Shown here in pieces: positions 1-62,427 of a DNA stretch of 62,427 bases. Source of the DNA: an uncultured Anaerolineales bacterium. GTDB lineage: Bacteria; Chloroflexota; Anaerolineae; B4-G1. How positions within the stretch are numbered: the first letter of the stretch is position 1; each line of letters begins with the position of its first letter. The stretch is taken from positions 1-62,427 of the forward strand of contig CAZKDJ010000001.1 in NCBI GenBank assembly GCA_964551295.1, given 5' to 3'. Below the pieces are notes generated by a model. The model was not told the DNA's origin. It saw only the letters and a list, made by a program, of their open reading frames with translations, and searched no databases. The position numbers and the translations under genes were made by a program.

Positions 1-50
1 CCGCTGATGGCCTTGACGGCGCTGTATCCTACGTCGAGTCCTACGTTCAT
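1..50 (-). CDS. 5' fragment of a probable ParM/StbA-family actin-like protein (runs off the window edge)
   Basis: Minus strand reads ATG AAC GTA GGA CTC GAC GTA GGA TAC AGC GCC GTC AAG = MNVGLDVGYSAVKAISG, matching the actin-fold phosphate-1 motif (xGxDxGY..K). It has a GGAGG SD and an ATGA overlap with the upstream HTH stop. Only 16 codons are visible. Confidence 0.6.
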   Translation of the reverse strand, partial: MNVGLDVGYSAVKAIS

Positions 51-316
51 TGGTTGCCTCCTGGGGTTGATTTGTTGCGCCCGCGGCCCTTTTGGGCCAG
101 ATCCTTACGCCAGGGGTTGTGGCGCTGATCGCCCAGGGCGTCCATTTGAGCTTTATACACCAGCAGGCTCTCCTGGTTGATCAGCCAGTCGCGGCCGACC
201 TTACGGGCCTCGACACGGCCATGGTTGGCCAGCCGACGCAGGTAGGCCGAGGCGTAGCCGGTGAGGGTTTCTGCTTGTTCGGTGCTGATCCAGCCTTCTG
301 CAATTGGTTCGGGCAT
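47..316 (-). CDS. Excisionase-like helix-turn-helix DNA-binding protein (HTH_17/MerR-like), 89 aa
   Basis: WISTEQAETLTGY..YLRRL...GRVEARKVGRDWLI pattern. ATG at 316 has an AGGAGG SD; the track start at 433 is an over-extension. Confidence 0.8.
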   Translation of the reverse strand: MPEPIAEGWISTEQAETLTGYASAYLRRLANHGRVEARKVGRDWLINQESLLVYKAQMDALGDQRHNPWRKDLAQKGRGRNKSTPGGNQ

Positions 317-376
317 TGTAGCCTCCTGATCTATTCTGTGTTGTCGCTTTAGAGGGACAACTTGCCGCAAAACAAG

Positions 377-394
377 ACGGGACGGTTGTCCCGT
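377..394. promoter_or_regulatory. Inverted repeat in the HTH gene leader (possible operator or RNA hairpin)
   Basis: ACGGGAC-GGTT-GTCCCGT, lying just downstream of the 405-433 promoter. Confidence 0.45.
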
Positions 395-404
395 TTGCGA
401 CTCC

Positions 405-433
405 AGTATACTACAAGGAAAAGATGTTGTCAA
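405..433 (-). promoter_or_regulatory. Sigma70-type promoter for the HTH-ParM-like operon
   Basis: Minus strand TTGACA (433-428), 17 nt spacer, TATACT (410-405). Confidence 0.7.
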
Positions 434-469
434 TTGTTACAGCTAGATGATCTGCAAGACACAGCACAC

Positions 470-3400
470 TTAGCCAGATTCAGAAGGCGGCTCATTCGAT
501 GAGGTCATTTGCTCACGCCTCCAACGAAGTAGCTCAAGGACTGGGGCATCCTTCTGTGCTTCTGGTATGATGGGGGCATCCTCCTCGTGGATGCCTGCAC
601 TGTCAACATCATGTCTGCCAATCTCCCAAGCTTCTCGTATGTGCAATTCCCGTTTGACCAGATAGTAATCCCAAAAGATCTCCAAATCAGACAGGTCAGA
701 CTGATCACCCCTCGCGATGGAGGGAATAAGGTAGTAACCGCCGAAAGCCGCATAACTGTGAAGGAACATCTCAAGATTCTGATCCGATGTAGGCACCATT
801 GTGTTGACGCGACAAGCAAAGGCAAGTAGTCGCATGTCCGGCTGTGACTGTGCGATTTCAGGATTGGCACCGATGACAACTCGGTAAGAAAAGGGATTGG
901 CCTTATCGATACCGCGTATGACAGCAATACGAAGGCATTCCATCGTATCATGCGTCCCTAGCTCGCTGTGCCATTGAGCGAATATCTGCTTGGCAACTTC
1001 GCCATCTTCGAATATCGGAGCAAGGACGGGGGGAAACGATTCGTCAGGGGAAATAAGAAAACCTGTCCCATGCCACTTTGCTTTACTCCAGAGTGGGTCG
1101 CGTATGAACGAAATAGTCCGAATCTGAGTGTGTTTGGCATGGCCCTGAGCGAGCAGCTCAGGAGGCGGCCTTCTCTCACTTGTTGGGGGTGTCGAGAATC
1201 CAGCATCTAGATCTGGTTGCCTCTCAATGTGAGTATCATCCGCATCCCATGCCTTGGAACGCTTGAGTGGGTACTTGCCGACTTCTGGATCTGCCCAACT
1301 TGAAATCCGGTTCTTGGGTTCATGCCCCAGTACGTTACCCACGGTTATGAAGCTGCTTGTAAAACCGATGGAGCGGTCAAGTGCACGCTCGTCGCGGAAC
1401 AGCTTTTCAAGAATCTCATCAGGGTTTGCGATCAACAGAATTCTGGCACTGAGAGCCGCTAAAAGTTCGAGTAACTTCCCTCTTACTTCACCTTGGGTCT
1501 CAGGCGACATGCTGTGGGGATCAAATGCAGAGCAGACAATATCAATATGGGGCCTACCAGCATGATCTCGCAGATCGAATCCGAACGGCTGCTTGGCGAA
1601 GTCTGACTTTCGCACAGTTATGGTAAGAACAGGCTCGCGCGCTATGACTCCCTCAAGGATACTTGTGGAGAACAAGCTCTCAAGCGCAGCAAGTAGCGAT
1701 TCTGCCAGTTCAACGCAAGGCGAGTTATTCTTACTTTCCACAGTAATTTGACAGCCAAGCACAGCAGAACTAAGTTTGACTTCTCTTCTCGCATAGAACA
1801 AAGGCCTCTCGGGCAAATCCTCTAGAGCTGGCTGATTACGCCACTTAAGAAAGATGGTACGTAAATCTGTATCTCCCCAAGCCTCGCGATAGCCCTTATC
1901 TTGAAGCTCCTCCTCATAACCAAGCGCGTAGGTGAGTGCGATTGAGGCACCAGGCAAACCCAATCTCTCAAGAACATCGGGGAAAGTTGAAAGCCATTTG
2001 AGTTCCCAGAGATCTGTCTTCAATAGAAGAATTCCCAAGATCAAATCGAATTCTAGATCTCCCTCGGATAGACAAGCTCCGTCGTATCCTTGATCAACAA
2101 GGGCAACTCTAGCGATACTGTCTACCTCGTGCCACGCAAGGATTTGGGGCAGACGACCAAGCTGTAGCTCCAACCACTTCAGTCGCCTGTAACAAGCAGC
2201 TTGCAACGGCGTGACGTCCCCGTATCGCCATAGCTCATCGGTGGCAAGGGATGCCGCAGCTAGCAAAGTACCACGTGCTGCCCACAAAAGTCCTACGCGT
2301 TCATAGGCACACCCGCACGAGTACAAAGCATGCACGGAGTCGTAACGGCTCTCGTGCTTGTATAGGCGCCGTAGCGCACGTCCAAGCAGTTTTATAGCAT
2401 CATAGGGGTGATCGGCTTCAAGCTGCTGGTCACCGCGTTTGAGCAACATGCGAGCGGCAGAGATCCCTCCTTTTCGAGTTGAAATAGTCTTAACAATAGT
2501 TTCGAATAACTCGTCATAGGCTGGCATACCATCGAGAAACTCGCCTAATTCCGTCAATATCTCTGCCTGGGGCTCAAGTGGATAACCCGCGAGATCTTCG
2601 CCTTGTTGGATTACATCCTGAAGATCGCGGAGAACTGCGTCTACTGGTTCCTGAGAAGCGAGCTTTTGCATGAGCTGCATCTCAAGAAGCATGGTTTGAG
2701 CCTGAAGAGATGTGCTTGGTCTGTTTTCCTCCTGACTCAGCCGTTCCAATTCTTGAGTGAGGATGTCCGTATGCGCTTGAAAAACTTCCCTGTCAGGCCC
2801 GGCCTCGCCCATAGCTGTGCGCAGCGCACACCACAGATTGAAGAGACGTTCAAGATCGTACGAATTTCGACTTCCCTTCGTACGCTCTTCAACAGTCTTG
2901 TAGAGTTTAACGAACTCCTCATAGTCCTCGTACCACCAGAAGATTGTCCATGCCTTCTGGTACGCACACTCTAGAAGCTGGTATTGGGTTCCGCACTTGG
3001 CCGCGATTCGCTCTGCGCGCTCAAACCGGCCTATGGTCTCGGTACGCGGCTGCTCAAGCTCCCTCGACAAGATAGCTGTATTGATGCAATCATCTGCAAG
3101 CGACGAGCTAAATCGCTGTTGCTGAATTAACTCCTCAATCCGTCCCTCTAGCTCGTTCAGTTCTTCCTCTCGCTGTGTATCGAGCGGTCCCTTGCGTACC
3201 TCTTCTCGAGTTGACGTGATGATCTCAAGCTCCTCAATAGCGAGTTCCTCACGTCCATTGCCGAACACTTTGTCGAGTATCCAGGTGAGATCCAGGATTC
3301 TTACATCAAGGTTGTGCTTCGCGCTCAGTTCATCTTCCAGCTCGGCACGTGCTTTGTCACGGATGAACTGGTTGCTCACAAAAAAGGCTTTTTGGTAATC

Positions 3401-3808
3401 TCGCCCAGTCGAAGCGATCTTTGCTATGTCAGAGCGCAATTTTCCTCTCCACTTCTTCTTTGCGCTAAACGCAAATGCCCACCTCTCGGAAGCAGCTTCT
3501 CTCCCAATTCCCATATACCATCCAAGCGCGAGATCATCTGCTACGGGATATGTCTCCGAATCCACTTTGCTGTCGCCACCTCCTGTGGGGCCTGTCTGTG
3601 GCAGCAGATTAGGACATATTTCCAGCTCGGCCAAACGCCGAGCAAAATGCTCAAATTTGACCTCTTGACTGCGACTTGTGAGTGTGCTGAGGTGATACTC
3701 CAACATTGACCGATCCAGTCTTGGTTCTTCCTGGATGATAGTATCCGAGAATCTCTCAGGGCGTCGTGCTCTTAGGAATTCCTTGGGCGAAAAACTTCCA
3801 GTTTTCAT
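470..3808 (-). CDS. Large protein with an N-terminal restriction-endonuclease-like (PD-(D/E)xK-type) domain, central TPR-like helical repeats and an unknown C-terminal domain; candidate defence protein
   Basis: 1115-aa ORF (ATG 3808, or GTG 3817). N-terminus FEHFARRL..GPTGGGDSKVD..RWAFAFSAKKKW..KLRSDIAKI resembles REase folds fused to NLR/TPR proteins. AxxLLxxGxxxL / ALYxCGxAY helical repeats follow. AT-richer than the flanking chromosome. Confidence 0.55.
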   Translation of the reverse strand: MKTGSFSPKEFLRARRPERFSDTIIQEEPRLDRSMLEYHLSTLTSRSQEVKFEHFARRLAELEICPNLLPQTGPTGGGDSKVDSETYPVADDLALGWYMGIGREAASERWAFAFSAKKKWRGKLRSDIAKIASTGRDYQKAFFVSNQFIRDKARAELEDELSAKHNLDVRILDLTWILDKVFGNGREELAIEELEIITSTREEVRKGPLDTQREEELNELEGRIEELIQQQRFSSSLADDCINTAILSRELEQPRTETIGRFERAERIAAKCGTQYQLLECAYQKAWTIFWWYEDYEEFVKLYKTVEERTKGSRNSYDLERLFNLWCALRTAMGEAGPDREVFQAHTDILTQELERLSQEENRPSTSLQAQTMLLEMQLMQKLASQEPVDAVLRDLQDVIQQGEDLAGYPLEPQAEILTELGEFLDGMPAYDELFETIVKTISTRKGGISAARMLLKRGDQQLEADHPYDAIKLLGRALRRLYKHESRYDSVHALYSCGCAYERVGLLWAARGTLLAAASLATDELWRYGDVTPLQAACYRRLKWLELQLGRLPQILAWHEVDSIARVALVDQGYDGACLSEGDLEFDLILGILLLKTDLWELKWLSTFPDVLERLGLPGASIALTYALGYEEELQDKGYREAWGDTDLRTIFLKWRNQPALEDLPERPLFYARREVKLSSAVLGCQITVESKNNSPCVELAESLLAALESLFSTSILEGVIAREPVLTITVRKSDFAKQPFGFDLRDHAGRPHIDIVCSAFDPHSMSPETQGEVRGKLLELLAALSARILLIANPDEILEKLFRDERALDRSIGFTSSFITVGNVLGHEPKNRISSWADPEVGKYPLKRSKAWDADDTHIERQPDLDAGFSTPPTSERRPPPELLAQGHAKHTQIRTISFIRDPLWSKAKWHGTGFLISPDESFPPVLAPIFEDGEVAKQIFAQWHSELGTHDTMECLRIAVIRGIDKANPFSYRVVIGANPEIAQSQPDMRLLAFACRVNTMVPTSDQNLEMFLHSYAAFGGYYLIPSIARGDQSDLSDLEIFWDYYLVKRELHIREAWEIGRHDVDSAGIHEEDAPIIPEAQKDAPVLELLRWRREQMTSSNEPPSESG

Positions 3809-3968
3809 AGAATACACTTGTGGTTATCAAATGGCAGCAGGCCAAATCTTGAATCAGTCTCGATGCCTTCAACCAGCATCTTTTCGACCCTTGAAGTTCT
3901 GTACTCCCTTATGACTATGCTTTTTGAGCAGGCGAAAAGGCAGAAAGAAATTACTGGGCATTACCTGC

Positions 3969-4856
3969 TCACTCTGGCCTATCTGGTTTGCTATAAACAT
4001 ATCCCCTTGGAATCGTTGTAGGTGAGTCTATGTAGCCCAAGCTCGCCATCTCCTCAACCGCGATCAATTCCAGTCCTGCTTGCTCAAAGCAAGGCCTAAA
4101 GTCATCGTGAGGCATAAAGCGCCTTGAGTGTTTATCCTGAGCGCTATCTCTTTTGGTAGCTCCCACTACAACGACTCGTCCAGTAGCTGGTTTTGTAAGT
4201 GCTGCCAGATTCCGAATTGCGGCACACCAATCCCTGTCTTCGTTGACAAGATAATCCAAGACATTGCAGCAGTACACCAGATCACAATGGCCATCTGGCC
4301 ATCGAATCTGCGTACGATCCAATATATCGCCTTGAACAAACTCAGGTGCAGCATCACCCTTAACGCATGTCTTGATGGAAACCGGCACTTGGCATTCCCA
4401 CCACTCACAGAGTTGTCGGATATCTCTAGCCAAGTCCTCTGGAGCACCGGGGGGCACAGTCATATTCAGGAACTTGGGAACCCATCTAGCTAGGCGACTC
4501 AAGCCCCCAATCAAGTGATAACGAGCAAAATCTATGCTCTTCTGAGAGATATCTACTCCGAGTGCCTCAACTGCATCCAGGCCCCATGTCAAAGCAAAGG
4601 TTTGACGGCCATGTGAACATCCAGCATCTAGAATCACTTCAGTACGTGGCACTAGTCCACGGAACCAATTGAGCTGATCAAGATAATCCTCGAACTTTTT
4701 GTCCTTAAAAGTTAGAGCAGATGCTTGCCTAAAACTAAAGGACGTATTTAATTCGCGGACGCATGTCTCAATTTCCTCTCCGAGCGCTGTGCTTGAGGTT
4801 GAAGGAGGATAAGGTATTACCCAATCTACTGGTGTAGAAGCAACACTGCCTAGCAT
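3969..4856 (-). CDS. Class I SAM-dependent methyltransferase (small-molecule/peptide type)
   Basis: Motif I ILDAGCSHG, LGVDIS, FVQGDI and CDLVYCCNVLDYL. No DPPY/NPPY or PC motif of DNA methyltransferases. Start uncertain (TTG 4868 or ATG 4856). Confidence 0.8.
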   Translation of the reverse strand: MLGSVASTPVDWVIPYPPSTSSTALGEEIETCVRELNTSFSFRQASALTFKDKKFEDYLDQLNWFRGLVPRTEVILDAGCSHGRQTFALTWGLDAVEALGVDISQKSIDFARYHLIGGLSRLARWVPKFLNMTVPPGAPEDLARDIRQLCEWWECQVPVSIKTCVKGDAAPEFVQGDILDRTQIRWPDGHCDLVYCCNVLDYLVNEDRDWCAAIRNLAALTKPATGRVVVVGATKRDSAQDKHSRRFMPHDDFRPCFEQAGLELIAVEEMASLGYIDSPTTIPRGYVYSKPDRPE

Positions 4857-4869
4857 TGTTTGCGGCAAG

Positions 4870-4956
4870 CTATCCGATAAGCGACAGGCATAGGCATCCG
4901 CCTCCCTTGCCTCTCGATTTCACCTCCAGAACCGGGGAGACTACGCCCACTTTCAC
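4870..4956 (-). CDS. Possible 28-aa peptide MKVGVVSPVLEVKSRGKGGGCLCLSLIG
   Basis: GTG at 4956 is preceded by AAGGAGGGAG. The stop ends 1 nt before the methyltransferase TTG. Confidence 0.3.
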   Translation of the reverse strand: MKVGVVSPVLEVKSRGKGGGCLCLSLIG

Positions 4957-5063
4957 TTGCTTTTCTCCCTCCTTCCTGGTTTCGTGATTATGTTTCAGAG
5001 ATGTTATTGGAAGAAACAACGCAATACGAGTGTTCGACTTGGTGGGAAACAAAACTGGGGAAA

Positions 5064-5312
5064 TCAACCCCTCCCATCGCCTTTCCGCCCCCCCTCCATT
5101 CGCCAAGGGCTGTGCTTCTGCGAGCCCAATTGCTCCATCTTTTTGGCATAAGCTAAAACATCAGTCTTTTTTAGGAACCAATCGCGACCGCGCTTCTTGG
5201 CTTTCAGCACCCCACGGCTAATGGCTTTGCGGATGTAACTAGGGGTATAGCCGGCCAACTCGGCGGCTTCCGCCGTGGTGATCCACTTCGTGGGATTAAA
5301 GTCTTCTGTCAT
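5064..5312 (-). CDS. Excisionase-like HTH DNA-binding protein, 82 aa (paralogue of 47-316)
   Basis: WITTAEAAELAGY..YIRK...GVLKAKKRGRDW; 26 of 62 ungapped positions are identical to the 47-316 protein. Confidence 0.8.
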   Translation of the reverse strand: MTEDFNPTKWITTAEAAELAGYTPSYIRKAISRGVLKAKKRGRDWFLKKTDVLAYAKKMEQLGSQKHSPWRMEGGRKGDGRG

Positions 5313-5334
5313 AGGTCTCGTCCGCGCGTCAAAA

Positions 5335-5366
5335 ATGCAATACCCCACCCAAGATTGGGCGGGGTA
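5335..5366 (-). terminator. Probable intrinsic terminator downstream of tRNA-Lys
   Basis: TACCCCACCCAA-GA-TTGGGCGGGGTA stem (5341-5366), followed on the minus strand by TTGCATTTTT. Confidence 0.55.
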
Positions 5367-5401
5367 TCTCCCTTGGGGGTGAGCAACCTCTACCCCACCT
5401 A

Positions 5402-5477
5402 GGTGACCCGCATAGGACTCGAACCTATAACCAAGGGATTAAGAGTCCCCTGCTCTGCCAAATTGAGCTAGCGGGCC
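5402..5477 (-). tRNA. tRNA-Lys (anticodon CTT)
   Basis: Cloverleaf with acceptor GGCCCGC/GCGGGTC, D-arm AGCTCAATTTGGCAGAGC, anticodon arm GGGGA-CT-CTT-AA-TCCCT and T-loop GGTTCGAGTCC. The 3' end reads ACCT, so CCA is not fully encoded. Confidence 0.95.
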
Positions 5478-5488
5478 AAAGCGGGGCA

Positions 5489-5516
5489 ATTATACCGCGA
5501 GCAAATCATTTGTCAA
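5489..5516 (-). promoter_or_regulatory. Consensus sigma70 promoter for tRNA-Lys
   Basis: Minus strand TTGACA (5516-5511), 16 nt spacer, TATAAT (5494-5489). Confidence 0.75.
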
Positions 5517-5538
5517 GATACGCGCTTTCTGCTATCAT
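5510..5538 (+). promoter_or_regulatory. Sigma70 promoter for surE (likely leaderless mRNA)
   Basis: TTGTCA (5510-5515), 17 nt spacer, TG-C-TATCAT (5533-5538). GTG at 5546 lies at the expected +1. Confidence 0.6.
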
Positions 5539-5545
5539 TGCCCGC

Positions 5546-6373
5546 GTGCCAACCCACACGGAAAACCCTCCTCTAATCCTGATCACCAACGACGATGGCA
5601 TCACCTCGCCCGGCCTGCTCGCCGCGGCACAGGCCGCCCTGCCCCTGGGAGAGATCCTCGTCGTCGCCTCCAACCGGCAGTGGTCGGGGGCCGGCCGCAG
5701 CATGCCTCGGGCCGAAGGCCGCATCACCCCCTTCGCGATGGAGATAGACGGGCAGCCGGTCGCCGCCTACCAGACCGATGCCTCCCCGGCGCTGATAGTG
5801 ATCCACGCGCTGCACGAACTGGCCCCACGCCCTCCAGCGCTCCTCATCTCCGGCATCAATTACGGCGAGAACCTGGGCAGCGACGTAACCATCTCCGGCA
5901 CCGTCGGCGCAGCGCTGCAAGCGGCCGTCTGCGGCATCCCGGCCCTGGCCGCCTCTCTCCAGACACCCAAAGAGACTCACACCAAGCCGTGCGACAGCGT
6001 CGATTTTTCTACCGCGGTCCATTTCACCCGCACGTTTGCCCGGCAGATGCTGCAAACATCGCTACCCTCCGACGTCGACGTGCTCAAGCTGGACGTGCCC
6101 GACGACGCCACGCCACACACGCCCTGGCGGCTGACGCGCGTCTCGCGCCGGCCCTACTTTGTCACCATCCCACCGCAGAGAACCAGCCTGGCCGAGCCCC
6201 TGACGCTCGACTATGATACGACACCCCATCCCGAACACGTCGAGCCCGATTCCGATATCTACGCCCTGGCCGTCGACCGCGTCGTCTCTGTCGCCCCGTT
6301 GAGCATAGACCTGACCACCCGCGCGGATTTTGATGAAATAAGTACCTTACTGCGTTCTTCCACCTCACTTTGA
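5546..6373 (+). CDS. surE: 5'/3'-nucleotidase SurE
   Basis: LILITNDDG..SPG, SG.G.S and SGINYGENLG...ISGTVGAA motifs. Confidence 0.92.
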   Translation: MPTHTENPPLILITNDDGITSPGLLAAAQAALPLGEILVVASNRQWSGAGRSMPRAEGRITPFAMEIDGQPVAAYQTDASPALIVIHALHELAPRPPALLISGINYGENLGSDVTISGTVGAALQAAVCGIPALAASLQTPKETHTKPCDSVDFSTAVHFTRTFARQMLQTSLPSDVDVLKLDVPDDATPHTPWRLTRVSRRPYFVTIPPQRTSLAEPLTLDYDTTPHPEHVEPDSDIYALAVDRVVSVAPLSIDLTTRADFDEISTLLRSSTSL

Positions 6374-6397
6374 CCCGCTGGGCCAGTGTGCTATAAT
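6370..6397 (+). promoter_or_regulatory. Sigma70 promoter for the glycosyltransferase operon
   Basis: TTGACC (6370-6375), 16 nt spacer, extended -10 TG-C-TATAAT (6392-6397). Confidence 0.65.
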
Positions 6398-6431
6398 GCG
6401 TCGTTGCATAACGCACAAACGGATAGACCCT

Positions 6432-7451
6432 ATGAACATAACAAAACCTTCTCTCGACATCTCCGTCGTCCTGCCGGTCTACAACGAACAGGACCCTCTC
6501 CCCAGCGTGATCCCGGAACTATCGGCGGTGCTGCGCGGCCTGAGTCGCAGCTACGAGATCATCGCCGTGGACGATGGCAGTACCGACAATACCGTAGGCG
6601 TCCTGCGCCGCCTGCAAGAGCGTGAACCCAATCTGCGCATCATCCAGTTCCGCCGCAATTTCGGGCAGACGCCCGCGTTCCAGGCCGGGTTTGACCATGC
6701 CCGAGGGGAAATCATCATCACCATGGACGCCGACGGTCAACAGGACCCCGCCGATATCCCCGCCCTGCTGAAGAAGCTGGAAGAGGGAAATTACGATCTG
6801 GTCAACGGGTGGCGGCAGAACCGCAAGGAACCCCTGACCCGCAAGGCGCTCTCATTCCTCGGCAACTTGGTCATCGCTAACGCCAGCGCCATCCGGATAC
6901 ACGACCGCGGCTGCTCGCTGAAGGCGTTCCGCCGCGATCTGGCTAAACAGATGAACCTCTACGGCGAACTCCACCGCTTCCTCCCGGAGATGGCCAACCT
7001 GATCGGCGCGCGCATCGGCGAGGCACCCGTCAACGACCGCCCGCGCAAGGCGGGGAAATCCAAGTACGGCGCCTTCTCCCGCGCCCCCCGCGTCCTCCTC
7101 GACCTGTTGACTGTCTCGTTCCTCCTGGGCTACTCCCACCGCCCGATGCAGCTTTTCGGCCGGGTGGGATTGGCCAGCAGCGGCGTGGGCGGGCTCATCC
7201 TCCTGTACCTGGGGGGGGCCAAGATCATCAGCGGCCTGATCGGCGGCGCGGAGGGGTTCCGCGCCTATCGCATCGGCGACAGCCCGTGGCTGATGCTGGG
7301 CGTGCTGCTGACCGTGCTCGGCGTCCAATTCCTGATGATGGGGCTGCTGGGCGAAATTCTGACCCGCACCTATCACGAGGCACAGAAGAAACCCATCTAT
7401 GCAGTACGCAAGGTGTGGGAGGCCGGCCCTGAAGACGAGGAGGAATTATGA
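6432..7451 (+). CDS. GT2 family polyprenyl-phosphate glycosyltransferase (ArnC/DPM synthase-like)
   Basis: ISVVLPVYNE, IIAVDDGSTD, RRNFGQ, ITMDADGQQDP (DxD) and two C-terminal TM helices. Confidence 0.9.
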   Translation: MNITKPSLDISVVLPVYNEQDPLPSVIPELSAVLRGLSRSYEIIAVDDGSTDNTVGVLRRLQEREPNLRIIQFRRNFGQTPAFQAGFDHARGEIIITMDADGQQDPADIPALLKKLEEGNYDLVNGWRQNRKEPLTRKALSFLGNLVIANASAIRIHDRGCSLKAFRRDLAKQMNLYGELHRFLPEMANLIGARIGEAPVNDRPRKAGKSKYGAFSRAPRVLLDLLTVSFLLGYSHRPMQLFGRVGLASSGVGGLILLYLGGAKIISGLIGGAEGFRAYRIGDSPWLMLGVLLTVLGVQFLMMGLLGEILTRTYHEAQKKPIYAVRKVWEAGPEDEEEL

Positions 7452-9082
7452 GTCGCGTTCTAGTTATCGGGATTGATGGCGCAACGTTTGATTTGCTCAA
7501 ACCTTGGGCCGAGGCTGGGGAGCTTCCCAACCTGGCTCGGATGATGACCGAGGGCATCCACGGGCCGCTGGAATCCACCATTCCACCCGTCACCGCGCCG
7601 GCCTGGTCGACCTTCGCCACCGGCGTCAACCTCGGCAAGCACGGCGTGTTCGATTTCATCCGCCCCATGGGTGGCCGATACGACTTGGTCAACGCCACCT
7701 CCATTCGCGCGCCGACGCTGTGGCAAATCCTTTCCCAAGCTGGACGCAAGGTCGGCGTGATGAACGTGCCCGTCACCTACCCGCCCCAGCCCGTGAACGG
7801 CTTTGTCATCGGGGGGATGCTCTCCCCGGTGAGCGGCGCGTTCACCTATCCCGCCGACCTGCTCGACCGGTACGAAAGCCAGATCGAACCTTACCGCATC
7901 GCCCCGCACGTCCAGTACAAGCCGGGCAACGAGACCGAATTCATAGACGACCTGCTGGACTTGGCCGAGCGCCGAGGCCAATACGCGCTGCAGTTGATGG
8001 CCGATTACCCTTACGACTTTTTGATGTTTCACTTTCAGGCCACCGACGTGATGCAGCACGCGTTCTGGAAGTTTGTCGATCCCACGCATCCCCGCTACGA
8101 TCCACAGGCTGCTGCTCGCTTCGGCCCCGGGGTCAAGCGGCTTTACCAGCGCGTGGATGCAACCATCGGCCAAATCCGCGACCGCCTCACCGACGACACC
8201 ACCGTCATCGTCATGTCCGACCATGGCTTCGGTGCGCTACACTATGTCGTCAATATGAACCTGTTCCTTTTAGACCAGGGCCTGCTGAAACTGAAGCGGG
8301 GCGCCTGGACGCGCCTCAAGACCGGCCTCTTCCGCGCCGGTCTCACTCCTGCCTCCATATGGCACCTGGTCGAGCGCACCGGCTTGCAGAACTATGTCTG
8401 GCAAGTCTCCAAGTCCACACGCAACAAGGTCGTCGGCAAGTTCCTCTCCTTCGACGACGTGGACTGGTCGCAGACGGCTGCCTACTCCATCGGTCACGTC
8501 GGGCAGATCTATGTCAATCTCAAAGGGCGGGAGCCCGAGGGCATCATCGAACCCGGAGAGCAGCACGAGGCCGTCAAGCAGCAGGTGACCGAGGTACTGC
8601 ACCAACTGCGCCATCCTGAAACCGGACAACCGCTGGTGGACCGCATCATCCCTGGCGACCAGGTCATTCACGGTCCCTATGCTCACCAGGGACCCGACCT
8701 ACACCTCGTGATGGACGGCTACCGGACAATCGCCTTCCCTCTCTTTGCCACCGACCGTCACATCGTTACCCGTCAGATCCGCGGCGATTCCGGCTGCCAC
8801 CGGCTGCACGGCGTCTTGATCGCCGCAGGACCGGAAATCCAGCCGGGAAAGACGCTAGAGAGTCCCCACATCATGGACTTGGCGCCGACGATTCTGCATT
8901 TGATGGGACTGCCGGTGCTCGACGACATGGACGGGCGCGTGCTGACCGAGGCGCTGACCTCCGACCGTCCCGTCCAACGACAGCCCAACGGGGCCACCGA
9001 CGAGAAGCCTTATAGCGAGCTCTCTCAGGAAGAGGAAGCCGAGGTAGAAGACCGCCTCCGCGCGCTCGGCTATCTGGGCTGA
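7448..9082 (+). CDS. Alkaline phosphatase superfamily protein (type I phosphodiesterase/nucleotide pyrophosphatase-like)
   Basis: GIDGA, STIPPVTAPAW (Thr nucleophile), GKHGVFDF, MSDHGF and H..HG motifs; C-terminal EVEDRLRALGYL. Confidence 0.85.
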   Translation: MSRVLVIGIDGATFDLLKPWAEAGELPNLARMMTEGIHGPLESTIPPVTAPAWSTFATGVNLGKHGVFDFIRPMGGRYDLVNATSIRAPTLWQILSQAGRKVGVMNVPVTYPPQPVNGFVIGGMLSPVSGAFTYPADLLDRYESQIEPYRIAPHVQYKPGNETEFIDDLLDLAERRGQYALQLMADYPYDFLMFHFQATDVMQHAFWKFVDPTHPRYDPQAAARFGPGVKRLYQRVDATIGQIRDRLTDDTTVIVMSDHGFGALHYVVNMNLFLLDQGLLKLKRGAWTRLKTGLFRAGLTPASIWHLVERTGLQNYVWQVSKSTRNKVVGKFLSFDDVDWSQTAAYSIGHVGQIYVNLKGREPEGIIEPGEQHEAVKQQVTEVLHQLRHPETGQPLVDRIIPGDQVIHGPYAHQGPDLHLVMDGYRTIAFPLFATDRHIVTRQIRGDSGCHRLHGVLIAAGPEIQPGKTLESPHIMDLAPTILHLMGLPVLDDMDGRVLTEALTSDRPVQRQPNGATDEKPYSELSQEEEAEVEDRLRALGYLG

Positions 9083-12000
9083 TGGCAAGGCCGAAACCTC
9101 CAATCTCCACGGACGTACTCGTCCGCAATCTCCAATCGTTACGGACGTACTCGTCCGCAATCTCCAGTTCAAGGAGACATTTAATATCTGTCGTTTGCTA
9201 TTTGACACTTCTCCTTCTGGCCTTTCTGCTGCGCCTCGCCCCTCTCGGCCGCTACGTGACGCCCGACGAACCGGCCTGGGTCTACCGCTCCATCCGCTTT
9301 TCCGATGCCCTGGCCGCCGGCGACTGGGCAGCCGTGCCTTCGACCGGTCATCCCGGCGTGACGACGATGTGGTTGGGCACGTTGAGCGTATCGCTACAGC
9401 GCCTGCTCAGCCCGGCGGAAAGTGCCGCTCACCTCGACTGGATACACCGCTTAGCCTGGCTCGACCCGGAGAACGGTGAGGCGTTCTCCCACCTGACCTC
9501 TTTCCTCACAGGCGGGCGGATTGCCATCGCCCTGACCACCACGGCGGGTCTGGCGGTTCTCTATCCACTGTTACAACGCCTCCTCGACCGCCAGACAGCA
9601 TTGCTGGCCGTCGGCCTTCTGGCCTTTGACCCGTTCCTGATCGGCCACTCGGGCCTGCTGCATACCGACGCGCTGCTGGCGACCTTCACCCTGTTGGCCC
9701 TGGCCGCCGCCCTCAACGGCTTCCACGAGCCGCGCCGCGCAGTCTGGTGGGCGCTCTCCGGCCTCTTTACGGGCCTGGCACTGCTGACCAAGACACCGGC
9801 CATCATCCTGCTGCCCTTCATCCCCCTCATCCAACTCATCGCCCACCTGCATCAATCTCCAATCGCCAATCTCCAATCCCTAATCCGCCTCTCTTCATTT
9901 TTCGTTTCTCTTTCGCTGTTGTTCATCTTGGCAACCGCCGCTACCTGCCTCGCCCTCTACCCCGCTCTATGGGCTAATCCCATTGAAACATTAGACACCC
10001 TCTTCGCCTTCACCGAACGACACGTCGAGATGGCCCAGCGCCCGATTTTTTTCGCCGGGGAAATGACCTACAACCCCGGCCCACTTTTTTACCCCGCTGT
10101 CCTGCTCTTCCGTACCTCGCCCATCGTCTTGATAGGGTTAGTCGTCGGACTGATTGCCCTGCGCCGGTTCCCGGCCGAACGTCGCTTTGTGTTCCTCACA
10201 CTGCTGGCCTTTGCTGTTGCGTTTGGCACGCTGATGAGCCTAGGAGTCAAGAAGCACGACCGCTACCTGCTGCCGGCGCTTCCGCCACTCGCCCTCGCCG
10301 CCGCATTGGGGATTGGTGCGTTGGCACGCTCGACAAAGTATCCGTCGACCCGTTTACCAATCTCCCAATCTCTAATCTCCAATTCTCCCTTCCTCCTCCA
10401 GGCCCTCATCGCTCTCGCGTTCGCCCTCCACCCCCTCACCCACGCCAACCCGCTCGCCGGAGGGCCGTGGGTCGCCGGGCGCGTGCTCGACCTGGATTGG
10501 GGCGAGGGTATGGGCGAGGCCGCCCGCTGGCTGAACCGGCAGCCGAACGCCGAGCAACTCGGCGTCGCCGCTGGCTCTGTGCCCACATTTGCCCCCCTTT
10601 TCAAAGGTCATACCGTGCCACTGGATCGAACCTCTCTGGCCGACTATATCGCCCTACCCACCTCCCACACGCCTGCACCCGCTTATCCCGTTGCCCACAC
10701 CATCACGATCAGCCTCCTCGACCACACCGTTATCTACACTAACACCGCTCCCATCGAACAGGCCGCATTCCTGGCCGCACACGCAAAGTCCGATGATCTG
10801 ATCCTGCTCGACGCCGATACGCCACTCCTGCGCCGTTACACCGGCCCCGGCACGCTCGTCTCGCTGGCCGACCTGCCCACCCAGGCCGCCATCGCCCAGC
10901 GGCTGAACGAGTATGTCGACGGGCGATCTCGCATCTGGCTCGTCGCCTTCCCCGCTGCATCCTCCTTCGCTGCCGCTTACGTGAGCCAGAGCGTCGAGGC
11001 CATCGCCGCGCCGGTCGGAACCAAACCCGTCGGTCTAGGCACGATCACGCAATTCACAATACACGACACTCCAATCTCCAATCTCCACGGACGTACTCGT
11101 CCGCAATCTCCACGGACGTACTCGTCCGCAATCTCCAATTTCGGCCAAATCACTCTCCTCGATGCCCAACTACACAACGACGCTGGCCCCATTCGTACTC
11201 TGCTGCGCTGGCAGGTTCCAAGCCCGACGCCCACCGATCTCTATTTTTCCCTTTACCTGACAGATGCCGACGGCCACACCTGGGACGACGTCGGCCAACT
11301 GGTTCTCGACGAGTTTACCTTTCCCACCACCCATTGGCATTCCAATGCGTGGAGTGACCAAAGCCTGAGACTGACGCCGCCGGAGCGCACTCCGCCCGGT
11401 AGCTACACCGTGCGACTTACCGTCACCGACGGCACCGGCGCGCAACTGGGCGCTTGGGACGCCGAGGGTGCTTTCCAGGGCGTGCGCGTCGCCCTGGGCG
11501 AGGTAGAGATCGCCTCACCCGCTAGGCCAGCAGGCCAGGTGCACTGCACACAGGGTCAGCAGATCATCGCCGAGCCACTCATAGCCTGTATCACCGAACC
11601 ACCGACGCAGGCGGTTCCCTCTGGCGACACGTTTACCGTGGTCGTCACCTGGTCCACCGACACGCCGCCGGAGGACGATTACGCCGTGCGTTGGCGGTTG
11701 GTACGCAATGGCGTCGCTGCGCTGGAGCACATCGTACCGCTCTCCACATATCCCACGTCCAACTGGCGCGCTGGCGATAGCTTCGAGTCGCGGTACGACC
11801 TGCGCATCGATCCCGCCGTGCCCGCGGGCGACTATGACCTGGCGCTCAGCGTCTTCGATCCCGACGGCGACCCGCTCCGGGCCGAGGATGAGGCCGTCGG
11901 CACCGTCGAGGTCCTGCACCGCGACCGGCAGTTCGATCTACCGGCGGATATCGGCCACCCGCTCAACCTGACGCTGGGCGATACCATCCACCTGCGCGGG

Positions 12001-12381
12001 TTCGACCTGGACGCCACCGAGGGCGCTCCTGGTGACGTGCTGCCCCTGACCCTCTATTGGCAGGGCGACGGCCCCACCGATATCGACTATACCGTCTTTG
12101 TGCACCTCGTCGGCCCCGACGGGCTGCCCCACGGCCAATTGGACACCTTCCCCGGCGCAGGCTCCGCCCCTACCACCAGTTGGGCGCCGGGCCAGGTAGT
12201 CGTGAACGAGCTTGCCCTGCCCATCGCTGAGGACGCGGCCCCAGGCACGTATCACATCGCCGTCGGGCTGTACGACGCCGCCAGCGGCGGCCGCCCGCCC
12301 ATTACCGACAGTTCCGGCCAGCGCCTGCCCAACGACCAGGCCATCCTCCCAATCGGAATCAGTGTCGAGGGCAGCCCGTGA
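9082..12381 (+). CDS. GT-C (GT39/PMT_2/ArnT-like) membrane glycosyltransferase with three C-terminal beta-rich repeat domains
   Basis: YVTPDEP first-loop motif, HPGV, multiple TM helices, LLHTDA, GLALLTK, KKHDRY. TGATG coupling to the upstream gene. Confidence 0.8.
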   Translation: MARPKPPISTDVLVRNLQSLRTYSSAISSSRRHLISVVCYLTLLLLAFLLRLAPLGRYVTPDEPAWVYRSIRFSDALAAGDWAAVPSTGHPGVTTMWLGTLSVSLQRLLSPAESAAHLDWIHRLAWLDPENGEAFSHLTSFLTGGRIAIALTTTAGLAVLYPLLQRLLDRQTALLAVGLLAFDPFLIGHSGLLHTDALLATFTLLALAAALNGFHEPRRAVWWALSGLFTGLALLTKTPAIILLPFIPLIQLIAHLHQSPIANLQSLIRLSSFFVSLSLLFILATAATCLALYPALWANPIETLDTLFAFTERHVEMAQRPIFFAGEMTYNPGPLFYPAVLLFRTSPIVLIGLVVGLIALRRFPAERRFVFLTLLAFAVAFGTLMSLGVKKHDRYLLPALPPLALAAALGIGALARSTKYPSTRLPISQSLISNSPFLLQALIALAFALHPLTHANPLAGGPWVAGRVLDLDWGEGMGEAARWLNRQPNAEQLGVAAGSVPTFAPLFKGHTVPLDRTSLADYIALPTSHTPAPAYPVAHTITISLLDHTVIYTNTAPIEQAAFLAAHAKSDDLILLDADTPLLRRYTGPGTLVSLADLPTQAAIAQRLNEYVDGRSRIWLVAFPAASSFAAAYVSQSVEAIAAPVGTKPVGLGTITQFTIHDTPISNLHGRTRPQSPRTYSSAISNFGQITLLDAQLHNDAGPIRTLLRWQVPSPTPTDLYFSLYLTDADGHTWDDVGQLVLDEFTFPTTHWHSNAWSDQSLRLTPPERTPPGSYTVRLTVTDGTGAQLGAWDAEGAFQGVRVALGEVEIASPARPAGQVHCTQGQQIIAEPLIACITEPPTQAVPSGDTFTVVVTWSTDTPPEDDYAVRWRLVRNGVAALEHIVPLSTYPTSNWRAGDSFESRYDLRIDPAVPAGDYDLALSVFDPDGDPLRAEDEAVGTVEVLHRDRQFDLPADIGHPLNLTLGDTIHLRGFDLDATEGAPGDVLPLTLYWQGDGPTDIDYTVFVHLVGPDGLPHGQLDTFPGAGSAPTTSWAPGQVVVNELALPIAEDAAPGTYHIAVGLYDAASGGRPPITDSSGQRLPNDQAILPIGISVEGSP
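9101..9166 (+). repeat. Two copies of hairpin element ACGGACG-TACT-CGTCCG embedded in CAATCTC heptamers
   Basis: Stems at 9110-9125 and 9142-9157, in frame within the CDS N-terminus. Confidence 0.9.
9853..9887 (+). repeat. Heptamer tandem repeat (CAATCTC family, 5 degenerate units)
   Basis: caatctc caatcgc caatctc caatccc taatccg, translated as QSPIANLQSLI. Confidence 0.85.
11071..11140 (+). repeat. Two tandem 25-nt hairpin units ACGGACGTACTCGTCCGCAATCTCC with flanking heptamers
   Basis: Exact units at 11087-11111 and 11112-11136, in the linker before the first C-terminal repeat domain. Confidence 0.9.
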
Positions 12382-15300
12382 GCAAATCTCCAATCTCCAA
12401 TCTCCAATCTCTGCTCCCAATACTCACTGTCGGCCTTTTATGCGCCGTCGCCCCCCTGCTCCGCGCCGACGTCCCCTGCACCCACGACGGCGGCCTGCAC
12501 TACTACCGCGTCGTCGCTATGCGCCAGGCCTTGAACGACGGCATCCCGTTCACCCGCTACCTGCCCGACCTGGCCTTTGGCTACGGCTTTCCGTTCTTCA
12601 ACTATCGCGCGCCGGTGTCATACTATCTGACCCTGGCATTGTTCCTGATCGGGTTTGCACTGCCCACGGCCATGAAACTGGTCTACGTCACCAGCATTCT
12701 GGGCTCCGCCATCTCGGCCTATCTGCTGGCCCGCGACCTGTTCGGACCGCGGGCCGGGCTGGTCGCCGCCGTCGCCTATGCCTACGCACCCTACCAGTTC
12801 CTCAACGCCCTCACGCGCGGCAACGCCCCCGAATCACTGGCGCTGGCGCTGTTGCCCCTGATCCTGTGGGCCTTTCGCCGCCTGGTACTGACCGGTCGCC
12901 GGCGCTGGTTTCTGGTCAGCGTCGGCTCCCTGGCCACCCTGTACCTGACCCACAATATCTCCAGCTTGCTCTTTACCCCCTTCCTCATCGCCTATCTGCT
13001 GATGCTGTGGCTGGTCTGCCGCCGAAAGGGACACTGGATGATCACCGGGGGTGCATTTGTCCTGGCATTGGGGCTGACCGCCTTCTTCTGGGCGCCGGCC
13101 ATCCTGGAGAAAGACTGCGTCCAGCTCGAGGCCTCCCGCGCCAATCGCAACAACGACTTTCACTACAACTTTCTGGGCCTGGCCGAGATCCTGGCGCCAC
13201 CCCGGCCGGTGGACACCTCGCTGCTCAACCCACCTATGCGAGTCCACCTGGGACTGGCACCCGCCGTCCTGGCCGCGATCGGGCTCGCCGTCGGTCTCCT
13301 GCGCCAACTTGACCGCGAGCGAAAGGCCACGCTCATCTTTTTCGCCTTCGCCGCCGTCGCGATGATCTGGATGAGCACCGGAGCGTCCCTCTGGATATGG
13401 AAGCACCTGCCTCTCATCTCCTTCGTCCAATTCCCGTGGCGCTTTATCGGCCGCGCCGCCCTGCCCATCGCCATCCTGGCTGGTGTCGCCGCCGCTCACA
13501 AACCAAATCAAACGACCAACAAAATCTCGCATCACGCATCACGCATCACGTCAAGCAACCGCAGGTTGCCCGCATCACGTTTTACGCCCACTGTCCTTAT
13601 AGCTCTCCTGATCATCACCGCCTTCCCCGTCACCTATCCGCTCCGCGGCTATTGCCAAGCGGACCCCGCATCCCCTACCATCGCGGACCTCTTCGCTTAC
13701 GAGCACCGGCCCGGAGGCCTCGTCGGCGCTGACCCCACGGGATCCTACTTTCCTAAGTGGGTCAAGCAAAAGCCCCGTGGATCGCCGCTGGAGGCACAGT
13801 ACGCCGCCGGTGGGCCGGTCGCCCGCTTCGAGGAGAGCGCCATACCCAAAGATGCCTCCGTCGTCGAGGCCGACTATGGCCCCAACCGCGCCCGCGTCGT
13901 GGTCGAAACTCCGGTCCCGTTCCGCGCCCGCTACCTGGCCTTTTACTTCCCCGGCTGGCGCGTCACCATAGATGGTCAACCGGTTGCCATCACCCCCACC
14001 GACCCTGAAGGCTTGATCTCCTTCGACGTACCCGCCGGCCAACACACCGTCGCCGTCCGCTTCGGTGAGACCCCCCTGCGCTTCACCTGCGACGTCATTT
14101 CCCTCCTCAGCCTCGCCATCCTCATCATCACTACAACTCGTTACTCACAAATCTCCAATCTCCAATCTCCAATCTCCCAACCCGCGCCTACAGATTCACC
14201 AGCATTCATCGTTCACTGCTCATTGTTCACCGCCGCACTGCTCCTCCTGGCCTTCAAACTCGCCATCGTCGATCGAACCGACACCATCTTCCGCCGTCCC
14301 ACCTTGCAGCCCGATGCCACGCTGCCCGGCGTCCAGCACCCGCTGAACCAGCGCTACGCCGATGGCTTGACCCTCATCGGCTACGATCAGGACCGGGGGA
14401 CGATGCCCGCCGACGGCGTGCTGCGCGTCGACCTGTACCTGACCGCGTACGCCCAACCCAACGCCCGCTACCAGAGCGTGATTCACTTGATCGGCCCCGA
14501 TGGACTGCGCTGGAGTCAAGCCGACACCTTCCGCCCCCGCGGCTACACCAGCTATCCCTACACGACCATCTGGTCGCCGGAGGTTTATGCGCTGGACAGC
14601 CACGAGGTCGAGCCCCTGTCCGGCACGCCGCCGGGCACCTACGACGTCGTGCTGACCGTTTTCGACAAGGACACCCTGGCGCCGCTTTCAGCGCTAAACG
14701 AACAAGGCCAACCTGCCGCACCCGAGCTGACGCTGGGACAGGTCACCTTGACCCGGCCCCACCCCCGCCCAGCGGGACTATCCGGACACAACCGTCTTGG
14801 TCTGCAAATGGGAGACTTGACGCTGCTGCTTGCCGATTTCAACACCGACCAAGCTGCCACCGGCGACCCCGTCTTTCTCACCACATTCTGGCAAGCCGAC
14901 GAGCGATCTACCGAGGATGTTACCTTTCACCTCACCCTCATCGCCGCTGACAGCTCGCCCGTCGCCGAGTACGCCCTTCCGCCCACAGGTGCTTGGTACC
15001 CTACGGCCTCGTGGCAACCCGGCGACGTATGGCGCGGCCAGCACCTGTTCCACCTACCTGCCAACCTCGACAGCGGCGACTACACCTGGCAAATCTCCCT
15101 GCCACCCAATTACCAATCTACCAATCTACCATCCACCCTCCACATCACCGCTCCGCCCCACACCTTCACCCCTCCCACACTCCCACACACACTCACCGCC
15201 ACCCTGGGAGAAACCGCCACACTCGTCGGCTTTGGCCTGGCAAGTGAAATGCGATCCGGGAGCACGCTGACCGTCACCCTCGTCTGGCGAGCGGAGGAGA

Positions 15301-15581
15301 CGCCCGCCACCTCCTACCGCGTTTTCCTGCACCTGCTCGACGCCGAGGGTAACCTGGTGGTCCAATCCGACGGCGTGCCCGCCGGCTGGACGCGTCCTAC
15401 CACCGGCTGGCTGCCCGGCGAATACATCACCGATACCCACACGCTCACCATCCCACCCGCAGCGGCGCCGGGCGAGTACACGCTACAGGCCGGTATGTAC
15501 GTCCCCGGCAACGCTCGCCTCACCACCGACGATGGCTGCGACGCGGTTCGCCTAACCATTCTGATATTGGACGGTCGATGA
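12378..15581 (+). CDS. GT-C family membrane glycosyltransferase (PTPS-related/YfhO-like) with three C-terminal repeat domains
   Basis: HDG..H.YR, RYLPDLAFGYGFPFFNY, many TMs, YfhO-like FPGWRVTIDG. GTGA overlap with the upstream gene. Confidence 0.8.
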   Translation: MSKSPISNLQSLLPILTVGLLCAVAPLLRADVPCTHDGGLHYYRVVAMRQALNDGIPFTRYLPDLAFGYGFPFFNYRAPVSYYLTLALFLIGFALPTAMKLVYVTSILGSAISAYLLARDLFGPRAGLVAAVAYAYAPYQFLNALTRGNAPESLALALLPLILWAFRRLVLTGRRRWFLVSVGSLATLYLTHNISSLLFTPFLIAYLLMLWLVCRRKGHWMITGGAFVLALGLTAFFWAPAILEKDCVQLEASRANRNNDFHYNFLGLAEILAPPRPVDTSLLNPPMRVHLGLAPAVLAAIGLAVGLLRQLDRERKATLIFFAFAAVAMIWMSTGASLWIWKHLPLISFVQFPWRFIGRAALPIAILAGVAAAHKPNQTTNKISHHASRITSSNRRLPASRFTPTVLIALLIITAFPVTYPLRGYCQADPASPTIADLFAYEHRPGGLVGADPTGSYFPKWVKQKPRGSPLEAQYAAGGPVARFEESAIPKDASVVEADYGPNRARVVVETPVPFRARYLAFYFPGWRVTIDGQPVAITPTDPEGLISFDVPAGQHTVAVRFGETPLRFTCDVISLLSLAILIITTTRYSQISNLQSPISQPAPTDSPAFIVHCSLFTAALLLLAFKLAIVDRTDTIFRRPTLQPDATLPGVQHPLNQRYADGLTLIGYDQDRGTMPADGVLRVDLYLTAYAQPNARYQSVIHLIGPDGLRWSQADTFRPRGYTSYPYTTIWSPEVYALDSHEVEPLSGTPPGTYDVVLTVFDKDTLAPLSALNEQGQPAAPELTLGQVTLTRPHPRPAGLSGHNRLGLQMGDLTLLLADFNTDQAATGDPVFLTTFWQADERSTEDVTFHLTLIAADSSPVAEYALPPTGAWYPTASWQPGDVWRGQHLFHLPANLDSGDYTWQISLPPNYQSTNLPSTLHITAPPHTFTPPTLPHTLTATLGETATLVGFGLASEMRSGSTLTVTLVWRAEETPATSYRVFLHLLDAEGNLVVQSDGVPAGWTRPTTGWLPGEYITDTHTLTIPPAAAPGEYTLQAGMYVPGNARLTTDDGCDAVRLTILILDGR
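12385..12412 (+). repeat. Heptamer tandem repeat AATCTCC x4 at gene start
   Basis: Encodes KSPISNLQSL directly after the start codon. Confidence 0.85.
13528..13552 (+). repeat. Heptamer tandem repeat CGCATCA x3
   Basis: cgcatca cgcatca cgcatca cgtca, with a further unit at 13571; lies in an inter-TM loop. Confidence 0.8.
14150..14230 (+). repeat. AATCTCC x4, followed by a second degenerate heptamer run (cattcat cgttcac tgctcat tgttcac)
   Basis: Direct reading at 14150-14177 and 14203-14230. Confidence 0.8.
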
Positions 15582-18010
15582 ACGGCAAATCCAAGCGCTG
15601 GTTCGTCTTAATACTGATCATCTACGGCCTCGCGGCCGTGGTGATGACCTGGCCGGTCTCCGCCCAACTGGGGACGCACCTGCCCGGCGGCGGGGACGAC
15701 GTGTGGGTGCACCAGTGGACGTTCTGGTGGGTCAAGGAATCCATCGTCAAGGGCTACAACCCGCTTTACACCCACCTGCTCTTCCACCCCGAAGGCGTGT
15801 CGCTGGCCACGCACAACTTTGCCTGGCTCAACATCGCCGCCTGGCTGCCCCTGCAAGCAATCATCGGTAGTAACGCCGCCTACAGCCTGCTCTTTATCGC
15901 CACCTTCGCCCTGAACGGCTTTTCGATGTACTTGCTGGCCCGCGAGCTAACCGGCTCACCGCCCGCCGCCTTCGTCGGCGGGTTGATCTATGGTTTCTGG
16001 CCCTACACGCTGTCCCACTACGGCCATCCCAACATGATGCTCACCTGCTGGGTGCCCCTGGCGCTCCGCTACCTGCACCGCACGCTGGAAAGTAAACGCA
16101 CGCGCGACGCACTGCTGGCCGCCCTGTTCCTGGCCCTGACCGGGATCACGCGCTGGCAACTGCTGGTGATGGGGGGCGTAGTGGTTCTCCTCTACCTGGC
16201 CTATCGCTGCCTGGTGGATAGGAAATGTCGAACCTGGCGTATCCCGGGCCTGTTAGCGCTGACGGGGCTCGTCGCCGGCGCGCTGATGGCCCCCCTGGCG
16301 ATCCCCGTGGCCAGCGCCTACCTGACCCAGCCCAGCCCGGAGGATGCCGTCACCGACGAAACCCGCACCGGGCAGACCGACCTGCTGGCCTACGTCCTGC
16401 CCAGCCGCAACCACCCGCTGTGGAGCGACGCGGCGGCGCGGGTCTATGACAATTTCATCGACAACAAGGTCTACGTCGCCTTCGTGGGCTACACGACGCT
16501 GGCCCTGGCCCTGTGGGGAAGCGTGAAACGCTGGAGGCAGGCGCGCTTTTGGCTCCTGGCGGCGGCGGTCTATGTGCTGCTGGCCCTGGGGCCCCAATTG
16601 CGGCTCAACGGGCAGCTCTACCCGCAGGTCCCCATGCCCTATCGGCTGGTGGGCGACCTGTGGTTCGTCCAGATCCTGCGCAAACCCGACCGCTTCAACG
16701 TCTTCCTGGGGCTCCCGCTGGGGATGCTGGCGTCTTGGGGGGTGGCGGCCCTCTTGCCCAAACACCGCAAGTGGAGAGCGGCCTTGCTGGCTGGCGCGCT
16801 GGGCCTGCTGATCCTGCGCGAGTACGCCCTGATGCCCTACCCCATCGCACGTCCCGCCGTACCTGCCTGGTACAACCAGTTGGCGCAGGAACCCGGCGAC
16901 TTTGCCGTGCTCGACCTGCCGATGGACACCCGCTCCTTCGACAAGCACTATGGCTTCTACCAGACTGTCCACGGCAAGCCGCTGGTGGAGGGGCACGTCT
17001 CTCGCCCGCCTCAGAAGGCGTTTGCTTTCCTTGAGGAGAACGAACTTATCAGCGCTTTTACCCAAGAGGAGCAGCTACGCGCCCAGCCCGAGATGACCGT
17101 CAACCTGGAGCCGCTGGCCGAAGCCGACATCGGCTACGTCGTCGTCCACAAGCAGTTCCTGGCTCCCGACCTCACCGCCGATTGGATGTACGCACTAGCC
17201 GCGCGCCCCGTCCACGATGACGCTGAGATAGCCGCGTTCACAACCCGGCCAGAGACCGGCGTGCACTTTGAGGCGGCGCACAACTTTGACGGGCTCGTCC
17301 TGGCCCAGGCCATCGTTGAATCCGGCCCTCCACTCGTGCTCGAAACCCACTGGCAGTCGCCGGAGCGGCAAACCGTCACGATCTCGATGCGGACGGCAGG
17401 CCAAGATGCCGTACCATTCCACACTCAGACGCTGGCGGTGGACGAAGGGTTCTCGGTCGTGCGCGTGCAACTCGCCCCGCCGCTGCCCATGCCGGCGGGC
17501 GAGGTCGAAATCCTGCTCGAGGCCAACGGCGAATCATACGTCCTGCCGCAGCGGCTGTTCCCCACCTCCGAAGGCTGGACCGCCGCCCGGCTCTGGCCCG
17601 ACGTGACTTGGGACGACGCCATCACGCTGCGCTCCGCCGATTGGCACCGACTGGCCAACACCCTCATCGTCGATCTGCAATGGGAGTCGCTTCAGCCCAT
17701 CGAGGCAGATGCCAAATTCTTCGTCCACCTGCTGGAAGACGACGGCGCGCTGGTCGCCCAATACGACGGCATGCCGGGCAACTGGGCTCATCCAACGTCC
17801 ACGTGGGATGCAGGCGAGTGGTTCCGCGACCAGGCCCCGGTCGATCTGCAGGGCGTGCCGGCGGGCAGCTACCGGCTCACCGTCGGCTGGTACTGGCCCG
17901 ACTCCGGCCAGCGCCTACCCGGCGCCGACGCATCGGATACATCACTGCTCGACGGTGTCCTCCCACTGGGTCGCGTGGAGATTCCCGGGGCGCGGGAGGG
18001 ATCACGATGA
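15578..18010 (+). CDS. GT-C family membrane glycosyltransferase with a C-terminal repeat domain
   Basis: GGDDVWVHQWTFWW loop, YTHLLFHPEG.SLA.H, multiple TMs, R.PDRF, FVHLL.DDG..Q.DG.P domain. ATGA overlap. Confidence 0.75.
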   Translation: MNGKSKRWFVLILIIYGLAAVVMTWPVSAQLGTHLPGGGDDVWVHQWTFWWVKESIVKGYNPLYTHLLFHPEGVSLATHNFAWLNIAAWLPLQAIIGSNAAYSLLFIATFALNGFSMYLLARELTGSPPAAFVGGLIYGFWPYTLSHYGHPNMMLTCWVPLALRYLHRTLESKRTRDALLAALFLALTGITRWQLLVMGGVVVLLYLAYRCLVDRKCRTWRIPGLLALTGLVAGALMAPLAIPVASAYLTQPSPEDAVTDETRTGQTDLLAYVLPSRNHPLWSDAAARVYDNFIDNKVYVAFVGYTTLALALWGSVKRWRQARFWLLAAAVYVLLALGPQLRLNGQLYPQVPMPYRLVGDLWFVQILRKPDRFNVFLGLPLGMLASWGVAALLPKHRKWRAALLAGALGLLILREYALMPYPIARPAVPAWYNQLAQEPGDFAVLDLPMDTRSFDKHYGFYQTVHGKPLVEGHVSRPPQKAFAFLEENELISAFTQEEQLRAQPEMTVNLEPLAEADIGYVVVHKQFLAPDLTADWMYALAARPVHDDAEIAAFTTRPETGVHFEAAHNFDGLVLAQAIVESGPPLVLETHWQSPERQTVTISMRTAGQDAVPFHTQTLAVDEGFSVVRVQLAPPLPMPAGEVEILLEANGESYVLPQRLFPTSEGWTAARLWPDVTWDDAITLRSADWHRLANTLIVDLQWESLQPIEADAKFFVHLLEDDGALVAQYDGMPGNWAHPTSTWDAGEWFRDQAPVDLQGVPAGSYRLTVGWYWPDSGQRLPGADASDTSLLDGVLPLGRVEIPGAREGSR

Positions 18011-19914
18011 CCGGGCGCCGTTGGGCAACTATCGTCTACTGGGGGTTGTGGGGGTTAGCCGTGACGCTGTACCTGGCGTGGCCGCTGACCCACCTGCAGG
18101 CCTACGCCTGGAGCAACGACGAAGGGCTGTACGTCCAGCGAGCGGCTTTGGCCAACGCCCGTTACCCTCTGTACTCGGAGACCTTTTTCAACAAACCGCC
18201 CCTCTTTATCTGGATTCTGCAGGCCGCCTTCCGCCTAGCCGGCCCCACCCTGACCGTGGCCCGCCTGACCAGCCTAAGCCTGACCCTGTGTGGGTTCATC
18301 GCCCTGGGAACTATCGCGGGGCGACTCTGGGGCCGCTGGGCGGGACTGACCGCCGCCGCTATCCTCCTGGCTCTGCCGGAGGTGCCCGTCCGCGCCCACG
18401 CGGTGACCAGCGATCTGCCCGCGCTGGCCTTTGCCCTCGCCGCCCTGGGGACGGCCCTGGCTTTTCGCCGCTACGGGCAGCGGGCCTGGGTGGCAATCTC
18501 GGGGGCAGCCTTTGCCGCGACGTTGGCGATCCACCCCATGCTGATGTACACCGGGCTGCCGCTGCTGGCGATCCTGCTTCTTCCGTCCCACTATCTGCCC
18601 GCCGAAGCGAGGCAGCGGGCCAATTGGCGCGACCTGGCCGCGTTCGCCGGCGTGGGGGCTGGACTTGGCCTGATCGTGTTGCTCGCCATCGACCGGGAGG
18701 CGGCCTTCACCTGGATATTCGGATACAACGTCCGCACAGCTTCCGACACCCCCCTGGCCACGTGGGGCGCGAACTGGGTCCAGATGATCGGCTATCTGAG
18801 ACAGCGCTGGACGCTGGTAGCGCTGGCGGCGACGAGCGTGATCCTATTGGCCGTCGAACCGCGCGCCCGCCGTGGATTGGCAGTCGTGGCGACCTGGTTC
18901 CTGGCGACCGCGGTCACGCTCGTGGTATGGTCGCCGGTTTGGGTACACTACCTGCTGTTCCTGACCCTGCCCATGGTCGCCGCCAGCGGCGGAGGACTGG
19001 CCGTCTTGGGAACGTGGGTCGTCGCTGTCTGCCGGGGCAAGCACCGCTTGACGCCCTGGCGCGCGGCGCTGGTCGGGCCGATGCTCGCCGGCGTCATCGC
19101 CATGGCCGTGCACCGCTTCGGTGAGACGATGCCGTACCTCACGGGAGAGCCAGAATGGGCAGAGGACCGGACGGCCGCGCGGGAACTCTTGCGGGCGGCC
19201 GTCCCGCCGGACCGGCTCGTCGCCACCGACGACCCCCTGCTGGCCTTTGCCGCCGGCCGGCTGGTAGCCCCGCCGTTGACAGAAGCGTCGCACAAGCAAA
19301 TTGACTCGGGACTTTTGACCACGGGGAAAGCCATCGAAAGTGTCCTCCGATATCGGACGCCCATCGTCCTGTTCGCCACGGGACGTCTGGAGCGCCTTCC
19401 CAGCTTTGAATCGTGGGTCTCGGCCGTGGCGGCGGGCCGTGACGATCTCGGCCGCCTACGCGCCTATCACCTGCATCACCCGCTTGCGCCTTCCCGTTCC
19501 GTCGAATCGTCCCTGGGCGATGAGATCGCCCTGCGCGGGTACAGCCTCTCACGCGACGAGCTACAGGCCGGAGACACCCTGACCGTCACGCTGTTCTGGG
19601 AACGCACTGGATTGATGGACAACGACTACCACGTATTCGTCCACCTGGCCGACGAGGAAGAGCGTGTCTGGGGCCAGCACGACGGTCAGCCAATCCTGGG
19701 CGCACATCCAACCAGCCAGTGGGCCATGGGCGTGGTGCTCCCCGATCCGCATCCCCTGCAGATCGACCTCCAGGCTCCGGCGGGCACATACGACCTGGTC
19801 GTCGGCATGTACCGGTGGCCATCGCTGGAACGGCTGCCGGCCGCCCGTCCCGAAGGCAATCGTTGGCCTGATGATCGCATTACACTGACAACGCTAGAGG
19901 TCAGCGCCCGCTGA
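18007..19914 (+). CDS. GT39/PMT_2-like membrane glycosyltransferase with a C-terminal repeat domain
   Basis: WSNDEGLY, LYSETFFNKPP, multiple TMs, YHVFVHL.D. The true start is ATG 18007 (ATGA overlap); the track start at 17608 is an over-extension. Confidence 0.8.
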   Translation: MTGRRWATIVYWGLWGLAVTLYLAWPLTHLQAYAWSNDEGLYVQRAALANARYPLYSETFFNKPPLFIWILQAAFRLAGPTLTVARLTSLSLTLCGFIALGTIAGRLWGRWAGLTAAAILLALPEVPVRAHAVTSDLPALAFALAALGTALAFRRYGQRAWVAISGAAFAATLAIHPMLMYTGLPLLAILLLPSHYLPAEARQRANWRDLAAFAGVGAGLGLIVLLAIDREAAFTWIFGYNVRTASDTPLATWGANWVQMIGYLRQRWTLVALAATSVILLAVEPRARRGLAVVATWFLATAVTLVVWSPVWVHYLLFLTLPMVAASGGGLAVLGTWVVAVCRGKHRLTPWRAALVGPMLAGVIAMAVHRFGETMPYLTGEPEWAEDRTAARELLRAAVPPDRLVATDDPLLAFAAGRLVAPPLTEASHKQIDSGLLTTGKAIESVLRYRTPIVLFATGRLERLPSFESWVSAVAAGRDDLGRLRAYHLHHPLAPSRSVESSLGDEIALRGYSLSRDELQAGDTLTVTLFWERTGLMDNDYHVFVHLADEEERVWGQHDGQPILGAHPTSQWAMGVVLPDPHPLQIDLQAPAGTYDLVVGMYRWPSLERLPAARPEGNRWPDDRITLTTLEVSAR

Positions 19915-19939
19915 GGGGCATTGCGCTATCTCGAGATCG

Positions 19940-19948
19940 TGCTATACT
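19940..19948 (+). promoter_or_regulatory. Extended -10 element for the fifth GT-C gene
   Basis: TG-C-TATACT about 48 nt upstream of ATG 19996. Confidence 0.4.
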
Positions 19949-19995
19949 CCGCCGCACGCAAGCGGGTCATCCCACCCAAGACAAGACACTTGCCT

Positions 19996-21969
19996 ATGCA
20001 TTTTGCAGCCCCTTCCCGTCTCCGCATACTGTTGGGCCTAGCCGGCCTCCTGCTGATCACGGCCTGGATCTATGTCCCGGCGCTCAATTTCGGCTTCATC
20101 TGGGACGATCCCCTGTGGTACAGCCGCGTCATCGACAAGACCTTCGCGCAGCTCGTCAGCCCCATGGCCGACTATCACATGTACCGGCCAGCGCTGGTAG
20201 TCTACAACTGCCTCTTTCTGACCCCAGACGACACCTTCGCCGCCCCCATGCTACACGCCGCCCAGATCGGATGGCACTCGCTCAACGTCTGCCTGCTCTA
20301 CACGCTATGCCGTCGCCTGGGCCTGGGAAGCTGGGCGGCCTTTACAGCAAGTCTGCTGTTTGCCTGGCATCCCTTTTCGCACCAAGCGGTCGCCTGGTCC
20401 GCCCCGGCGCAGCCGCTGGCGGGCACCCTACAACTGGGCACGTTTGTGACGTATGTCCGGGCTCGCCGTGGGCGCAAGAGTTCTCTGCCAGTCACCAGCA
20501 TCAGCATCCTGCTGTTCCTCCTCGCCCTTGCGGTGCAGGAGAACTCTGCGGCACTGTGCCTGCTGCCCCTGCTCATCGAGTGGGTACTGCGTCGATCACC
20601 GAGCGCCGACCCGCATCCGAGCGCCCCGGTCTGGCGCAGGATCCCCTGGCTGGCCCTGGCCTACCCCTTTATCGCGGTCGGGTTTGGCGTACTCTGGCTA
20701 CTGATACCGCGCCAATCTGGATTCACAGCCCTGGCTTTTGAGAGAGAGGTGCAACTGTACCTCATCCAGGGCTTTATCTTTCCACTCTTGGGACGACCTG
20801 CCGGCTACGCACCCGGACACACGCCTGCTCCGGCGGCGATCTTGGTCCTGTTTGGCTGTGCCCTCCTCTGGCTGCTGGCAGCCGCCTGGCGCGCGGGGCG
20901 GATCCGTCAGGCCGTGCTGGCACTGGCGTGGAGCCTGTTCGGGATCATCGTGCCCGCCACCCAACTACACGATAGTTACGTCAGCATCGCGTCCCGGCTG
21001 TTCTACCACGCCGGCCCGGGCGTGGCCCTGCTTTGGGCCTGCGCCCTCCTACCGCCGGCGAGCGACTCGACCTCCCGGCGCCTGTGGCGAACGGCAGGGA
21101 TCACAGCACTTTGCCTCATCGCCATACAGAGCGGTTTGCTGCTGGTGGGCTTTCAGCAGGCATACGCCGCCGGCACCGCGCATCTGGCCAAGTTCGTCCA
21201 GTCCACGCGAGATGGAGGAGACCGCCTGCTGTATGTCAATTTTCCCAGCCGCTACACGCTCAAGCGCCCGCCCTACCCCATAGGCCACTGGCGCGTCATC
21301 CTCGCACCGGGATCGGTAGACCTGGGTGCTTTCGCCGCCAGCGCCACCGGCCAGCACCCGCAGACCCTCTCTCGCCACATGCCCTGGATAGACGCAGGTC
21401 CCCGCGGCGCTGGGCCTTATCAGATCGACATGCGCGGCGAGCTGGTGCCTCCCGAGCAACTCTACCAGTTGGCCCACCAAGTAGACGACATCTATCTATC
21501 GCGCTATCACTCCGACGGCACCTTCGAGCTCCAGTGGGCGGGAGCCATCGCCACACCCTCAAACCAAGATTGCCAAATGGCCACCTTCGGGCGGACGCTG
21601 TGCCTCCAAGACGCCCAGGTCGAGCGGCAGCCGGACCGATTAAGCGTCACCCTGACCTGGCGCGGCCTCTCGCCCGTCCGGCCTCACGACACCGTCTTCG
21701 TCCACCTGGGCCAACCCGGTCAAGCACCCATCGCCCAGACCGACGGCGACTTTTGGCTGGGCATGCTTCCGTTGCCCAACCTGGCACCAGGAGACACCAT
21801 CCGGGAGCAGCGTCCTGTCCCGCTGCCTGAAGAAATGCCTCCAGATCAACACGAGATCAGGATCGGCGTGTACAACCGTCTCACCGGCGAGCGCTTACCC
21901 GCCGCGACGCCCCAAGGCTCCCGGCTGCCCGACGACGCGGTTACCATCCACTTCGATCAGTCTCACTGA
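19996..21969 (+). CDS. GT-C-like membrane protein (TMTC-type N-terminus) with a C-terminal repeat domain
   Basis: FGFIWDD, YRP and H...L.FA.HP...AV.W motifs; about 11 TMs; TVFVHL..PG..Q.DG domain. Confidence 0.7.
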   Translation: MHFAAPSRLRILLGLAGLLLITAWIYVPALNFGFIWDDPLWYSRVIDKTFAQLVSPMADYHMYRPALVVYNCLFLTPDDTFAAPMLHAAQIGWHSLNVCLLYTLCRRLGLGSWAAFTASLLFAWHPFSHQAVAWSAPAQPLAGTLQLGTFVTYVRARRGRKSSLPVTSISILLFLLALAVQENSAALCLLPLLIEWVLRRSPSADPHPSAPVWRRIPWLALAYPFIAVGFGVLWLLIPRQSGFTALAFEREVQLYLIQGFIFPLLGRPAGYAPGHTPAPAAILVLFGCALLWLLAAAWRAGRIRQAVLALAWSLFGIIVPATQLHDSYVSIASRLFYHAGPGVALLWACALLPPASDSTSRRLWRTAGITALCLIAIQSGLLLVGFQQAYAAGTAHLAKFVQSTRDGGDRLLYVNFPSRYTLKRPPYPIGHWRVILAPGSVDLGAFAASATGQHPQTLSRHMPWIDAGPRGAGPYQIDMRGELVPPEQLYQLAHQVDDIYLSRYHSDGTFELQWAGAIATPSNQDCQMATFGRTLCLQDAQVERQPDRLSVTLTWRGLSPVRPHDTVFVHLGQPGQAPIAQTDGDFWLGMLPLPNLAPGDTIREQRPVPLPEEMPPDQHEIRIGVYNRLTGERLPAATPQGSRLPDDAVTIHFDQSH

Positions 21970-22054
21970 CCTCTTCGCGAGGCCAACGGAACTCGCCGTC
22001 CGGCACTGTGCAACTCTCGTGATCCATTCCCCGTAATCATCACAGGAACTCGCA

Positions 22055-22095
22055 CATTCGCGTCATTCGTGATAAAATCCTTACGAATCACGAAT
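22055..22095. repeat. Intergenic palindromic element
   Basis: ATTCGTGAT (22065-22073) / ATCACGAAT (22087-22095) perfect inverted repeat, with extra ATTCG / CGAAT sub-units. Confidence 0.6.
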
Positions 22096-22123
22096 TCACC
22101 AAGCCAGCGACAGGAGCCAACCG

Positions 22124-23419
22124 ATGAGCGAAAACAGATCACGGTCCACTCTCTGGCCGCCCCCGCCGGACTTTGCGCCCATCCCCTCGCAAGTCGAAGG
22201 CATCGAGCTCTACGCGCCTGCACCGAAGGAGGAGGTCGAGGAGACCCGTACCTTCAAGTGCCGCCAGTGCGGTGGCACCATCTCTTACAGCGCCACGCAG
22301 CGCCAACTGACCTGCCCCTACTGCGGCAGCGAGCAGCAGATCGACGCCGAGGCGGTGGGGCGCAGGGCGGACGAGTTCGAGTTCACTTTGGAGACGATAG
22401 AACAGGCGCGCCACGGCTGGGGCGAGGCACGGCGGGAGCTGGTGTGCGAGTCATGCGGCTCGGTCGTCGCCGTCGCACCGGATATATTGACCAGCACCTG
22501 CGCCTTTTGTGGCTCCAACCACGTCCTGGCCCGCGATGCCTCCGGGGACGTGCTACGCCCCACGACGCTGATTCCCTTCGCCGTCGACGAGGCGCAGGTC
22601 CAGGCCAAGGTGCGGGCCTGGCTGGGCCGCGGCTGGATGCATCCTCCCCAACTGCGCAACGTGAGCGCGCTGAAGAAACTGGCCGGCGTCTATCTGCCGT
22701 TCTGGACGTTTGACACCCACGTCAGCGCCGCCTGGAAAGCCGAAGTCGGCACCAGGGAAACCGAGCGCTATTTTAGCGACGGCGAGTGGAAGACGCGCAC
22801 CGTCATCAAGTGGCATTGGAGATCGGGCCGCGTGCACGTGCCCATAGACGACTACCTGGTGCCCGGCACGAGCAAGATTAGCCGCGTCATCCTGAGCAAA
22901 ATCGAGCCTTTCAACCTGGGCGGGTTGGTGGAATATGACCCCGGTTACCTGGCCGGCTGGCAAGCCAAGCTGTACGACGTGCAGCTTCCGCAGGCGTGGG
23001 AGATCGCCAAGGCAGGCATCCGCGCCAAGACCAAGAACGCTTGCCACGACGACACCGGCTCCTCCCACGCGCGCAACATGCGGATGACGGTCGATTTCGG
23101 CGACGAACGCTGGCGCTACATCCTGCTGCCCGTCTATCTGGCCTCCTATCCCTTCAGCAAGCGCACCTTCCAGGTGATGGTCAACGGCCAGACGGGCAAG
23201 GTGGCCGGACAAAAGCCAATCGCCTGGCTGCGGATTTGGCTGGCCATCGCAGCGCTGCTGATGCCGGGCGCGTGCCTGGGATTAGCCGGGCTGCTGTTGG
23301 CGATAGCACTGCCTCCCGCCGGCATCGTGGGACTGGCGATCGGCTTTATCCTGCTGATCGCCGGCTTCATCGGGTCGATCATCACCTTCCAAAAGGCCCG
23401 CACATCAGAAGAAGTGTAG
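22124..23419 (+). CDS. Double zinc-ribbon membrane protein of unknown function
   Basis: CRQCGG, CPYCGS, CESCGS, CAFCGS; YLPFW.FD; ILLPVY and VNGQTGKV.G motifs; C-terminal TM hairpin. Confidence 0.75.
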   Translation: MSENRSRSTLWPPPPDFAPIPSQVEGIELYAPAPKEEVEETRTFKCRQCGGTISYSATQRQLTCPYCGSEQQIDAEAVGRRADEFEFTLETIEQARHGWGEARRELVCESCGSVVAVAPDILTSTCAFCGSNHVLARDASGDVLRPTTLIPFAVDEAQVQAKVRAWLGRGWMHPPQLRNVSALKKLAGVYLPFWTFDTHVSAAWKAEVGTRETERYFSDGEWKTRTVIKWHWRSGRVHVPIDDYLVPGTSKISRVILSKIEPFNLGGLVEYDPGYLAGWQAKLYDVQLPQAWEIAKAGIRAKTKNACHDDTGSSHARNMRMTVDFGDERWRYILLPVYLASYPFSKRTFQVMVNGQTGKVAGQKPIAWLRIWLAIAALLMPGACLGLAGLLLAIALPPAGIVGLAIGFILLIAGFIGSIITFQKARTSEEV

Positions 23420-23480
23420 GCGCGATTGAAAATCGCACACGGTTTGTCATCCTGTGGGACAAGATGGCATCTTGTCCTAC
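23416..23480. repeat. Convergent pair of GTAG-tagged REP-like hairpins
   Basis: Plus: GTAG-GC-GCGATT-GAA-AATCGC (23416-23436). Minus: GTAGGACAAGATG-C-CATCTTGTCCCAC (23480-23454). Confidence 0.7.
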
Positions 23481-23504
23481 ACGATACAAGACACGGAGAC
23501 TGAG

Positions 23505-24602
23505 ATGCAGGACTCAACACAAGAACAACTCGAAACCGACGTAGCAGCGATATGGGGCACGCCGCTAACAGCGGTACGCTGCGCCCATTGTGGGGAGGCG
23601 CACCTGGTCAAGGACGTTCCGCCGCGTTGCCCCTTCTGCCTGGAGGGGCCGGTCGAGTCGCAGCCCGCCTTCCTGCCGGAGGAACCGCCGGAACAGGTCG
23701 TGGACTATCAGGTTTCCGGGGCCGGGCTTCGCGCCGCGCTGGAGCGCTGGTCGAAAGGTGTCTGGTTTCGTCCCAGCGATATGCAGGCCGACGGCATGGC
23801 GCAACGCGCGCAACGCTACTTGATCCCCCTGTGGCTGGTGGATGGACAGGTGCAGGCCACCTGGCGGGCCGACGTGGGTTTTGACTACCAGGTAGTGAGT
23901 TCCCAGGACCGCTACCGCGATGGCGCCGGGTGGAGATCGCAGGAGGTGAAAGAGACGCGCGTGCGCTGGGAGCCGCGCGTGGGCCGCCTGGAGCGAGAGT
24001 ACGAGAACCTCCCCGCCCCCGCCCTCGACGATCACCACAAGCTGATGGGCCGCCTGGGCGAGTACAACCTCAGCCGACGCAGCGCCTACACTCCCGACAT
24101 CGTGGCCGACGCCGACGGTGGCGCCGTGCGCGTCCCCACCCTGGAGCCGGAGGCCGCTTGGCCCGGCGCACAGACCGCTTTCGTGCGCGCCGCCCAGGCC
24201 GAGTGCCAGGAAGCCGCCGCGGCCGACCACGTGCGCGACTTCACGGTCGACGCCCAGTACAGCGGCTTGAATTGGACACTGCTCCTGCTACCCGCCTATG
24301 TCACCTGGTACGAGGAAGGCGGACGGGTCTGGCCCGTGCTGGTCAACGGGCAGATCGGGCACGTGAGCGGCGCGCGGTGGGCCTCGGCGCGCAAGGCCAA
24401 GGTAGCATCGTTCGTCATCGGCGCGGTGGCCCTGCTCCTGATCCTGCTGGGCGGCCTGCTGTCGGTAGCCGGGCTGCTCTTTCCACCGTTGATCGCCGTC
24501 GGCGGCGTCATCCTGCTCGTGGGCGTGCTGCCCGCGCTGGCCGCCCCCATCCCCGTCATCGCCGCGTGGGCGTACAACCGAGGGTCGGAGCAAGAGACCT
24601 GA
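23505..24602 (+). CDS. Zinc-ribbon membrane protein, paralogue of 22124-23419
   Basis: CAHCG, CPFC, YLIPLWLVD, LLLLPAYV..Y, VLVNGQ.G.V.G and a C-terminal TM pair. SD GGAG before ATG 23505. Confidence 0.75.
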   Translation: MQDSTQEQLETDVAAIWGTPLTAVRCAHCGEAHLVKDVPPRCPFCLEGPVESQPAFLPEEPPEQVVDYQVSGAGLRAALERWSKGVWFRPSDMQADGMAQRAQRYLIPLWLVDGQVQATWRADVGFDYQVVSSQDRYRDGAGWRSQEVKETRVRWEPRVGRLEREYENLPAPALDDHHKLMGRLGEYNLSRRSAYTPDIVADADGGAVRVPTLEPEAAWPGAQTAFVRAAQAECQEAAAADHVRDFTVDAQYSGLNWTLLLLPAYVTWYEEGGRVWPVLVNGQIGHVSGARWASARKAKVASFVIGAVALLLILLGGLLSVAGLLFPPLIAVGGVILLVGVLPALAAPIPVIAAWAYNRGSEQET

Positions 24603-24663
24603 CGCCTTGTAGTGCCAGGGCACGCAAACACTTGTCGGGCAGAGCACACTGCAAGATATAATT

Positions 24664-25500
24664 ATGAAGTACTACGAACACTACGAAGACGTCTACGAAG
24701 CAGCATTGGCTGCCGGCGTGGATAGGTACAATAACCCACTCGAAGGGGATTTCGATGATCTATTCATACGCTCCTTGTTGCCGCCAAGTGGCCAAGTGCT
24801 AGACCTGGGGTGCGGGGAGGGCCTGTACTCTCTGTCGTTTGCGGCTGCGGGCTACAAGGTGATAGGTGTCGACATCTCCTCGTCCGCGGTGGAGTGGGCA
24901 CGACAGCGTGCCACGGAACAAGGAATGACCAACGCTCACTTTAGGGTTGGTGACGTCACGGCGCTGGACGATTTCGCTAATGAGCAGTTCGATGCAGTCC
25001 TGAGCGTGCATTGTTACCATTGTCTTTCGGATGCCGGCGACCGAGTCGCCCATCTACGGGAAGCTTGGCGCGTGCTCAAGTCAGGGGGAGTTTTCGTGTT
25101 TGACAATATGGCAGCTCCGTGCGAAGAGGATATGTCACAATTCCAGACTTGGCATACCGAGAGAGGCGGGCAGGTAGAAGAAGAGGAGACCGGAGTGACC
25201 ACGACGATAGAGGCCACGCCGCCTTTTTCCACCCATCGGCTAGCCAGGTCAGAGCCAGTCGAGTTCGAGATCGCCACCGCGGTGGCGATGGCCCACCGAT
25301 TCTACAGCAGGCTGGAGCACGTTCTTGATCAACTGAACGAAATCGGATTTGAGATTCTAGTGGCCGAGGAGCGAGCGCCCGACCCATCACGCATTTCCGA
25401 GATAAAGTTCGTGCACGGTGATAACGTCATCTATGCCAGAAAACAAATACAGCCAGTACGTCGCTCCACACACGCCTCAGACGAAAGCACCGGAGCTTGA
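24664..25500 (+). CDS. Class I SAM-dependent methyltransferase
   Basis: VLDLGCGEG, IGVDIS, FRVGDV, FDAVLS..CYHCL, VLKSGG. Confidence 0.88.
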   Translation: MKYYEHYEDVYEAALAAGVDRYNNPLEGDFDDLFIRSLLPPSGQVLDLGCGEGLYSLSFAAAGYKVIGVDISSSAVEWARQRATEQGMTNAHFRVGDVTALDDFANEQFDAVLSVHCYHCLSDAGDRVAHLREAWRVLKSGGVFVFDNMAAPCEEDMSQFQTWHTERGGQVEEEETGVTTTIEATPPFSTHRLARSEPVEFEIATAVAMAHRFYSRLEHVLDQLNEIGFEILVAEERAPDPSRISEIKFVHGDNVIYARKQIQPVRRSTHASDESTGA

Positions 25501-25541
25501 CCGCTGAACAAAACAAGCTACTCTCAGTAAGGAGGATTCCC

Positions 25542-26051
25542 ATGGATCGTGGACGTAGATCGAGTATAGCCACCGGGCTGGTATTGATCCTGGTCGGCGC
25601 GCTGGTCTTTGCCGCCCAGCTCGTGCCAGGTTGGGACGAATGGTTCGCGTGGCCGCTGTACATCGTCGGCATCGGCGCCGTGCTGCTGGTCATCGGCCTG
25701 CTGACGCACGTGCCGGGCCTGGCCGTGCCGGCCTGCATCGTCGCCGGCATCGGCGGGCTGCTGTACTACCAGGACGTCACCGGCAACTGGGAGAGCTGGT
25801 CCTACGCCTGGGCGCTGATCCCCGGCTTTGTCGGGGTGGGCGTCATCGTCGCCGGCCTGCTGGAGGGCAAGCTCCGCAAGCCGCTGCGTGAGGGCGGGCA
25901 GTTGATCCTGGTCAGCCTGGTCCTGTTCCTGGCCTTTGGGTCGTTCTTCGGCCTGATCGGGCTCGGCCCGCTGGGGCAGTACTGGCCCGTGCTTCTGATC
26001 GCTCTGGGCGTGCTGATCCTGTTCACCCGTCTCATCTTTCGCCGGCGATAG
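25542..26051 (+). CDS. LiaI/LiaF-like membrane protein (cell-envelope stress family)
   Basis: GLVLILVG, WP.LLI.LG repeats and about 6 TMs. AGGAGG SD before ATG 25542. Confidence 0.6.
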   Translation: MDRGRRSSIATGLVLILVGALVFAAQLVPGWDEWFAWPLYIVGIGAVLLVIGLLTHVPGLAVPACIVAGIGGLLYYQDVTGNWESWSYAWALIPGFVGVGVIVAGLLEGKLRKPLREGGQLILVSLVLFLAFGSFFGLIGLGPLGQYWPVLLIALGVLILFTRLIFRRR

Positions 26052-26075
26052 AGGACGTTTCACCGGAGGTAAACC

Positions 26076-26873
26076 ATGCGAAAAGGCACGCTATTCTGGG
26101 GCGCCATCCTCATCTTGCTCGGCATCCTGTTACTGATCAACTCCTTTGTCCAGATCGACATCGGCAAGTTCTTCTGGCCGCTCATTCTGATCCTCCTCGG
26201 CCTGTGGGTGCTGTGGGGCGTCTTTAGCACGCCGCGCACACTGGAGACGGAGGAGGCAGTGATCCCCCTCGAAGGCGCGCGCCAGGCGCGCATCCGCATG
26301 CGCCACGGCGTCGGACGGCTGCGCGTCGGCGGCGGCGCCAGGCCAGATGAACTGCTCTCCGGCTCCTTCGGCGGCGGGCTGGAGCAGCGGGTCAAGCGAG
26401 CGGGTGACACGCTGGACATCGAGGTAAAGGTGCGGGTATCGGCGGCCCACTTTCCGTTCCCCTGGATGTGGGGGCCGCGCAGCACGCTCGATTGGACGGT
26501 GGACCTGAACGAGGAGATCCCGCTCTCACTGAACCTGGAGACCGGCGCCAGCGACACGAGCCTCGACCTGACCGACCTGCGTGTGACCGACCTGCGCGTG
26601 CAGACGGGTGCCAGCGCGACAAAGATCACCCTGCCCGCAGATGCTGGGTACACCAAGGCCAGCATCAGCTCCGGCGCGGCCTCCGTCCAGGTGCGCGTGC
26701 CGGAGGGCGTGGCGGCGCGGGTCAAGGTCAGCGGCGACATGGCCGACATCCGGGTGGACAAGGGCCGCTTCCCGCGCGCGGGCGGCGTGTACCAGTCGGA
26801 GGATTACGCCACGGCGCAGAACAAGGTTGATATCGCCATCAACACCGAGGTCGGCTCTGTCTCGGTGCGGTAA
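26076..26873 (+). CDS. LiaF/LiaG-like protein (N-terminal TM hairpin plus adhesin-like beta-helix domain)
   Basis: FWGAILILLG..FWPLILILLG, then L.L.TGAS repeats. GGAGG SD. Confidence 0.65.
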   Translation: MRKGTLFWGAILILLGILLLINSFVQIDIGKFFWPLILILLGLWVLWGVFSTPRTLETEEAVIPLEGARQARIRMRHGVGRLRVGGGARPDELLSGSFGGGLEQRVKRAGDTLDIEVKVRVSAAHFPFPWMWGPRSTLDWTVDLNEEIPLSLNLETGASDTSLDLTDLRVTDLRVQTGASATKITLPADAGYTKASISSGAASVQVRVPEGVAARVKVSGDMADIRVDKGRFPRAGGVYQSEDYATAQNKVDIAINTEVGSVSVR

Positions 26874-26876
26874 CGT

Positions 26877-27539
26877 CTACCTCTGGGGCCTACCAAAGAG
26901 GGCGTCCAGCAGCGCGTCGAACGCCATCACCGCCCGTCGGGCAGAGCGGGTGCGATAGGGGCGCGGCCAGTTGCGAGCGCCGTGCAGCAGGTGCGCCTCC
27001 AGCACGTACAACTGCCAGCGACCGCGGAACTGCTCCGGGTAGCCGGTCACCTCCACCTCCTGCTCCAGCGACACCCAGAAATCCAGGCGCATGGCGTTGC
27101 GCCGCAACAGCGCGCAGGGCAAGCGTGCATCGTGATGCTCTAGGGTAAAGTAACATGAGCGCCGCACGCGGTGCACCTCGGCCACCTTGCCCCGTGTGGT
27201 AAAGAGCCGGTCGGGCAGTGCAGTCTCCAGAGAAGCACTCACTTCCGACAACGGGACGATCTGCTTGATCAGGCGGACCTGTGTGACGAACAACTGCCAG
27301 CGACCGCGGAACTGCTCTGCATAACCGGTCACCTCGACGACCTGGCCGACGCGTATCCAAAAGCCGATCTGCGCTGCATAGCGTCGCAGCAACGCACAAG
27401 GCAGGCGCTCATCCCAATCGGCCAGGGTGAAATAGCACGAGCGCCGCACGCGGTGCACCTTCACCACCCGTCCGCGCGTGGTAAAAAGCTGGTCGGGTGA
27501 TGCCGTCTCCAACACCGCGCAAACCTCCGCTAGTTCCAT
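26877..27539 (-). CDS. Protein made of two tandem OB-fold domains resembling the XseA N-terminal (tRNA_anti_2-type) OB fold
   Basis: Two ~91-aa repeats: TTRG.V..VHRVRRSCYFTL...LPCALLRR...F....VEVTGY.EQFRGRWQL.V. No catalytic exonuclease VII domain. Confidence 0.7.
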   Translation of the reverse strand: MELAEVCAVLETASPDQLFTTRGRVVKVHRVRRSCYFTLADWDERLPCALLRRYAAQIGFWIRVGQVVEVTGYAEQFRGRWQLFVTQVRLIKQIVPLSEVSASLETALPDRLFTTRGKVAEVHRVRRSCYFTLEHHDARLPCALLRRNAMRLDFWVSLEQEVEVTGYPEQFRGRWQLYVLEAHLLHGARNWPRPYRTRSARRAVMAFDALLDALFGRPQR

Positions 27540-27572
27540 AGTTTCCCTCACACGCCGGATCGGTAATCCGAC

Positions 27573-28208
27573 CTACACTGGCACAATCGCGATCTGGTCC
27601 CGCGCCACGACCTCTGCTGCGAGCGTTCCGCTAAACGTCTCTTGCAGCGCCGTCTCGAAAGCCAGGAAACGCTCGACGGCAAAACGCGCGTGCACCGTCA
27701 CCTCTGCCGCGAATTCCTCGTCCAAGATCTCGCCGCCGTGCGCTGCGACGAGCCGGCGCAGCCACTCGAATCCGCTGTACGGCGTGACGACCTGCACGAC
27801 GTGGGTCAGGACCTTGACGGCACGCGGCAGGGCGGCCAACACCGCCCGCACCGCGTCGCCGTAGGCGCGCACCAGCCCGCCCGTGCCCAGCTTGGTGCCG
27901 CCAAAGTAGCGCGTCACCACCACGGCCACGTCCCCCAGGCCGCTGCCCTGCAGCACTGCCAGCGCCGGGCGGCCCGCCGTCCCCGGGGGCTCCCCGTCGT
28001 CGCTGCAATGCGCGACCACCGTCGCTCCGTGCCCCACCAGATAGACGGGCACGTTGTGGGTCGCGTCGGCGAACTCGGTCTTGATGCGCGCGACAAAGGC
28101 CTTGGCCTCTTCGATCGTGAACACCAGTGCGGCGGTGGCGATGAAGCGCGAGTTGACCACCGTCATCTCGATCCGCGTCTCTTTGGCCGGGATCGGGTAA
28201 CTCCCCAT
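27573..28208 (-). CDS. yigZ: YigZ/IMPACT family protein
   Basis: VNSRFIA, DATHN, SDDGEPPGTAG.P and VVVTRYFGG.KLG.GGL.RAY. Confidence 0.92.
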   Translation of the reverse strand: MGSYPIPAKETRIEMTVVNSRFIATAALVFTIEEAKAFVARIKTEFADATHNVPVYLVGHGATVVAHCSDDGEPPGTAGRPALAVLQGSGLGDVAVVVTRYFGGTKLGTGGLVRAYGDAVRAVLAALPRAVKVLTHVVQVVTPYSGFEWLRRLVAAHGGEILDEEFAAEVTVHARFAVERFLAFETALQETFSGTLAAEVVARDQIAIVPV

Positions 28209-28274
28209 TACAGAAACGCCTCCAACGACGTATTATACAGCACCACAAACACTAGCTGTCTTCTACAGAGCTTG

Positions 28275-29420
28275 TTAGTCCAATATACAAGGTAGCGGAA
28301 AATCGTTTACCGTTACTACCTCTATCAACTGGAAACACTTGGCATCGGAGTCCGGATTTTCACACACAATTGGCTCGGCGCGAGTGTGTGTCTTGGAGAC
28401 TCGGACATCATAATAGATGGAATCCTCTCTGGGAATCAATTCGATCTCACGGGTGTACCCCAGCAAAACACCTACAAAGGTAGTTTCTCCATCGCTATCG
28501 CGGGAAAATTCAATGATGCTCGGCTGCGTCGCCAGCAATTCCGCAGCTTGTACATCAGGCAGTAGCATTAAGCGGACTCCCGCGGCGAGCGTCGTAACCT
28601 TGAGGACATGCTTGAACTCCCACTGCTGATCTCCAGGTGCAAGTATATAGGTCCCCTCTCCTTGCCAACCGGAAGCTGATCCTCGGCATCGGAAAAGGAA
28701 TCCGTGCCGATCCTTTCCGATCTGCACGAGTTGTCCTTGAGGTGCATGTCCAGATTGCCCACAGTAAGTGATAGAGTGCTCCCTAGTCACCATTTGCCAC
28801 ACATCGCCTATCTTTGAGAAGACGGCGCCATCAATGGCCGGGCTCAAGGACCGAACAGAATAACCCAAATAGTCAGTCGGCAGCACGCCCGTCATCACAA
28901 CGTACTTGGCATTTCCCTCTTCGTGAAAAGAGCTCGCCAGCAGCACATTGACCGTGTTCTCTTCAACGATGACGCCAGTGCACGGCCGCTGCGTGAAGCA
29001 CAGCAGCCCGTCCTCGCCCTCGAAGTAGACCATTTTTCGATCCTCATACATGAGCCGCAGGGCCTCCCTAAGGTCGAATTCTCCCTCAATAGCACCGGCG
29101 GGGAATGGCGTGGGAGTCGGCGTGCGGGTAGGTGTGGGAGAGGGAGTGGCAGTGACGCCGCGTCTTTGCGCCCAGACCGTGGCCCGTGCGCGGGCGGTGT
29201 TCTCCAGTCTGGCATACATGGAGGCGACAGGCGCAGCGGTCTGGGTTTGTCGGATGGCTACCACTTCTGTGAGACCTGGGGTACGGGTAGCCGATGGCGT
29301 GGAGGCAATATAATCCTCGGGCGCACAAAATCGAGTCGCCAAAGAATTCACTGCGATCAAGAACACGACCCCGACAGCAATTATCCAAAGAGCCCTGCGC
29401 TTCCGCATAGATTCGTTCAT
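28275..29420 (-). CDS. Hypothetical exported or membrane-anchored protein with a Thr/Pro-rich linker
   Basis: 381-aa ORF with an N-terminal hydrophobic helix, TPSPTPTRTPTPTP linker and Cys-containing globular domain. AT-richer than its neighbours. Confidence 0.65.
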   Translation of the reverse strand: MNESMRKRRALWIIAVGVVFLIAVNSLATRFCAPEDYIASTPSATRTPGLTEVVAIRQTQTAAPVASMYARLENTARARATVWAQRRGVTATPSPTPTRTPTPTPFPAGAIEGEFDLREALRLMYEDRKMVYFEGEDGLLCFTQRPCTGVIVEENTVNVLLASSFHEEGNAKYVVMTGVLPTDYLGYSVRSLSPAIDGAVFSKIGDVWQMVTREHSITYCGQSGHAPQGQLVQIGKDRHGFLFRCRGSASGWQGEGTYILAPGDQQWEFKHVLKVTTLAAGVRLMLLPDVQAAELLATQPSIIEFSRDSDGETTFVGVLLGYTREIELIPREDSIYYDVRVSKTHTRAEPIVCENPDSDAKCFQLIEVVTVNDFPLPCILD

Positions 29421-29710
29421 CCGACATCAACCCGACAAGTACCACACTACTTTCTTTGGATAGATTGGGCGCCTTGCACCAACAATTCCCCCTCATCCTC
29501 CGCCAGGAGAACCGCGATCATCTGCCCCCGGCCCCTACCACGGCGGTGTCCATGAATCTCCTGTGGCGAGTATTATACACCGGGTTACGTCGGACGGGCA
29601 ATTGCGTCCTGTAACAAAATGGGAAAACCGACGAGAGGACAAAAAAACAGGACCGTACAGACTCGCACGGCCCTGGCGGGTCTAGTCAGACATTTTCGCC
29701 AGTTGTCCGG

Positions 29711-29908
29711 CTATTCGGTATACAGCTCGTACCGCGTGCTGACCACCTGGCGGTATCCGCACTTGGTACATTCCCAACCTTCGATGGCCTTGATACGACC
29801 GGTGATCAAAAGCAGTAACGTCGGACGACGCTCCCACTGCACCCACTCGTGCCGTGTGAGAATGCCGCATTTCTTGCACTGAATGATACACGTCTCGTTT
29901 TCAGCCAT
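29711..29908 (-). CDS. Small zinc-ribbon protein, 65 aa
   Basis: MAENETCIIQCKKCG...WECTKCGY: two CxxC pairs. ATG at 29908. Confidence 0.55.
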   Translation of the reverse strand: MAENETCIIQCKKCGILTRHEWVQWERRPTLLLLITGRIKAIEGWECTKCGYRQVVSTRYELYTE

Positions 29909-29949
29909 AGGCGGGATATTGTAACACAAAACACCCCGTTGCCAACCGG

Positions 29950-30522
29950 CTACTTGTGCGCCTCGCACCCCTCCAGCGCCGCGCAAAAGGTCGTACAAAT
30001 CTCAACGGTGGTACCGGCATAGATGATGTAGAACTCGTTGTCGTCGCGCACGAGGGTGTAGCTGGCCGAGCACATCTCGATGGGGAGCATATCAGGCTGG
30101 CCGCCATCCGGTATCACCGGGGCGACGCACTTGAACAGGTTCCGCGGATCGAGCAACTCGTTGCGGTCACCGATGGCCACGATACCCGCCGAAAGCGGGG
30201 CCTCCGGGTTGCTGTAAGCGCGCGCCTTCACCGCCCCCACCTCCTGATAGCAGCCGATGACCTGATCCACGGCAGCGATGGCCAACGCCAACTCCGGCTG
30301 ACCGGCCAGCAAGGACGCGCCCCCGCTCAGCTTGCTGATATGATCGGTCAGGGTCTCTCCCTCCACTGTGTTGTAACCTTGCAAGTCGGGCAGCAACTCC
30401 TCAGCCGGAGGCACAGGGGGATCCTGTTGATTGATACCAAGTATCAAACCAGCTCCCCCCATCAAGATCGCGACGGCGACCAGCACCACGAACACGCGAT
30501 TCGGACGTTTTTCTTCTGACAT
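29950..30522 (-). CDS. Hypothetical membrane-anchored protein with several Cys residues
   Basis: N-terminal TM helix, Cys-rich C-terminus (CTTFCAALEGC), GGGGGA SD before ATG 30522. Confidence 0.7.
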   Translation of the reverse strand: MSEEKRPNRVFVVLVAVAILMGGAGLILGINQQDPPVPPAEELLPDLQGYNTVEGETLTDHISKLSGGASLLAGQPELALAIAAVDQVIGCYQEVGAVKARAYSNPEAPLSAGIVAIGDRNELLDPRNLFKCVAPVIPDGGQPDMLPIEMCSASYTLVRDDNEFYIIYAGTTVEICTTFCAALEGCEAHK

Positions 30523-30623
30523 TTCCCCCACTCCTCTCCCGACAAGATCGCTCACAAGGCCATTCTATCACACCCCAGGAAAGAGGACAACCCGCACCGC
30601 CGCTGGTCGGTTACTCCCTCGTG

Positions 30624-30632
30624 TGCTATACT
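30624..30632 (+). promoter_or_regulatory. Extended -10 element for the radical SAM-rqcH operon
   Basis: TG-C-TATACT ending 12 nt before ATG 30645. Confidence 0.5.
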
Positions 30633-30644
30633 CCTAACTGAGCT

Positions 30645-31409
30645 ATGGGCGTCCTACCACTCGAGACAGGCATCGTTTACGGGCCGATCCGCTCCCGGCG
30701 ATTGGGCCTCTCGCTGGGCGTCAATCTGCTGCCCACGCGCTACAAGCTGTGCTCCTTCGACTGCGTCTACTGTCACTATGGCCGCACCGACGTCAAGAGC
30801 CTGAGCGCCGACGCGCGCGATCTGCCGTGGTCGCGCGAGGTGCTGCGGGAAGTGGAGTCCGCCCTGCGCGAGTATCCCAACGTCGACACCATCACCTTCT
30901 CCGGCAATGGCGAGCCCACCCTGCACCCCGCCTTTCCCAAGATCGCCGCCGCGATCAGAAAGCTGAGAGATGAACGGGCACCCAACGTCAAGCTAGCGCT
31001 CTTTTCCAACGCCACCACGGCTCATCTGGAGCACATTCGCCAGGCGCTGCCGCTCCTCGATCTGCCGATGCTCAAGCTAGATGCGGGCAACCCGGACACA
31101 CTGGCCGCCATCAACCGCCCTGCCCCAGGGGTGCGCTGGGAGCGCATCGTAGAGGGACTGGGACAGGTCCCCAGCCTGGTCATCCAGAGCGTGCTGATCG
31201 ACGGCGAGGTGAGCAACGTCAGAGGAGCGGCCTTCGAGGCCTGGGTGGACGTGCTGGCCCAGATCAAACCGGCCCACGTGCAAGTTTATAGCACCGACTA
31301 CCCGGTGCCGGAAAGCGGCGTCGAGCGCGTGCTGCCCTACGAACTGAAGCGCATCGCCGAGGAGGTGAGAGAACGCACCGGGCTGCCCATTGAGGCCCTC
31401 TGGTTCTAG
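30645..31409 (+). CDS. Radical SAM protein (TYW1/wyosine-synthase-like bacterial subfamily, function unknown)
   Basis: VYGP..SRRLG.SLG.N, CSFDCVYC (CxxxCxxC), ITFSGNGEPTL, KLDAG. Confidence 0.85.
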   Translation: MGVLPLETGIVYGPIRSRRLGLSLGVNLLPTRYKLCSFDCVYCHYGRTDVKSLSADARDLPWSREVLREVESALREYPNVDTITFSGNGEPTLHPAFPKIAAAIRKLRDERAPNVKLALFSNATTAHLEHIRQALPLLDLPMLKLDAGNPDTLAAINRPAPGVRWERIVEGLGQVPSLVIQSVLIDGEVSNVRGAAFEAWVDVLAQIKPAHVQVYSTDYPVPESGVERVLPYELKRIAEEVRERTGLPIEALWF

Positions 31410-31416
31410 AAAGCCT

Positions 31417-33105
31417 ATGAACGTCGATTTTCTGACCCTGGCCTGCCTGCGAGATCAGCTCGATAGCCTGCTCGGCGCGCGCGTCCAGCGCGTGGTGCTG
31501 CCCGATGAACTCTCAATCGGGTTGGAGCTTTACGCCGGGCAACGCGCCCAACTGCTGATCTCCGCCGACCCGCAACACCCACGCACGCTGCTGGCACCCC
31601 AGAAACTGCGCCGCGGCGTGGAAACCGAGACGGCACTGCTGCTTTTGCTGCGCAAATGGGTGCCCGGCAGCCGGCTGGTGGATATCACGCAACCGGAGTG
31701 GGAACGCATTCTAGAGTTTCACTTTGCAGGCCAGGCCGGCCCGTGCCGCCTGGTCGCCGAGCTGATCGGGCTGTATAGCAACGTCATCCTGGTGGGACCG
31801 GATGGCGACGTGCTGGACGCGGTGCGGCACGTCGGCCCGGCCCAGAACCGCTACCGGGTCATCCTGCCCAGCCGCCCGTACCAGCCGCCGCCCAAGCCGG
31901 TGGGCCGCCAGGCACCGACCCAAATCCCGCCCGGCGAGTGGGCCGCCCTGCTGGCCTCCGTCACTCCCGACCAACCGCTACACCGGCTGCTGACCAGTCG
32001 TCTCCTAGGTGTCAGCCCGATGCTGGCGCGGGAGATCGCCGTCCGCGCCGCAGGCGATCCCGACGCACCGGCGCACGCCGTCACAGCCCAAGCGCTGGCC
32101 GAGGCAAGCGCCGAGCTCTTTGCACCGATCCGGGATGGCTCCTGGGCGCCGCACGTCGCGCTGGACGAAGACGGCAGCGTCGTCGCCTTTGCCCCCTACG
32201 AGCCGCACCAGTTCGAGCGCGTCCGGCCGGCATCCGACATCAGCGAGGCCATGTGGCAGTATTTCGAGCAGCGGCTGTCGGCCGACACCTACGCATCGGC
32301 CCGCTGGCGCGTGCAGGAGCGGATCGACGAGACGCGCGCGCAGACCGAGCGCACGCTGAGGCAGTTGCGGGAAAACATAGTCGATGAAAGCGAGATCAAA
32401 TCGCTACGCGAAGCTGGGGAGCTAATACTGATCTACCAGGGCCAGGCAAAGCCAAATACCAGCGAGATCACCGTGCCCGACTACACCGGCGCGCCGCGTA
32501 CAATTAAGCTGGACCCCAAGCTGACGCCAGCGGAGAACGCGCAGGCCTACTTTCATCGCTACCGCAAGGCTATCCGAGGCAAGGAGGGCATCCCCGCCCG
32601 CATCGCGGCGGCAAAAGCCGACATGGCCTACCTGGCACAACTGGCCGCCGACCTGGCCCAGGCCGAGTCGCGCCCCGAGATCGACGCGGTATACGACGCG
32701 CTAGTCAAAGCCGGCTGGGCGCCCCAGGCCCACTCGGAAAGCAGCAGCCAGGTCGAGGGACCGAGGCGCTTTGAGATAGACGAATTCGCCGTCTACGTGG
32801 GGCGCAACGCGCGCCAAAACGAGGAGGTGACGTTCAAGCGCGCCGGGCCGGACGACGTGTGGCTTCACGCCCGCGGCGTGCCGGGCGCGCACGTGGTGGT
32901 CAAGTGCGGCAAGCGGGACGTGCCAGAGGAGGTAGTACAACAGGCGGCGCAACTGGCGGCGTACTACTCGTCGGCGCGGGAGGAGGCCCAAGTGGCCGTG
33001 GATGTGACCCAACGCCGCTACGTGAAGCGCGTGCACCGCAGCCGTCCGGGGCTGGTCACCTACCGGAACGAGCGGACGGTGCAGGTGAAACCGCAACCAC
33101 GGTAA
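31417..33105 (+). CDS. rqcH: Ribosome quality-control protein RqcH (NFACT/FbpA/NEMF family)
   Basis: NFACT-N (L..ELIG.YSN.IL), coiled coil, LDP.LTP.ENAQ.YF..Y.K, NFACT-R VGRNA.QNE..T...A...D.WLHARG.PGAHV. Confidence 0.9.
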   Translation: MNVDFLTLACLRDQLDSLLGARVQRVVLPDELSIGLELYAGQRAQLLISADPQHPRTLLAPQKLRRGVETETALLLLLRKWVPGSRLVDITQPEWERILEFHFAGQAGPCRLVAELIGLYSNVILVGPDGDVLDAVRHVGPAQNRYRVILPSRPYQPPPKPVGRQAPTQIPPGEWAALLASVTPDQPLHRLLTSRLLGVSPMLAREIAVRAAGDPDAPAHAVTAQALAEASAELFAPIRDGSWAPHVALDEDGSVVAFAPYEPHQFERVRPASDISEAMWQYFEQRLSADTYASARWRVQERIDETRAQTERTLRQLRENIVDESEIKSLREAGELILIYQGQAKPNTSEITVPDYTGAPRTIKLDPKLTPAENAQAYFHRYRKAIRGKEGIPARIAAAKADMAYLAQLAADLAQAESRPEIDAVYDALVKAGWAPQAHSESSSQVEGPRRFEIDEFAVYVGRNARQNEEVTFKRAGPDDVWLHARGVPGAHVVVKCGKRDVPEEVVQQAAQLAAYYSSAREEAQVAVDVTQRRYVKRVHRSRPGLVTYRNERTVQVKPQPR

Positions 33106-33138
33106 TACATATCACCACCGTTGAACTGACAAAAACTG

Positions 33139-35190
33139 TTACAGCTTAACCATCTTGGCGATAAAGGCCGCGTCGCCAATCCAACCATTCCACCAATCCA
33201 CCGCATACACACGGTGAACGACGCGCCCCCCTAGTGAAACTACATCCTCCCCCTGAATCGCAAAGGCCTCCACGCTAAGATACACCGGTGCCGTATCCAC
33301 GCGCACGAATGCATCCACAGCTGCAAAGACGGCTTGGTTCAACTGATTGTTGAACTCTGTCGGATGTGTGTTGGGATCGTAAGTGGCCAGGTAGCCGACG
33401 ACCAGCGCGCGCTTGCCATCTTGTGCCGTATCAAACAGCGTGATTACATCGCGATCCGATATACCCAACTGCGAGGCGACGGCGCTCTTGGCCATAGAGA
33501 GAGCCGTACCTTCATCGATGGGGTCACCCTGCGGGCCGGGAGGATTGTCAAAGCGGTACACCTCCAGGCATTGAGTGTACATCTCGTCGGCCACAAAATT
33601 ATCGGGGTCCAACTCGCGCGCCTTGTCAAAGAAGCTCAACGCCTCACCACACCGATCCTGCATCGCGTAGGCGACGCCCAGGCCAACCAGCGCCTCCACC
33701 AACTCTTCATCAATCTCTAAGGCCAGATTGAATTGCTGTTCTGCTTCGGAGTAGCGATCGAGCCGCAAATAGAAGTTACCCAGCGCCACATAAGGCTCCT
33801 CGCTTTCCGGCTCCAGTTCAACGGCCTTTAGGTATACCTCCTCAGCCTCCTCGTACTTTTCCTGCTCGGAGAGCGCATCCCCCAGATTCGTGTAATATAT
33901 ATACCTATCATCGTCTATATCTATGGCCGCTTGGAATCGAACCTCTGCATCCTCGTAACGCTCCTCTCCCATATAAGCCAGGCCCAGCCCAAACACGGGA
34001 AAAGAGTCGTAAGGAGCCATGGCAATCGCCTCCTGGAAACTCTCGATCGCGGCGGTGTACGCGTCCTGGCACAACTGGGCCAGCCCCATGTACGTGCGGG
34101 CAGACGCCGAGTATGGAGCCAGTTCGATCACCTTTTCGTATTCGCTCTCTGCATCCTCACAATCGCCCCGAGACCAGAGCACGCGCGCTCGGCCAAAATA
34201 TCCGCTCGGAGATTCGACGTCCCGGTCAATGGCCAAGTCAAAGCTCTCTTCGGCTTCATCATACACTTCCCGTTCAAGATATGTGTAGCCCCGGCAAAGA
34301 TATCCATCGGGCAACTCGGGCTCCAGATCGACGACCTGATCACAGAGATCGAGCGCCTTGTCGTACTCTTCTTCGGCGCGGTGAACGGCTGCCAAAGCTC
34401 CCAGGGCGGGGATAAAATCGGGATCATACTCCAACACTTCTTTAAGGAGACTTTCCTGTTCCTTATACCGTTCATCATCCTCCATCTCCTCATCCGCAAG
34501 CCCCACAAAGTGGCTTCGGTGGACCAAGGCAGGCACAAAATGAGGCTGTAAAAGTGCGCCGGCCTCTGCCGCCCCTTCGGCTTTCTCCCCCTCATTCATG
34601 GCAGCATACACATTCGACAGGACACGCTGGACATCGTACAGGTCAGGATCCTGTTTTGCGGCATACTCGGCTGTATCCTGCGCTTCCTCATACTGATTGG
34701 TATCCAAATACACCTCGGCCAGCATGGTAAGCACCAGGGGATCCTCCGGCGCCAGCTCGACGGCCTCTTCGGCCACCTCGAGCGCATCGTCAAACTCCAG
34801 ATTCCAATCCAGAGCGAACACCAGATAGGCCTGTATCGCCGCGTCATCGGGGGCCAGATCGACCGCCGTCCGCGCTTGGTCGATCGCCTCTTTGCGGGTC
34901 TGGGGCCGTTGCGCATACAGATATGCCAGATGAGCGTAAGCCAACGCGTCGTCAGGATGTAACTCGACAGCTTGTAGATACGCCTCCTCTGCCCCTTCCC
35001 AATCACTCTCCCACAGCAACTCATCTCCCTGGGCCACTAGGACGTCCGCCGGAATTGGCGTCGCCGTCGGCTCGGGAGTAGGCGTCGGCGTGTCGGTCGG
35101 GATCGGCGTCTGCGTTGGCTCTGGCGTCGGTGGACTGCACCCGACCAGCAACATCACCGCCACCACGAAAACCATCATGCACCGTTTCAT
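33139..35190 (-). CDS. TPR-repeat lipoprotein with an unknown C-terminal domain
   Basis: Lipobox LLVGC, Pro/Thr linker, more than 10 TPR motifs. ATG 35190 with GAGGAGG SD. Confidence 0.85.
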   Translation of the reverse strand: MKRCMMVFVVAVMLLVGCSPPTPEPTQTPIPTDTPTPTPEPTATPIPADVLVAQGDELLWESDWEGAEEAYLQAVELHPDDALAYAHLAYLYAQRPQTRKEAIDQARTAVDLAPDDAAIQAYLVFALDWNLEFDDALEVAEEAVELAPEDPLVLTMLAEVYLDTNQYEEAQDTAEYAAKQDPDLYDVQRVLSNVYAAMNEGEKAEGAAEAGALLQPHFVPALVHRSHFVGLADEEMEDDERYKEQESLLKEVLEYDPDFIPALGALAAVHRAEEEYDKALDLCDQVVDLEPELPDGYLCRGYTYLEREVYDEAEESFDLAIDRDVESPSGYFGRARVLWSRGDCEDAESEYEKVIELAPYSASARTYMGLAQLCQDAYTAAIESFQEAIAMAPYDSFPVFGLGLAYMGEERYEDAEVRFQAAIDIDDDRYIYYTNLGDALSEQEKYEEAEEVYLKAVELEPESEEPYVALGNFYLRLDRYSEAEQQFNLALEIDEELVEALVGLGVAYAMQDRCGEALSFFDKARELDPDNFVADEMYTQCLEVYRFDNPPGPQGDPIDEGTALSMAKSAVASQLGISDRDVITLFDTAQDGKRALVVGYLATYDPNTHPTEFNNQLNQAVFAAVDAFVRVDTAPVYLSVEAFAIQGEDVVSLGGRVVHRVYAVDWWNGWIGDAAFIAKMVKL

Positions 35191-35220
35191 CACTCGTCCT
35201 CCTCTAGCAGATTTTACATA

Positions 35221-35284
35221 GAAACACAGAGCTTTTTTCACCCTCTGTGAATCTCTTCCCAATCTCTGCGAATCTCTGTGTTCC
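35221..35284. repeat. Intergenic element with near-perfect terminal inverted repeats and internal AATCTCTG(T/C)G units
   Basis: GAAACACAGAG (35221-35231) / CTCTGTGTTCC (35274-35284). Confidence 0.6.
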
Positions 35285-35363
35285 AAATAGGAGCAGACTG
35301 AACAGCTACATTCTAGATAGCTTCTCAACAGGCCCGAGGGCCAGTGTTCGAGAAGACACGGTC

Positions 35364-37943
35364 TCAGTCAAAGCCAAAGCTGGCGATGACGTCGTCAAAA
35401 ATCCTTTCGTTCTTTTCCACACCCTCGGTACGCGTCGTCGCCGTGAAAATGACAACGTGTCCGTCGATGAGCGCGTAAACCCGCACGACCGTCACCGGCA
35501 CGTCGCGCAGTCGGCTGTCGACGGCCGTCCAGGTAAAGACGCGGCGCATCGCCGCACGTCCATCTACGGTGATGGTCCTTTCGCTCACCAATTCATAATC
35601 CGGTAGATCGTCGACAGTGGGGCCATATAACCTGGCCAGCTTGGAGGGCGGCAGGGTAAAATCAACCTCAAAGATGGATAGAACCACATTGGCTCGATAG
35701 TCTTTATCCAACGGTCCGACGAGCAGGAGCGGCACTTCCTCCCCGGGATCCACGTACTGGCGCCACTCGGCGGGATAGGCGATAGAGAATCCGTGATAGG
35801 CATCGGACCACATGCGCATCCCATCCACCTCCGACGGAATGCGCCTCAAGTCGGCGATGCCACTCTCTGCCAGTTCCACGTCATCGACTTCACCGCTGAC
35901 CTCCAGGACAGACTCCAGGGCCACGATCGCATCGTCGTAGCGTTGCAGGGCGTCGAGAGCCTCGGCACGCAGAAGGTGTCCTTCCACCCAATCCGGGTCC
36001 AGGGCCAACGCACGCTCAAAGTCGTCCAGCGCCTCATTGGCGTCGCCGCCCTCCAGGTAGATGCGCCCCCGCGTAGCCCAGACCTCCTCATCGTCGGGAG
36101 CCAGCTCCACGGCACGGTCCGCATCCGCCATCGCTTCGCGCCACTCTCGCTCGTAGACGTAAACCAACGCCCGTGCCAGGTAAGCCTGAGCCAACTCGGG
36201 ATCCAACTCGATCGCCCGCTCGGCATCCGCCCGCGCGCGGGCGGGATCTTTTGACCAGAAATGGGCATTCGCGCGCGCGGCGTAAGCACGCGCCAACTCG
36301 GGATCAAGCTTGATCGCAGCGGTCAGATCAATCACTGCCTGGAAATAATTCTCCGCCTCCAGGTTGAATACTCCCACGATAAAGTGGGCGACCGGCAAGT
36401 CGTCGTCCAGATCGAGCGCGCGTTGCGCATCCCGCAACGCCAGAGGCATGTTGTCCAGCTCCAGATATGCCTCGGCGCGCAGAACGATCAAGTCAGCGTC
36501 AGCAGGCTTCAAAGCGATGGCGGCATCCAGGTCATCGACGGCATCCGCATAGTCGCCTTCGGCCATCGCAGCCAGGGCATGCCGCCTCAGACCATTCCAG
36601 TCGTCAAGGCGCGCTTGCAGCACCGTATCGTAGTCAATACGCGCCTCTGCCCACTGCTCCAGGTCAAAATACAGGTCGGCCCGACAGGCGTGGGCGTCGA
36701 CGAGCGTGGGGTCGAGTTCCAATGCACGATCCAGGTCGGCCAAGGCAGCGTCCGCGTCGCCCGTGGAAGCGGCCACCCGCCCGCGCAAAACGAGCGCCGG
36801 CACATGGTCGGGCAGCGATGCAAGCGCCGTCGCCAGGTCTGCCCTGGCGGCAGCGGCATCCCCATCGTGGAAATAGCCAGCCGCGCGGCCGACGTAGACG
36901 ATTCCTGCGTCGGGAGCCAGATCGACCGCCTTCTGATAGTCAAACTGCGCCTGGGGAACCTCGTCTCGCGCCAGGTGTACGTCACCGCGCAGTAAATAGC
37001 CCCAAATCCAATCGGGCGCTGCGGCCACGATCTGCTCCGCGTCCGAGAGAGCGGCCTCGGTATGGCCAGCGGCCAGATGTGTGCCCGCGCGCAAGTGAAG
37101 GGCTCGCGCGAGCGCCCGATCATCCGGCGCGTGCGAGACCGCCTGGTTCAACATACTCAGTCCCTTAGCCAGATTGCCGCCATCGGCAGTCACAGCCCCC
37201 ACCAAGGCCTGGGCCGATACCGATTCAGGGGCAAGCTCAAGGGCCGCCTCGGTATCGGCGCGGGCAGCAACGTCGTCGTGGGCCAGAAAGTAGACCCACC
37301 CGCGCCCGACAAAGGCATCCACCAGGGTGTCGTCGTTTTCAATGGCCTGGGTTAGATCGGCCAGGGCATCGGCATTTCGCCGGAAGTGCAAGTGAGCCAA
37401 CCCCCGGTAGAGGTAGGGCTCACCCGAATTCGGGGCTTGAGCGATGGCCGACTCATAGTCCGCCATGCTCGCCTCTCCATCGTTCATGTCCAGATGGACC
37501 GCACCCCGCAAGAGAAGTGCGTTCGTCTGCTCCGGATCGATCTCTAGTATGCGATTCAAGTCTTGGAGAGCGGCTTGCAAATCGCCCAGGTCACGGTAGG
37601 CTCGCGCGCGGACCATGAGGAGGGTCACGTCGTCGTGTTCCCGCATGAACGCGGGCCGCACCGCCAGAGCCTGATCAAAGGCCTCGATAGCATCCTCGTA
37701 ACGCCCCACAGATGAGGCAGCACGCCCCGTGGCCATATGGATCGCCGCCTGATTCCGCAGATAAAAGAACAGTCCCACGGCCCCCGCAATAACGGTCAAG
37801 CAGAAGGCGGCGACAATAAAGAGCACAACCGCCACCCCCTTTTTGCGCTTTGGCTTCCGCGGCAAAGATGGGGCGTCTTCTACAGGCGCTACCGGGCCCG
37901 CAGATTCGCCAGACTCCATAGATTCCACAGTTTCTTCAGACAT
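35364..37943 (-). CDS. Membrane-anchored TPR protein with a C-terminal PsbP/DcrB-like domain
   Basis: Single N-terminal TM, about 17 TPRs, then D.YHGFSIAYPAEW...ITVDGRAAMRRVFTW...IFTAT..E....FD..IASF. Confidence 0.8.
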   Translation of the reverse strand: MSEETVESMESGESAGPVAPVEDAPSLPRKPKRKKGVAVVLFIVAAFCLTVIAGAVGLFFYLRNQAAIHMATGRAASSVGRYEDAIEAFDQALAVRPAFMREHDDVTLLMVRARAYRDLGDLQAALQDLNRILEIDPEQTNALLLRGAVHLDMNDGEASMADYESAIAQAPNSGEPYLYRGLAHLHFRRNADALADLTQAIENDDTLVDAFVGRGWVYFLAHDDVAARADTEAALELAPESVSAQALVGAVTADGGNLAKGLSMLNQAVSHAPDDRALARALHLRAGTHLAAGHTEAALSDAEQIVAAAPDWIWGYLLRGDVHLARDEVPQAQFDYQKAVDLAPDAGIVYVGRAAGYFHDGDAAAARADLATALASLPDHVPALVLRGRVAASTGDADAALADLDRALELDPTLVDAHACRADLYFDLEQWAEARIDYDTVLQARLDDWNGLRRHALAAMAEGDYADAVDDLDAAIALKPADADLIVLRAEAYLELDNMPLALRDAQRALDLDDDLPVAHFIVGVFNLEAENYFQAVIDLTAAIKLDPELARAYAARANAHFWSKDPARARADAERAIELDPELAQAYLARALVYVYEREWREAMADADRAVELAPDDEEVWATRGRIYLEGGDANEALDDFERALALDPDWVEGHLLRAEALDALQRYDDAIVALESVLEVSGEVDDVELAESGIADLRRIPSEVDGMRMWSDAYHGFSIAYPAEWRQYVDPGEEVPLLLVGPLDKDYRANVVLSIFEVDFTLPPSKLARLYGPTVDDLPDYELVSERTITVDGRAAMRRVFTWTAVDSRLRDVPVTVVRVYALIDGHVVIFTATTRTEGVEKNERIFDDVIASFGFD

Positions 37944-37951
37944 AGCTACTC

Positions 37952-40063
37952 CTAGCGCTCTATCGTGACAAATGCTGGCCAGAGGACGGGGATGGGAGAG
38001 AGCCGATAGCCCCGGACGTAGGAACGAACCAGCACGTGCGCCACGGGATGGACGGTGGGCACGGCGGGCGCATCCTCCAGCAGCAGAGCCTCCGCCTCCT
38101 GGTAAAGGGCCAAACGCTCGCCGGGGTTCGACTCTGTGCGAGCTGTCTCGAGCAGATCGTCAACCTGGGAGTTGGCATAGCCCCCATAGTTCAAGGGCCC
38201 CATACTGTGGTAGTGCAAGTCGAGGGCGTTCTCCGGATCGGCATAGTCAGCACACCAAGAATAGACGAACAGATGCCCGTGAGCTTGAGCGATCACGTCC
38301 TCATATCCAGTTGGGTTCACGAGTTCCGTTTTGATAGAGACACCCAGATTTGCGGCCCACATGTCGGCCAGCGCCACGGCCAACGGATCGGGATCGCCTT
38401 CGCCGGGCGCGGTCAGGGTTAGCTCGGGCAACGATGCCCCAGCGGCGAGGTCTAGCGCGGCCTCGACGTCAAACGCGTCGTCCACCGGACGCGTCACAGC
38501 GCCCGGCATGCCGGGGGGCAAAAAGCCCGTCGCCGGAACAGCCGAGTCATTGAGCACGACCCGGGCCAGTTGCTCCCGGTCGACGGATAGTGCAAACGCC
38601 TGGCGAATCGCGGGATCGTCGAATGGCGCGCGGGTCGTATCGAACACGACGCGGTAGGTGCAGAACGTGTTGCCCTCGACCAGGTCCGCCGACAATGGGT
38701 CTGCCGGATCGAGAGCGCGCGTCATAAAGATCGGGGCCACCTCGGTGACATCCACCTGGCCGGCCTCGTAGGCCGGGAAACCGGAGCCGCTGGTGAGATA
38801 ATAGATCACGGCCAAGACCTGCGGCGGGGTCAGGTAATACGCCTCGTTACGCTTGAGGATGACCGCCTCCCCCTCGCGCCACCGATCGAGCACAAAGGGG
38901 CCGGTGCCATCCGGATGGCGCCACCAATCAGCGCCGCCATCGACGTTATCGGCCTGGGTGATGAAAGCGACGGGCTGGGCCAGCTTTGCCAAAAAGTAAG
39001 GCTTTGGACCATCGACGGTGACAACCAGGGTGCGCTCGTCGAGCACGCGCACGCCGTCGAGCTCGTCTGCCTCTCCGGCCAGCTTTTCCACCGCCCCCGC
39101 GATATCGCCCAGATAGAGCGCAGCCGTCGGTGAACCGATGGAGGGATCGGTAGCCCGCTCCCAGGCCGCCTTGATATCGGCGGCAGTCAACGCTCGACCG
39201 CTGTGAAACTCGACGTCGGAACGCAGATGGAAAGTGTACTCCGTCCCATCCTCATTCACGTCCCAACCCTCGGCCAAATCCGGCTCGACCTGCAGATCGG
39301 CGTTGAGGCGCACGAGGCCGCTGAACACGTGCCCCACGATGCCCGCCGGTCCCTCGCGCGTCAGCGCCGGGTCAAGGGTCGCAGGGTTATCAATCATCAG
39401 CACCAGCGCATTGGCGCGAGAAACACCGAACAACTCTGGCTCTTCCAAATGGAGCGTGCTGCAAATAGCCTGGATAGTTTGCTGCCGCGTCTCTAGCACC
39501 TCAGAGTGCGCAACCAGCACCAGAACGTACCCCTTTCCACCGGATAGGGTGACGTACCCTTTTGCCTGCAAAGCCTCCCCGTTCTCGTCCTCCCAGGCAA
39601 AGGCGACCTCCCACGCGGGCGTGCCATCGGACAAAGTCGCCGGTTCATCATCGATCAGCTCGACCTCTTCGGCCAAGCCCAACTCGGTCCCGATCCCCTG
39701 CGCAAAGTCGGCCAACTCTACACCCGCTTCTACCGCCCGCCCACCGGCCAGCAGACGCACCGGGTCGTTATCATCGCTGATGATGACGGCAGGGAGATTC
39801 CCGCCGATCTCTTCCTTCAACCAGTCGGCAGGGTAGAGAAACCAAAAACCCAGTTCAGGATTGCGGTAGTAGCCCACATCTGGGACCGGCGTCAACGTGG
39901 GAGCGGGCGGAAGCGTCGCCGTCGGCCGAGGCGTCGCCGTTGGCAGCGCCGTTGCCGTTGACCGGGGCGTTCTGGTCGCCAGCTCGGGCACGACGGGCGT
40001 ACAACCGACGAATACCAACATAGCCACTACCCACAACAGGCGGCATGGATGCGCATGTTTCAT
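37952..40063 (-). CDS. Family-5 (OppA/DppA) ABC substrate-binding lipoprotein with an extra N-terminal PsbP-like domain
   Basis: Lipobox VFVGC, YYRNPELGFWFLYP.DW domain, TLDP, PDLAE.W.V..DG..YTFHLR, GTGPF, W.ADY.DP. Confidence 0.88.
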   Translation of the reverse strand: MKHAHPCRLLWVVAMLVFVGCTPVVPELATRTPRSTATALPTATPRPTATLPPAPTLTPVPDVGYYRNPELGFWFLYPADWLKEEIGGNLPAVIISDDNDPVRLLAGGRAVEAGVELADFAQGIGTELGLAEEVELIDDEPATLSDGTPAWEVAFAWEDENGEALQAKGYVTLSGGKGYVLVLVAHSEVLETRQQTIQAICSTLHLEEPELFGVSRANALVLMIDNPATLDPALTREGPAGIVGHVFSGLVRLNADLQVEPDLAEGWDVNEDGTEYTFHLRSDVEFHSGRALTAADIKAAWERATDPSIGSPTAALYLGDIAGAVEKLAGEADELDGVRVLDERTLVVTVDGPKPYFLAKLAQPVAFITQADNVDGGADWWRHPDGTGPFVLDRWREGEAVILKRNEAYYLTPPQVLAVIYYLTSGSGFPAYEAGQVDVTEVAPIFMTRALDPADPLSADLVEGNTFCTYRVVFDTTRAPFDDPAIRQAFALSVDREQLARVVLNDSAVPATGFLPPGMPGAVTRPVDDAFDVEAALDLAAGASLPELTLTAPGEGDPDPLAVALADMWAANLGVSIKTELVNPTGYEDVIAQAHGHLFVYSWCADYADPENALDLHYHSMGPLNYGGYANSQVDDLLETARTESNPGERLALYQEAEALLLEDAPAVPTVHPVAHVLVRSYVRGYRLSPIPVLWPAFVTIER

Positions 40064-40086
40064 ATCGCGTTATCCTCCTCAAAAGA

Positions 40087-41451
40087 TTAGGTACGTCGCA
40101 ACCGCCATACGGCTGCCATTACCAGGACGAGCAGGCCAAAAGCGCCCCCTGCCCAAACGATCCACAAGACAGCGGGCGGGCTCTCGCCAGGATCGGTGCG
40201 CGTCTCCGCCGTCTCTGCGGGCAAAGGCGTATCGTCGATCTCTGCCGCAGGCGCAGTCGTTGAGGCAGCAGTCGGCAACACTGCCAGCGCCAGCGTGGGA
40301 ATCGGCGTCGGCATGTCGAGATCACGCCCATCGAGCACCGGCACGGGCGCGCCAATCTTGGCGCGCCAGGCGTCTTCTAACCCATACGTGTCGAATCCAT
40401 ATACCTGTGTGAACGCTTCATCCGGCGTGACGCCCTCACGAAACGCCACCAACAGGTCCAACATCTTTTCTTGGCCGTAGGTATCGATGAGAAAGCAAAC
40501 CAGGCTGTAGCTCTGAGCGTAGGACAGCTTGGCGCGATCCCTGTGGACAGAAAAGGCGCTTTCGATCTGATGGATGGTAAGCAGGCGATCTTCCGCTATC
40601 GCCGCATCCAACTCGGCCATCAATTCGGCGTCCTCCTCCCCTTCTGCTGCCATGGCCAGCCCCTCGTTCAACCAAACAGGTAGATCGGCCAGGCAGTTGA
40701 ACGTGAAGCGCCGGATGACCAGATGGCCCAACTCGTGGCGCACTGTCAGCCGCCCGTAAGCGGCGCGCTCTTCATTGGCCACGACCATGACCGTATTATA
40801 CTCCGGGAAAGCGATCCCCCCGGCCCACTCCGGCGCGCCAGGAATGGACGCCCGCAAATCGCTCGACTCTTCGTACAAATAGATGACGATGGGTTCGTCC
40901 AGATACAACCCAGTGTCGGCGGCGAGTTGATCCAGCGCCTCGTGGCCTGCGTCCAGCATCTCTTGCACCAAAGGCCGCGAGCCGCGATACCAACGGACCT
41001 CAAGCTGGCGATCAGTCAACGCCTCCCAAACGAACCAGGCATCATCGAAGGAAACAGTCCGCGTTGGCGTGACGATCTCTTCACCACTCACCACCAGCCG
41101 CCAACGCCACCAGATCTCGGCTCCGGGAGGAATCACGCCGCTGGACGCGACCTCCCAGCGCCAGGCAACGTCCAGTTCAGGTCCCGGCTCAAAGTCAGGA
41201 GTAGCCACTGTCGCCACGTCGCCGCAGGCCAGGGCTTTGACCCCATACTCGATGTGTACGCTCTCGACCGCCTCAGCAGCCGTAGCAACTAGATGAAAAT
41301 CAACGGATTGGGGGAAATCGACCCAGGCATCATTCTGGTCGATTTGAACGCCATCAGAGATTGCTACAGCTTGAGAGGGCGTGGCGATCGCACAAAAGCT
41401 TAGCAGAAGAAAACCGACACAGAGTTTACCCGACCTAAGGCAGTTACCCAT
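40087..41451 (-). CDS. Exported zinc metallopeptidase (peptidase MA-like/gluzincin) with a C-terminal membrane anchor
   Basis: Signal peptide, RHELGH (HExxH), WLNEGLA, Y.QS.SLV.FL...YG, C-terminal TM followed by RRT. Confidence 0.82.
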   Translation of the reverse strand: MGNCLRSGKLCVGFLLLSFCAIATPSQAVAISDGVQIDQNDAWVDFPQSVDFHLVATAAEAVESVHIEYGVKALACGDVATVATPDFEPGPELDVAWRWEVASSGVIPPGAEIWWRWRLVVSGEEIVTPTRTVSFDDAWFVWEALTDRQLEVRWYRGSRPLVQEMLDAGHEALDQLAADTGLYLDEPIVIYLYEESSDLRASIPGAPEWAGGIAFPEYNTVMVVANEERAAYGRLTVRHELGHLVIRRFTFNCLADLPVWLNEGLAMAAEGEEDAELMAELDAAIAEDRLLTIHQIESAFSVHRDRAKLSYAQSYSLVCFLIDTYGQEKMLDLLVAFREGVTPDEAFTQVYGFDTYGLEDAWRAKIGAPVPVLDGRDLDMPTPIPTLALAVLPTAASTTAPAAEIDDTPLPAETAETRTDPGESPPAVLWIVWAGGAFGLLVLVMAAVWRLRRT

Positions 41452-41535
41452 GATTAAGAGATCAAATAATAACATAGGGTCGCCATAAATGCAACTTGCC
41501 GATTCTCACTTTCCGTTTGCCCCCTAACCACCCAC

Positions 41536-41570
41536 AAGAAAAAGCCCCGTCACCGTGATGGCGGCAGGGC
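41536..41570 (-). terminator. Possible intrinsic terminator of the carbohydrate gene run
   Basis: Imperfect GC-rich hairpin followed by TTTTTCTT on the minus strand. Confidence 0.4.
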
Positions 41571-41598
41571 AGATTCCGTTACAAAAAAGGCTCACCCA

Positions 41599-42906
41599 TT
41601 ACCCACGATACGCTTGCGGCACATATTTGTCCAGTTTTTGCTCTGCAAAGATCGGCTCGAAGCGCGTAAACCGCTGCAAGCCGCTCACCAGGGGCACGCT
41701 GGGCCAGTCCTCTCCGATGAGGGGGCGGGCGTAGCGCACGAAATCGTCGGTGACGTCGGTGCGCGAGGGAGCGATCCATTCCTCGGGGAACGCGCGCTCC
41801 GAGTTGGCCACCAGGCCCAACTCCACCTTGTCGTAGCGCACGCGGTAGATGTGGCCCGGCTCGCGCAGAATGGTGGCCATGTAGCCTGATCCTTCCTCCG
41901 CCGCGATAAAGGCCGCCTTCTGCCCCACCTTGTACGCCTCGTCGATGTCGATCGTCGAGGCATAGATGGCGGTGTCGCGCTGGTCGGTGCCGGGCACGTT
42001 GGCCCGCGCCGAACCGGCGGCCGCCAGCCCGACGTGGTTCAGGTAGTTGATCACCGCCTGGGCCACCGTCGTCTGGCTGGCGCCGAACTCGGTGTGGCCG
42101 AAGGAATCCTTCCGTGCGCCGATGTCGCCCACGTCAAACCCCTCGCTGACGACGACGACGGCCCGTCCCCGCTGGCGCAGCAGGTCGTTGACCCGATCGG
42201 CCATCTCCTCCATCGTCACGCCCGATTCCTTCATCAGGATCAACAGCGGCATCTCGCGCTGGGGATCGGCCAGGCGGGCGGCGGCGGGGATAAAGCCAAT
42301 CTTGCGGCCCATGGCCTGTAGCACCAGCACCGGGTCGGAGGGACACGCACCGGCGTTCTCCTGGTTCGCGTTCTGCACAATGTAGGCCCAATAGCGGGCC
42401 ACGCTGCCATAACCGGGCGTGTGGTCGATCAGCTCGAACACGCCTCCGGCCGCCAGGGCGCCGCCGACGTCGTTGTCGATTGTCTTGGGCACGCCAGTGG
42501 CGACCAGGTCCAACCCACGCTCGTGGGCCAACTGGGCCACCTTATGGGCCGTATCCATCGAGTCGTTGCCGCCGTTGTAGAAAAAATAGCCCACGTCGTG
42601 CGCCTTCAAGACCTCGATGACGCGCTCGAAATCCTCCTGCTGATGGCCCTTGAGCTTGTAGCGGCAGGTACCAATGGCGCCCGCCGCCGGGGTTGTGCGC
42701 AGCAGCGCGATCTCTTCGGGGTCCTGCGCCGAGAGGTCCAGCAACTCCTCCTTGAGCACCCCCTCGATGCCGTGGAATCCGGCGAAGATAGTGCCAAACG
42801 TCTCGGGCATCGCCAGGCAGGTCTCGGCCACGCCCTGCAGCGAGCTGTTGATCACGGGTGAAGGTCCGCCCGATTGAGCGACGACCACGTTTTTCGGTTT
42901 TGCCAT
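41599..42906 (-). CDS. Phosphofructokinase family protein, probably PPi-dependent
   Basis: AQSGGP..VIN, GGNDS (Asp at the PPi-determining position), PKTIDND and MGR..G motifs. Confidence 0.88.
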   Translation of the reverse strand: MAKPKNVVVAQSGGPSPVINSSLQGVAETCLAMPETFGTIFAGFHGIEGVLKEELLDLSAQDPEEIALLRTTPAAGAIGTCRYKLKGHQQEDFERVIEVLKAHDVGYFFYNGGNDSMDTAHKVAQLAHERGLDLVATGVPKTIDNDVGGALAAGGVFELIDHTPGYGSVARYWAYIVQNANQENAGACPSDPVLVLQAMGRKIGFIPAAARLADPQREMPLLILMKESGVTMEEMADRVNDLLRQRGRAVVVVSEGFDVGDIGARKDSFGHTEFGASQTTVAQAVINYLNHVGLAAAGSARANVPGTDQRDTAIYASTIDIDEAYKVGQKAAFIAAEEGSGYMATILREPGHIYRVRYDKVELGLVANSERAFPEEWIAPSRTDVTDDFVRYARPLIGEDWPSVPLVSGLQRFTRFEPIFAEQKLDKYVPQAYRG

Positions 42907-42918
42907 AGTGTTTCCTCC

Positions 42919-44295
42919 TTAAAAGAATCCTGGGTGCACGAATTCCCTGCTCGCCGCCAGCATCCGGTCGACCATCTCTGGAATCTCGGCCGCGTCCATA
43001 TTTTGAAGCAGCGGATCTGCCTCCAGCGCCTCGATCAGCACACCCCTGTTTCCCTCCACACAGGCCGTGACGATCTTTTCGATGTTGTTTGTGTGCAGCG
43101 CCAGGTGTTCCATCAGCTCATCCGGCAGCAGCTCGACGCGGTTTGGGGTGTACCCTTTGCCATCGTAGGTCATCATGCGCTCCAAAACCGCGCCATCGGG
43201 CACTCCTGGCAGGTTGCCGTCGTGGAACGGCACGTTGCCCACATCGTAGAAGGGCATGTCGAGGACCATCGCCGCTATGATACGAGAAGAGGCCTCCCGG
43301 GAGATGTTCAGATCGATCTCCTCCTTCCCCGCCAGCAGCTCCCGCACCTGCTGCCGCGCCCCGCCGCGCCAATGGACGAGGCGCTCCTGGGCCGTGGTCA
43401 GCAGAACGCCAAAATCTGCCCCCTTGTTGGTGTCCTCGTTGACGAACTCGGTAAAGAACTCGCCGTTGTGCCGGTCGCCACTGTAGGGCAGCACGCCGTA
43501 GCGCAGGAACAGGTTGATCTTGAGGTTGACCCGCCGCAGCTCGGGATGGTCCGAGTCGTAGAGCCGCTTGACCTCGCCGGTGATCCCCTCCTCCTCGAGG
43601 ATCTCTCGCAGCCGGGCGAATCCATCCTCCCCATCGATCTTCAAGTACTGCATCCACGCGCAGTGGTTGACGCCCAGGACGTCGAAGGTAAGCCGCTCGC
43701 GCCACTCCTTGTAGGGAAAGCCCAACGCACGCGAAAGGAACTCCATCCCGCCGTAAAGCTCGTGGCAGCAGCCGATGGTGTTGACGCCAGTCTCCCTGGT
43801 CACCGCCCGGCACAGGATCGACATGGGGTTGCTCAGGTTCAGCAGCCAGGCATTTTCCTCGGCCAGCTCCTGCATATCGCGGGCGATGCTGAACATAGCG
43901 GGGATATTGCGCGCCGCCCGAATGGCTCCACCAACGCTGATCGTATCGCCTACCGGCTGGTAGATGCCGTACTCGTACGGAATCTCCAGATCGTACTGCA
44001 TGTACTCCAACGTCCCCTGCGCAAGCGAGGTGACGACGAAGCGCGCCCCCTCGATGGCTCTCTTCTGATCGGTGGTGCTCTCGACCGCCACCTTGTTGCC
44101 GGTCAGATCAGCGACCTTGCGCGCCAACTGCGCCTGCAGCGCCAGGTTATGCCCATCGATATCCTCCAGGACGAGCACAGGCTTGTAGCGCGAACTGATC
44201 TCGTCATCCGACAGCTTGACGATAAAGTCGCGCGAGAGCGTGTACCCCCACTGCGGGCTGGCAGCCCCGATCAAGACGACCTTGAGTTGGTCCAT
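42919..44295 (-). CDS. Glycoside hydrolase family 4 (NAD+/Mn2+-dependent), uronidase-like
   Basis: VLIGAAS Rossmann motif, DLEIP..YGI.Q.VGDT, LNLSNPM, active-site CHEL, GVNH. Confidence 0.88.
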   Translation of the reverse strand: MDQLKVVLIGAASPQWGYTLSRDFIVKLSDDEISSRYKPVLVLEDIDGHNLALQAQLARKVADLTGNKVAVESTTDQKRAIEGARFVVTSLAQGTLEYMQYDLEIPYEYGIYQPVGDTISVGGAIRAARNIPAMFSIARDMQELAEENAWLLNLSNPMSILCRAVTRETGVNTIGCCHELYGGMEFLSRALGFPYKEWRERLTFDVLGVNHCAWMQYLKIDGEDGFARLREILEEEGITGEVKRLYDSDHPELRRVNLKINLFLRYGVLPYSGDRHNGEFFTEFVNEDTNKGADFGVLLTTAQERLVHWRGGARQQVRELLAGKEEIDLNISREASSRIIAAMVLDMPFYDVGNVPFHDGNLPGVPDGAVLERMMTYDGKGYTPNRVELLPDELMEHLALHTNNIEKIVTACVEGNRGVLIEALEADPLLQNMDAAEIPEMVDRMLAASREFVHPGFF

Positions 44296-44308
44296 ACATC
44301 TCCCCCTG

Positions 44309-45784
<1,476 letters not shown>

Positions 45785-45799
45785 TCGAAACCTCCTAAA

Positions 45800-45845
45800 A
45801 AGTATGCAAGTTTATAAGTAGACAAGTTCGCTGACTCGCTAATCC
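45800..45845 (+). repeat. Degenerate octamer run in the gnd-oxidoreductase spacer
   Basis: aagtatgc aagtttat aagtagac aagttcgc followed by tgactcgc. Confidence 0.55.
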
Positions 45846-45863
45846 CATACCAATTTTCGCCCT

Positions 45864-47009
45864 CTAGACCTCTTTTTCCACCGCTTTCGCAAAGGTTGAG
45901 TTTTCGACCAACTTTTTCAACTCCCGCTCGAACGCCACACTGTCGAGCGGCAGGTCGACGGGCGCGCACGTCAGTGAGGCGTACAGCATCGCGTTGGCCA
46001 GCTCGACGGAATGGACGCCCTCCTCGGCAGGCGCGATCAGTCCCGCCCCCTCCAGAATGGCGTCGGCGAAATTCTCCAGGATCGCCAGATGCTGTCCGCC
46101 GTGGCCTTCGATGTCGAACGTCTCTACCTCGACGTCCGGCTTGGCGAATGCCTCCTTCGACGTGCGCAGAAATTCAGTCACCGGCACCGCGTTGTGGGCA
46201 AAGGTGAGCCGCCCGTCCTCCAACACCAACCTGCCGTTCTCGGCGGCGATCTCGAAGCGGTTGGTGCCCGGCGCCTCCCCGGTCGAGGTGACGAAAACGC
46301 CCGTGCAGCCGTTCGGATACTCGAAATAGGCCGTCACCTCGTCTTCCACCTCGATGGCGTGCCGCTTGCCCAGGCTGCACACGCTCCACACCCGGCTCGG
46401 CATGCCGCAGATCCACTGGAACAGGTCCAGTTGGTGCGGACTCTGGTTCAACAGCACCCCGCCGCCCTCCCCCGCCCACGTGGCCCGCCAGCTACCAGAG
46501 TCATAGTAGGTTTGCGTGCGAAACCAATCCGTGATGATCCAACTGACCCGTATAAAATCCCCCAGCACGCCCTCATCCACGAGCTGCCTGATCGTCCGGT
46601 AGTGCGGATCGGTGCGCTGGTTGAACATCGCGGCAAAGATCAGGCGCTCGTCCCGGTGCGCCGCACGTTTGTGCGCTGCGATGAGCCGCTCGCAGTCAGC
46701 CTTGTGCACCGAGATGGGCTTTTCGACCAGCACGTGATGCCCGCTCTCCAACGCTGCGATGCCGATGGTCGTGTGCGTATAGTGGGGCGTGCAGATGAGC
46801 ACCGCCTCGCAGATACGATCCCTCAGCAACGCGTCGGAATCGGTGTAGGCCGGGCAGCCGTACCGCTCCCCGGCAGCACGTGCCCGCTCCGGCACCACGT
46901 CGCACACCGCCGCCAACTCTACCTTGTCGAGCTTGGCGACGTTTTCAAGGTGCAGCTGGCCAATGCCACTGACGCCGATGACGGCCAGGCGAACTGTCTT
47001 CTCGCTCAT
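45864..47009 (-). CDS. Gfo/Idh/MocA family oxidoreductase
   Basis: AVIG.SGIG, TPHY.H, HVLVEKP, GGGVLLNQSPHQLD. Confidence 0.9.
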   Translation of the reverse strand: MSEKTVRLAVIGVSGIGQLHLENVAKLDKVELAAVCDVVPERARAAGERYGCPAYTDSDALLRDRICEAVLICTPHYTHTTIGIAALESGHHVLVEKPISVHKADCERLIAAHKRAAHRDERLIFAAMFNQRTDPHYRTIRQLVDEGVLGDFIRVSWIITDWFRTQTYYDSGSWRATWAGEGGGVLLNQSPHQLDLFQWICGMPSRVWSVCSLGKRHAIEVEDEVTAYFEYPNGCTGVFVTSTGEAPGTNRFEIAAENGRLVLEDGRLTFAHNAVPVTEFLRTSKEAFAKPDVEVETFDIEGHGGQHLAILENFADAILEGAGLIAPAEEGVHSVELANAMLYASLTCAPVDLPLDSVAFERELKKLVENSTFAKAVEKEV

Positions 47010-48304
47010 TCGCCCATTCGCTGATTCGCCGGTTCGCCCACTCGGTACAACATCTCCCCCGCCCTCGGCACGACCAGCACCCCCTCCTCCTCACGCCCGC
47101 GCCACGCGTCCAGATCGACGGTGGCCGGGTCGAGGTAGCCCAGGCCCAGTCGCTCGCAGCGCTCGCGTGGGATACCGGTCGCCAGCGTGACCTTGATGCG
47201 CCGGCTCTCGATGCCGGTCTCGGCGTCGTACGTGCCGAGACCACACAGGTGGGTCGAGTGAGCCAGCACGCCCCAGGGACAATCCTTGAAGCGCTCCCAC
47301 TGCTTGAGGAAATAGTCGCGCACGTGGTAGCCGGTCTCGTCGAGCCAGCGCCCGTGAGTGTAAGAAACCTCGTCGATGTGCGGGGCGTAGATGACGATCT
47401 CGCCGCCGTCGGCGACCGCCGGCTCCATCTTGTACATGCCCTTGGCCGCCGTCCACAGATCGTCATACAGTTCCGGCATCACCGAGAGCACGCGCTTGAA
47501 CGGCTTTTCGACATATACGATGTGGTGCTGCGCCGAAAGGTCGGCTGCCGCCTCGTAGGCCGCCTCCGGCGTGCCAAAGTAAAGGCCCACCAGATCACTG
47601 TGTCCTGCGGATCCTTTGGATCCGACCACCACCATGCTAAAGCACAGCTTGAGCACATCGATGAACGCGGCCGCCCGATCGATCACCCGGCGCACGGGCG
47701 TGTGCTTGGTGCCAATAACGTGCCAGCTGGTGATCACCGCCCCCAGCCAGTGGGAAAAGTCGATCACCTCCGGCCCGGCGACGCCGGGAAAGAAGTACTT
47801 GTTGCCGCCGGAAAAGCCCACCACCTCGTGCGGAAAGGTCGGCCCGCAGATGATGACGAGGTCGTAATCGAACAGCCGCTTGTTGATCGTGACCGGCACG
47901 TCCATCGACATCAGCCCGCCGGTTATCTCCTCGATCTCGGCGGCGGGGATGGTGCCGATGTGCTTGAAGGTCGCAGGATCGCTCCACTCGTGGTTATAGA
48001 TGCCGACCCGGGCGTATTTCCCCACCCGCTCCTCGGGCGTCAGGCCAAAGAGCTGGTTGAGGTGCGCCTCGTCCATCGGCTGGTGCGTCCCCAACGCAAT
48101 CAAGTAATCGAGTGCGGTAACCTTTTCGCCGACGGCGTCGTAAAAGACGCGGAACATCAGCGGCATCGGCGCGGAGCGCGTGGCATCTGGCGTGATAAAG
48201 AGCACCCGTTTGCCGGTCACGTCGTGCTCGGCGAAAGCCGCCGCCACGATCTGCCGCACCTCGTCTGCGTTCAGCGTTCTATCCGTGTATCCTCGACCGA
48301 TCAA
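47006..48304 (-). CDS. LarA-family (nickel-pincer) racemase/epimerase; candidate mannonate/gluconate 2-epimerase
   Basis: PDATRS, IALGTH, YNHEW, FPHEVVGFSGG.K motifs. TTG start at 48304 with GGAGA SD; the track start at 48655 overlaps the HAD gene. Confidence 0.8.
   Translation of the reverse strand: MIGRGYTDRTLNADEVRQIVAAAFAEHDVTGKRVLFITPDATRSAPMPLMFRVFYDAVGEKVTALDYLIALGTHQPMDEAHLNQLFGLTPEERVGKYARVGIYNHEWSDPATFKHIGTIPAAEIEEITGGLMSMDVPVTINKRLFDYDLVIICGPTFPHEVVGFSGGNKYFFPGVAGPEVIDFSHWLGAVITSWHVIGTKHTPVRRVIDRAAAFIDVLKLCFSMVVVGSKGSAGHSDLVGLYFGTPEAAYEAAADLSAQHHIVYVEKPFKRVLSVMPELYDDLWTAAKGMYKMEPAVADGGEIVIYAPHIDEVSYTHGRWLDETGYHVRDYFLKQWERFKDCPWGVLAHSTHLCGLGTYDAETGIESRRIKVTLATGIPRERCERLGLGYLDPATVDLDAWRGREEEGVLVVPRAGEMLYRVGEPANQRMGE
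47007..47046 (+). repeat. Octamer tandem repeat forming the larA-like/oxidoreductase junction
   Basis: cattcgcc cattcgct gattcgcc ggttcgcc cactcgg; contains the stop and next start codons on the minus strand. Confidence 0.75.
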
Positions 48305-48322
48305 TCTCCGATCTCCAATCTC
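48302..48322 (+). repeat. CAATCTC heptamer x3 forming the HAD/larA-like spacer
   Basis: caatctc cgatctc caatctc; on the minus strand it supplies GGAGA and the TTG start. Confidence 0.8.
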
Positions 48323-49221
48323 TACCTTTTCCACGGCGGAATCTCGGGCAGGATGGCCTCGAACTCGGCGATCACCTGCGCCTCGTACTCGCCCGCATAC
48401 TCGCCCGCCAGGAACTTGCTCGCCGCTTCCTCGTAGAACCGCTGCCAGGATTCCTCCTCGTGACCGGGATTGATCGGGCAAAACAGCGCGTCGTTGGCCT
48501 TGGCCGCCCGCATGTCGCCCGGCGCGTCGCCGACCATGAGAATGTGATCGGGGGGATACTTGCCTTTGGCGGCCAGCTCCAGGTGCAGCGCCTTTTTGCC
48601 CTGCTCCTGCCCGGCGATGACGCGCACATACTGGGCGATATCGTGCTCCTCCCACTCCCGCTTGAGCGCCTCGTACGGCGTGGCCGAGACGACGATCATG
48701 TCGGCTTTATCGGCCAGGAACTCGAGGCTCTCGCACACGTAGGGAAAGGGCGGCACGCCGTGCACCATGTCGGCCACGGTAGCGTTGACGCCCGTCGTCC
48801 AGGCCCAGGCCGTATCCAGCTCTGGATCGGGATGCGCTTGCCTATACGCCTTGAGGCCGTCGTTGCTCTTGGGGAACGCATCGTCGGCGATAAACTCGCG
48901 GATGCGGGGCGCCTCCGGCGGCACGACATGGCGCGCCTGCACCTCCGGACGCTCGCGCAGCAGGTCGAAAACCATCACCAACGCCGGCCAGCGGTTGATG
49001 CCACGCCATTTCGAATACAGGTTGACGAACTCGGCCGCCTCGCGGGCGTACTTGGAGACCGATTGTAGGCTCCAATGCTTGATGATGTTGGGGGTAAAGC
49101 ACTCCTTGTGCTTGACCTCCATCGTGTCGAAAGCACAGCCGTCGGAATCAATGCCGACAAAGAATTCTTTTTCCGGTTCTAGCTCCGCCAAAGGGCGAGC
49201 TGCTTCAGAATAATCTGTCAT
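48322..49221 (-). CDS. HAD-superfamily hydrolase
   Basis: Motif I GIDSDG..FD, VVSAT, GQE.G.K, MVGDAPGD. GGAGG SD before ATG 49221. Confidence 0.85.
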   Translation of the reverse strand: MTDYSEAARPLAELEPEKEFFVGIDSDGCAFDTMEVKHKECFTPNIIKHWSLQSVSKYAREAAEFVNLYSKWRGINRWPALVMVFDLLRERPEVQARHVVPPEAPRIREFIADDAFPKSNDGLKAYRQAHPDPELDTAWAWTTGVNATVADMVHGVPPFPYVCESLEFLADKADMIVVSATPYEALKREWEEHDIAQYVRVIAGQEQGKKALHLELAAKGKYPPDHILMVGDAPGDMRAAKANDALFCPINPGHEEESWQRFYEEAASKFLAGEYAGEYEAQVIAEFEAILPEIPPWKR

Positions 49222-49260
49222 AAAACACCTCCAATGATTTTGTGAAGTAACCATTCACTG

Positions 49261-49312
49261 CAGAGCCGCAGAGAAATCACCCATTCCTCTGCGATCTTTG
49301 CGTCTCGGCGGT
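49261..49312. repeat. Intergenic CGCAGAG/CTCTGCG palindromic element
   Basis: CGCAGAG (49267-49273) / CTCTGCG (49287-49293) plus degenerate extra units; resembles the 35221 element. Confidence 0.55.
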
Positions 49313-49349
49313 AAAAAAGACATGGCTCAACAGTTACTTTGAACTCGAT

Positions 49350-50183
49350 CTACACCCCACTGAACGCACTGAACCCGCCATCCACCGGAACGACGACGCC
49401 GGTGACGAAGGACGATGCCGGCGAGAGCAGCCACAGTATCGCGCCGATCAGGTCCTCCGGATCGCCAAAACGGGCCATCGGCGTGTGATCGATGATCGTA
49501 CGGCCGCGCGGGGTCAACTCGCCGGTGGCCTCGTCGGTCAGCAGAAAGCGGTTCTGCTCGGTCAGGAAAAAGCCAGGAGCCAGGGCATTGACTCGAATGT
49601 CCGGCGAGTATTCCTGTGCTATGTGCACCGCCAGCCACTGGGTAAAGTTGCTCACCGCCGCCTTGGCCGCCGAGTAGGCCGGGATGCGCGTCAGCGGGCG
49701 AAAGGCGTTCATCGAACTGACGTTGAGGATACGTCCATCCCCCCGGTCAGCCATCATCTTACCAAACACCTGGCTGGGCAGCAGTGTGCCCACGAAATTC
49801 AGGTTGAACACCCATTGAATGGCATCTGCGGGCAAATCGAAAAAAGAAAGGTCAGCCGAAGTCGTGGCCTGCTTCTTGTTGCCTCCCGCGCCGTTGATCA
49901 GGATATCGACGTGGCCCCACTGCGCCAGCACGACGTCGCGGGCACCCTCCACACTGGCTTTGTCGAGCACGTCGCACTTGACGGCGATGGCCTCGCCGCC
50001 CTGAGCCACGATGTCGGCAGCGACCTTTTCGGCGGCCTCTTCAAACAGATCCAGCACGGCCACTTTCACGCCCAGCCTACCCAACGCGCGGCTCATCGTC
50101 CCACACAGCACGCCGCCGCCGCCGGTCACCGCCGCGACCTGACCCGACAACCCAAACAGACTCTCCAAGTATTCCTTATCCAC
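49350..50183 (-). CDS. SDR family oxidoreductase, D-mannonate oxidoreductase/fructuronate reductase (UxuB)-like
   Basis: VTGGGGVLC, LINGAGGN, NVSSMNA..PLT.IPAYSAAKAA, RVNALAPGFF.T.QN, HTPM.RFG. GTG 50183 with GGAGG SD. Confidence 0.85.
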   Translation of the reverse strand: MDKEYLESLFGLSGQVAAVTGGGGVLCGTMSRALGRLGVKVAVLDLFEEAAEKVAADIVAQGGEAIAVKCDVLDKASVEGARDVVLAQWGHVDILINGAGGNKKQATTSADLSFFDLPADAIQWVFNLNFVGTLLPSQVFGKMMADRGDGRILNVSSMNAFRPLTRIPAYSAAKAAVSNFTQWLAVHIAQEYSPDIRVNALAPGFFLTEQNRFLLTDEATGELTPRGRTIIDHTPMARFGDPEDLIGAILWLLSPASSFVTGVVVPVDGGFSAFSGV

Positions 50184-50231
50184 ATGACCTCCCAAGATAT
50201 GACTTTTTTCGCAGTGGCGCATAACTTGCTA

Positions 50232-50301
50232 CGTCACCCTGAGCGGAGCGAAGGGTCTCGCCGTCGCTTGCACGAGATTCCTCACTACGTTCGGAATGAC
50301 G
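50232..50301. repeat. CGTC-tagged palindromic REP-like element
   Basis: CGTCACCCTGAGCGGAGCGAAGGGTCTCG ... CGAGATTCCTCACTACGTTCGGAATGACG: terminal CGTCA/TGACG and inner GTCTCG/CGAGAT arms. Confidence 0.75.
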
Positions 50302-50339
50302 GTAAGCAACTTATGCGGTATTGCCTTTTTTCTTTCCGC

Positions 50340-51242
50340 TCACAATTCGTAGGCTCGAGCCTTGATGTACTTGCGCACCAGGTATCCATACCGCTCGTCC
50401 GTCAGGGCGAACTCGATGAAAGCGCGAAAGTAACTCTCAAAGTTGCCCACATCGTAGCGCTTTTGGTCAGGAGCGAGTGGCCAGGCGTAGACCGGCTCGC
50501 CCTGCTGGAGCAGAAGCCGGATGGCGTCCGTCAACTGGATTTCGCCCCCTCTGCCGGGCAGCGTGCGATCAAGCATCTCAAAGATGACGGGGCTAAAAAT
50601 ATACCGAGCGGCTACCGCCAACGTGGAGGGCGCAGATTCCACAGCTGGTTTTTCGACAATACTCTGTACTGCCACGGGCTCTCCCGCTACAGGCTCCACT
50701 CCGCCGATGTCGACGATGCCGCGACGATAGGTATCCTCCGGCGGCACCTTCTCCACCGCTATGACGGCCGCGGCCCTCAGTTGCTCCTGTGCAGCCATCA
50801 TGGCCCGTAACGGCGCAGCGGGGTCAGCGGCGGCAATCATCGAATCACCCAAGGCAACGGCAAAGTTATCGCCGTCCACGAACTCGGCGGCCAACGAGAC
50901 CGCGTGCCCCAGTCCTTTGGGTGGGCTCTGGCGCGTGAAAAAGAAGCGCGCCTTGCCCTCCAAATAGGCCAAGTCCTCCAACACTGCCTCGTTCCCAGCC
51001 TGCTCCAAAGCCAGCACTAGCCCGGGGTCGGCGTCCAGATGATCCTCAATGGCACGTTTGCGCTCGCCGGTGATGATCAGAAGCTGCTGCAAGCCGGCGG
51101 CCTGCAACTCCTCCACCACGTACTGGATGGCCGGCTTGCGGCCCACCGGCAGCATCTCCTTGGGCTGCGACTTGGTCGAAGGCAACAGCCGCGTTCCCAA
51201 CCCCGCCGCGGGAACAACTGCTTTAGTGATTTGTTGAGCCAT
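50340..51242 (-). CDS. galU: UTP-glucose-1-phosphate uridylyltransferase family protein
   Basis: KAVVPAAGLGTR.LP.TK..PKEMLP, RQ..PKGLGHA, VEKP, GEIQLTDA, YDVG. Confidence 0.85.
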   Translation of the reverse strand: MAQQITKAVVPAAGLGTRLLPSTKSQPKEMLPVGRKPAIQYVVEELQAAGLQQLLIITGERKRAIEDHLDADPGLVLALEQAGNEAVLEDLAYLEGKARFFFTRQSPPKGLGHAVSLAAEFVDGDNFAVALGDSMIAAADPAAPLRAMMAAQEQLRAAAVIAVEKVPPEDTYRRGIVDIGGVEPVAGEPVAVQSIVEKPAVESAPSTLAVAARYIFSPVIFEMLDRTLPGRGGEIQLTDAIRLLLQQGEPVYAWPLAPDQKRYDVGNFESYFRAFIEFALTDERYGYLVRKYIKARAYEL

Positions 51243-51278
51243 AGGTTTACTCCTTCCTGATATAGCTTAAAAGCTCAA

Positions 51279-52724
51279 CTACCCAACGAGCGGCGACAGG
51301 TGTCGCTCAAAGTGCGTCTCCAGCATCGCGGCATAGACCTGCTCGTGCGCCGCCAGCATCGCCAGCAGCCGCTCGCCGAACCGATCCAGCACCGAGCCAA
51401 AGGTCACGTGCAGCACCTGACGCGCGTCGAACTGGTCCAGCAGACCAGGTAGGTCCGCGTCATGCAGCGCATCCGGCGCGGGGACCTTGGCCAGATCCGC
51501 CGAGACGTGGTAGGTGGCCCGGTCGATCTCGTACCGCTGGCAAGCCAGGGTTAGGATCTCGCGGAAAAAGGTTGCGTCTACCTGAGCCACCGCGCGCAGC
51601 GCCTCCAGGTAGCTGGTGCCGGCGGTCTTGAGGTGTACCAACCCGTCAGTCAGCTCGGCGATTAGGGAATAGATGCTAAACTTGTCCGAGCCCGAGTGGA
51701 TGCTGAGCTTGTACGGCCCCAAGGCCCGGGCGATGGCGGCGTGTTTGGCCAACTCGGCCTTGAACTCGTCCAGGTCGCCGATATAGTCTACCCCTTTCTC
51801 GAACCGTCCCACGTAGCGCGGCGCCAGGCTGACCCACTCGACGCCCAGCCGCTTGAGCTCGCTGGCGACGTAAAAGTGCTCCTCCGGCGAGGTGGGCGTC
51901 TCCGTCTCGTCCACCGAGACCTCGAGTTCGAACCCCGATCCTGCGGGAGGATTGGCAGCCAAGTGCCGGTACATGCGCGACGCGTGCGCGACCGCGCGCC
52001 CGTACTTGGCCGCCGCGCGGTGCAGCGCCTCCCGGTCGAGCGTCATGGCCCGATCGCCCAAGTCGAACGAGTGGTTCAGATAGCGCCGCTCCATGTCCCC
52101 CAACGTGTCCTCCAGCGTGTCCCACGGCAGCGCTTGCATCTTTGCGTCCACCTCGGCCGGCGAGGCGGTGTGCGCCTCCCCATCGACATGGTCGCCGGGA
52201 TCGACGGTGTACAGAGTGAACCCTGCCGCGGCGAAGGAGTCGATATCCTGCGGCGTCTTGAGGTGATCGGCGTCGCTGCCCCACGGCTCGCACCAACCCT
52301 CCTGAAACAGGCCCCACGTGGCATCGTCCATCACCTGCTGCGGCGTGCGCCCGGTGCGGGCATTCTCGCGCACCGACTGCTGGGCAAAGATAGGCGCGAT
52401 CGTCTCGTATTTTCGCGCCGCGCGCACGTGCCCCGGCGTCGCCAAGCCCAGCCGGTCGCCGCAGCCCGCCGAGGTCTGCAACCCCAGGGATCGCGGGCGC
52501 AGCCAAGGCAAGCGCTCGCGCAGCACGGCCGCGTTCTCCGCTGTAAGCGAACAGACCAGCACATCTCCCTGCTGCTGGCCAGCAAAGCCACCCAAATCGC
52601 TACCCTGGACGAGCAACACCTTCCGGGCATCGGCGCTGCGCCGGGCCAGGGAATAAGTCGCGCCATCTAGCTCGACCTTCGAACGTGGATATACTTCAAA
52701 ACCTTCGACCACTGGAACCTCCAT
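51279..52724 (-). CDS. uxaE: Tagaturonate/fructuronate epimerase
   Basis: G.GDRLGLATPGH, FAQQSVRE..RT.R, DADH.K, E.SVDET, APRYVGRFEKGVDY, YKLSIHSGSDKF, HLKTAGTSYLEALR. ATG 52724 (TGATG coupling). Confidence 0.92.
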   Translation of the reverse strand: MEVPVVEGFEVYPRSKVELDGATYSLARRSADARKVLLVQGSDLGGFAGQQQGDVLVCSLTAENAAVLRERLPWLRPRSLGLQTSAGCGDRLGLATPGHVRAARKYETIAPIFAQQSVRENARTGRTPQQVMDDATWGLFQEGWCEPWGSDADHLKTPQDIDSFAAAGFTLYTVDPGDHVDGEAHTASPAEVDAKMQALPWDTLEDTLGDMERRYLNHSFDLGDRAMTLDREALHRAAAKYGRAVAHASRMYRHLAANPPAGSGFELEVSVDETETPTSPEEHFYVASELKRLGVEWVSLAPRYVGRFEKGVDYIGDLDEFKAELAKHAAIARALGPYKLSIHSGSDKFSIYSLIAELTDGLVHLKTAGTSYLEALRAVAQVDATFFREILTLACQRYEIDRATYHVSADLAKVPAPDALHDADLPGLLDQFDARQVLHVTFGSVLDRFGERLLAMLAAHEQVYAAMLETHFERHLSPLVG

Positions 52725-53953
52725 CAACCTCTCAAATGCACATCGGCGAAATCCAAATACCGCTCCCAATCGTAATCCGTCACATCGTGCACGCCGGGGC
52801 GAATGTGATAGCCGATGGTACCCACAACCGGCTGGCTCAGCCCGGGCATCTCGTCGACGGCCAACCCGTCGGTAGACAGCAGCCGATACACTGAGTCGGC
52901 ATGCCTGGCCGCTAAGAACTCGCCACACGGGTCGGCCCATTGATCCTCGGCCGCGCTGGCCACGTAAACCGGGCGCGGGGCGACCAACGCAATCAGCATG
53001 TGCTGATCCACTGGCAGATCGTCCTCCCGGTCATTGTACCGCTTAAAGTTTGCACAAAACCAGTGCGGAAACCTGACGTTGATCAGCTTGACCGTCTCGC
53101 CGAACCGCCGCCGCGAGAGCGCCGCTCCTCCGCAGCCCGAGTTATTCGAGATCACCAGCGCGAATCGCGCATCCCGCGCCCAGTCCCACAACGCGGCCTT
53201 ACCCAGGCGCGAGTGTCCCATCACCGCGACTCGCTCATGATCGATGTCTCCATCGGCCTCAAAATAGTCCAGCGCCCGGCTCAAGCCCCACGCCCAAGCA
53301 GCGATGGTGCCCCACTCATCTGCATCTGGTTTTGACTGCCCATCCCGGTAAAACAAGGGATGCACACCATTCTGAAAACCATCATCGAAATCCGGGTCCA
53401 GGTCGCCACAGTATACGGTCGCCAAACCATATCCTCGCTCCAAGATACGCCCGACTGGCCAGTGACGGGCGCTCACACCTCGGGAGGCCTCCGTCGCGCG
53501 ATGGTCGACCACGTGGCACGCTTCACTTTCCATCATCCAACGGGTCGAAAGCGTGATGCCAGGATCAGGGTGGATCGAGTGGTTGCCAAAAAAGTTTAAC
53601 CCGACAAAGGCGGGCACCGGCCCGGAACGATCGTTGGGCAGATAAACGAGCATATCCATCCACGGGCCGTTTTCCTCGCTCGTGAAATAGACCGACACCT
53701 CCTTACGCGTGGCTTTCCCACCGAGCGCCTCGCGGTCCATAGAGGTCACGTCAAAGGTCATCCCCTCTGGCCGACCCGGTGCCCTGCCATAAACGTGCCG
53801 CTCGAACAGCCGCAAGATTTCGGGCCTGCGCTGCGCCATCCAAGTTTGGGCATCGGCAACCCGCGTTCCATCGGAGAGGATCAGTGGATCGGGCAAGGTA
53901 TACTCAGGCACCTCTGCCTCATCCACATTGACCTCCCAGGATTCCATCGACAT
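52724..53953 (-). CDS. CE15 family glucuronoyl esterase-like alpha/beta hydrolase (no signal peptide)
   Basis: [21 protein letters not shown] nucleophile motif, SGCGGAA, HWF, PVDQH.L.AL.APRP, W.DP.GE, YH.R.G.H. Confidence 0.88.
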
Positions 53954-53966
53954 CTTCCTTTGTACG

Positions 53967-55100
53967 CTACGACCAACCCATCAACTGCGCCAATAGACGA
54001 GTGTACTCGCAAAAATTCGGCCACGATACGTCAGGCGGCACGCCGTGATCGCAACCCGGGATGAAGCCTCCCTCTTCCAGCAGGGGCGGCACCACGCGCA
54101 GCACCTCCTTGCGCATCGTCTCGCCACCGGCGGCCAAGGCGCGCTTATCCAGCCCGCCCAGGTAGGCCATCTGCCGGCCGTACTGCCGCCGGTAGGCCAC
54201 GATGTCGTTCCCGGCGGCTACCTCGACCGGAAAACAGCAGTTAAAGCCCACCTCGATCCACAGCGGCATCAACTCGGTCATGTAGCCGTCCGAATCCATC
54301 GAGACGATGGGGCAGTCGCTGCCTTTGACTGCATCCACCCACTTTTTCCAAACGGGCAGCAGAAAGCGCCGCACCATCGCCGGGGAGATCATACTGTGCA
54401 TCTTGTAGGCCATGTCTTCCCCCACCTGGACAAAGTCCAATTCCACCCGCGCCAGGATAGGCTCCAACGTCTGCAGCACGAAATCGGCCCACAAATCGAC
54501 CATCTCCTGCACAAAGGCCGGATCGTCGATCATTAACACGCAGAGATTCTCCAGGCCGCACCACTCGCGCAGTTGCCAGAACGGCCCGTTGACCGTGAGG
54601 CGCAGGGCGTAATCCCGTTCGCGCAGCGCGTCGCAGCGCGCCTCGAAATCCGCCGGAAAGCGCCGGGGATGGTGCGGATCGTAGCGCCACTTGATCCTCT
54701 CCTCCCAATCCCGCCTGGTCTGCACCGGGAAACGATGCCACTTGCGCGTGACAAAGTCCTTGGCGCTGCGGATGTAGGTGTAGTCGTACCGGTCCAATAT
54801 CTCTGTGATGGCCCCCATCCAATCTTGGACGACGTAGTGACCGTTGCGGTGCTCCAGCACCTTTTCCTCAAAGATGGGGATCATCTTGAAATCGACGCCT
54901 AGATCGACCCGTGGCCGCGTGCAAGGTTCGTATGGGATGCCCAGCACCCCCATCAGGTACTCGTACCAGGCGACGCCCTCGGGCAACCCCTGCTGATGCC
55001 AGGCTGCCAGGGTCGATTCGCGCGGCGAGCCGGGCGCTAAAGGGACCTTGTCCGGTTTGTTAAAGAGTAAAGCTGCACAGAACCGCTCCCTCTCATTCAT
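53967..55100 (-). CDS. URO-D (uroporphyrinogen decarboxylase/MtaA)-fold protein, putative methyltransferase
   Basis: M..RERF....F..PDKVP, EDMAYK...ISP..R.F..P, DSDG, EV.AGND...[20 protein letters not shown]. Confidence 0.8.
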
Positions 55101-55179
55101 GGCTAGCACGTCTGCTCAAACAAGTAGCCGCGATTTCCAAATCACGCCATGGAAAGCGCGAATACCGGATGAAGCTATC

Positions 55180-56607
55180 CTAGTCCAGCTTGTACGCCTG
55201 CTTGGCCAGACGGTAGGCCAGGTCGAGGATCATCTCCTGAGCGTCTTGCTCGTCCACGACGCCGCGCACCACCAATCCGGCCACCCAATTGGCGCTGGCG
55301 CGGCGCCACACGTCGTGGCGTGCCGGGATAGAGGGAAAAGCGCGCGTGTCGTCGTTGAATCCAGCAGTGTTGTGCACCCCGGCCGTCTCCATCACCCGAT
55401 CAAAATAGCGCCGTATCCCGTTCAGGCTGTCGTGGAACCACCAGGGTGGACCGATGCACAGCGCCGGGTAGTGGCCGGCCAACGGGGCCAGCTCGCGAGC
55501 GTAGGTCGATTCGTCCAGGGTAAAGACAACGAGCGTCAGCCGTGGGTCGTTGCCATATTTGTTGAGCAGCGGCCGTAGATTGTGGGTGAACTCGCTCGTC
55601 GTCGGTATGTCACAGCCCATATCGCGCCCAAAGCGCTCAACGATGCCCCGGTTGTGATCGCGCACCGAGCCGACGTGGAACTGCATCGTCAGTCCATCCT
55701 CGATGCTCATCCGCGCAAACTCCATGATCATGTGCGCGGTAAAGCGCCGGGCATCGTCCTCAGTGGCCTCGCCGCGCAGCGCGCGCTGAAAGATCGCGTT
55801 TGCTTCAGCCTCCGAGAGCTCCACCGTATAGGCCGAGATGGCAGCGTGGTCAGTGGACATGGCCCCCATCGATTTGAAGAACGCGCGCCGCTGCTCCAGC
55901 GCCCGGACGAAAGCGGCGTAGGAAGTCACGTCGATGCCGCTGACCTCGTTCAGCTTGTCGACGTTTTCCCGCCAGCCCTCGCGCAGCAGATTGACCACCC
56001 CGTCGGGGCGGAAAGCGGGCCGGATGTCGCCCCCCCACCCCGATTCGCGGATCGTCTTGTGAACCTCAAGCATATCGGTAGCGGCGTCGGTGGTGGATAG
56101 CACCTCGATATTGAACCGCTCGAACAGCGCTCGCGGGCGGAACTCGGGGCGGGCCAGCTTTTCCGCGACCTGGTCATAGATCGCCTGGGCCGTCTCGCCG
56201 TCCAGTTTTTGCTCGACGCCGAACATCTCGATCAGCTCGTGGGTCAGCCAGATGCCGCTGGGCGTGCCACGGAAGAGATAAAAGTTATCGGCGAAAATCT
56301 GCCAAATCTTGCGATGGTCCCGCTCCACCGGCCCGCCATCGACGCGGAGAACGCCCAGGTCCTCCAGCGGTATCCCCTGCGAGTACAGCATGCGAAAGAC
56401 GTAATGATCGGGGATGATGAGTAGATCGGCGGGCGTACCAAAGGTGGCGTCCTCGTCCACGAACAATCTGGGATCCACGTGGCCGTGCGGGCTGACGATG
56501 GGCAGGTCCTTCACCCCGTCGTACAGCTCCCGCGCCACGCGTCGCTGCGCCGGGTCGGGATCGAAGAATCGATCCGGGTCAAGTTGCCATGTCGAATGAA
56601 TCACCAA
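55180..56607 (-). CDS. uxaC: Uronate (glucuronate/galacturonate) isomerase
   Basis: PI.SPHGH.DP, PDHYV.RML.SQG, TTD, FRPD, TDH, MQ.H.G..R.HN, G.DMG.D, LAGHYP...GPPWWF.D, GF.DDTRAF.SI..RHD. Confidence 0.95.
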   Translation of the reverse strand: MVIHSTWQLDPDRFFDPDPAQRRVARELYDGVKDLPIVSPHGHVDPRLFVDEDATFGTPADLLIIPDHYVFRMLYSQGIPLEDLGVLRVDGGPVERDHRKIWQIFADNFYLFRGTPSGIWLTHELIEMFGVEQKLDGETAQAIYDQVAEKLARPEFRPRALFERFNIEVLSTTDAATDMLEVHKTIRESGWGGDIRPAFRPDGVVNLLREGWRENVDKLNEVSGIDVTSYAAFVRALEQRRAFFKSMGAMSTDHAAISAYTVELSEAEANAIFQRALRGEATEDDARRFTAHMIMEFARMSIEDGLTMQFHVGSVRDHNRGIVERFGRDMGCDIPTTSEFTHNLRPLLNKYGNDPRLTLVVFTLDESTYARELAPLAGHYPALCIGPPWWFHDSLNGIRRYFDRVMETAGVHNTAGFNDDTRAFPSIPARHDVWRRASANWVAGLVVRGVVDEQDAQEMILDLAYRLAKQAYKLD

Positions 56608-56631
56608 GCTCTCCTTCCTTTTCTTCCTCTC

Positions 56632-57474
56632 TCAACCTTTCCGCGCCCGGCAGGCCTTGATGTACCGCATCCCATATTCGTCCCGGCCCAGCAGCACATC
56701 GGCGGCCAGGATCGTATCGCAAAGGAGCGCCGGATGGCTGATGGGGCAGTTGACCCCGCACGCGATCGCCATGGCCATGAACGCCCGGTTCAGCAGGTCG
56801 CGCTCCGGCATGCCAAAGGAGACATTGCTGGCCCCCGCCGTAATGTTGGCATCCAGCTCGGCCTGCAGAAGGCGGATGGTCTCCAGCGCAACCCGCCCAG
56901 CCTGGGGCTCGGTCCCCACGGCCAACACCAGCGGGTCAAAGATGATGTCCTCGGCCGGGATACCCAGCGCGGCGGCACGGTCACGGATATTGTGGGCCAC
57001 CGCCAGGCGCTGCTCCGGCGTGGGCGGGATGCCATCGTCATCCATCAACAGGCCGATCACGGCGGCACCGCGCTCCGCCACCAGCGGCAGCACCGCCGCC
57101 AGCTTTTCCTCCTCCCCGTTGACCGAGTTGACCAGCGGCTTGCCCGGGCAAATGGCCAGCGCAGCCGCCAGCGCCTGTGGATCGAGCGTATCGACGCACA
57201 CCGGCACGTCCACCACATCGAACACCGCTTCGACGGCGCGGGGCAGCAGCGCCACCTCGTCCACGCCTGCTGCGCCGACGTTCACGTCGAGCACGGCAGC
57301 ACCGGCCTCCACCTGCGCCTGCGCCATCTCCCGCACGAGCGATAGATCACCCGCCGAAAGCGCCCGCGCCAGCTTTTTCTTGCCGGTGGGGTTGATGCGC
57401 TCACCGATGATCACTGTCGGCAGTTCTGGGCTGATGCGAACGGTACTGTTTTTTCCCCGTAGAACCGTCTCCAT
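56632..57474 (-). CDS. Pterin-binding methyltransferase (methyl-corrinoid:tetrahydrofolate MT; AcsE/MetH-pterin-like)
   Basis: IIGERINPTGKK, LDVNVG, VNSVNGE, IFDPLV, GASNVSFG.P.R. Confidence 0.88.
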   Translation of the reverse strand: METVLRGKNSTVRISPELPTVIIGERINPTGKKKLARALSAGDLSLVREMAQAQVEAGAAVLDVNVGAAGVDEVALLPRAVEAVFDVVDVPVCVDTLDPQALAAALAICPGKPLVNSVNGEEEKLAAVLPLVAERGAAVIGLLMDDDGIPPTPEQRLAVAHNIRDRAAALGIPAEDIIFDPLVLAVGTEPQAGRVALETIRLLQAELDANITAGASNVSFGMPERDLLNRAFMAMAIACGVNCPISHPALLCDTILAADVLLGRDEYGMRYIKACRARKG

Positions 57475-57494
57475 AGTCAAGTCTACCACAAGTC

Positions 57495-58130
57495 TCAATC
57501 TGCCGCCAACAACGTCTTGGCCCGGCCGGCAGCGGCAGAAGCATCAGGAGCGTAGAGATCGGCGCCGATATCCTCGGCGAAAGACTGCGTCACCGGCGCG
57601 CCTCCTACCATGACCATCACCCGGTCGCGCAATCCGGCCTCCTGCAACGCCTCGACCGTCGCCCGCATGCCGGGCATGGTGGTGGTCAGCAGCGCGCTCA
57701 ACCCGACGAAATCGGGTCGGTGCGCCTCTACCGCCTCCACGAACCCTTCGGGCGTCACGTCCACGCCCAGGTCGATCACCTCGAAACCAACGCCCTCCAG
57801 CATCATGCCCACCAAGTTCTTGCCGATATCGTGGAGGTCTCCCTTGACCGTGCCCAGGACAACCTTGCCCACCGGCTCGATGCCGGCATCCACCAAATGC
57901 GGCCGCAAAATCGCCAGCCCCGCTTTCATCGCGCGTGCAGAGATGAGCATCTCGGGCACGAACTTTTCGCCTTCTTCGAACAAGCGGCCCACCTCGGTCA
58001 TGGCTGCGATGGAGCCCTGGTATAGAATATCGGCCGCCGAGACGCCCGCCTCCAGGGTAGCCTGTACCTCGGCCTTTGTGGCAGCTTCGTCGCCATCGAG
58101 AACCGCGGCATAGATCGCTTCAATACTCAA
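57495..58130 (-). CDS. Corrinoid (cobalamin-binding) methyl-carrier protein
   Basis: Cap domain M.EVG.LFE.GE.FVPEML.SA.AM, GTV.GDLHDIGKNLV (DxHxxG), SAL.TTT, GGAP. TTG start with GAGGAGG SD. Confidence 0.93.
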   Translation of the reverse strand: MSIEAIYAAVLDGDEAATKAEVQATLEAGVSAADILYQGSIAAMTEVGRLFEEGEKFVPEMLISARAMKAGLAILRPHLVDAGIEPVGKVVLGTVKGDLHDIGKNLVGMMLEGVGFEVIDLGVDVTPEGFVEAVEAHRPDFVGLSALLTTTMPGMRATVEALQEAGLRDRVMVMVGGAPVTQSFAEDIGADLYAPDASAAAGRAKTLLAAD

Positions 58131-58160
58131 AGTCTGTCCTCCTCAATGAAAAATCCGATA

Positions 58161-59201
58161 CTACCCTTTTGAAGGCCACCGCCGGGCGGCCGCTACCAGG
58201 GCGTCGATGTTTTCAGGAAGCGTTCCCGGCGACACGCCGCCGCCGAAGGAGAGGATCATCCCCCCTCCCGGAGCCCCCTTATCCAAACACTCTTTTGCCC
58301 ACTGCGCTACTTCCGCGGGTGTCCCGCGCACGCCCAAGTCCAGCGGAGGCACGTTGCCCATCAGCGCCACGCGATGCCCCATCTTGGCCTTTACCTCAGC
58401 AGCGTCCACCTTGTGACTAAAGTTGAACACCTCGAAATTGGCCTCGGCCAGGCTCTCCAGCAGATGCGGGCAGGGGGTGTCGTTATGATAGACGCGGATC
58501 AGGCCGTCGAACGCGTCAAAGATGCGCCGCAGATGAGGGTGGATCATCTCTTCATAGTGCTGCGGCGAAACCATACCCACCAGGTCGTCCAACAGCATGA
58601 TGCCCTCCGGTTCGCGCAGCACGTCCAGCTGAGCGCGCAGCCAGCGGATGATGGATGTGGTCACCGTGTCCAGGAGCTTGGACGTCCTTTCCGGCTCAGT
58701 GGCCAGCGCCATCATCAGGGGCGTCATCCCCACCAACCAGGAAGCCGCCGTCATCGGCCCGCGGGCACAGACCATCCGGATAGCCAACCCCTGCGCCTGC
58801 AAGCGCTCGTCCATCGTCTCGTAGAGGCGCAGCACCAGGGGCATCAGCCCGTCTTCCTGCGGGTTGATCGGTTTCGCCTGCGCCCAAAAGGCCAGGTCGG
58901 GCACCAGGGGCTCGATGGAGGGCGGCCGGTCGGTGTAAAAACGCATCTTGGTGCCGAACGCCGAAGGCTCGGCTGCCATGCCGTACTCCACCCAAAAGCC
59001 GGGAATCCAGGCCACATCGGGAAAGCGCTCCAGCAACCCCAAGTTGATATCCAACCACTTTTCGGGAAAGAGAAAATAATCCCGCGTGTCGATGCCCGCG
59101 TAGCCGGGCAGCCACGGGCTATCGACGATCAGACCCACGGGGATCCGCTCCGGCTCCTCCAGCCGCGCCGCTTGCTTAAAGAGTTCCCAAGGTGTATCCA
59201 T
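58161..59201 (-). CDS. URO-D/MtaA-fold protein, putative substrate:corrinoid methyltransferase
   Basis: A...EP.RIPV, E.SAFG, GP.TAA..L.G, D...G.VSP..YEE, L.GNVPP, GGG.IL..G. ATG 59201. Confidence 0.82.
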   Translation of the reverse strand: MDTPWELFKQAARLEEPERIPVGLIVDSPWLPGYAGIDTRDYFLFPEKWLDINLGLLERFPDVAWIPGFWVEYGMAAEPSAFGTKMRFYTDRPPSIEPLVPDLAFWAQAKPINPQEDGLMPLVLRLYETMDERLQAQGLAIRMVCARGPMTAASWLVGMTPLMMALATEPERTSKLLDTVTTSIIRWLRAQLDVLREPEGIMLLDDLVGMVSPQHYEEMIHPHLRRIFDAFDGLIRVYHNDTPCPHLLESLAEANFEVFNFSHKVDAAEVKAKMGHRVALMGNVPPLDLGVRGTPAEVAQWAKECLDKGAPGGGMILSFGGGVSPGTLPENIDALVAAARRWPSKG

Positions 59202-59217
59202 CTCTATACTCCTTCCA

Positions 59218-60207
59218 TCATCGAAATCGGCTCTCCATCTGCCACATATCCGGGTTCGGTCCCAGAATGCGCTTGACCGCATCCGTCGCCTCGGTCAACC
59301 GGTCGACGACCTCGGAGGACAGCTCCAGATCGGCTGCCTGGGCCGTCTGCTCGATCTGATCTGGCTTGCGCGCTCCGGCAAGTACCGCGTTTACCCCAGG
59401 TTGGGCCAGCAGCCACGCTACAGCGACTTTGGCCATCGGTTCGCTGACCTCCCCGCTGATGCGGCCAATCTCCTTGACGGCGGCGAACGCCTCTGTCTCG
59501 CAGCCTGCTTCGCCGTGACGGGATCCGGGGCGATCCCCTGAAAAGAGGCGTATGCGCGCCCGGCCCTCGGGCACCTCGTCGGGCGTAGCATACTTGCCGG
59601 TCAGGAGCCCCTGCATCAGCGGACTGTAGCACAGGATGCCCACACCCGCCTCGACGCACTGGGGCTGAATCTCGTACTCGATGGCGCGCCAGAGCAGGCT
59701 GTAGGGCAATTGGTTCGTCTCCACCCATCCGATATCGAGCAGGTCAGGGAGATCCCCCGCGCCAAAGTTGCACACGCCGATAGCGCGTACCTTGCCCTGA
59801 TCGTGCAGCTTTTGCAGCGCCGCCATCGTCTCATCCAGGGGCACGGTGCGACTGGGCCAATGAATCTGGTACAGGTCGATGACGTCGGTTTGCAGGCACC
59901 GCAGGCTGCCCTCACAGGCCTGTAGCACGTCATCGGGCGACAGGTTGCTCCGGCTCACCTTGGTAGCGATCACAGCCTCGTGGCGACGGCCCTTCAGCGC
60001 CCGGCCCAGCACCTCCTCGGAATACCCTCCTCCATACCCTTCAGCAGTGTCGAAAAAATTGACCCCCGCGTCCAGCGCCGCGTGGATCGTGGCGATGGAG
60101 TCGGCCTCATCCTGTGGCCCCCACGTCCAGCCCCCGGCGATGGCCCAGCAGCCCATCGCCACTACAGAGACCTCGATGTCGGTTCGACCCAGTTCACGAT
60201 ATTTCAT
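59218..60207 (-). CDS. Aldo/keto reductase
   Basis: G.NFFDTAEGY, IATK, D.IDLYQIHWP, G..RAIGV.N, NQLPY.LL, YSPL.QGLL.G. Confidence 0.92.
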   Translation of the reverse strand: MKYRELGRTDIEVSVVAMGCWAIAGGWTWGPQDEADSIATIHAALDAGVNFFDTAEGYGGGYSEEVLGRALKGRRHEAVIATKVSRSNLSPDDVLQACEGSLRCLQTDVIDLYQIHWPSRTVPLDETMAALQKLHDQGKVRAIGVCNFGAGDLPDLLDIGWVETNQLPYSLLWRAIEYEIQPQCVEAGVGILCYSPLMQGLLTGKYATPDEVPEGRARIRLFSGDRPGSRHGEAGCETEAFAAVKEIGRISGEVSEPMAKVAVAWLLAQPGVNAVLAGARKPDQIEQTAQAADLELSSEVVDRLTEATDAVKRILGPNPDMWQMESRFR

Positions 60208-60220
60208 ACACGCCTCCTTG

Positions 60221-61597
60221 CTACCTCTTCAGCCATGGAGGAAGTGCATCGACCTTCCCCGGCAGTTCGAGCGGCTCCGTCGGCGATGGCATCGGTGGAC
60301 AATCGGGTTCCTCCAGGCCGTGAACGAGATCGTCGATCCGCACGGGCTGCCCGCGCTCCATCGAGCGATTGGCCGCAACGCCCGTCAGGATCGACCAGGC
60401 CCCAGCCCGCTGGTCGGCAGCGCGCAGGTACTTATCCTCGGGGGCATTGGGATCGAAAAGATGCTGGAGCATCACCGGATCGGCTCCGCCGTGGCCACCC
60501 TTGCTCTGCCAGACCTCGACTTCATAGCCGCTGCGAAAATGTGGAAAGACCTTGATCTTGGTACCTTCGGGCCGCAACTCGCCGGGCACGGTGCCATCAC
60601 CGCTAAAATACGCAGTCTCCATGCAGATGTGCTCGAGACGACCCTTGGAGCCGTTGAAGGCGACGGTGTATCCCTCCCAGGGCATAAACGCGTGTAGCGA
60701 GTAGCTCATCTGCGCTCTGCTGCGATAGGTCACGGTCACGGCCATCGTGTCTTCGATGTCGATCTCGGCGCTAAAGACACACCTGTCGCGGTAGTAGCCG
60801 TCATACTGCTCATTCTCCAAATACATATCCCTGAGCCCCGGAAAAGCACGCATGTCCATATAGAACGGACATCTCTCGGCTTCAGGACAACCCAAGCAAC
60901 GCTCTCCTCGCTCGGTGAGCCCGTACCGTTCCGCCATCTCCGGCGTGTAAAAGTTACGCGTCCCAGTAGCGTAAACTACCTCGGGAACCGTCGAAAGCCA
61001 CCAATTCACCAGGTCAAAGTGATGCGTGGCCTTGTGCACCATGAGACCGCCGGAGTTGCGCTTGTTGCGGTGCCAGCGGCGAAAGTAATCGGCACCGTGC
61101 TTGGTATCGAGCAGCCAATGAAAATCGACCGAAAAGACGTTGCCGATCACGCCCGACATGAGCAGGTCCTTGACCTGCGTGCGCGGCGGCGCGTAGCGGT
61201 AATTGAAGGTGACCTTGCATTCGCGCCCCGTTTCCTTCTGCGTATCGATGATGCGCTGGCACTTGTGCTCGTCGGTGGTCATGGGCTTTTCGGTCATCAC
61301 GTCGCAGCCCAACTCCATCGCCCGGCAGATGTAATCGTCGTGCGCCGAATCCTTGGTGGTCACGATCACTACGTCCGGCTTGGTCTCGGCGATCATCTGG
61401 TCGAACTGATCGTCGCTGTAGGCCGGCACCTCGACGCCATGCTCATGCGCCCAGTCGGCGCGCAACTGCAGACGGCCCGCGTTAGAGTCACAGAGGCCCA
61501 CGAGCTCAGCATGATCGGCAAAGTGCTCGGTGATAACTACCGAGTACATCATCGACCGGCTGCCAACCCCCACTTGTACATAGCGTTTCTTTGCCAT
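60221..61597 (-). CDS. Gfo/Idh/MocA family oxidoreductase
   Basis: VG.GSR, TEKPM, VTFNYRY, HGADYFRRWHR, GLMVHKATHHFD, GHGGAD. Confidence 0.9.
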   Translation of the reverse strand: MAKKRYVQVGVGSRSMMYSVVITEHFADHAELVGLCDSNAGRLQLRADWAHEHGVEVPAYSDDQFDQMIAETKPDVVIVTTKDSAHDDYICRAMELGCDVMTEKPMTTDEHKCQRIIDTQKETGRECKVTFNYRYAPPRTQVKDLLMSGVIGNVFSVDFHWLLDTKHGADYFRRWHRNKRNSGGLMVHKATHHFDLVNWWLSTVPEVVYATGTRNFYTPEMAERYGLTERGERCLGCPEAERCPFYMDMRAFPGLRDMYLENEQYDGYYRDRCVFSAEIDIEDTMAVTVTYRSRAQMSYSLHAFMPWEGYTVAFNGSKGRLEHICMETAYFSGDGTVPGELRPEGTKIKVFPHFRSGYEVEVWQSKGGHGGADPVMLQHLFDPNAPEDKYLRAADQRAGAWSILTGVAANRSMERGQPVRIDDLVHGLEEPDCPPMPSPTEPLELPGKVDALPPWLKR

Positions 61598-61610
61598 TGT
61601 AATCTTCTCC

Positions 61611-62426
61611 CTACACTGCTTGCACGTCCAAAACGACCTTGATGGTGGCCGGGTCCTCCTGATCCACCTTCTCGAACGCGGCGGCCACGTCCCGCATCGC
61701 CAACCGGTCGGTGACCAACAACTCCGGGTGCAACAACCCCTTCTCCATCAGCCGGATAGCGCGCGGGAACTCACCCAGCGTCACGCGCGAGGCGATGATG
61801 TGCGCCTCCTTGAGCACCAGGGTCTTGAAATGCACCGCCGACAGCTGCTCGCCCAACCCTGCCGTCACGATCCGCCCGGCTGCGCGCACCATCTTGACCG
61901 CCTGGGCCAGCGGCGCTTCCCGGCCCTCCAGCAAGTGATAGTGCCCCACCGCCTCGATCACACAGTCCGCGCCCGCGCCGTGGGTGGCCTCCATCACGCG
62001 CTCGACCGGGTCCTCCTGGGCGACGTCGATGGTGACGTCTGCGCCCAGCTTGCGCGCCGTCTCCAGCCGGTAGGGCTGCAGGTCAGCGACGATGGTCATC
62101 GCCGGGCCGGCGCTGTGGCACAGGACGTCGAGGATCGAGAGTCCCAGCTTGCCCGCACCCAGGATGGCGACAATCTCTCCCGGCTGCACCTGCCCGCGCC
62201 ACAGGATGTGGTGCCCCAGGCCGTACATCTCGACCATCGGCGCGTAGGTCATGGGAATGGCATCGGGCAGCGGGTACAGGTGGCTCGACGGCGTGACGAC
62301 ATACTGCCCGAACCCGCCGTCTAGGTCGACGCCCAGCAGCTTGAGCGTGCGGCAGGCGTTGATGTGCCCCGAAAGACATGCTGGACACCGGTGGCAGGAG
62401 ATGATGGGATCGACCACCACCCGGTC
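61611..62426 (-). CDS. Zinc-dependent (MDR) sugar/polyol dehydrogenase, 5' truncated by the window edge
   Basis: DRVVVDP..SC..C..C..G..N.C structural Zn motif, G.GKLG, GAD.VIEAVG. The frame is open to the window end. Confidence 0.9.
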   Translation of the reverse strand, partial: DRVVVDPIISCHRCPACLSGHINACRTLKLLGVDLDGGFGQYVVTPSSHLYPLPDAIPMTYAPMVEMYGLGHHILWRGQVQPGEIVAILGAGKLGLSILDVLCHSAGPAMTIVADLQPYRLETARKLGADVTIDVAQEDPVERVMEATHGAGADCVIEAVGHYHLLEGREAPLAQAVKMVRAAGRIVTAGLGEQLSAVHFKTLVLKEAHIIASRVTLGEFPRAIRLMEKGLLHPELLVTDRLAMRDVAAAFEKVDQEDPATIKVVLDVQAV

Positions 62427-62427
62427 G

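Follow-up and report, generated by a model that had tools for sequence, protein, structure and literature searches.

Four identical copies of a short palindromic cassette are inserted in frame in a single membrane glycosyltransferase gene, each of them within an array of CAATCTC heptamers. The cassette belongs to a very small, old and local repeat family and is not a prolific jumping element. We favour the interpretation, to which we give a probability of roughly 0.5, that it is a passenger of the heptamer arrays, carried between them by homology-assisted conversion or template switching.

An 18-nt hairpin cassette within heptamer arrays

The window, which is the whole 62,427-nt stretch of DNA that was analysed, contains the 25-mer ACGGACGTACTCGTCCGCAATCTCC exactly four times on the + strand with 0 mismatches (at 9109, 9141, 11087 and 11112), at the four positions that an earlier note on this DNA had listed. 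No match occurred in 100 shuffles even with 3 mismatches, and the chance expectation is none. All four copies lie within the open reading frame 9082..12381. The earlier note took the 25-mer as the element; the repeated 25-mer is real, but comparison with orthologues places the boundaries of the inserted unit at 18 nt, a 16-nt hairpin (CGGACG-TACT-CGTCCG) plus CA. The last 7 nt of the 25-mer are a heptamer that was already there before insertion and lie outside the inserted unit. The features of the region are as follows.

9082..12381, + strand: host gene P0001, encoding a 1099-aa GT-C (PMT_2 / GT39, ArnT-like) membrane glycosyltransferase
9098..9166, + strand: N-terminal array (degenerate), hosting copies 1 and 2 and encoding the cytoplasmic tail before TM1
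9110..9127, + strand: cassette copy 1 (hairpin 9110-9125 plus CA), read TDVLVR, residues 10-15
9142..9159, + strand: cassette copy 2 (hairpin 9142-9157 plus CA, with TA before it), read RTYSSA, residues 21-26
9853..9885, + strand: unoccupied array, site 2, in a loop of the host gene
10357..10388, + strand: unoccupied degenerate array, site 3, in another loop of the host gene
11069..11142, + strand: linker array, five units without the inserts, hosting copies 3 and 4
11088..11105, + strand: cassette copy 3 (hairpin 11088-11103 plus CA), read HGRTRP, residues 669-674, in heptamer unit 3 of the linker array
11113..11130, + strand: cassette copy 4 (hairpin 11113-11128 plus CA), read RTYSSA, residues 678-683, in the next heptamer unit, 25 nt past copy 3
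12383..12411, + strand: unoccupied array at the N-terminus of the next GT-C paralogue (12378..15581)
14148-14177: further unoccupied array

The insertion point is always NA^ATCTC within a CAATCTC array, and the orientation of the cassette relative to the heptamer is fixed. Embedding in CAATCTC had been described for the four copies in the host gene; it extends to all seven cassette copies now known, and in identical phase. The 2-nt direct repeat at the cassette ends, CA/CA or TA/CA, is indistinguishable from host heptamer sequence. For example, the window reads CAATCTC CA[CGGACGTACTCGTCCGCA]ATCTC around copy 1, and the sister-lineage locus L004 has the same length minus 18 nt. Both pairs of copies are direct repeats, with a spacing of 32 nt at the N-terminus and 25 nt in the linker.

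Each insertion leaves the frame intact, 18 nt being six codons, and none of the six frames of the cassette contains a stop codon. The four host-gene copies use three sense frames (TDVLVR, RTYSSA twice, and HGRTRP). Frame preservation, and conservation of the DNA rather than the peptide, had both been read from the sequence earlier; both stand, the latter with three sense frames here and an antisense reading in an HdrA-like gene. The hairpin sequence is unrelated to the CAATCTC heptamer, and the cassette is not built of heptamers. A search of the window for a local origin found no match between the hairpin arms and the flanking sequence. The sequence TACTCGCCCGCA, present twice at 48386-48408, is a near-match that lies within chance (~0.3 expected).

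The host protein and its arrays

The host protein matches the Pfam families PMT_2 (4.9e-13) and PMT (1.8e-06), and an exact look-up of its sequence returned none on record. Its 120 orthologues (47-78% identity) carry the source labels Anaerolineae/Chloroflexota. The ATG of the gene overlaps the stop of an upstream phosphodiesterase gene (TGATG), and the N-terminal array is in frame with it. An AlphaFold2 model places residues 1-31 and 663-683 in coil with pLDDT below 50. In the model these segments correspond to the tail that precedes TM1 at the N-terminus and to a linker joining soluble domains, in agreement with the N-terminal and interdomain positions first proposed for the copies. There is no in-frame ATG, GTG or TTG between 9082 and TM1 in the window, and the position that serves as TTG in L005 is TTA here. 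Given that no alternative start precedes TM1, the N-terminal hairpins are most likely translated. A search for RNA-seq runs containing the stretch found none. The effect of each insertion on the protein, six extra residues in coil regions, is probably near neutral.

The + strand of the window has 27 occurrences of CAATCTC and the - strand a single one; TRF reports period 7 for the flanking arrays (tandem 7-nt units), and at least five arrays in the window are cassette-free. The four array places in the protein are identical across all orthologues and fall in the same protein loops. The N-terminal array, with lineage-specific units, is also found at the N-terminus in L004, L005, L051, L052 and L053, and the linker site in orthologues reads ISNLQSPISNFG, IANRQSPIANFG and similar. 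As judged from these orthologous loci, the arrays are old, pre-date the cassette and are cassette-free in all other orthologues. In this Anaerolineae lineage they are translated and form low-complexity filler in tails, loops and linkers that are disordered.

Empty sites and the age of the copies

The earlier note had suggested looking for empty sites among orthologues, and at the DNA level these are found cleanly in five loci (L004, L005, L051, L052 and L053), with array length otherwise unchanged. The host gene differs in length from its orthologues by exact multiples of 18 nt, and the frame is open. Cassettes are carried by only two members of the 120-orthologue set, P0001 with four copies and P0003, from the sister lineage, with one at the N-terminus.

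The site of copy 1 is a 6-residue gap in 20/20 orthologues of alignment A1; this copy is missing in every orthologue and is thus recent. Copy 2 is shared with the sister lineage, where L004 has it as CGGACATACTTGTCCG (read RTYLSA), and on this comparison it is the old copy. At the site of copies 3 and 4, an uninterrupted five-unit array of equal length is present in L004, L005 and L053, which marks both copies as recent. Genes of the window lineage and the sister lineage share about 81% nucleotide identity (~19% divergence). The distribution of copies between the two shows that the cassette entered the arrays before these lineages split, and that three later copyings took place in the window lineage, all into the gene that already carried a cassette.

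Copies beyond the glycosyltransferase gene

By a census built on Logan contigs and k-mer depths, the source population has six copies, distributed over four sites, and the sister lineage has two. The only diverged copies found in four metagenomes are two, E5 and E6. E5 is present in contigs of runs X1-X4, with flanks in the frame VQYEPERKPK...RVTVRDMVLG that match the HdrA-like protein P0121 in a search with all open frames; the DNA of P0121 (L054) reads GAGATTG-CGGATGAGTACATCTG-TAGAGATTC at the same place. This copy is antisense, in frame and read as IADEYV in a beta-turn, and it is present in both lineages. Compared with about 130 HdrA-like relatives, the region has 6 extra residues, and it also exceeds the length seen in the solved HdrA 5odc. 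Sequence comparison shows the HdrA-like copy and the N-terminal copy of the GT-C gene to be orthologous between the lineages, and by that measure both are old. The suggestion that the element occurs in more than one gene is thereby borne out, with the GT-C gene and the HdrA-like gene.

Open frames of E6 gave no match to proteins. It adjoins inverted heptamers, and is probably intergenic because it runs into them. At least five of the six copies are intragenic. Depth ratios of shared unitigs are about 3:2:1, as expected for the host-gene copies, and together with the contig layouts they leave no room, on this indirect count, for further exact copies.

Copies in heptamer context number 0 in 185,579 reference genomes (genome_contigs) and 0 in 241 million metagenome contigs (metagenome_contigs, a collection that contains neither the window contig nor L004). 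The 20-mer CACGGACGTACTCGTCCGCA has three chance matches in genome_contigs, all of them lacking heptamers, and ACGGACRTACTYGTCCGCA has 45 matches in metagenome_contigs, 0 in heptamer context. Neither collection scan returned a related longer element. At the protein level, a local phmmer test indicates that a single cassette copy searched as a peptide would score E ~2e3.

Copying between arrays or transposition

So, is the cassette copied along with its arrays, or does it move on its own? Spread by homology between arrays would proceed by ectopic or intra-array gene conversion, or by template switching. The heptamers, identical on both sides, would let a nascent or broken strand of one array pair with a cassette-bearing array, and the extra 18 nt would be copied in. 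Such a process would explain why the phase NA^ATCTC and the orientation to the heptamer are constant, why new copies have identical flanks and why they cluster beside an existing copy. Each event would be viable because the unit is six codons long and free of stops in six frames, and products with an altered heptamer register would presumably be removed by selection.

The clustering is pronounced: the three recent copies are all in the gene with the old copy, and at least five other arrays in the window are empty. The earlier note had suggested looking for a linked Y1/RAYT transposase or reverse transcriptase; none of the transposase, RAYT and reverse transcriptase families has a match in the 38 largest ORFs of the window (five right-end ORFs lie outside the scan). 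A small, old and clustered family with no transposase in the window fits homology-driven copying better than transposition. Several points count against conversion. The flanks are merely heptamers, and a conversion tract cannot be shown directly; the CA/CA (TA/CA) repeat and the invariant phase are also what a site-specific transposase would be expected to produce; and four unlinked or distant sites, in both orientations to genes, mean that at least some long-range events are needed.

Stable hairpins are bound by Y1 enzymes, as in REP/RAYT and IS608. The cassette could be a micro-transposon of the non-autonomous kind, in which a 16-nt hairpin duplicates a 2-nt target, CA, and is moved in trans by a transposase that recognises the hairpin and targets CA within CAATCTC, for example a RAYT/IS200-IS605-type Y1 HUH enzyme acting on single-stranded DNA. 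The precise insert boundaries with CA (TA) on both sides would suit such an element, as would the heptamer phase shared by seven copies, the spread over two unrelated genes plus one site that is probably intergenic, both sense and antisense, and a stable hairpin of the kind these enzymes bind. We nevertheless regard it as unlikely. At 16-18 nt the unit is below any described transposase substrate, only about six copies exist, with no burst, and no copy is found outside a heptamer array or in the two huge collections. The recent three copies went into an occupied gene although many arrays are empty, and the cassette copies stand in direct tandem, not as inverted REPIN-like doublets. The window is without a transposase, and the 2-nt repeat is equally explained by insertion between C-A and A-T of a repeat.

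These results modify the idea of a selfish micro-element that targets or grows from heptamer arrays. The clean, in-frame insertions are real and affect more than one gene, and all copies are in arrays. The element is, however, tiny, old, clustered and absent from two large collections, with no transposase in the window, and growth from the arrays does not fit a hairpin that is unrelated to the heptamer and arrays that pre-date the cassette.

Stem conservation and possible function

The hairpin, a 6-bp stem with the 4-nt loop TACT, has a predicted stability of -7.4 kcal/mol as DNA and -9.8 as RNA, with z about -5. Between copy 2 and L004 there is a compensatory change from G:C to A:T that keeps the stem. 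In total, the stems of the two lineages differ by two compensatory pair changes and one change that gives G.U on the hdrA mRNA strand. Pairing is retained in 97% of cells, a value reached by 9/500 shuffles (three variant sequences). The comparison thus shows a stem that has been kept over time, perhaps by self-templated correction within the palindrome or by selection on an RNA or DNA hairpin.

Selection would make the hairpin a functional module rather than junk. It could act in mRNA, where slower ribosomes at domain boundaries and at the N-terminal tail might aid co-translational folding or membrane targeting; it could serve in the stabilisation or processing of polycistronic mRNA; or it could, as an interruption, protect slippage-prone heptamer arrays from frameshifts. 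Interrupted microsatellites slip less, and a five-unit array split into runs of at most two units should do likewise. The two compensatory changes are independent and fall within about 19% nucleotide divergence, the third change keeps G.U pairing on the transcribed strand of hdrA, the TACT loop is invariant, and the cassette sits in an N-terminal tail, in an interdomain linker and in a beta-turn. Set against this, 118/120 orthologues do without the hairpin, it has no Rfam match, and the same hairpin is sense in one gene and antisense in another. Palindromes can also stay paired through templated correction with no function involved, and the covariation sample comprises three variant sequences. 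We consider a selected function unlikely.

Relation to known repeats

Rickettsia provides the best-known case of palindromic repeats that colonise genes in frame. As summarised in PMC10969869, the Rickettsia palindromic elements of Ogata et al. 2000 are about 100-150 bp long, with 44 copies in ten families within a single genome; every element codes for a conserved peptide that is read in one frame. On that description, the cassette resembles them as a palindromic repeat in frame in unrelated ORFs and translated (here four copies in the GT-C gene and one in the HdrA-like gene), placed in surface or linker regions, with DNA copied rather than a functional peptide. It differs from the elements so described in having 18 nt and about six copies, in three sense frames and one antisense frame, and in a peptide that varies with the frame (TDVLVR, RTYSSA, HGRTRP and, antisense, IADEYV). 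It is also confined to heptamer arrays that were there before it, and it occurs in another phylum.

Similarities to REP/REPIN-RAYT systems are a short GC-rich hairpin repeat on the 20-40 nt scale and structure-preserving evolution, and a Y1 mobiliser is conceivable. REPs lie outside genes, with tens to hundreds of them in a genome; they carry a conserved head tetranucleotide, and inverted doublets (REPINs) are the form in which they spread. The cassette, in contrast, is intragenic, in very few copies and in direct tandem, with no recognisable head motif and no linked RAYT in the 62-kb window. MITEs have terminal inverted repeats and a target-site duplication; the cassette is in its entirety one inverted repeat, and its CA/CA or TA/CA flanks are indistinguishable from the host heptamer. 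MITEs are about 50-500 bp, IS-derived and have matching TIRs, whereas the cassette is 16-18 nt and the window holds no IS.

Interrupted microsatellites and quasi-palindrome templated mutation (Ripley-type template switching) normally copy adjacent sequence. The analogy is that repeats permit misaligned pairing and that palindromes are corrected to perfect pairing by intrastrand templating; here, by contrast, a palindrome with no relation to the flanking sequence is propagated, and as a discrete unit. For the host arrays, the closest likeness is to heptamer tandem repeats, of which the cyanobacterial STRRs were reportedly described by Mazel et al. in 1990. TAACTGA heptamer repeats occur in Beggiatoaceae, Cyanobacteria and Bacteroidetes (PMC4679880). 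Both kinds share with the present arrays a dispersed distribution as short 7-nt arrays, strand bias, a lineage-specific unit and occasional location within ORFs. The published arrays come mainly from giant sulfur bacteria and cyanobacteria, with no report from Chloroflexota, and nearly all of them lie between genes; those papers describe no interrupting hairpin cassette; the present cassette is not heptamer-derived.

Here, palindromic insertion and heptamer arrays are combined inside working genes of an uncultured salt-marsh Chloroflexota (Anaerolineae) bacterium. The cassette serves as a natural tag, which reveals in-register copying from array to array over distances from 25 nt up to other genes, and the long upkeep of a 6-bp stem. 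Array dynamics, otherwise opaque, become traceable. The hairpin together with CAATCTC is also a concrete substrate for asking about enzyme involvement. It is quite doubtful that the cassette is the smallest trans-mobilised element so far, a 16-nt hairpin moved as ssDNA by a Y1/HUH (RAYT-like) enzyme or another array-associated enzyme cutting CA in CAATCTC. In that event a dedicated DNA-processing activity would exist for which the Chloroflexota heptamer arrays are themselves the landing pads, or of which they are products, and the compensatory evolution of the stem would reflect hairpin recognition by that enzyme.

Representation in independent assemblies

An assembly artefact, in which reads mis-joined across heptamers generate the 25-mer repeat, is scarcely credible: short de Bruijn unitigs do break right at the repeat and the region is hard to assemble, but every junction recurs in Logan contigs (runs X1-X5), with five or more independent salt-marsh samples in agreement, the open frame and the 18-nt steps in length are retained, and the sister contig, assembled independently, has a diverged copy. 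As far as these data go, the concern about misassembly raised by the earlier note is answered in favour of a real observation. A 151-nt contig from X8 covers 9053-9203, including both N-terminal copies, with no difference. The tandem pair is spanned by a 51-nt unitig (11083-11133), found in X2, X3 and X4 at about single-copy depth, which implies exactly two tandem copies. In practice, cassettes of this kind interrupt assemblies made from short reads and burden protein databases with spurious low-complexity peptides.

Hairpin copies in a glycosyltransferase gene

A search of the window with the 25-mer ACGGACGTACTCGTCCGCAATCTCC returned four copies without mismatch, all on the + strand, at 9109, 9141, 11087 and 11112, exactly as the earlier note had counted them, and none of 100 shuffled windows gave a match even with 3 mismatches tolerated. 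All four lie in one ORF, whose product (P0001) carries PMT_2/PMT domains and is thus assigned to the GT-C fold membrane glycosyltransferases (GT39, ArnT-like).

Host gene and inserted 18-nt units (window positions)
9082..12381, + strand: host ORF, 1099-aa product
9110..9127, + strand: copy 1, N-terminal tail
9142..9159, + strand: copy 2, N-terminal tail
11088..11105, + strand: copy 3, linker after the first soluble domain
11113..11130, + strand: copy 4, same linker

The gene is the fourth in a + strand cluster encoding SurE, GT2, a phosphodiesterase and five tandem GT-C paralogues. Its best 120 relatives are 47-78% identical and labelled by source as Anaerolineae or Chloroflexota, and the runs in which this DNA occurs come from salt-marsh metagenomes. 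Copies of the flanking heptamer CAATCTC are strongly enriched in the window and fall almost entirely on one strand (27 on +, 1 on -). The placement of copies at the N-terminus and an interdomain linker agrees with an AlphaFold2 model of modest quality (mean pLDDT 64), in which the insertion regions, residues 1-31 and 663-683, are coil with pLDDT <50. As had been proposed, the copies are read differently, in three frames (TDVLVR; RTYSSA twice; HGRTRP). From 9082 to TM1 the window has no in-frame ATG, GTG or TTG, which makes translation of the N-terminal copies most likely.

A Shine-Dalgarno-like AAGGAG lies directly 3' of the N-terminal hairpins (9171-9186). At the orthologous locus L005, AAGGAG precedes the TTG chosen as start by the gene caller; the same codon is TTA in the window, which leaves the upstream ATG at 9082 as the sole usable start. 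The start site of this GT-C gene may not be the same in every lineage.

The observation is real and was reproduced: all junctions recur in the Logan contigs of X1-X5, which are five independent samples, and in a sixth (X8) a 151-nt contig over 9053-9203 includes both N-terminal copies with zero differences. Copies 3 and 4 are bridged by a 51-nt unitig (11083-11133) at approximately single-copy depth, indicating that this tandem has exactly two units. Recurrence across samples and these spanning sequences rule out an assembly artefact. Unitigs of 34, 33 and 51 nt, which the host gene should contain 3, 2 and 1 times, have depths of ~2.4-2.75 : 1.5-1.6 : 1, which leaves no room for additional exact copies in the organism.

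An 18-nt insertion into older heptamer arrays

In an alignment of orthologues (A1), a heptamer-encoded peptide (ISNLQSPIS and variants) stands at four shared places in each of the 21 sequences: the N-terminal tail, two loops between transmembrane helices, and the linker after the first soluble domain. Comparison of P0001 with the other orthologues reveals four gaps, each exactly six residues, and the empty sites sought in orthologues are also evident in DNA. The window linker reads CAATCTC CAATCTC CA[CGGACGTACTCGTCCGCA]ATCTC CA[CGGACGTACTCGTCCGCA]ATCTC CAATTTC; the same place in the orthologous loci L004, L005 and L053 holds five unbroken units of equal total length, and the N-terminal array gives the same picture. 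These comparisons define the insert as a 16-nt hairpin plus CA, with a boundary placement ambiguous by 2 nt. The hairpin repeat within the 25-nt unit first described is thus real, but what was inserted is 18 nt, in an older array. Its position in the heptamer is always the same, after NA and before ATCTC. Since 18 nt make six codons, with no stop codon in any of six frames, every single insertion stays in frame, which fully explains the frame preservation that had been noticed.

Heptamer (occasionally octamer) arrays were confirmed independently at six related loci. Window arrays at 9853-9885, 10357-10388, 12383-12411, 14148-14177 and 15106-15131, and those of L004, L005, L051, L052 and L053, fall in the same GT-C paralogue loops. 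The unit varies with lineage and site (CAATCTC, CAATCGC, CAAATCT, CAAATTT, GGCAAGT, TCATTGT, ACCAATCT), and the window's own arrays are unusually uniform (CAATCTC). Elsewhere in the window, a TCGCCCAT-like octamer array (47002-47044) spans the junction of a larA-like gene and the downstream GFO/IDH/MocA oxidoreductase gene, and three CAATCTC units (48302-48322) occupy the spacer between a HAD gene and the larA-like gene.

Age and distribution of the copies

Hairpin-encoded peptides occur in 2 of 120 orthologues, P0001 (four) and P0003 (one). The contig of P0003 (L004, a sister lineage) carries the cassette at the copy 2 position, as CGGACATACTTGTCCG, and its gene is 81% identical in nucleotides to that of the window; copy 2 is therefore old. 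Copies 1, 3 and 4, which have the same sequence as copy 2, are found only in the window's lineage.

Two more, diverged copies, E5 (differing at 3 of 42 nt) and E6 (4 of 35 nt), occur at similar depth in the same metagenomes, on contigs matched to the 91-nt linker region. The flanks of E5 are in frame on the opposite strand (VQYEPERKPK-[VEIADEYVRGDWRL]-RVTVRDMVLG), and a padded E5 query led to the HdrA-like protein P0121, whose JGI sample is also the one that yielded L004. In the DNA of P0121 (L054), the homologous site reads GAGATTG-CGGATGAGTACATCTG-TAGAGATTCGGAATTG and encodes IEIADEYICRDSEL. The turn in P0121 is six residues longer than in ~130 HdrA-like representatives (14 vs 8 between KP and LEV) and exceeds that of the solved HdrA 5odc; minus 18 nt, the site is a three-unit heptamer array of a length typical of the family. 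Judged from these sequences, the hdrA copy is a second old, orthologous insertion, antisense to the gene and at an unchanged position within the heptamer (TA[hairpin]CA-ATCTC when read along the CAATCTC strand). Next to E6 come inverted heptamers, and it had no protein match, so this copy is probably intergenic. Heptamers also encode other parts of P0121 (L054 1-2600), namely THTISNLQSPVEE at residue 167 and QIANLQPADLQS at residue 565. Immediately 3' of its stop codon is a GAGATTG array, which also occurs on the E5 contig from the window's population.

The CA-flanked 20-mer occurs 3 times in 185,579 species genomes, always in unrelated contexts, and none of 45 occurrences of a degenerate 19-mer in 241 million metagenome records adjoins heptamers. 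Both collections are without the window contig and L004, so these scans speak to the family not being widespread rather than to its copy number here. A tandem 12-mer (TACTCGCCCGCA x2) at 48386-48408, within a - strand gene, matches the hairpin loop plus right arm (TACTCGTCCGCA) at 11/12 positions; with ~0.3 chance matches expected, the resemblance is probably coincidental.

Proposed spread between arrays

Features bearing on mechanism
(a) 7/7 copies have one fixed phase and orientation with respect to the heptamer
(b) new copies are flanked by identical heptamers
(c) 3/3 recent copies lie in the already occupied gene (32 nt and 2 kb away; adjacent heptamers), and at least five other CAATCTC arrays of the window are empty
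(d) the family is tiny despite the long time
(e) no cassette copies were found outside arrays

Conversion-type, homology-assisted spread of the cassette between arrays fits all five, and we give it a probability of about 0.5. Gene conversion or template switching would use the heptamers as pairing sequence, and products with a shifted heptamer register would be lost to selection on the reading frame, since 18 + 7k is a multiple of 3 only at k = 0, +/-3 and so on. Of the selfish micro-element envisaged earlier, the real, reproducible insertions stand, but the family is small, old and array-bound, and its recent copies resemble products of local copying guided by homology. The cassette's chief value is as a tracer of sequence exchange among heptamer arrays.

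Mobilisation in trans by a hairpin-recognising transposase seems unlikely: it would account for the fixed phase and orientation and for the CA/CA ends, yet it leaves the clustering in an occupied gene and the tiny family unexplained and requires a substrate below the size of any described, there being to our knowledge none as small as the cassette. The linked Y1/RAYT or reverse transcriptase that the earlier note suggested looking for did not appear, with no transposase, RAYT or reverse transcriptase among the 38 largest window ORFs scanned (a set that leaves out five at the right-hand end). ORFs of 1115, 382 and 381 aa at 470-3817 (-), 23454-24602 (+) and 28275-29420 (-) have no Pfam match at E <= 1e-5.

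Pairing of the stem

The hairpin is stable, at -7.4 kcal/mol for DNA and -9.8 for RNA, and matched no Rfam family. Covariation was assessed on three sequence variants.

Stem arms of the three variants (left arm; right arm)
Window: CGGACG; CGTCCG
L004: CGGACA; TGTCCG
L054, CAATCTC strand: CAGATG; CATCCG

Two distinct base pairs have changed in both arms, one from G:C to A:T and the other from C:G to T:A. The sole unpaired cell (A.C) becomes a G.U pair when read on the hdrA mRNA strand, and the loop is invariant. Paired cells amount to 97%, against <=47% for slid partners, and 9/500 shuffles reached the observed values. The 2-3 changes in 16 nt are the number predicted from 81% gene identity, consistent with a cassette that drifts at the ordinary rate with pairing kept. 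The three variants are thus suggestive of stem pairing maintained over time, and are compatible with either selection on the hairpin or self-templated correction of the palindrome. That the hairpin has a selected function, which could hold under conversion or under micro-element mobility, we consider quite improbable.

Relation to known repeats

Rickettsia palindromic elements (RPE) are described in PMC10969869 as in-frame, translated, palindromic DNA repeats in unrelated genes, and the cassette shares these properties but differs from RPE in size and peptide. It resembles REP in size and structure, but not in location, copy number or doublet architecture. The arrays that host it are like the STRR and TAACTGA heptamer repeats, which in the literature are almost always intergenic and are unreported from Chloroflexota (PMC4679880). 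We found no description in the literature of a discrete, non-heptamer hairpin cassette riding on heptamer arrays.

A second hairpin lies within a heptamer array of the neighbouring gene (12378..15581), at 13524-13580, where ATCACGC units are broken by ~22 nt with GCAACC-GCA-GGTTGC (6-bp stem) before the heptamer resumes. The insert is translated as HHASRITSSNRRLPASR and kept in the orthologue L005 (8212-8270), suggesting that a hairpin cassette in an array is not unique; L051 and L052 have another repeat there, LPLASCLL x2. At site 2 of the orthologue P0008 (L052 4623-4680), a CAAATCG/CAAATCA array holds a different 24-nt in-frame insert, CTTCGACTCCGCTCAGGACAGGCC (ILRLRSGQ), with a weak stem, so the arrays of this GT-C gene family gather other short inserts as well.

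Follow-up and report, generated by a model that had tools for sequence, protein, structure and literature searches.

Pectin and glucuronoxylan yield uronic acids, which rank among the major sources of carbon in the anoxic habitats where Anaerolineae, Atribacterota and Thermotogota abound. The closest described route for their catabolism is that of Thermotoga maritima, whose UxaR-regulated operon is given as aldH-pelB-gnd-uxaR-uxaE-uxaD-gntE-gntK in PMC3750489, citing Rodionova 2012, and GntE2 has been shown by assay to epimerise D-mannonate to D-gluconate (PMC7583248). This rare GntE route, for which T. maritima gene neighbourhoods and tests on purified epimerases have so far been the sole sources, leads uronates into the pentose phosphate pathway with nil net use of redox cofactors, which makes it attractive for engineering. 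[quoted passage not shown] Homologues of gntE outside the Thermotogae were noted as early as 2012, as cited in PMC6978723, so that the occurrence of the route in a different phylum, which a first-pass annotation of the present locus had put forward, is not new in itself. The route itself being known, what is new here is a form without gntK that carries a PFK-like and a HAD gene instead.

The window (the whole stretch of 62,427 nucleotides analysed), from an Anaerolineae (Chloroflexota) metagenome-assembled genome (MAG), holds a catabolic module laid out like an operon. All six genes named by the first-pass annotation are borne out by family matches and coordinates and lie co-directionally on the minus strand: uxaC, for glucuronate/galacturonate isomerase (55180..56607; NF002794, 525 bits, cut-off 387; PF02614); uxaE, for tagaturonate/fructuronate 3-epimerase (51279..52724; PF16257, 505 bits); the gene for a UxuB/UxaD-like SDR fructuronate reductase/mannonate oxidoreductase (49350..50222; PRK08277 D-mannonate oxidoreductase, 390 bits, cut-off 281); that for a GntE-like, NPN-dependent LarA-family protein of 432 aa, a putative hexonate 2-epimerase (47006..48304; best PDB match 4NAR); gnd, for decarboxylating 6-phosphogluconate dehydrogenase (44309..45784; TIGR00873, 753 bits, cut-off 427); and a cluster-specific PPi-type PFK-family paralogue (41599..42906; PRK14072, 364 bits, cut-off 273). 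Interspersed on the same strand are genes that the earlier list did not include, encoding a CE15 glucuronoyl-esterase-like protein (52724..53953; PF22244, 107 bits), a GalU-like sugar-1-phosphate nucleotidyltransferase (50340..51242; TIGR01099, 270 bits, below the cut-off of 327, and synteny), a phosphohydrolase-like protein of HAD subfamily IA whose cap is enlarged (48322..49221; PF13419), a GFO/IDH/MocA oxidoreductase (45864..47009; family assignment and synteny) and a GH4 glycosidase, a candidate alpha-uronidase (42919..44295; PF02056 and PF11975). The start of uxaE is fixed by its ATG, which overlaps the CE15 stop as TGATG; the two genes are translationally coupled, and CE15 precedes uxaE in one relative as well (G005). 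For the LarA-family gene, a GTG at 48655 was rejected in favour of the real start, the TTG at 48304. The GFO/IDH/MocA gene is a variable insert between epimerase and gnd, found also in G039 and G123, and the GalU-like gene is an accessory of this family's module. An oligogalacturonate-lyase-like gene and an uptake ABC system are further catabolic neighbours.

The first-pass annotation had called the route free of UxuA, KdgK and Eda. Family searches of the whole 85%-complete assembly detected neither UxuA nor an Eda-type aldolase, and no clear KdgK was found in it, the four PfkB-family matches all lying on contigs other than that of the window; none of the three functions is therefore encoded in the window, as had been stated. 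For the organism as a whole, the claim is supported for UxuA, which turned up neither in the studied genome nor in its three congeners, and is doubtful for KdgK and Eda because genes for the KDG-forming KduI and KduD lie close by. The genes for KduD (TIGR01832, 378 bits) and a KduI/IolB-family protein lie on the same contig, 2.4 kb past the window end, and a KDG branch therefore probably exists.

Judged by its sequence, the LarA homologue belongs to the GntE clade, in keeping with the kinship proposed earlier: among solved and characterised proteins, T. maritima GntE2 (4NAR) comes nearest to it (E 1.9e-68 in a PDB search, versus 3.7e-9 for lactate racemase). The NPN-binding residues R43, K169 and H185 (R75, K184 and H200 in LarA; R41, K164 and H180 in GntE2) are kept in 12 orthologues, the window protein included, and so are the 'EV' loop, E160-V161, and the alpha-11 tryptophan, W284; the catalytic D40, H74, H159 and K288 (D72, H108, H174 and K298 in LarA) are likewise kept. 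The signature of LarAH groups 18-20 consists of an E-V/S loop after the catalytic histidine, Trp in alpha-11 and A/V in alpha-14 (PMC7583248). NF052594, the sole NCBIfam model of the clade, gives the protein 211 bits against a cut-off of 500, which 26 out of 26 diverse homologues, a GntE2-type one included, also fail to reach. Identity to the GntE2-type representative P0199 is 38%, and the protein falls outside the P0199 subgroup in a poorly resolved tree. In most loci examined, the SDR gene adjoins the GntE-like gene or is separated from it by one HAD gene. We infer that the protein is a nickel-pincer-dependent C2 epimerase acting from the manno to the gluco configuration.

The route of T. 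maritima, which the first-pass annotation had transferred to this locus, stands in outline (a GntE-clade protein with its residues kept; linkage of uxaE, SDR, epimerase and gnd) but no gene was found for its GntK step. A search of the 85%-complete genome for TIGR01313, the SKI-type gluconokinase, gave no match, and the two FGGY genes present are xylulokinase-like, one being XylB (578 bits) and the other a truncated XylB-like gene. The curated gntK_FGGY cut-off is exceeded in none of 41 relatives. A gluconokinase-like FGGY gene lies directly beside the epimerase in two epimerase-positive genomes that lack the PFK/HAD pair, and one further epimerase homologue has an AAA_33 kinase at the neighbouring position; no orthologue of the epimerase-adjacent FGGY gene of G033 was found in the studied genome.

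The PFK of the window, to which the final fructose-6-phosphate (F6P) step had been ascribed, is a distinct paralogue tied to the epimerase rather than the housekeeping enzyme of that step, and two other PFKs are encoded on contig C4. Identities are bimodal, 62-80% for its orthologues versus 39-47% for canonical paralogues, with both types present in nine genomes; by these values and by its group-specific insert and substitutions, it is not an orthologue of the canonical PPi-PFK of the class. In the class sample, its orthologue occurs in 32 genomes, and the epimerase accompanies it in 31 (within 13 kb in 22); no intact copy was found in the 87 epimerase-negative genomes. The protein is about 45% identical to PRK14072-type PPi-PFKs (PDB 3K2Q, 3HNO) and has in common with them fold and length, Asp104 and Lys124 as PPi markers and the catalytic motifs TIDND, MGR and SEG, its own sequence reading GGNDS and PKTIDND; it differs from them in an insert of 5-12 residues directly after TIDND, in Leu for Lys164 and Thr for Tyr249, and in forming a separate orthologue group whose occurrence tracks the epimerase. 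The two arginines that in classical PFKs bind the 6-phosphate, R243 and R252, are retained, so that F6P or sedoheptulose-7-phosphate (S7P) may still be its substrate. The PPi-PFKs of Methylococcus and cellulolytic clostridia also phosphorylate S7P; PFK-family enzymes are known to act on ketose phosphates and are not known to act on aldonates.

The HAD protein is found only in GntE-positive relatives; G106 has it without a PFK orthologue. Its motifs I-IV (DxD, S/T, K, GDxxxD) are intact, with D25/D27, S179/T181, K210 and D232/D236 invariant. The model (pLDDT 91.6) displays a Rossmannoid core with a helical C1 cap and in Foldseek matches generic HAD-IA proteins only (PGPase, beta-PGM, CbbY, mannitol-1-phosphatase; TM 0.4-0.6); the sequence has no match among solved structures. 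The order UxaC-UxaE-(GalU-GHMP)-SDR-HAD-GntE-(GFO)-Gnd-PFK recurs in relatives. Farther afield, a PFK-HAD pair instead of gntK follows close GntE2 homologues (508-571 bits to 4NAR) in one Thermotogota, one Pseudothermotoga and one Caldatribacteriota MAG, the PFKs being 53% and the HADs 39% identical to those of the studied locus. In Thermotogota and Atribacterota the pair occupies the position held by gntK in T. maritima. A Ratteibacteria-like contig carries SDR-Gnd-PFK-HAD, with no LarA gene within its 12 kb. PFK and HAD are linked to genes of the GntE-route pathway in at least three phyla.

Our reading, to which we give a probability of roughly 0.6, is that glucuronate and galacturonate are converted to ribulose-5-phosphate by a GntE-type route in which the PFK paralogue and HAD probably stand in for the GntK step. 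According to family assignments, UxaC would isomerise the uronates, UxaE would interconvert tagaturonate and fructuronate, the SDR would reduce fructuronate to D-mannonate and Gnd would decarboxylate 6-phosphogluconate; homology and synteny suggest manno-to-gluco conversion by the LarA-family epimerase; and comparative genomics points to the PPi-type PFK paralogue, with its co-inherited HAD, for the phosphorylation performed by GntK in T. maritima. The substrate phosphorylated could be gluconate, mannonate or fructuronate, the epimerase seeing the free or the 6-phospho acid accordingly. That the PFK paralogue and HAD supply this phosphorylation is the most likely option, at about even odds; that they form an undescribed, probably PPi-linked system in place of gluconokinase is a more tentative proposal. 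The PFK might be a kinase of sugar acids, its substrate being fructuronate (the carboxylate analogue of F6P), mannonate or gluconate, or else a bisphosphate made by it might be the phosphoryl donor for a HAD phosphotransferase.

A serious but rather unlikely alternative is the exact T. maritima route, with the gluconate kinase gene unlinked or unassembled (the genome is just 85% complete), PFK as a conventional PPi-dependent kinase of F6P/S7P that handles the flux sent by Gnd through the lower pentose-phosphate and glycolytic reactions and perhaps takes the place of transaldolase, and HAD as a phosphatase of side products, for example of the CbbY-like pentulose-bisphosphate repair type. It is consistent with the PRK14072 score and retained catalytic, PPi and phosphate-binding residues of PFK, with CbbY and other sugar-phosphate phosphatases among the structural matches of HAD, and with the failure to find a transaldolase-family gene across the genus (four genomes); in addition, transketolase follows PFK-HAD in one Thermotogota MAG, and Tkt-Tal follows Gnd in G037, where PFK and HAD are both lacking. 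However, 13 of the 17 relatives with the PFK orthologue still have a transaldolase-family gene, nine genomes also keep the canonical PPi-PFK, and the orthologue keeps to epimerase-positive genomes, even though xylose users rely on the same lower pathway. Gluconokinase scores below the cut-off in all 41 relatives and the placement of PFK-HAD after gntE argue in the same direction.

The epimerase would need the nickel-pincer cofactor, whose genes the first-pass annotation had expected elsewhere in the genome. None of larB, larC and larE was found in the 85%-complete assembly, but each of the three congeners (G001-G003) carries larE-larB-larC, and the genes flanking the set in G003 are likewise missing from the studied assembly; the cofactor genes presumably reside in the unassembled 15%. 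Five out of five closed or near-closed genomes of the class contain larC, 3-10 kb from the module in three. All three lar genes are missing in 9 of the 22 epimerase-positive relatives, five of these nine being 91-100% complete. Together with the moderate identity to GntE2-type proteins and the promiscuity of some LarA homologues (PMC11770544), this could mean that the protein acts on another 2-hydroxy acid or is inactive without the cofactor, mannonate leaving by another way. We regard this as highly improbable, given that even lar-less genomes preserve all NPN-binding and catalytic residues of the protein, that the SDR-epimerase-Gnd linkage extends across phyla, that lar genes occur in all congeners and beside the module in closed genomes, and that UxuA was not found in the genus. 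It is also very unlikely that all or part of the module is anabolic or serves salvage, in which case uronates, or 6-phosphogluconate after dephosphorylation by HAD (thereby given a phosphatase role) and reverse flow through epimerase, SDR and UxaC, would be activated to UDP-uronates for envelope polysaccharides by an anomeric kinase of the GHMP type together with the GalU-like transferase: GalU lies inside the module, followed in relatives by a GHMP sugar kinase, and a GHMP kinase and a GDPGP1-like nucleotidyltransferase follow PFK-HAD on the unrelated Ratteibacteria-like contig, but the GHMP kinase is missing from the module in the studied genome, GalU and GHMP are both absent from it in other families and phyla, Gnd and PFK have no role in that direction, and the neighbours (CE15, GH4, the oligogalacturonate-lyase-like gene, KduI/KduD, the ABC system) are catabolic.

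If the PFK-family enzyme, with its HAD partner, does replace gluconokinase, the PFK family would gain a new reaction, the step would likely save PPi, and hundreds of genes annotated automatically as 'PPi-PFK' and 'lactate racemase' would have their labels corrected. Compared with known systems, the proposed route shares the initial steps to mannonate with the canonical isomerase pathway (UxaC, UxuB/UxaB, UxuA/UxaA, KdgK, KdgA/Eda), and KduI/KduD on the same contig would feed KDG as well; it differs in that UxuA was not found in the studied genome and three congeners, nor Eda and a clear KdgK in the assembly. With the L. suebicus pathway it has in common UxaC, UxaE and UxuB followed by entry at 6-phosphogluconate without UxuA, KdgK and KdgA, as well as an order of phosphorylation and epimerisation that may differ from that of T. 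maritima. In L. suebicus, however, the kinase candidates are GntK homologues, the epimerase gene has not been pinned down and phosphoketolase acts downstream, whereas here the candidate belongs to the PFK family, no GntK homologue was found in the genome and the downstream part would be the pentose phosphate pathway with PPi-PFK. Likeness to the T. maritima operon extends to linked UxaC, UxaE, SDR fructuronate reductase, GntE-clade NPN epimerase and Gnd in a pectin/uronate context, with a GH4 glycosidase nearby in both. Unlike that operon, the studied module has a LacI-type regulator instead of UxaR, an epimerase of a separate subgroup, interleaved HAD, GalU-like and GFO genes and, in place of the FGGY gluconokinase, a PFK-family paralogue with HAD.

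The genome under study is represented by a 4.5-Mb assembly of 368 contigs (85% complete), in which the window spans the initial 62.4 kb of contig C1 (75.5 kb). From 62.4 kb to 41.6 kb, all genes are located on the minus strand and separated by short spacers, in an order that bears out the gene list of the first-pass annotation. In the direction of transcription, they encode a split Zn-dependent alcohol dehydrogenase, a GFO/IDH/MocA protein and an aldo-keto reductase; a URO-D-type methyltransferase, a B12-binding protein and a pterin-binding methyltransferase, which form a corrinoid methyl-transfer set; UxaC, a second URO-D-like protein, a CE15 esterase and UxaE; a GalU-like protein, an SDR, a HAD protein (48322-49221), a LarA-like protein (47006-48304) and a GFO/IDH/MocA protein; and, finally, Gnd, a GH4 protein and a PFK paralogue (41599-42906). 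Upstream on the same contig are genes for a LacI regulator, an Opp-type ABC importer, a KduI/IolB-family protein, KduD, an oligogalacturonate-lyase-like protein and an amidohydrolase. The module is set in a context of pectin and glucuronoxylan degradation. The LacI-family regulator (C1 73752-74756; 13752-14756 in L007, the locus covering the window end and beyond) heads the uptake and catabolic cluster and is likely to regulate the uronate module, because its orthologues in genomes G013, G039, G123 and G167 immediately precede uxaE or uxaC.

The corrinoid set, with its two URO-D/MtaA-like genes, B12-binding protein and pterin-binding methyltransferase (window 53967-55109 and 56632-59282), brackets uxaC and adjoins the CE15 and GH4 genes. 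It could act as an anaerobic O-demethylase on 4-O-methylglucuronate; a literature search found no description of such a system. At the window end, the gene for the Zn-dependent alcohol dehydrogenase is divided over two overlapping frames (window 61611-62420 and C1 62083-62670; L007 1611-2670), one matching ADH_N and the other ADH_zinc_N, with intervening stops; a frameshift, a pseudogene or a misassembly accounts for this. In relatives, a GHMP sugar kinase gene with a galactokinase signature lies between those for the GalU-like protein and the SDR (loci L029 4565-5626, L034 3341-4360, L036 6675-7808 and L035 12350-13513). At this position, the window has only a 117-bp spacer (50223-50339), and no orthologue was found elsewhere in the genome.

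Read from a GTG at 48655, the long open reading frame of the LarA-like gene extends into the HAD gene, and its alignment to the family begins at residue 126. With the TTG at 48304 as start, which has GGAGA in front of it, the product is a protein of 432 aa. The top match of this protein among solved structures is 4NAR (E = 1.9e-68, compared to 3.7e-9 for lactate racemase), that of Thermotoga maritima TM0442/GntE2, for which interconversion of D-mannonate and D-gluconate was shown with added nickel-pincer cofactor (PMC7583248). An alignment of 12 orthologues of the window's protein shows every cofactor-binding position (R43, K169 and H185) and every catalytic one (D40, H74, H159 and K288) retained, together with an 'EV' loop and an alpha-11 Trp, two elements of the signature given for LarAH groups 18-20 (PMC7583248). 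Based on the 4NAR match and the retained cofactor and catalytic residues, the relationship to GntE suggested in the first-pass annotation holds, and we file the protein as a GntE-clade member of a separate subgroup, with predicted mannonate/gluconate epimerase activity. Its identity to P0199, a GntE2-type representative that itself matches 4NAR with 571 bits, is 38%. Membership in LarAH18 was rejected (211 bits against a cut-off of 500), the GntE2-type representative scoring no higher. A quick maximum-likelihood tree of 38 homologues placed the GntE2 type outside the clade of the epimerase; most of its forks are unsupported, and no orthology claim rests on it because it is unresolved. The genome encodes two further LarA homologues. 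One (contig C14, 8294-9628) was rejected as GntE, since it resembles malate/lactate racemases (345 bits with the MAR model) and adjoins genes for malic enzyme and PEP carboxykinase; the FGGY kinase located 4 kb away, which might have completed a gntE-gntK pair, is a xylulokinase (578 bits). The other (contig C42, approximately 18386-19024) contains an in-frame TAG.

The genes for synthesis of the nickel-pincer cofactor, larB, larC and larE, had been expected elsewhere in the genome. They are present in each of the three congeneric species (G001-G003), but profile searches of the 85% complete assembly detected no LarB or LarC, and no LarE above the cut-off. In the congener G003, larE, larB and larC are mutually adjacent on one contig, and tblastn searches with their products and those of two flanking genes retrieved nothing, not even fragments, from our genome. 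Because the flanking genes are likewise absent, the entire lar neighbourhood is probably missing from the assembly and not selectively lost. With the LarB model, which picks up PurE too in 14 of 14 control genomes, there is no match at all here, so that the purE region appears to be unassembled as well. Within the class, larC is found in all five closed or near-closed epimerase-bearing genomes, in three of them 3-10 kb from the epimerase module. None of the three lar genes was detected in 9 of the 22 epimerase-positive relatives, five of which (G017, G020, G026, G033 and G037) are 91-100% complete and have epimerases that retain every cofactor-binding residue.

The route had also been described as free of UxuA, KdgK and Eda. 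The first part is supported: UxuA was found in none of the four genomes of the genus and in only 5 of 41 relatives, each of which carries the epimerase. Neither an Eda-type aldolase nor a clear KdgK was found in the assembly (85% complete), but the absence of this branch is not established, because KduD (above cut-off) and the KduI/IolB-family protein are encoded 2.4 kb beyond the window end and one congener possesses Eda. KduI and KduD make KDG.

In the T. maritima route invoked by the first-pass annotation, GntK phosphorylates gluconate to 6-phosphogluconate; the search of the 85% complete genome did not support this part of the comparison. The genome yielded no match to SKI-type gluconokinases, no AAA_33 kinase and no orthologue of the FGGY kinase encoded next to the epimerase in the relative G033; its FGGY genes comprise one true xylulokinase and one truncated XylB-like gene. 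No FGGY gene exceeds the gntK cut-off in any of the 41 relatives. We estimate at roughly one in two the probability that the PFK paralogue, together with the HAD protein, stands in for gluconokinase. In G033 and G095, two epimerase-positive genomes without the PFK-HAD pair, the epimerase gene has an FGGY gene of gluconokinase-like type as its immediate neighbour, and another epimerase homologue has an AAA_33 kinase in that place, a pattern of in-place non-orthologous displacement of gntK.

The module is organized as UxaC-UxaE-GalU-GHMP kinase-SDR-HAD-epimerase-(GFO)-Gnd-PFK in relatives and as LacI-UxaE-SDR-HAD-epimerase-Gnd-PFK in other families of the class. Among the 41 relatives, orthologues of the HAD protein (n = 17) are exclusive to epimerase-positive genomes, and so are those of the PFK paralogue (n = 18), save for one 116-aa fragment. 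In a wider sample of 151 genomes of the class, PFK matches are bimodal: orthologues, 62-80% identical, are found in 32 genomes, and canonical PRK14072 paralogues, 39-47% identical, in other genomes and alongside the orthologue in nine. The epimerase is present in 31 of the 32 carriers of the orthologue, 22 of which encode the two on one contig, no more than 13 kb apart; the remaining carrier is represented by a contig-edge fragment, and none of the 87 epimerase-negative genomes in the sample has an intact orthologue. Our genome encodes two more PFKs, on contig C4. Outside the phylum, PFK and HAD, in this order, come after a GntE2-like protein (508-571 bits to GntE2) in three MAGs, from Thermotogota (UxaE-SDR-Gnd-GntE-PFK-HAD-Tkt), Pseudothermotoga (UxaE-SDR-GntE-PFK-HAD) and Caldatribacteriota (UxaC-UxaE-SDR-Gnd-GntE-PFK-HAD), with full-length identities to the window's proteins of 53% for PFK and 39% for HAD. 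Three exceptions weaken the replacement argument: G106 encodes the HAD protein without the PFK orthologue; G037 has SDR-epimerase-Gnd-Tkt-Tal and no kinase; and an unrelated Ratteibacteria-like contig (L083) carries KduI-SDR-Gnd-PFK-HAD-nucleotidyltransferase (GDPGP1-like)-GHMP kinase with no LarA gene.

The PFK paralogue retains the TIDND, MGR and SEG motifs and both R243 and R252, along with Asp104 and Lys124, which mark the PPi type. What sets it apart from the canonical paralogues of the class is an insert of 5-12 residues immediately following TIDND, together with Leu in place of Lys164 and Thr in place of Tyr249. Because the PFK motifs and both arginines are kept, the enzyme should have kept the ability to bind substrates whose tail is anionic, be it phosphate or carboxylate, and we regard fructuronate as the carboxylate analogue of fructose-6-phosphate. 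In the HAD protein, the DxD, S/T, K and GDxxxD motifs are intact, and its structural model (pLDDT 91.6) has the fold of subfamily IA, the helical cap being enlarged. Foldseek returned only generic HAD-IA matches (sugar-phosphate phosphatases and mutases), the sequence had no match in the PDB, and its Atlas label is simply 'HAD family'. Beyond family assignment, we infer the mechanistic steps from comparative genomics.

A second, rather unlikely reading is that the PFK paralogue is a PPi-dependent F6P/S7P kinase serving the lower pathway, as would suit the lack of a transaldolase-family gene in all four genomes of the genus and the Tkt or Tal genes at times appended to the module. However, 13 of the 17 carriers of the PFK orthologue among the relatives do possess a transaldolase-family gene, a canonical PPi-PFK is often encoded alongside the orthologue, and confinement to epimerase carriers is unexpected for a general pentose-phosphate enzyme. 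Replacement of transaldolase as the reason for the linkage was rejected, there being no complementarity in the family. Overall, 33 of the 41 relatives have a transaldolase/FSA-family gene compared to none in the genus (G000-G003), whose non-oxidative pentose phosphate pathway may proceed via a sedoheptulose-bisphosphate step.

The GntE route was proposed in 2012 and its epimerase assayed in 2020, as recounted in PMC7583248 and PMC6978723, which also note gntE homologues outside Thermotogae. A different phylum, as in the earlier claim, is by itself nothing new. No paper among the matches listed links UxaE to Chloroflexi. For a fructuronate or mannonate kinase, the literature search yielded only work on L. 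suebicus, in extracts of which mannonate is phosphorylated first and 6-phosphomannonate epimerised next (PMC6978723); both activities, mannonate kinase and 6-phosphomannonate epimerase, were seen there without assigned genes. In the T. maritima operon, gnd-uxaR-uxaE-uxaD-gntE-gntK (PMC3750489), gntK follows gntE, whereas no gluconokinase was found here, and the literature searched contained no description of a route lacking gntK but equipped with its own PFK paralogue and HAD protein. The GntE route itself is known; its gntK-less form with the PFK paralogue and HAD protein appears to be new and is spread over Chloroflexota, Thermotogota and Atribacterota.

Follow-up and report, generated by a model that had tools for sequence, protein, structure and literature searches.

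The window, the whole 62,427-nucleotide stretch of an uncultured Anaerolineales genome analysed here, carries on its minus strand a run of 18 co-directional genes (62420 down to 41599, gaps of -4 to 117 nt). A first-pass annotation had described seven tightly spaced genes within this run; all seven were recovered on the minus strand, with -4 to 79 nt between successive genes. A Gfo/Idh/MocA oxidoreductase and a Zn-ADH form the upstream part of the same cluster. In transcription order, the features are:

61611-62420, minus strand: Zn-ADH, cut by the window end (Pfam)
60221-61597, minus strand: Gfo/Idh/MocA oxidoreductase (Pfam)
59218..60207, minus strand: aldo/keto reductase, AKR (Pfam Aldo_ket_red, 2.9e-70)
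58161..59201, minus strand: UROD1, 346 aa, URO-D superfamily, candidate substrate:corrinoid methyltransferase (MT-I)
57495..58130, minus strand: corrinoid (B12-binding) protein, CP, 211 aa, predicted methyl carrier
56632..57474, minus strand: MT-II, pterin-binding, predicted methyl-corrinoid:tetrahydrofolate methyltransferase (alternative TTG start at 57498)
55180..56607, minus strand: UxaC, glucuronate/galacturonate isomerase (Pfam UxaC, 7e-82; NF002794, 525 bits, cut-off 387)
53967..55109, minus strand: UROD2, divergent URO-D paralog, specificity unassigned (Pfam URO-D, C-terminal half only)
52724..53953, minus strand: CE15 glucuronoyl esterase (Pfam GCE_fung, 1.8e-30)
51279..52727, minus strand: UxaE, tagaturonate/fructuronate epimerase (Pfam UxaE, 1.1e-151)
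41599..51242, minus strand: downstream cluster of NTP_transferase, SDR (UxaD-like), HAD, LarA homolog (GntE-like), Gfo, 6-phosphogluconate dehydrogenase, GH4 and PPi-PFK (from translations; Pfam Lar_N, GH4)

The genes from AKR to UxaE are followed by those of a Thermotoga-type hexuronate pathway. As summarized in PMC7583248, the Thermotoga maritima pathway consists of UxaC, UxaE, UxaD, GntE, GntK and Gnd (Rodionova et al. 2012). The window shares with it UxaC, UxaE, an SDR, a LarA homolog of the GntE-like D-mannonate/D-gluconate 2-epimerase family and 6-phosphogluconate dehydrogenase, all in one co-directional cluster. Besides these shared genes it carries the B12 module and the URO-D paralogs as apparent additions, and none of its genes was recognised as a gluconate kinase. 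The GH4 protein has the alpha-galacturonidase LplD as its best PDB match (3fef, 7.7e-41), and the gene order of the downstream cluster, by Pfam labels, recurs in two other loci (L004 and L176).

A predicted corrinoid methyl-transfer module

UROD1 matches Pfam URO-D over its full length (E=5.9e-45) and falls under the NCBIfam cut-offs for MtaA, MtbA and HemE, scoring 80-98 bits against MtaA/MtbA profiles whose cut-offs are 235-400. CP combines Pfam B12-binding_2 (1.4e-19) and B12-binding (1.1e-30), and its translation shows the motifs DLHDIGKN (DxHxxG), SALL and GG; against TIGR02370 (methyltransferase cognate corrinoid protein) it scores 198 bits, under the cut-off of 215. MT-II matches Pfam Pterin_bind (4e-30) and exceeds the cut-off of NF005719 (methyltetrahydrofolate:corrinoid/iron-sulfur protein methyltransferase; 289.6 bits, cut-off 259); it belongs to a clade of close orthologs (71-94% identity), several of which have UROD1 on the same contig. 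A tblastn search of the whole window found no RACo-type activase, MtaB or DUF1638, and the earlier remark that the corrinoid activator is missing from it is therefore correct. In two other lineages (L089 and L182), a RACo activase lies directly 3' of MT-II. Their operons, with the co-directional order Opp-type ABC importer-ADH-AKR-UROD1-CP-MT-II-RACo, would each encode a complete four-component demethylase. The family assignments and these orthologous operons fit the methyl-transfer module originally proposed, and the UROD1/CP/MT-II trio is in all probability a real one.

The same component set is known from the anaerobic aryl methyl ether O-demethylases of acetogens and Desulfitobacterium (Moorella thermoacetica MtvABC, Acetobacterium dehalogenans OdmABCD/Vdm, and the Dhaf O-demethylase, which has an activating enzyme of the RACo type): a URO-D MT-I, a B12-binding_2 plus B12-binding CP with DxHxxG, a pterin-binding MT-II and a 2Fe-2S/ASKHA RACo, the last seen here in the L089 and L182 operons rather than in the window. 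The presumed chemistry, in which Co(I) attacks an O-methyl and the methyl ends up on THF, is also the same. The setting, however, is sugar-acid catabolism (uxaC, uxaE, GH67, PL22, Opp-type sugar importer) instead of aromatic metabolism, the host a fermentative member of the Anaerolineae and not an acetogen, and the presumed leaving group a sugar alkoxide where theirs is a phenolate; moreover, UROD1 belongs to a subfamily of its own, in which an H-N-[D/E] motif is conserved, and is mostly encoded away from CP and MT-II. In the reading we prefer, UROD1, CP and MT-II would form an O-demethylase-type cobalamin-dependent chain, completed by a RACo-type activase whose gene lies beyond the window.

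The AF2 model of UROD1 is confident (pLDDT 87, pTM 0.90), and its top Foldseek match is Methanosarcina mazei MtaA (4ay7/4ay8, TM 0.82-0.85; HemE, 0.78-0.81). That the closest structural neighbour is a corrinoid methyltransferase argues for the demethylase reading, and CP belongs to the same family as its counterpart in the methanol:corrinoid system MtaB/MtaC/MtaA. Both motifs reported previously, YHND in UROD1 (within RVYHNDTPCPH) and MDSD in UROD2 (within VSMDSDG), are present. When UROD1 is aligned with MtaA (4ay7), 'HIC' corresponds to 'HND' and 'PGCG' to 'FGGG'; the Cys ligands found in characterised zinc sites of the superfamily are missing from UROD1, and with them the His-x-Cys...Cys site by which MtaA activates the CoM thiol. 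The claim that there is no zinc motif holds as far as HxC...C is concerned, but UROD1 keeps a near-invariant H-N-[D/E] plus D205/H246 cluster, and the paralogs encoded nearby (URODb, URODc, URODd) retain an MtaA-like HxCG...C motif. C244, within HNDTPCPH, is not conserved across the wider subfamily; this and the missing Cys ligands weigh against the demethylase reading. The HemE signature is absent from UROD1.

Genomic neighbourhoods of UROD1

Adjacency was counted over 69 informative species-level Anaerolineae loci, and neighbour content over 80 species representatives. UROD1 orthologs (67-87% identity) are immediately followed by uxaC at 41 of the 69 loci, and UxaE follows at 34, so the link to hexuronate catabolism is real and much broader than the first-pass annotation could know. 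The adjacency survey that it called for bears out the UROD1-uxaC pair but not the B12 trio beside uxaC: CP and MT-II lie between UROD1 and uxaC in no clade other than that of the window (L006-8, L176/177). CP occurs within 10 kb of UROD1 at 8/80 loci, leaving 72 without it, and MT-II at none of the 80, so trans-acting corrinoid partners must be assumed for most genomes; stand-alone MT-II-RACo modules (L178-180) show that partners can come from elsewhere in the genome. Nonetheless, no fewer than six distinct lineages carry CP in cis to UROD1: the clade of the window and L176, that of L089 and L182, and L029, L055, L066 and L087. In each of them UROD1 is 78-91% identical to CP-less orthologs versus 68-76% to other CP-linked ones, which indicates that CP was probably recruited repeatedly to UROD1 operons and that one function is common to these lineages.

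An AKR lies directly 5' of UROD1 in many loci, with ADH-AKR-UROD1 or Gfo-AKR-UROD1 as recurring orders; in L176 and L182 the Gfo/ADH part of the upstream order is orthologous and preceded by an Opp-type ABC importer. Many operons that encode NagA/NagB and an Opp-type importer along with two or three URO-D paralogs have no recognisable glycosidase, and L169 has eight-member URO-D arrays without CP. Together with the 72 CP-less loci, and with HemE as proof that the fold works without a cofactor, these patterns could mean that UROD1 and its paralogs are corrinoid-independent in most genomes, acting on uronate-containing oligosaccharides as cofactor-independent or metal-dependent enzymes (e.g., a hydrolase, lyase, isomerase or decarboxylase in a TIM-like barrel) to which CP and MT-II are occasional, coincidental neighbours. 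We find this quite improbable, given the CP in UROD1 operons of six independent lineages, the full CP-MT-II-RACo set after UROD1 in two, the placement of CP-MT-II exactly between UROD1 and uxaC in the window, the HxCG...C motif of the paralogs and the missing HemE signature.

In three genomes (L044, L052, L053), UROD1 borders on methanol modules of the composition MtaB-CP-DUF1638-RACo. In vitro, methyl transfers of corrinoid systems can run either way, and with MtaA as nearest structural neighbour, UROD1 might conceivably work in the MtaA direction, moving a methyl group from methylated CP (charged by MT-II with the methyl of methyl-THF, or by MtaB with that of methanol) to an acceptor in a methylating system. 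The MtaB clusters are, however, convergent and not co-transcribed with UROD1, the thiol-activating zinc site is absent, and substrate methylation would serve no evident purpose in a catabolic operon with UROD1 ahead of uxaC; we consider this direction extremely improbable.

Candidate substrates of the proposed demethylase

Our preferred reading, to which we give about as much credence as doubt, casts UROD1 as MT-I in a corrinoid demethylase that acts on a methylated hexuronate, with 4-O-methyl-D-glucuronate the likeliest candidate. UROD1 would bind this substrate, imported or freed in the cytoplasm, and its conserved His/Asp(Glu)/His cluster may assist departure of the oxygen, as a Lewis acid or a general acid, while Co(I) of CP takes the methyl group. 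MT-II would pass the methyl from methyl-Co(III) to tetrahydrofolate, and the free glucuronate would enter UxaC and then the UxaE/SDR/LarA-type epimerase/6-phosphogluconate dehydrogenase route. Co(I) cleavage of an aliphatic sugar methyl ether is chemically harder than that of an aryl methyl ether, and we know of no characterised precedent. MtaB, which differs from UROD1 in fold, uses a metal Lewis acid to open an aliphatic C-O bond to attack by Co(I), the kind of chemistry that a sugar methyl ether would call for. Literature searches found no precedent for an anaerobic, B12-dependent demethylation of uronic acids. If true, the activity would be an O2-free removal of methyl groups from plant-derived uronic acids within a sugar-acid catabolic operon. 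The cytochrome P450 6-O-methyl-D-galactose demethylases of marine bacteria, encoded within polysaccharide-utilisation clusters, likewise strip a carbohydrate O-methyl to open catabolism, but they are O2-dependent monooxygenases of unrelated fold and cofactor that release formaldehyde (PMC6292453), whereas the UROD1 system would run without O2 and conserve the methyl as methyl-THF.

The first-pass guess of 4-O-methyl-glucuronate is favoured by some neighbourhoods and weakened by others. GH67 alpha-glucuronidases free this compound, and L032 has a GH67 gene directly 3' of UROD1, while in L025, a locus that also has LacI, a CUT1 ABC transporter and GH3, such a gene lies three genes 5' of it; GH67 adjoins UROD1 at these two loci only. 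Pectin-type genes are far commoner neighbours than xylan-type ones: PL22 (oligogalacturonate lyase) occurs at 12/80 loci, the order often being PL22-cupin-URODb-UROD1-UxaC-UxaE-KduI, and KdgF-like cupin, KduI, GH28, GH88 and GH4 nearest LplD are also found. Homogalacturonan contains no 4-O-methyl-glucuronate.

The methyl taken by the same corrinoid system could instead be the C6 methyl ester of galacturonate, from the monomer or from imported methyl-esterified oligogalacturonides of pectin. Co(I) would attack the ester methyl with carboxylate leaving, on chemical reasoning more readily than alkoxide, and the methyl would be kept as methyl-THF, not lost as methanol. Besides the dominance of pectin-type neighbours, the frequent UxaE (required for galacturonate only), the LplD-like GH4 of the window and the adjoining methanol modules point this way. 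We still judge it unlikely: the isolated UROD1-GH67 pair of L032 and the aldouronate-type locus L025 are left unexplained, UROD1 stands beside uxaC even without UxaE (e.g., L044, L059, L066, L068), and the window's clade has in its operon a CE15, close relatives of which hydrolyse methyl uronate esters (PMC10807430).

A conventional aromatic O-demethylase would have the same MT-I/CP/MT-II/RACo architecture; UROD1 would then act on methoxylated phenolics that come in on plant oligosaccharides, for example feruloyl groups or pieces of lignin alcohols that CE15 sets free, with the uronate genes as co-neighbours through cell-wall oligosaccharide use. To our knowledge, every characterised URO-D-type O-demethylating MT-I enzyme acts on aryl methyl ethers. 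OdmB and VdmB are listed among such enzymes (PMC10418091), and CE15 enzymes cleave lignin-carbohydrate esters (PMC10807430). Against an aromatic substrate, which we hold to be very unlikely, the tight and widespread UROD1-uxaC adjacency persists without CE15 or any esterase, the recurrent neighbour families include no aromatic-ring catabolic genes, and UROD1 is only distantly related to any protein of solved structure in the PDB.

Two genes originally counted with the module proved not to be conserved parts of it. CE15 is a clade-specific addition, restricted to the window's clade (L006/7, L176/177) and found at 0/80 loci elsewhere. It matches MZ0003 (6ehn, 8.5e-155) and OtCE15A (2e-149) in the PDB, has GHSRLG as catalytic-serine motif and shows no evident N-terminal signal peptide. 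OtCE15A, the nearest characterised CE15, prefers neither of methyl glucuronate and methyl galacturonate clearly over the other (PMC10807430), and CE15 is therefore no pointer to xylan. UROD2, a weak match to Pfam URO-D (1.2e-12, C-terminal half alone), is dispensable and no stable part of the module: it has shrunk to a 124-aa remnant in the sister species L176, and its orthologs elsewhere lie in unrelated gene contexts. Across the UROD2 family, D272, D274, C353 and H355 are invariant.

Gene content of the hexuronate cluster

Every real gene in the 52724-59201 stretch (G+C 62%) lies on the minus strand, and intergenic gaps range from -4 to 117 nt over 18 co-directional genes. Reading the window, we confirmed the gene order described in the first-pass annotation, together with the YHND and MDSD motifs of the two URO-D-fold proteins.

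Genes of the cluster and the matches on which their names rest
61611-62420, minus strand: Zn-ADH, truncated by the window end
60221-61597, minus strand: Gfo/Idh/MocA oxidoreductase (Pfam)
59218-60207, minus strand: aldo/keto reductase, AKR (Pfam)
58161-59201, minus strand: UROD1, URO-D-fold candidate methyltransferase I (MT-I) (Pfam PF01208 URO-D, E=5.9e-45, residues 5-342)
57495-58130, minus strand: corrinoid protein, CP (PF02607 B12-binding_2 and PF02310 B12-binding; DLHDIGKN)
56632-57474, minus strand: MT-II, pterin-binding methyltransferase (PF00809; NF005719, 289.6 bits, above the cut-off of 259)
55180-56607, minus strand: UxaC (525 bits, above the cut-off of 387)
53967-55109, minus strand: UROD2, divergent second URO-D paralog (URO-D, 1.2e-12, C-terminal half only)
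52724-53953, minus strand: CE15 esterase (Pfam GCE_fung; GHSRLG)
51279-52727, minus strand: UxaE (1e-151)
downstream of UxaE to 41599, minus strand: NTP_transferase, SDR, HAD, LarA homolog, second Gfo, 6-phosphogluconate dehydrogenase, GH4, PPi-PFK

UxaC, UxaE, a LarA-family epimerase and Gnd thus sit in one cluster, and Pfam labels give the same order in a sister species (L176). Judged by sequence, the downstream genes match a Thermotoga-type hexuronate route, in which fructuronate is reduced to mannonate, GntE (a LarA-family enzyme) epimerises mannonate to gluconate, and the pentose-phosphate pathway follows (Rodionova et al. 2012, as cited in PMC7583248). The activity of GntE was shown biochemically (PMC7583248). 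No gluconate kinase was identified in the window's cluster. The longest open reading frame of the LarA homolog (47006-48655, minus strand) overlaps the HAD gene (48322-49254, minus strand) by more than 300 nt; since the orthologous call in L176 has 430 aa, the start probably lies near 48298. The GH4 gene that ends the cluster (42919-44295, minus strand) is closest to the Bacillus subtilis alpha-galacturonidase LplD (3fef, 7.7e-41), with the Thermotoga GH4 1vjt at 3e-15.

The absence of a corrinoid-activating enzyme, already remarked on from the sequence, was borne out by tblastn, which found no gene for the reductive activase RACo, for MtaB or for DUF1638 in the window. An Rfam scan of the window gave a tRNA as its sole match and no cobalamin riboswitch, and a promoter/terminator scan returned nothing above shuffles (17 versus 11.8 +/- 3.5). 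The remainder of the window holds cell-envelope glycosyltransferases, TPR proteins and unrelated genes. Four successive large membrane proteins (about 770-1100 aa) with PMT_2-type glycosyltransferase domains occupy 9082-19914 on the plus strand, preceded by a GT2 and a phosphodiesterase/sulfatase-like gene. In positions 1-6000 the G+C content falls to 50-54%, versus about 62% elsewhere; this part carries a 1115-aa open reading frame with no Pfam match (470-3817, minus strand), a methyltransferase-like open reading frame and a tRNA-Lys(CTT) at 5402-5477.

UROD1 and its probable corrinoid partners

Both sequence (PF01208) and predicted structure place UROD1 in the URO-D superfamily. An AF2 model built from 120 aligned sequences, UROD2 family members among them, reached a pLDDT of 87 and a pTM of 0.90, and Foldseek found Methanosarcina mazei MtaA to be the closest structure (TM 0.82-0.85), with HemE only slightly lower (0.78-0.81), a small gap. 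With an earlier model from 17 close orthologs (pLDDT 58), Foldseek could not tell HemE from MtaA. In the PDB, sequence and profile searches matched HemE and MtaA and, at a very weak level, CdmB; the structure of an O-demethylase MT-I was not among these matches. UROD1 differs from both the MtaA and the HemE families. It scores below the MtaA/MtbA/MtsA-type cut-offs (TIGR01463, 91 versus 235; NF040654, 80 versus 400; NF041608, 36 versus 600) and lacks their His-x-Cys...Cys zinc site for thiol activation, the 'HIC' and 'PGCG' of 4ay7 aligning with 'HND' and 'FGGG'. It likewise falls below the HemE cut-off (TIGR01464, 61 versus 303) and lacks the C-terminal G-H-G histidine of HemE, 'LGHGI' aligning with 'FGGGV'. 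Residues conserved across 77-78 subfamily representatives are H239 (77/78), N240, D/E241 (73/78), D205, D/H206, E78, H246 (50/78) and N283. The MtaA-type HxCG...C motif is retained by URODb, URODc and URODd, the paralogs that neighbour UROD1 in other loci. As for the partners, CP combines a B12-binding_2 cap and a Rossmann B12-binding domain with the DxHxxG His-on motif, and MT-II is assigned by PF00809 and NF005719 to the pterin-binding methyl-corrinoid:THF methyltransferases.

Two related loci in other Anaerolineae encode the activase. In one (L089), the co-directional operon reads SBP5-OppBCDF-ADH-AKR-URODc-UROD1-CP-MT-II-RACo, with identities to the window of 85% for UROD1, about 79% for CP and 78% for MT-II; its RACo follows MT-II directly and all four of its domains are matched by Pfam (RACo_C_ter, 1.4e-84). 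Another (L182) presents the minimal set SBP5-OppBCDF-ADH-AKR-UROD1-CP-MT-II-RACo, and the UROD1-CP-MT-II-UxaC order of the window recurs in the sister species L176/177. A CP gene also accompanies UROD1 in cis in L029 (CP-URODc-URODb-Gfo-UROD1), in L087 (UROD1-CP-URODd) and, at the operon end, in L055 and L066. Of the six UROD1 lineages linked to CP, every one is nearer to CP-less orthologs (78-91% identity) than to the other five (68-76%), which indicates repeated recruitment of CP with no functional split. Close MT-II orthologs are found as well in stand-alone MT-II-RACo modules (L178-180), which indicates that corrinoid partners can be supplied in trans. Contig sizes common to the UROD1 and MT-II match lists (37326, 8577, 6925, 16548, 5047, 17166, 31470) served as a proxy for co-occurrence; three of the seven pairs were checked directly as co-located (L176, L182, L089), and the matching sizes suggest at least four more candidates.

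Several independent observations, namely the complete operons, the recurrent CP in cis, the structural model and the motifs, therefore argue that UROD1 is a corrinoid methyltransferase, and we predict with high confidence that UROD1, CP and MT-II form a corrinoid methyl-transfer system. The operons L089 and L182, with MT-I, CP, MT-II and RACo complete, strengthen the core of the module proposed in the first-pass annotation, a proposal supported in part overall. We also weighed a split methionine synthase, composed of a URO-D/MetE-like enzyme, CP and MT-II, but discarded it because UROD1 lacks a homocysteine/zinc site based on Cys and the gene conserved next to it is uxaC.

The stand-alone module of L178 (9533-13200; also in L179 and L180) comprises a 150-aa open reading frame, an MT-II 81% identical to that of the window, a 227-aa protein weakly resembling the activation domain of MetH (Met_synt_B12, 6e-05), and RACo, with no CP or URO-D gene nearby. 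In three Anaerolineales genomes, a convergent MtaB-CP-DUF1638-RACo cluster, MtaB being a methanol:corrinoid methyltransferase (Pfam 1e-150), lies directly beside UROD1 (L044:7984-12513, L052:17433-20630, L053:11286-16834), which hints at co-located harvesting of methyl groups from methanol and from uronates.

Conservation beside uxaC and the likely substrate

Nearly all homologs of UROD1, UROD2 and MT-II belong to metagenome-assembled genomes of Anaerolineae/Chloroflexota. When one genome per GTDB species was scanned, 275 stretches with relatives of UROD1 emerged, of which the 80 best (67-87% identity) were taken with 10-kb flanks and annotated by tblastn with the window proteins and by clustering of all open reading frames, with Pfam labels on recurrent families. 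uxaC lies at most 700 bp downstream of UROD1 on the same strand in 41 of the 69 loci with sufficient downstream sequence, and either uxaC or uxaE is downstream in 43. Within the 10-kb flanks, CP occurs in 8/80 loci, and MT-II, CE15 and a UROD2 ortholog in 0/80 each. The conserved partner of uxaC is thus UROD1 and not the B12 trio; the expectation of a module conserved beside uxaC holds for UROD1 but, outside the window's own clade, not for CP or MT-II. The typical operon is LacI, then SBP_bac_5-OppBCDF-[sulfatase]-[NagA-NagB]-[URODc]-[AKR-Gfo]-URODb-UROD1-UxaC-UxaE-SDR-LarA-Gnd-PfkB, with PL22-cupin-URODb-UROD1-UxaC-UxaE-KduI-SDR as a frequent variant. Upstream of UROD1, ten operons (L033, L045, L054, L056, L061, L063, L067, L069, L083, L088) carry NagA/NagB-like genes, sulfatases, GlcNAc 2-epimerase-like or heparinase II/III-like genes and no recognisable glycosidase, which suggests import of amino-sugar/uronate oligosaccharides cleaved by some other enzyme.

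With uxaC as the constant neighbour, the simplest product would be glucuronate or galacturonate, and the substrate of the system is probably a methylated hexuronate. GH67 enzymes free (4-O-methyl-)glucuronate from xylo-oligosaccharides. In L032, a full-length GH67 alpha-glucuronidase directly follows UROD1 (the upstream genes are unrelated), and L025 is an aldouronate-type locus with GH67, UROD1, LacI, a CUT1 ABC transporter and GH3. Chance would co-locate GH67 with UROD1 roughly 0.1-0.4 times in 80 loci, assuming at most one GH67 per ~4000-gene genome; because GH67 genes are so rare, the two co-locations, one directly adjacent, are suggestive of more than chance but not conclusive. Methyl-esterified galacturonate fits as an alternative substrate: pectin-type neighbours of UROD1 prevail (PL22 in 12/80 loci, KdgF-like cupin, KduI, GH28, GH88), the GH4 of the window is nearest to an alpha-galacturonidase, and methanol modules adjoin UROD1 in three genomes. 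An ester substrate, however, leaves L032 and L025 unexplained. We therefore favour 4-O-methyl-glucuronate, which accounts for the GH67 pair and for the place of UROD1 as an enzyme feeding into a common core operon for hexuronates; the full statement, with this compound as most likely substrate, we consider evenly poised. The methylated-uronate reading of the first-pass annotation is accordingly upheld in part: uxaC adjacency speaks for a hexuronate and the GH67 loci for 4-O-methyl-glucuronate, but pectin-type neighbours are commoner than xylan-type ones. CE15 cannot separate the two candidates, since OtCE15A, the closest characterised relative of the window's enzyme, prefers methyl glucuronate and methyl galacturonate to a similar degree (PMC10807430).

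The CE15 fold itself is clear (GCE_fung; PDB 6ehn, 8.5e-155; OtCE15A, 2e-149), with GHSRLG as the G-x-S-R-x-G serine motif, and among the UROD1 loci surveyed the gene is confined to the window's clade. UROD2 orthologs (69-89% identity) lie beside uxaE in one sister contig (L174) and otherwise in an eight-paralog URO-D array (L169), among glycyl-radical enzymes (L171) or alone (L172, L175). The UROD2 position in L176 (12303-12677) is taken by a 124-aa open reading frame that faintly resembles the C-terminal end of URO-D and is apparently what is left of a decayed copy. On account of this remnant and the unrelated contexts of the UROD2 orthologs, we rejected the idea that UROD2 is held stably in the module as a second MT-I specific for uronates. 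UROD2 and CE15, earlier counted as module members, are accessories and not defining parts.

A possible class of carbohydrate O-demethylases

4-O-methyl-glucuronate decorates glucuronoxylan, among the most abundant land polysaccharides, and the glycans of plants and algae commonly contain further methylated sugars; we know of no mechanism by which bacteria remove such ether methyls anaerobically. Full-text literature searches brought up no demethylase that uses a corrinoid to act on a sugar or uronate, in line with the first reading, nor any account of this operon of Anaerolineae. The carbohydrate demethylases found characterised were all aerobic P450s (PMC6292453), which need oxygen, whereas the proposed corrinoid route would work anaerobically. 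The UroD superfamily includes O-, S- and halogen-demethylases (PMC10418091); the architecture is thus already known, and the setting and presumed substrate class are new. We tentatively propose, at somewhat less than even odds, that UROD1 founds a class of carbohydrate O-demethylases that work anaerobically with cobalamin, turning 4-O-methyl-glucuronate into glucuronate and methyl-THF, and that the many URO-D paralogs of Anaerolineae form a wide repertoire of MT-I enzymes, each specific for its sugar, which draw in trans on common CP/MT-II/RACo modules. This repertoire would, under the same tentative proposal, take in URODb, URODc, URODd and UROD2 as well as the arrays, which reach eight genes and in some cases lie beside glycyl-radical enzymes.

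Anaerolineae are plentiful in sediments and anaerobic digesters. If true, a corrinoid-dependent sugar O-demethylase would close the gap in anaerobic ether-methyl removal, widen the substrates of O-demethylases beyond aromatics to include aliphatic sugar ethers, and reveal a route, unseen before, that brings polysaccharide methyl groups into the C1 metabolism of anoxic sediments and digesters, tying polysaccharide breakdown in Anaerolineae to C1/folate metabolism and hence to acetogenesis/methanogenesis precursors. The L182-type operon would then offer a concrete four-gene system open to reconstitution.

Two large tandem arrays of URO-D paralogs, with no CP within 10 kb of either, were also observed in Anaerolineae: one of eight paralogs in 10 kb (L169:10001-20551), and one in which the paralogs alternate with genes for glycyl-radical enzymes and the radical-SAM activases of these enzymes (L171:10001-21134).
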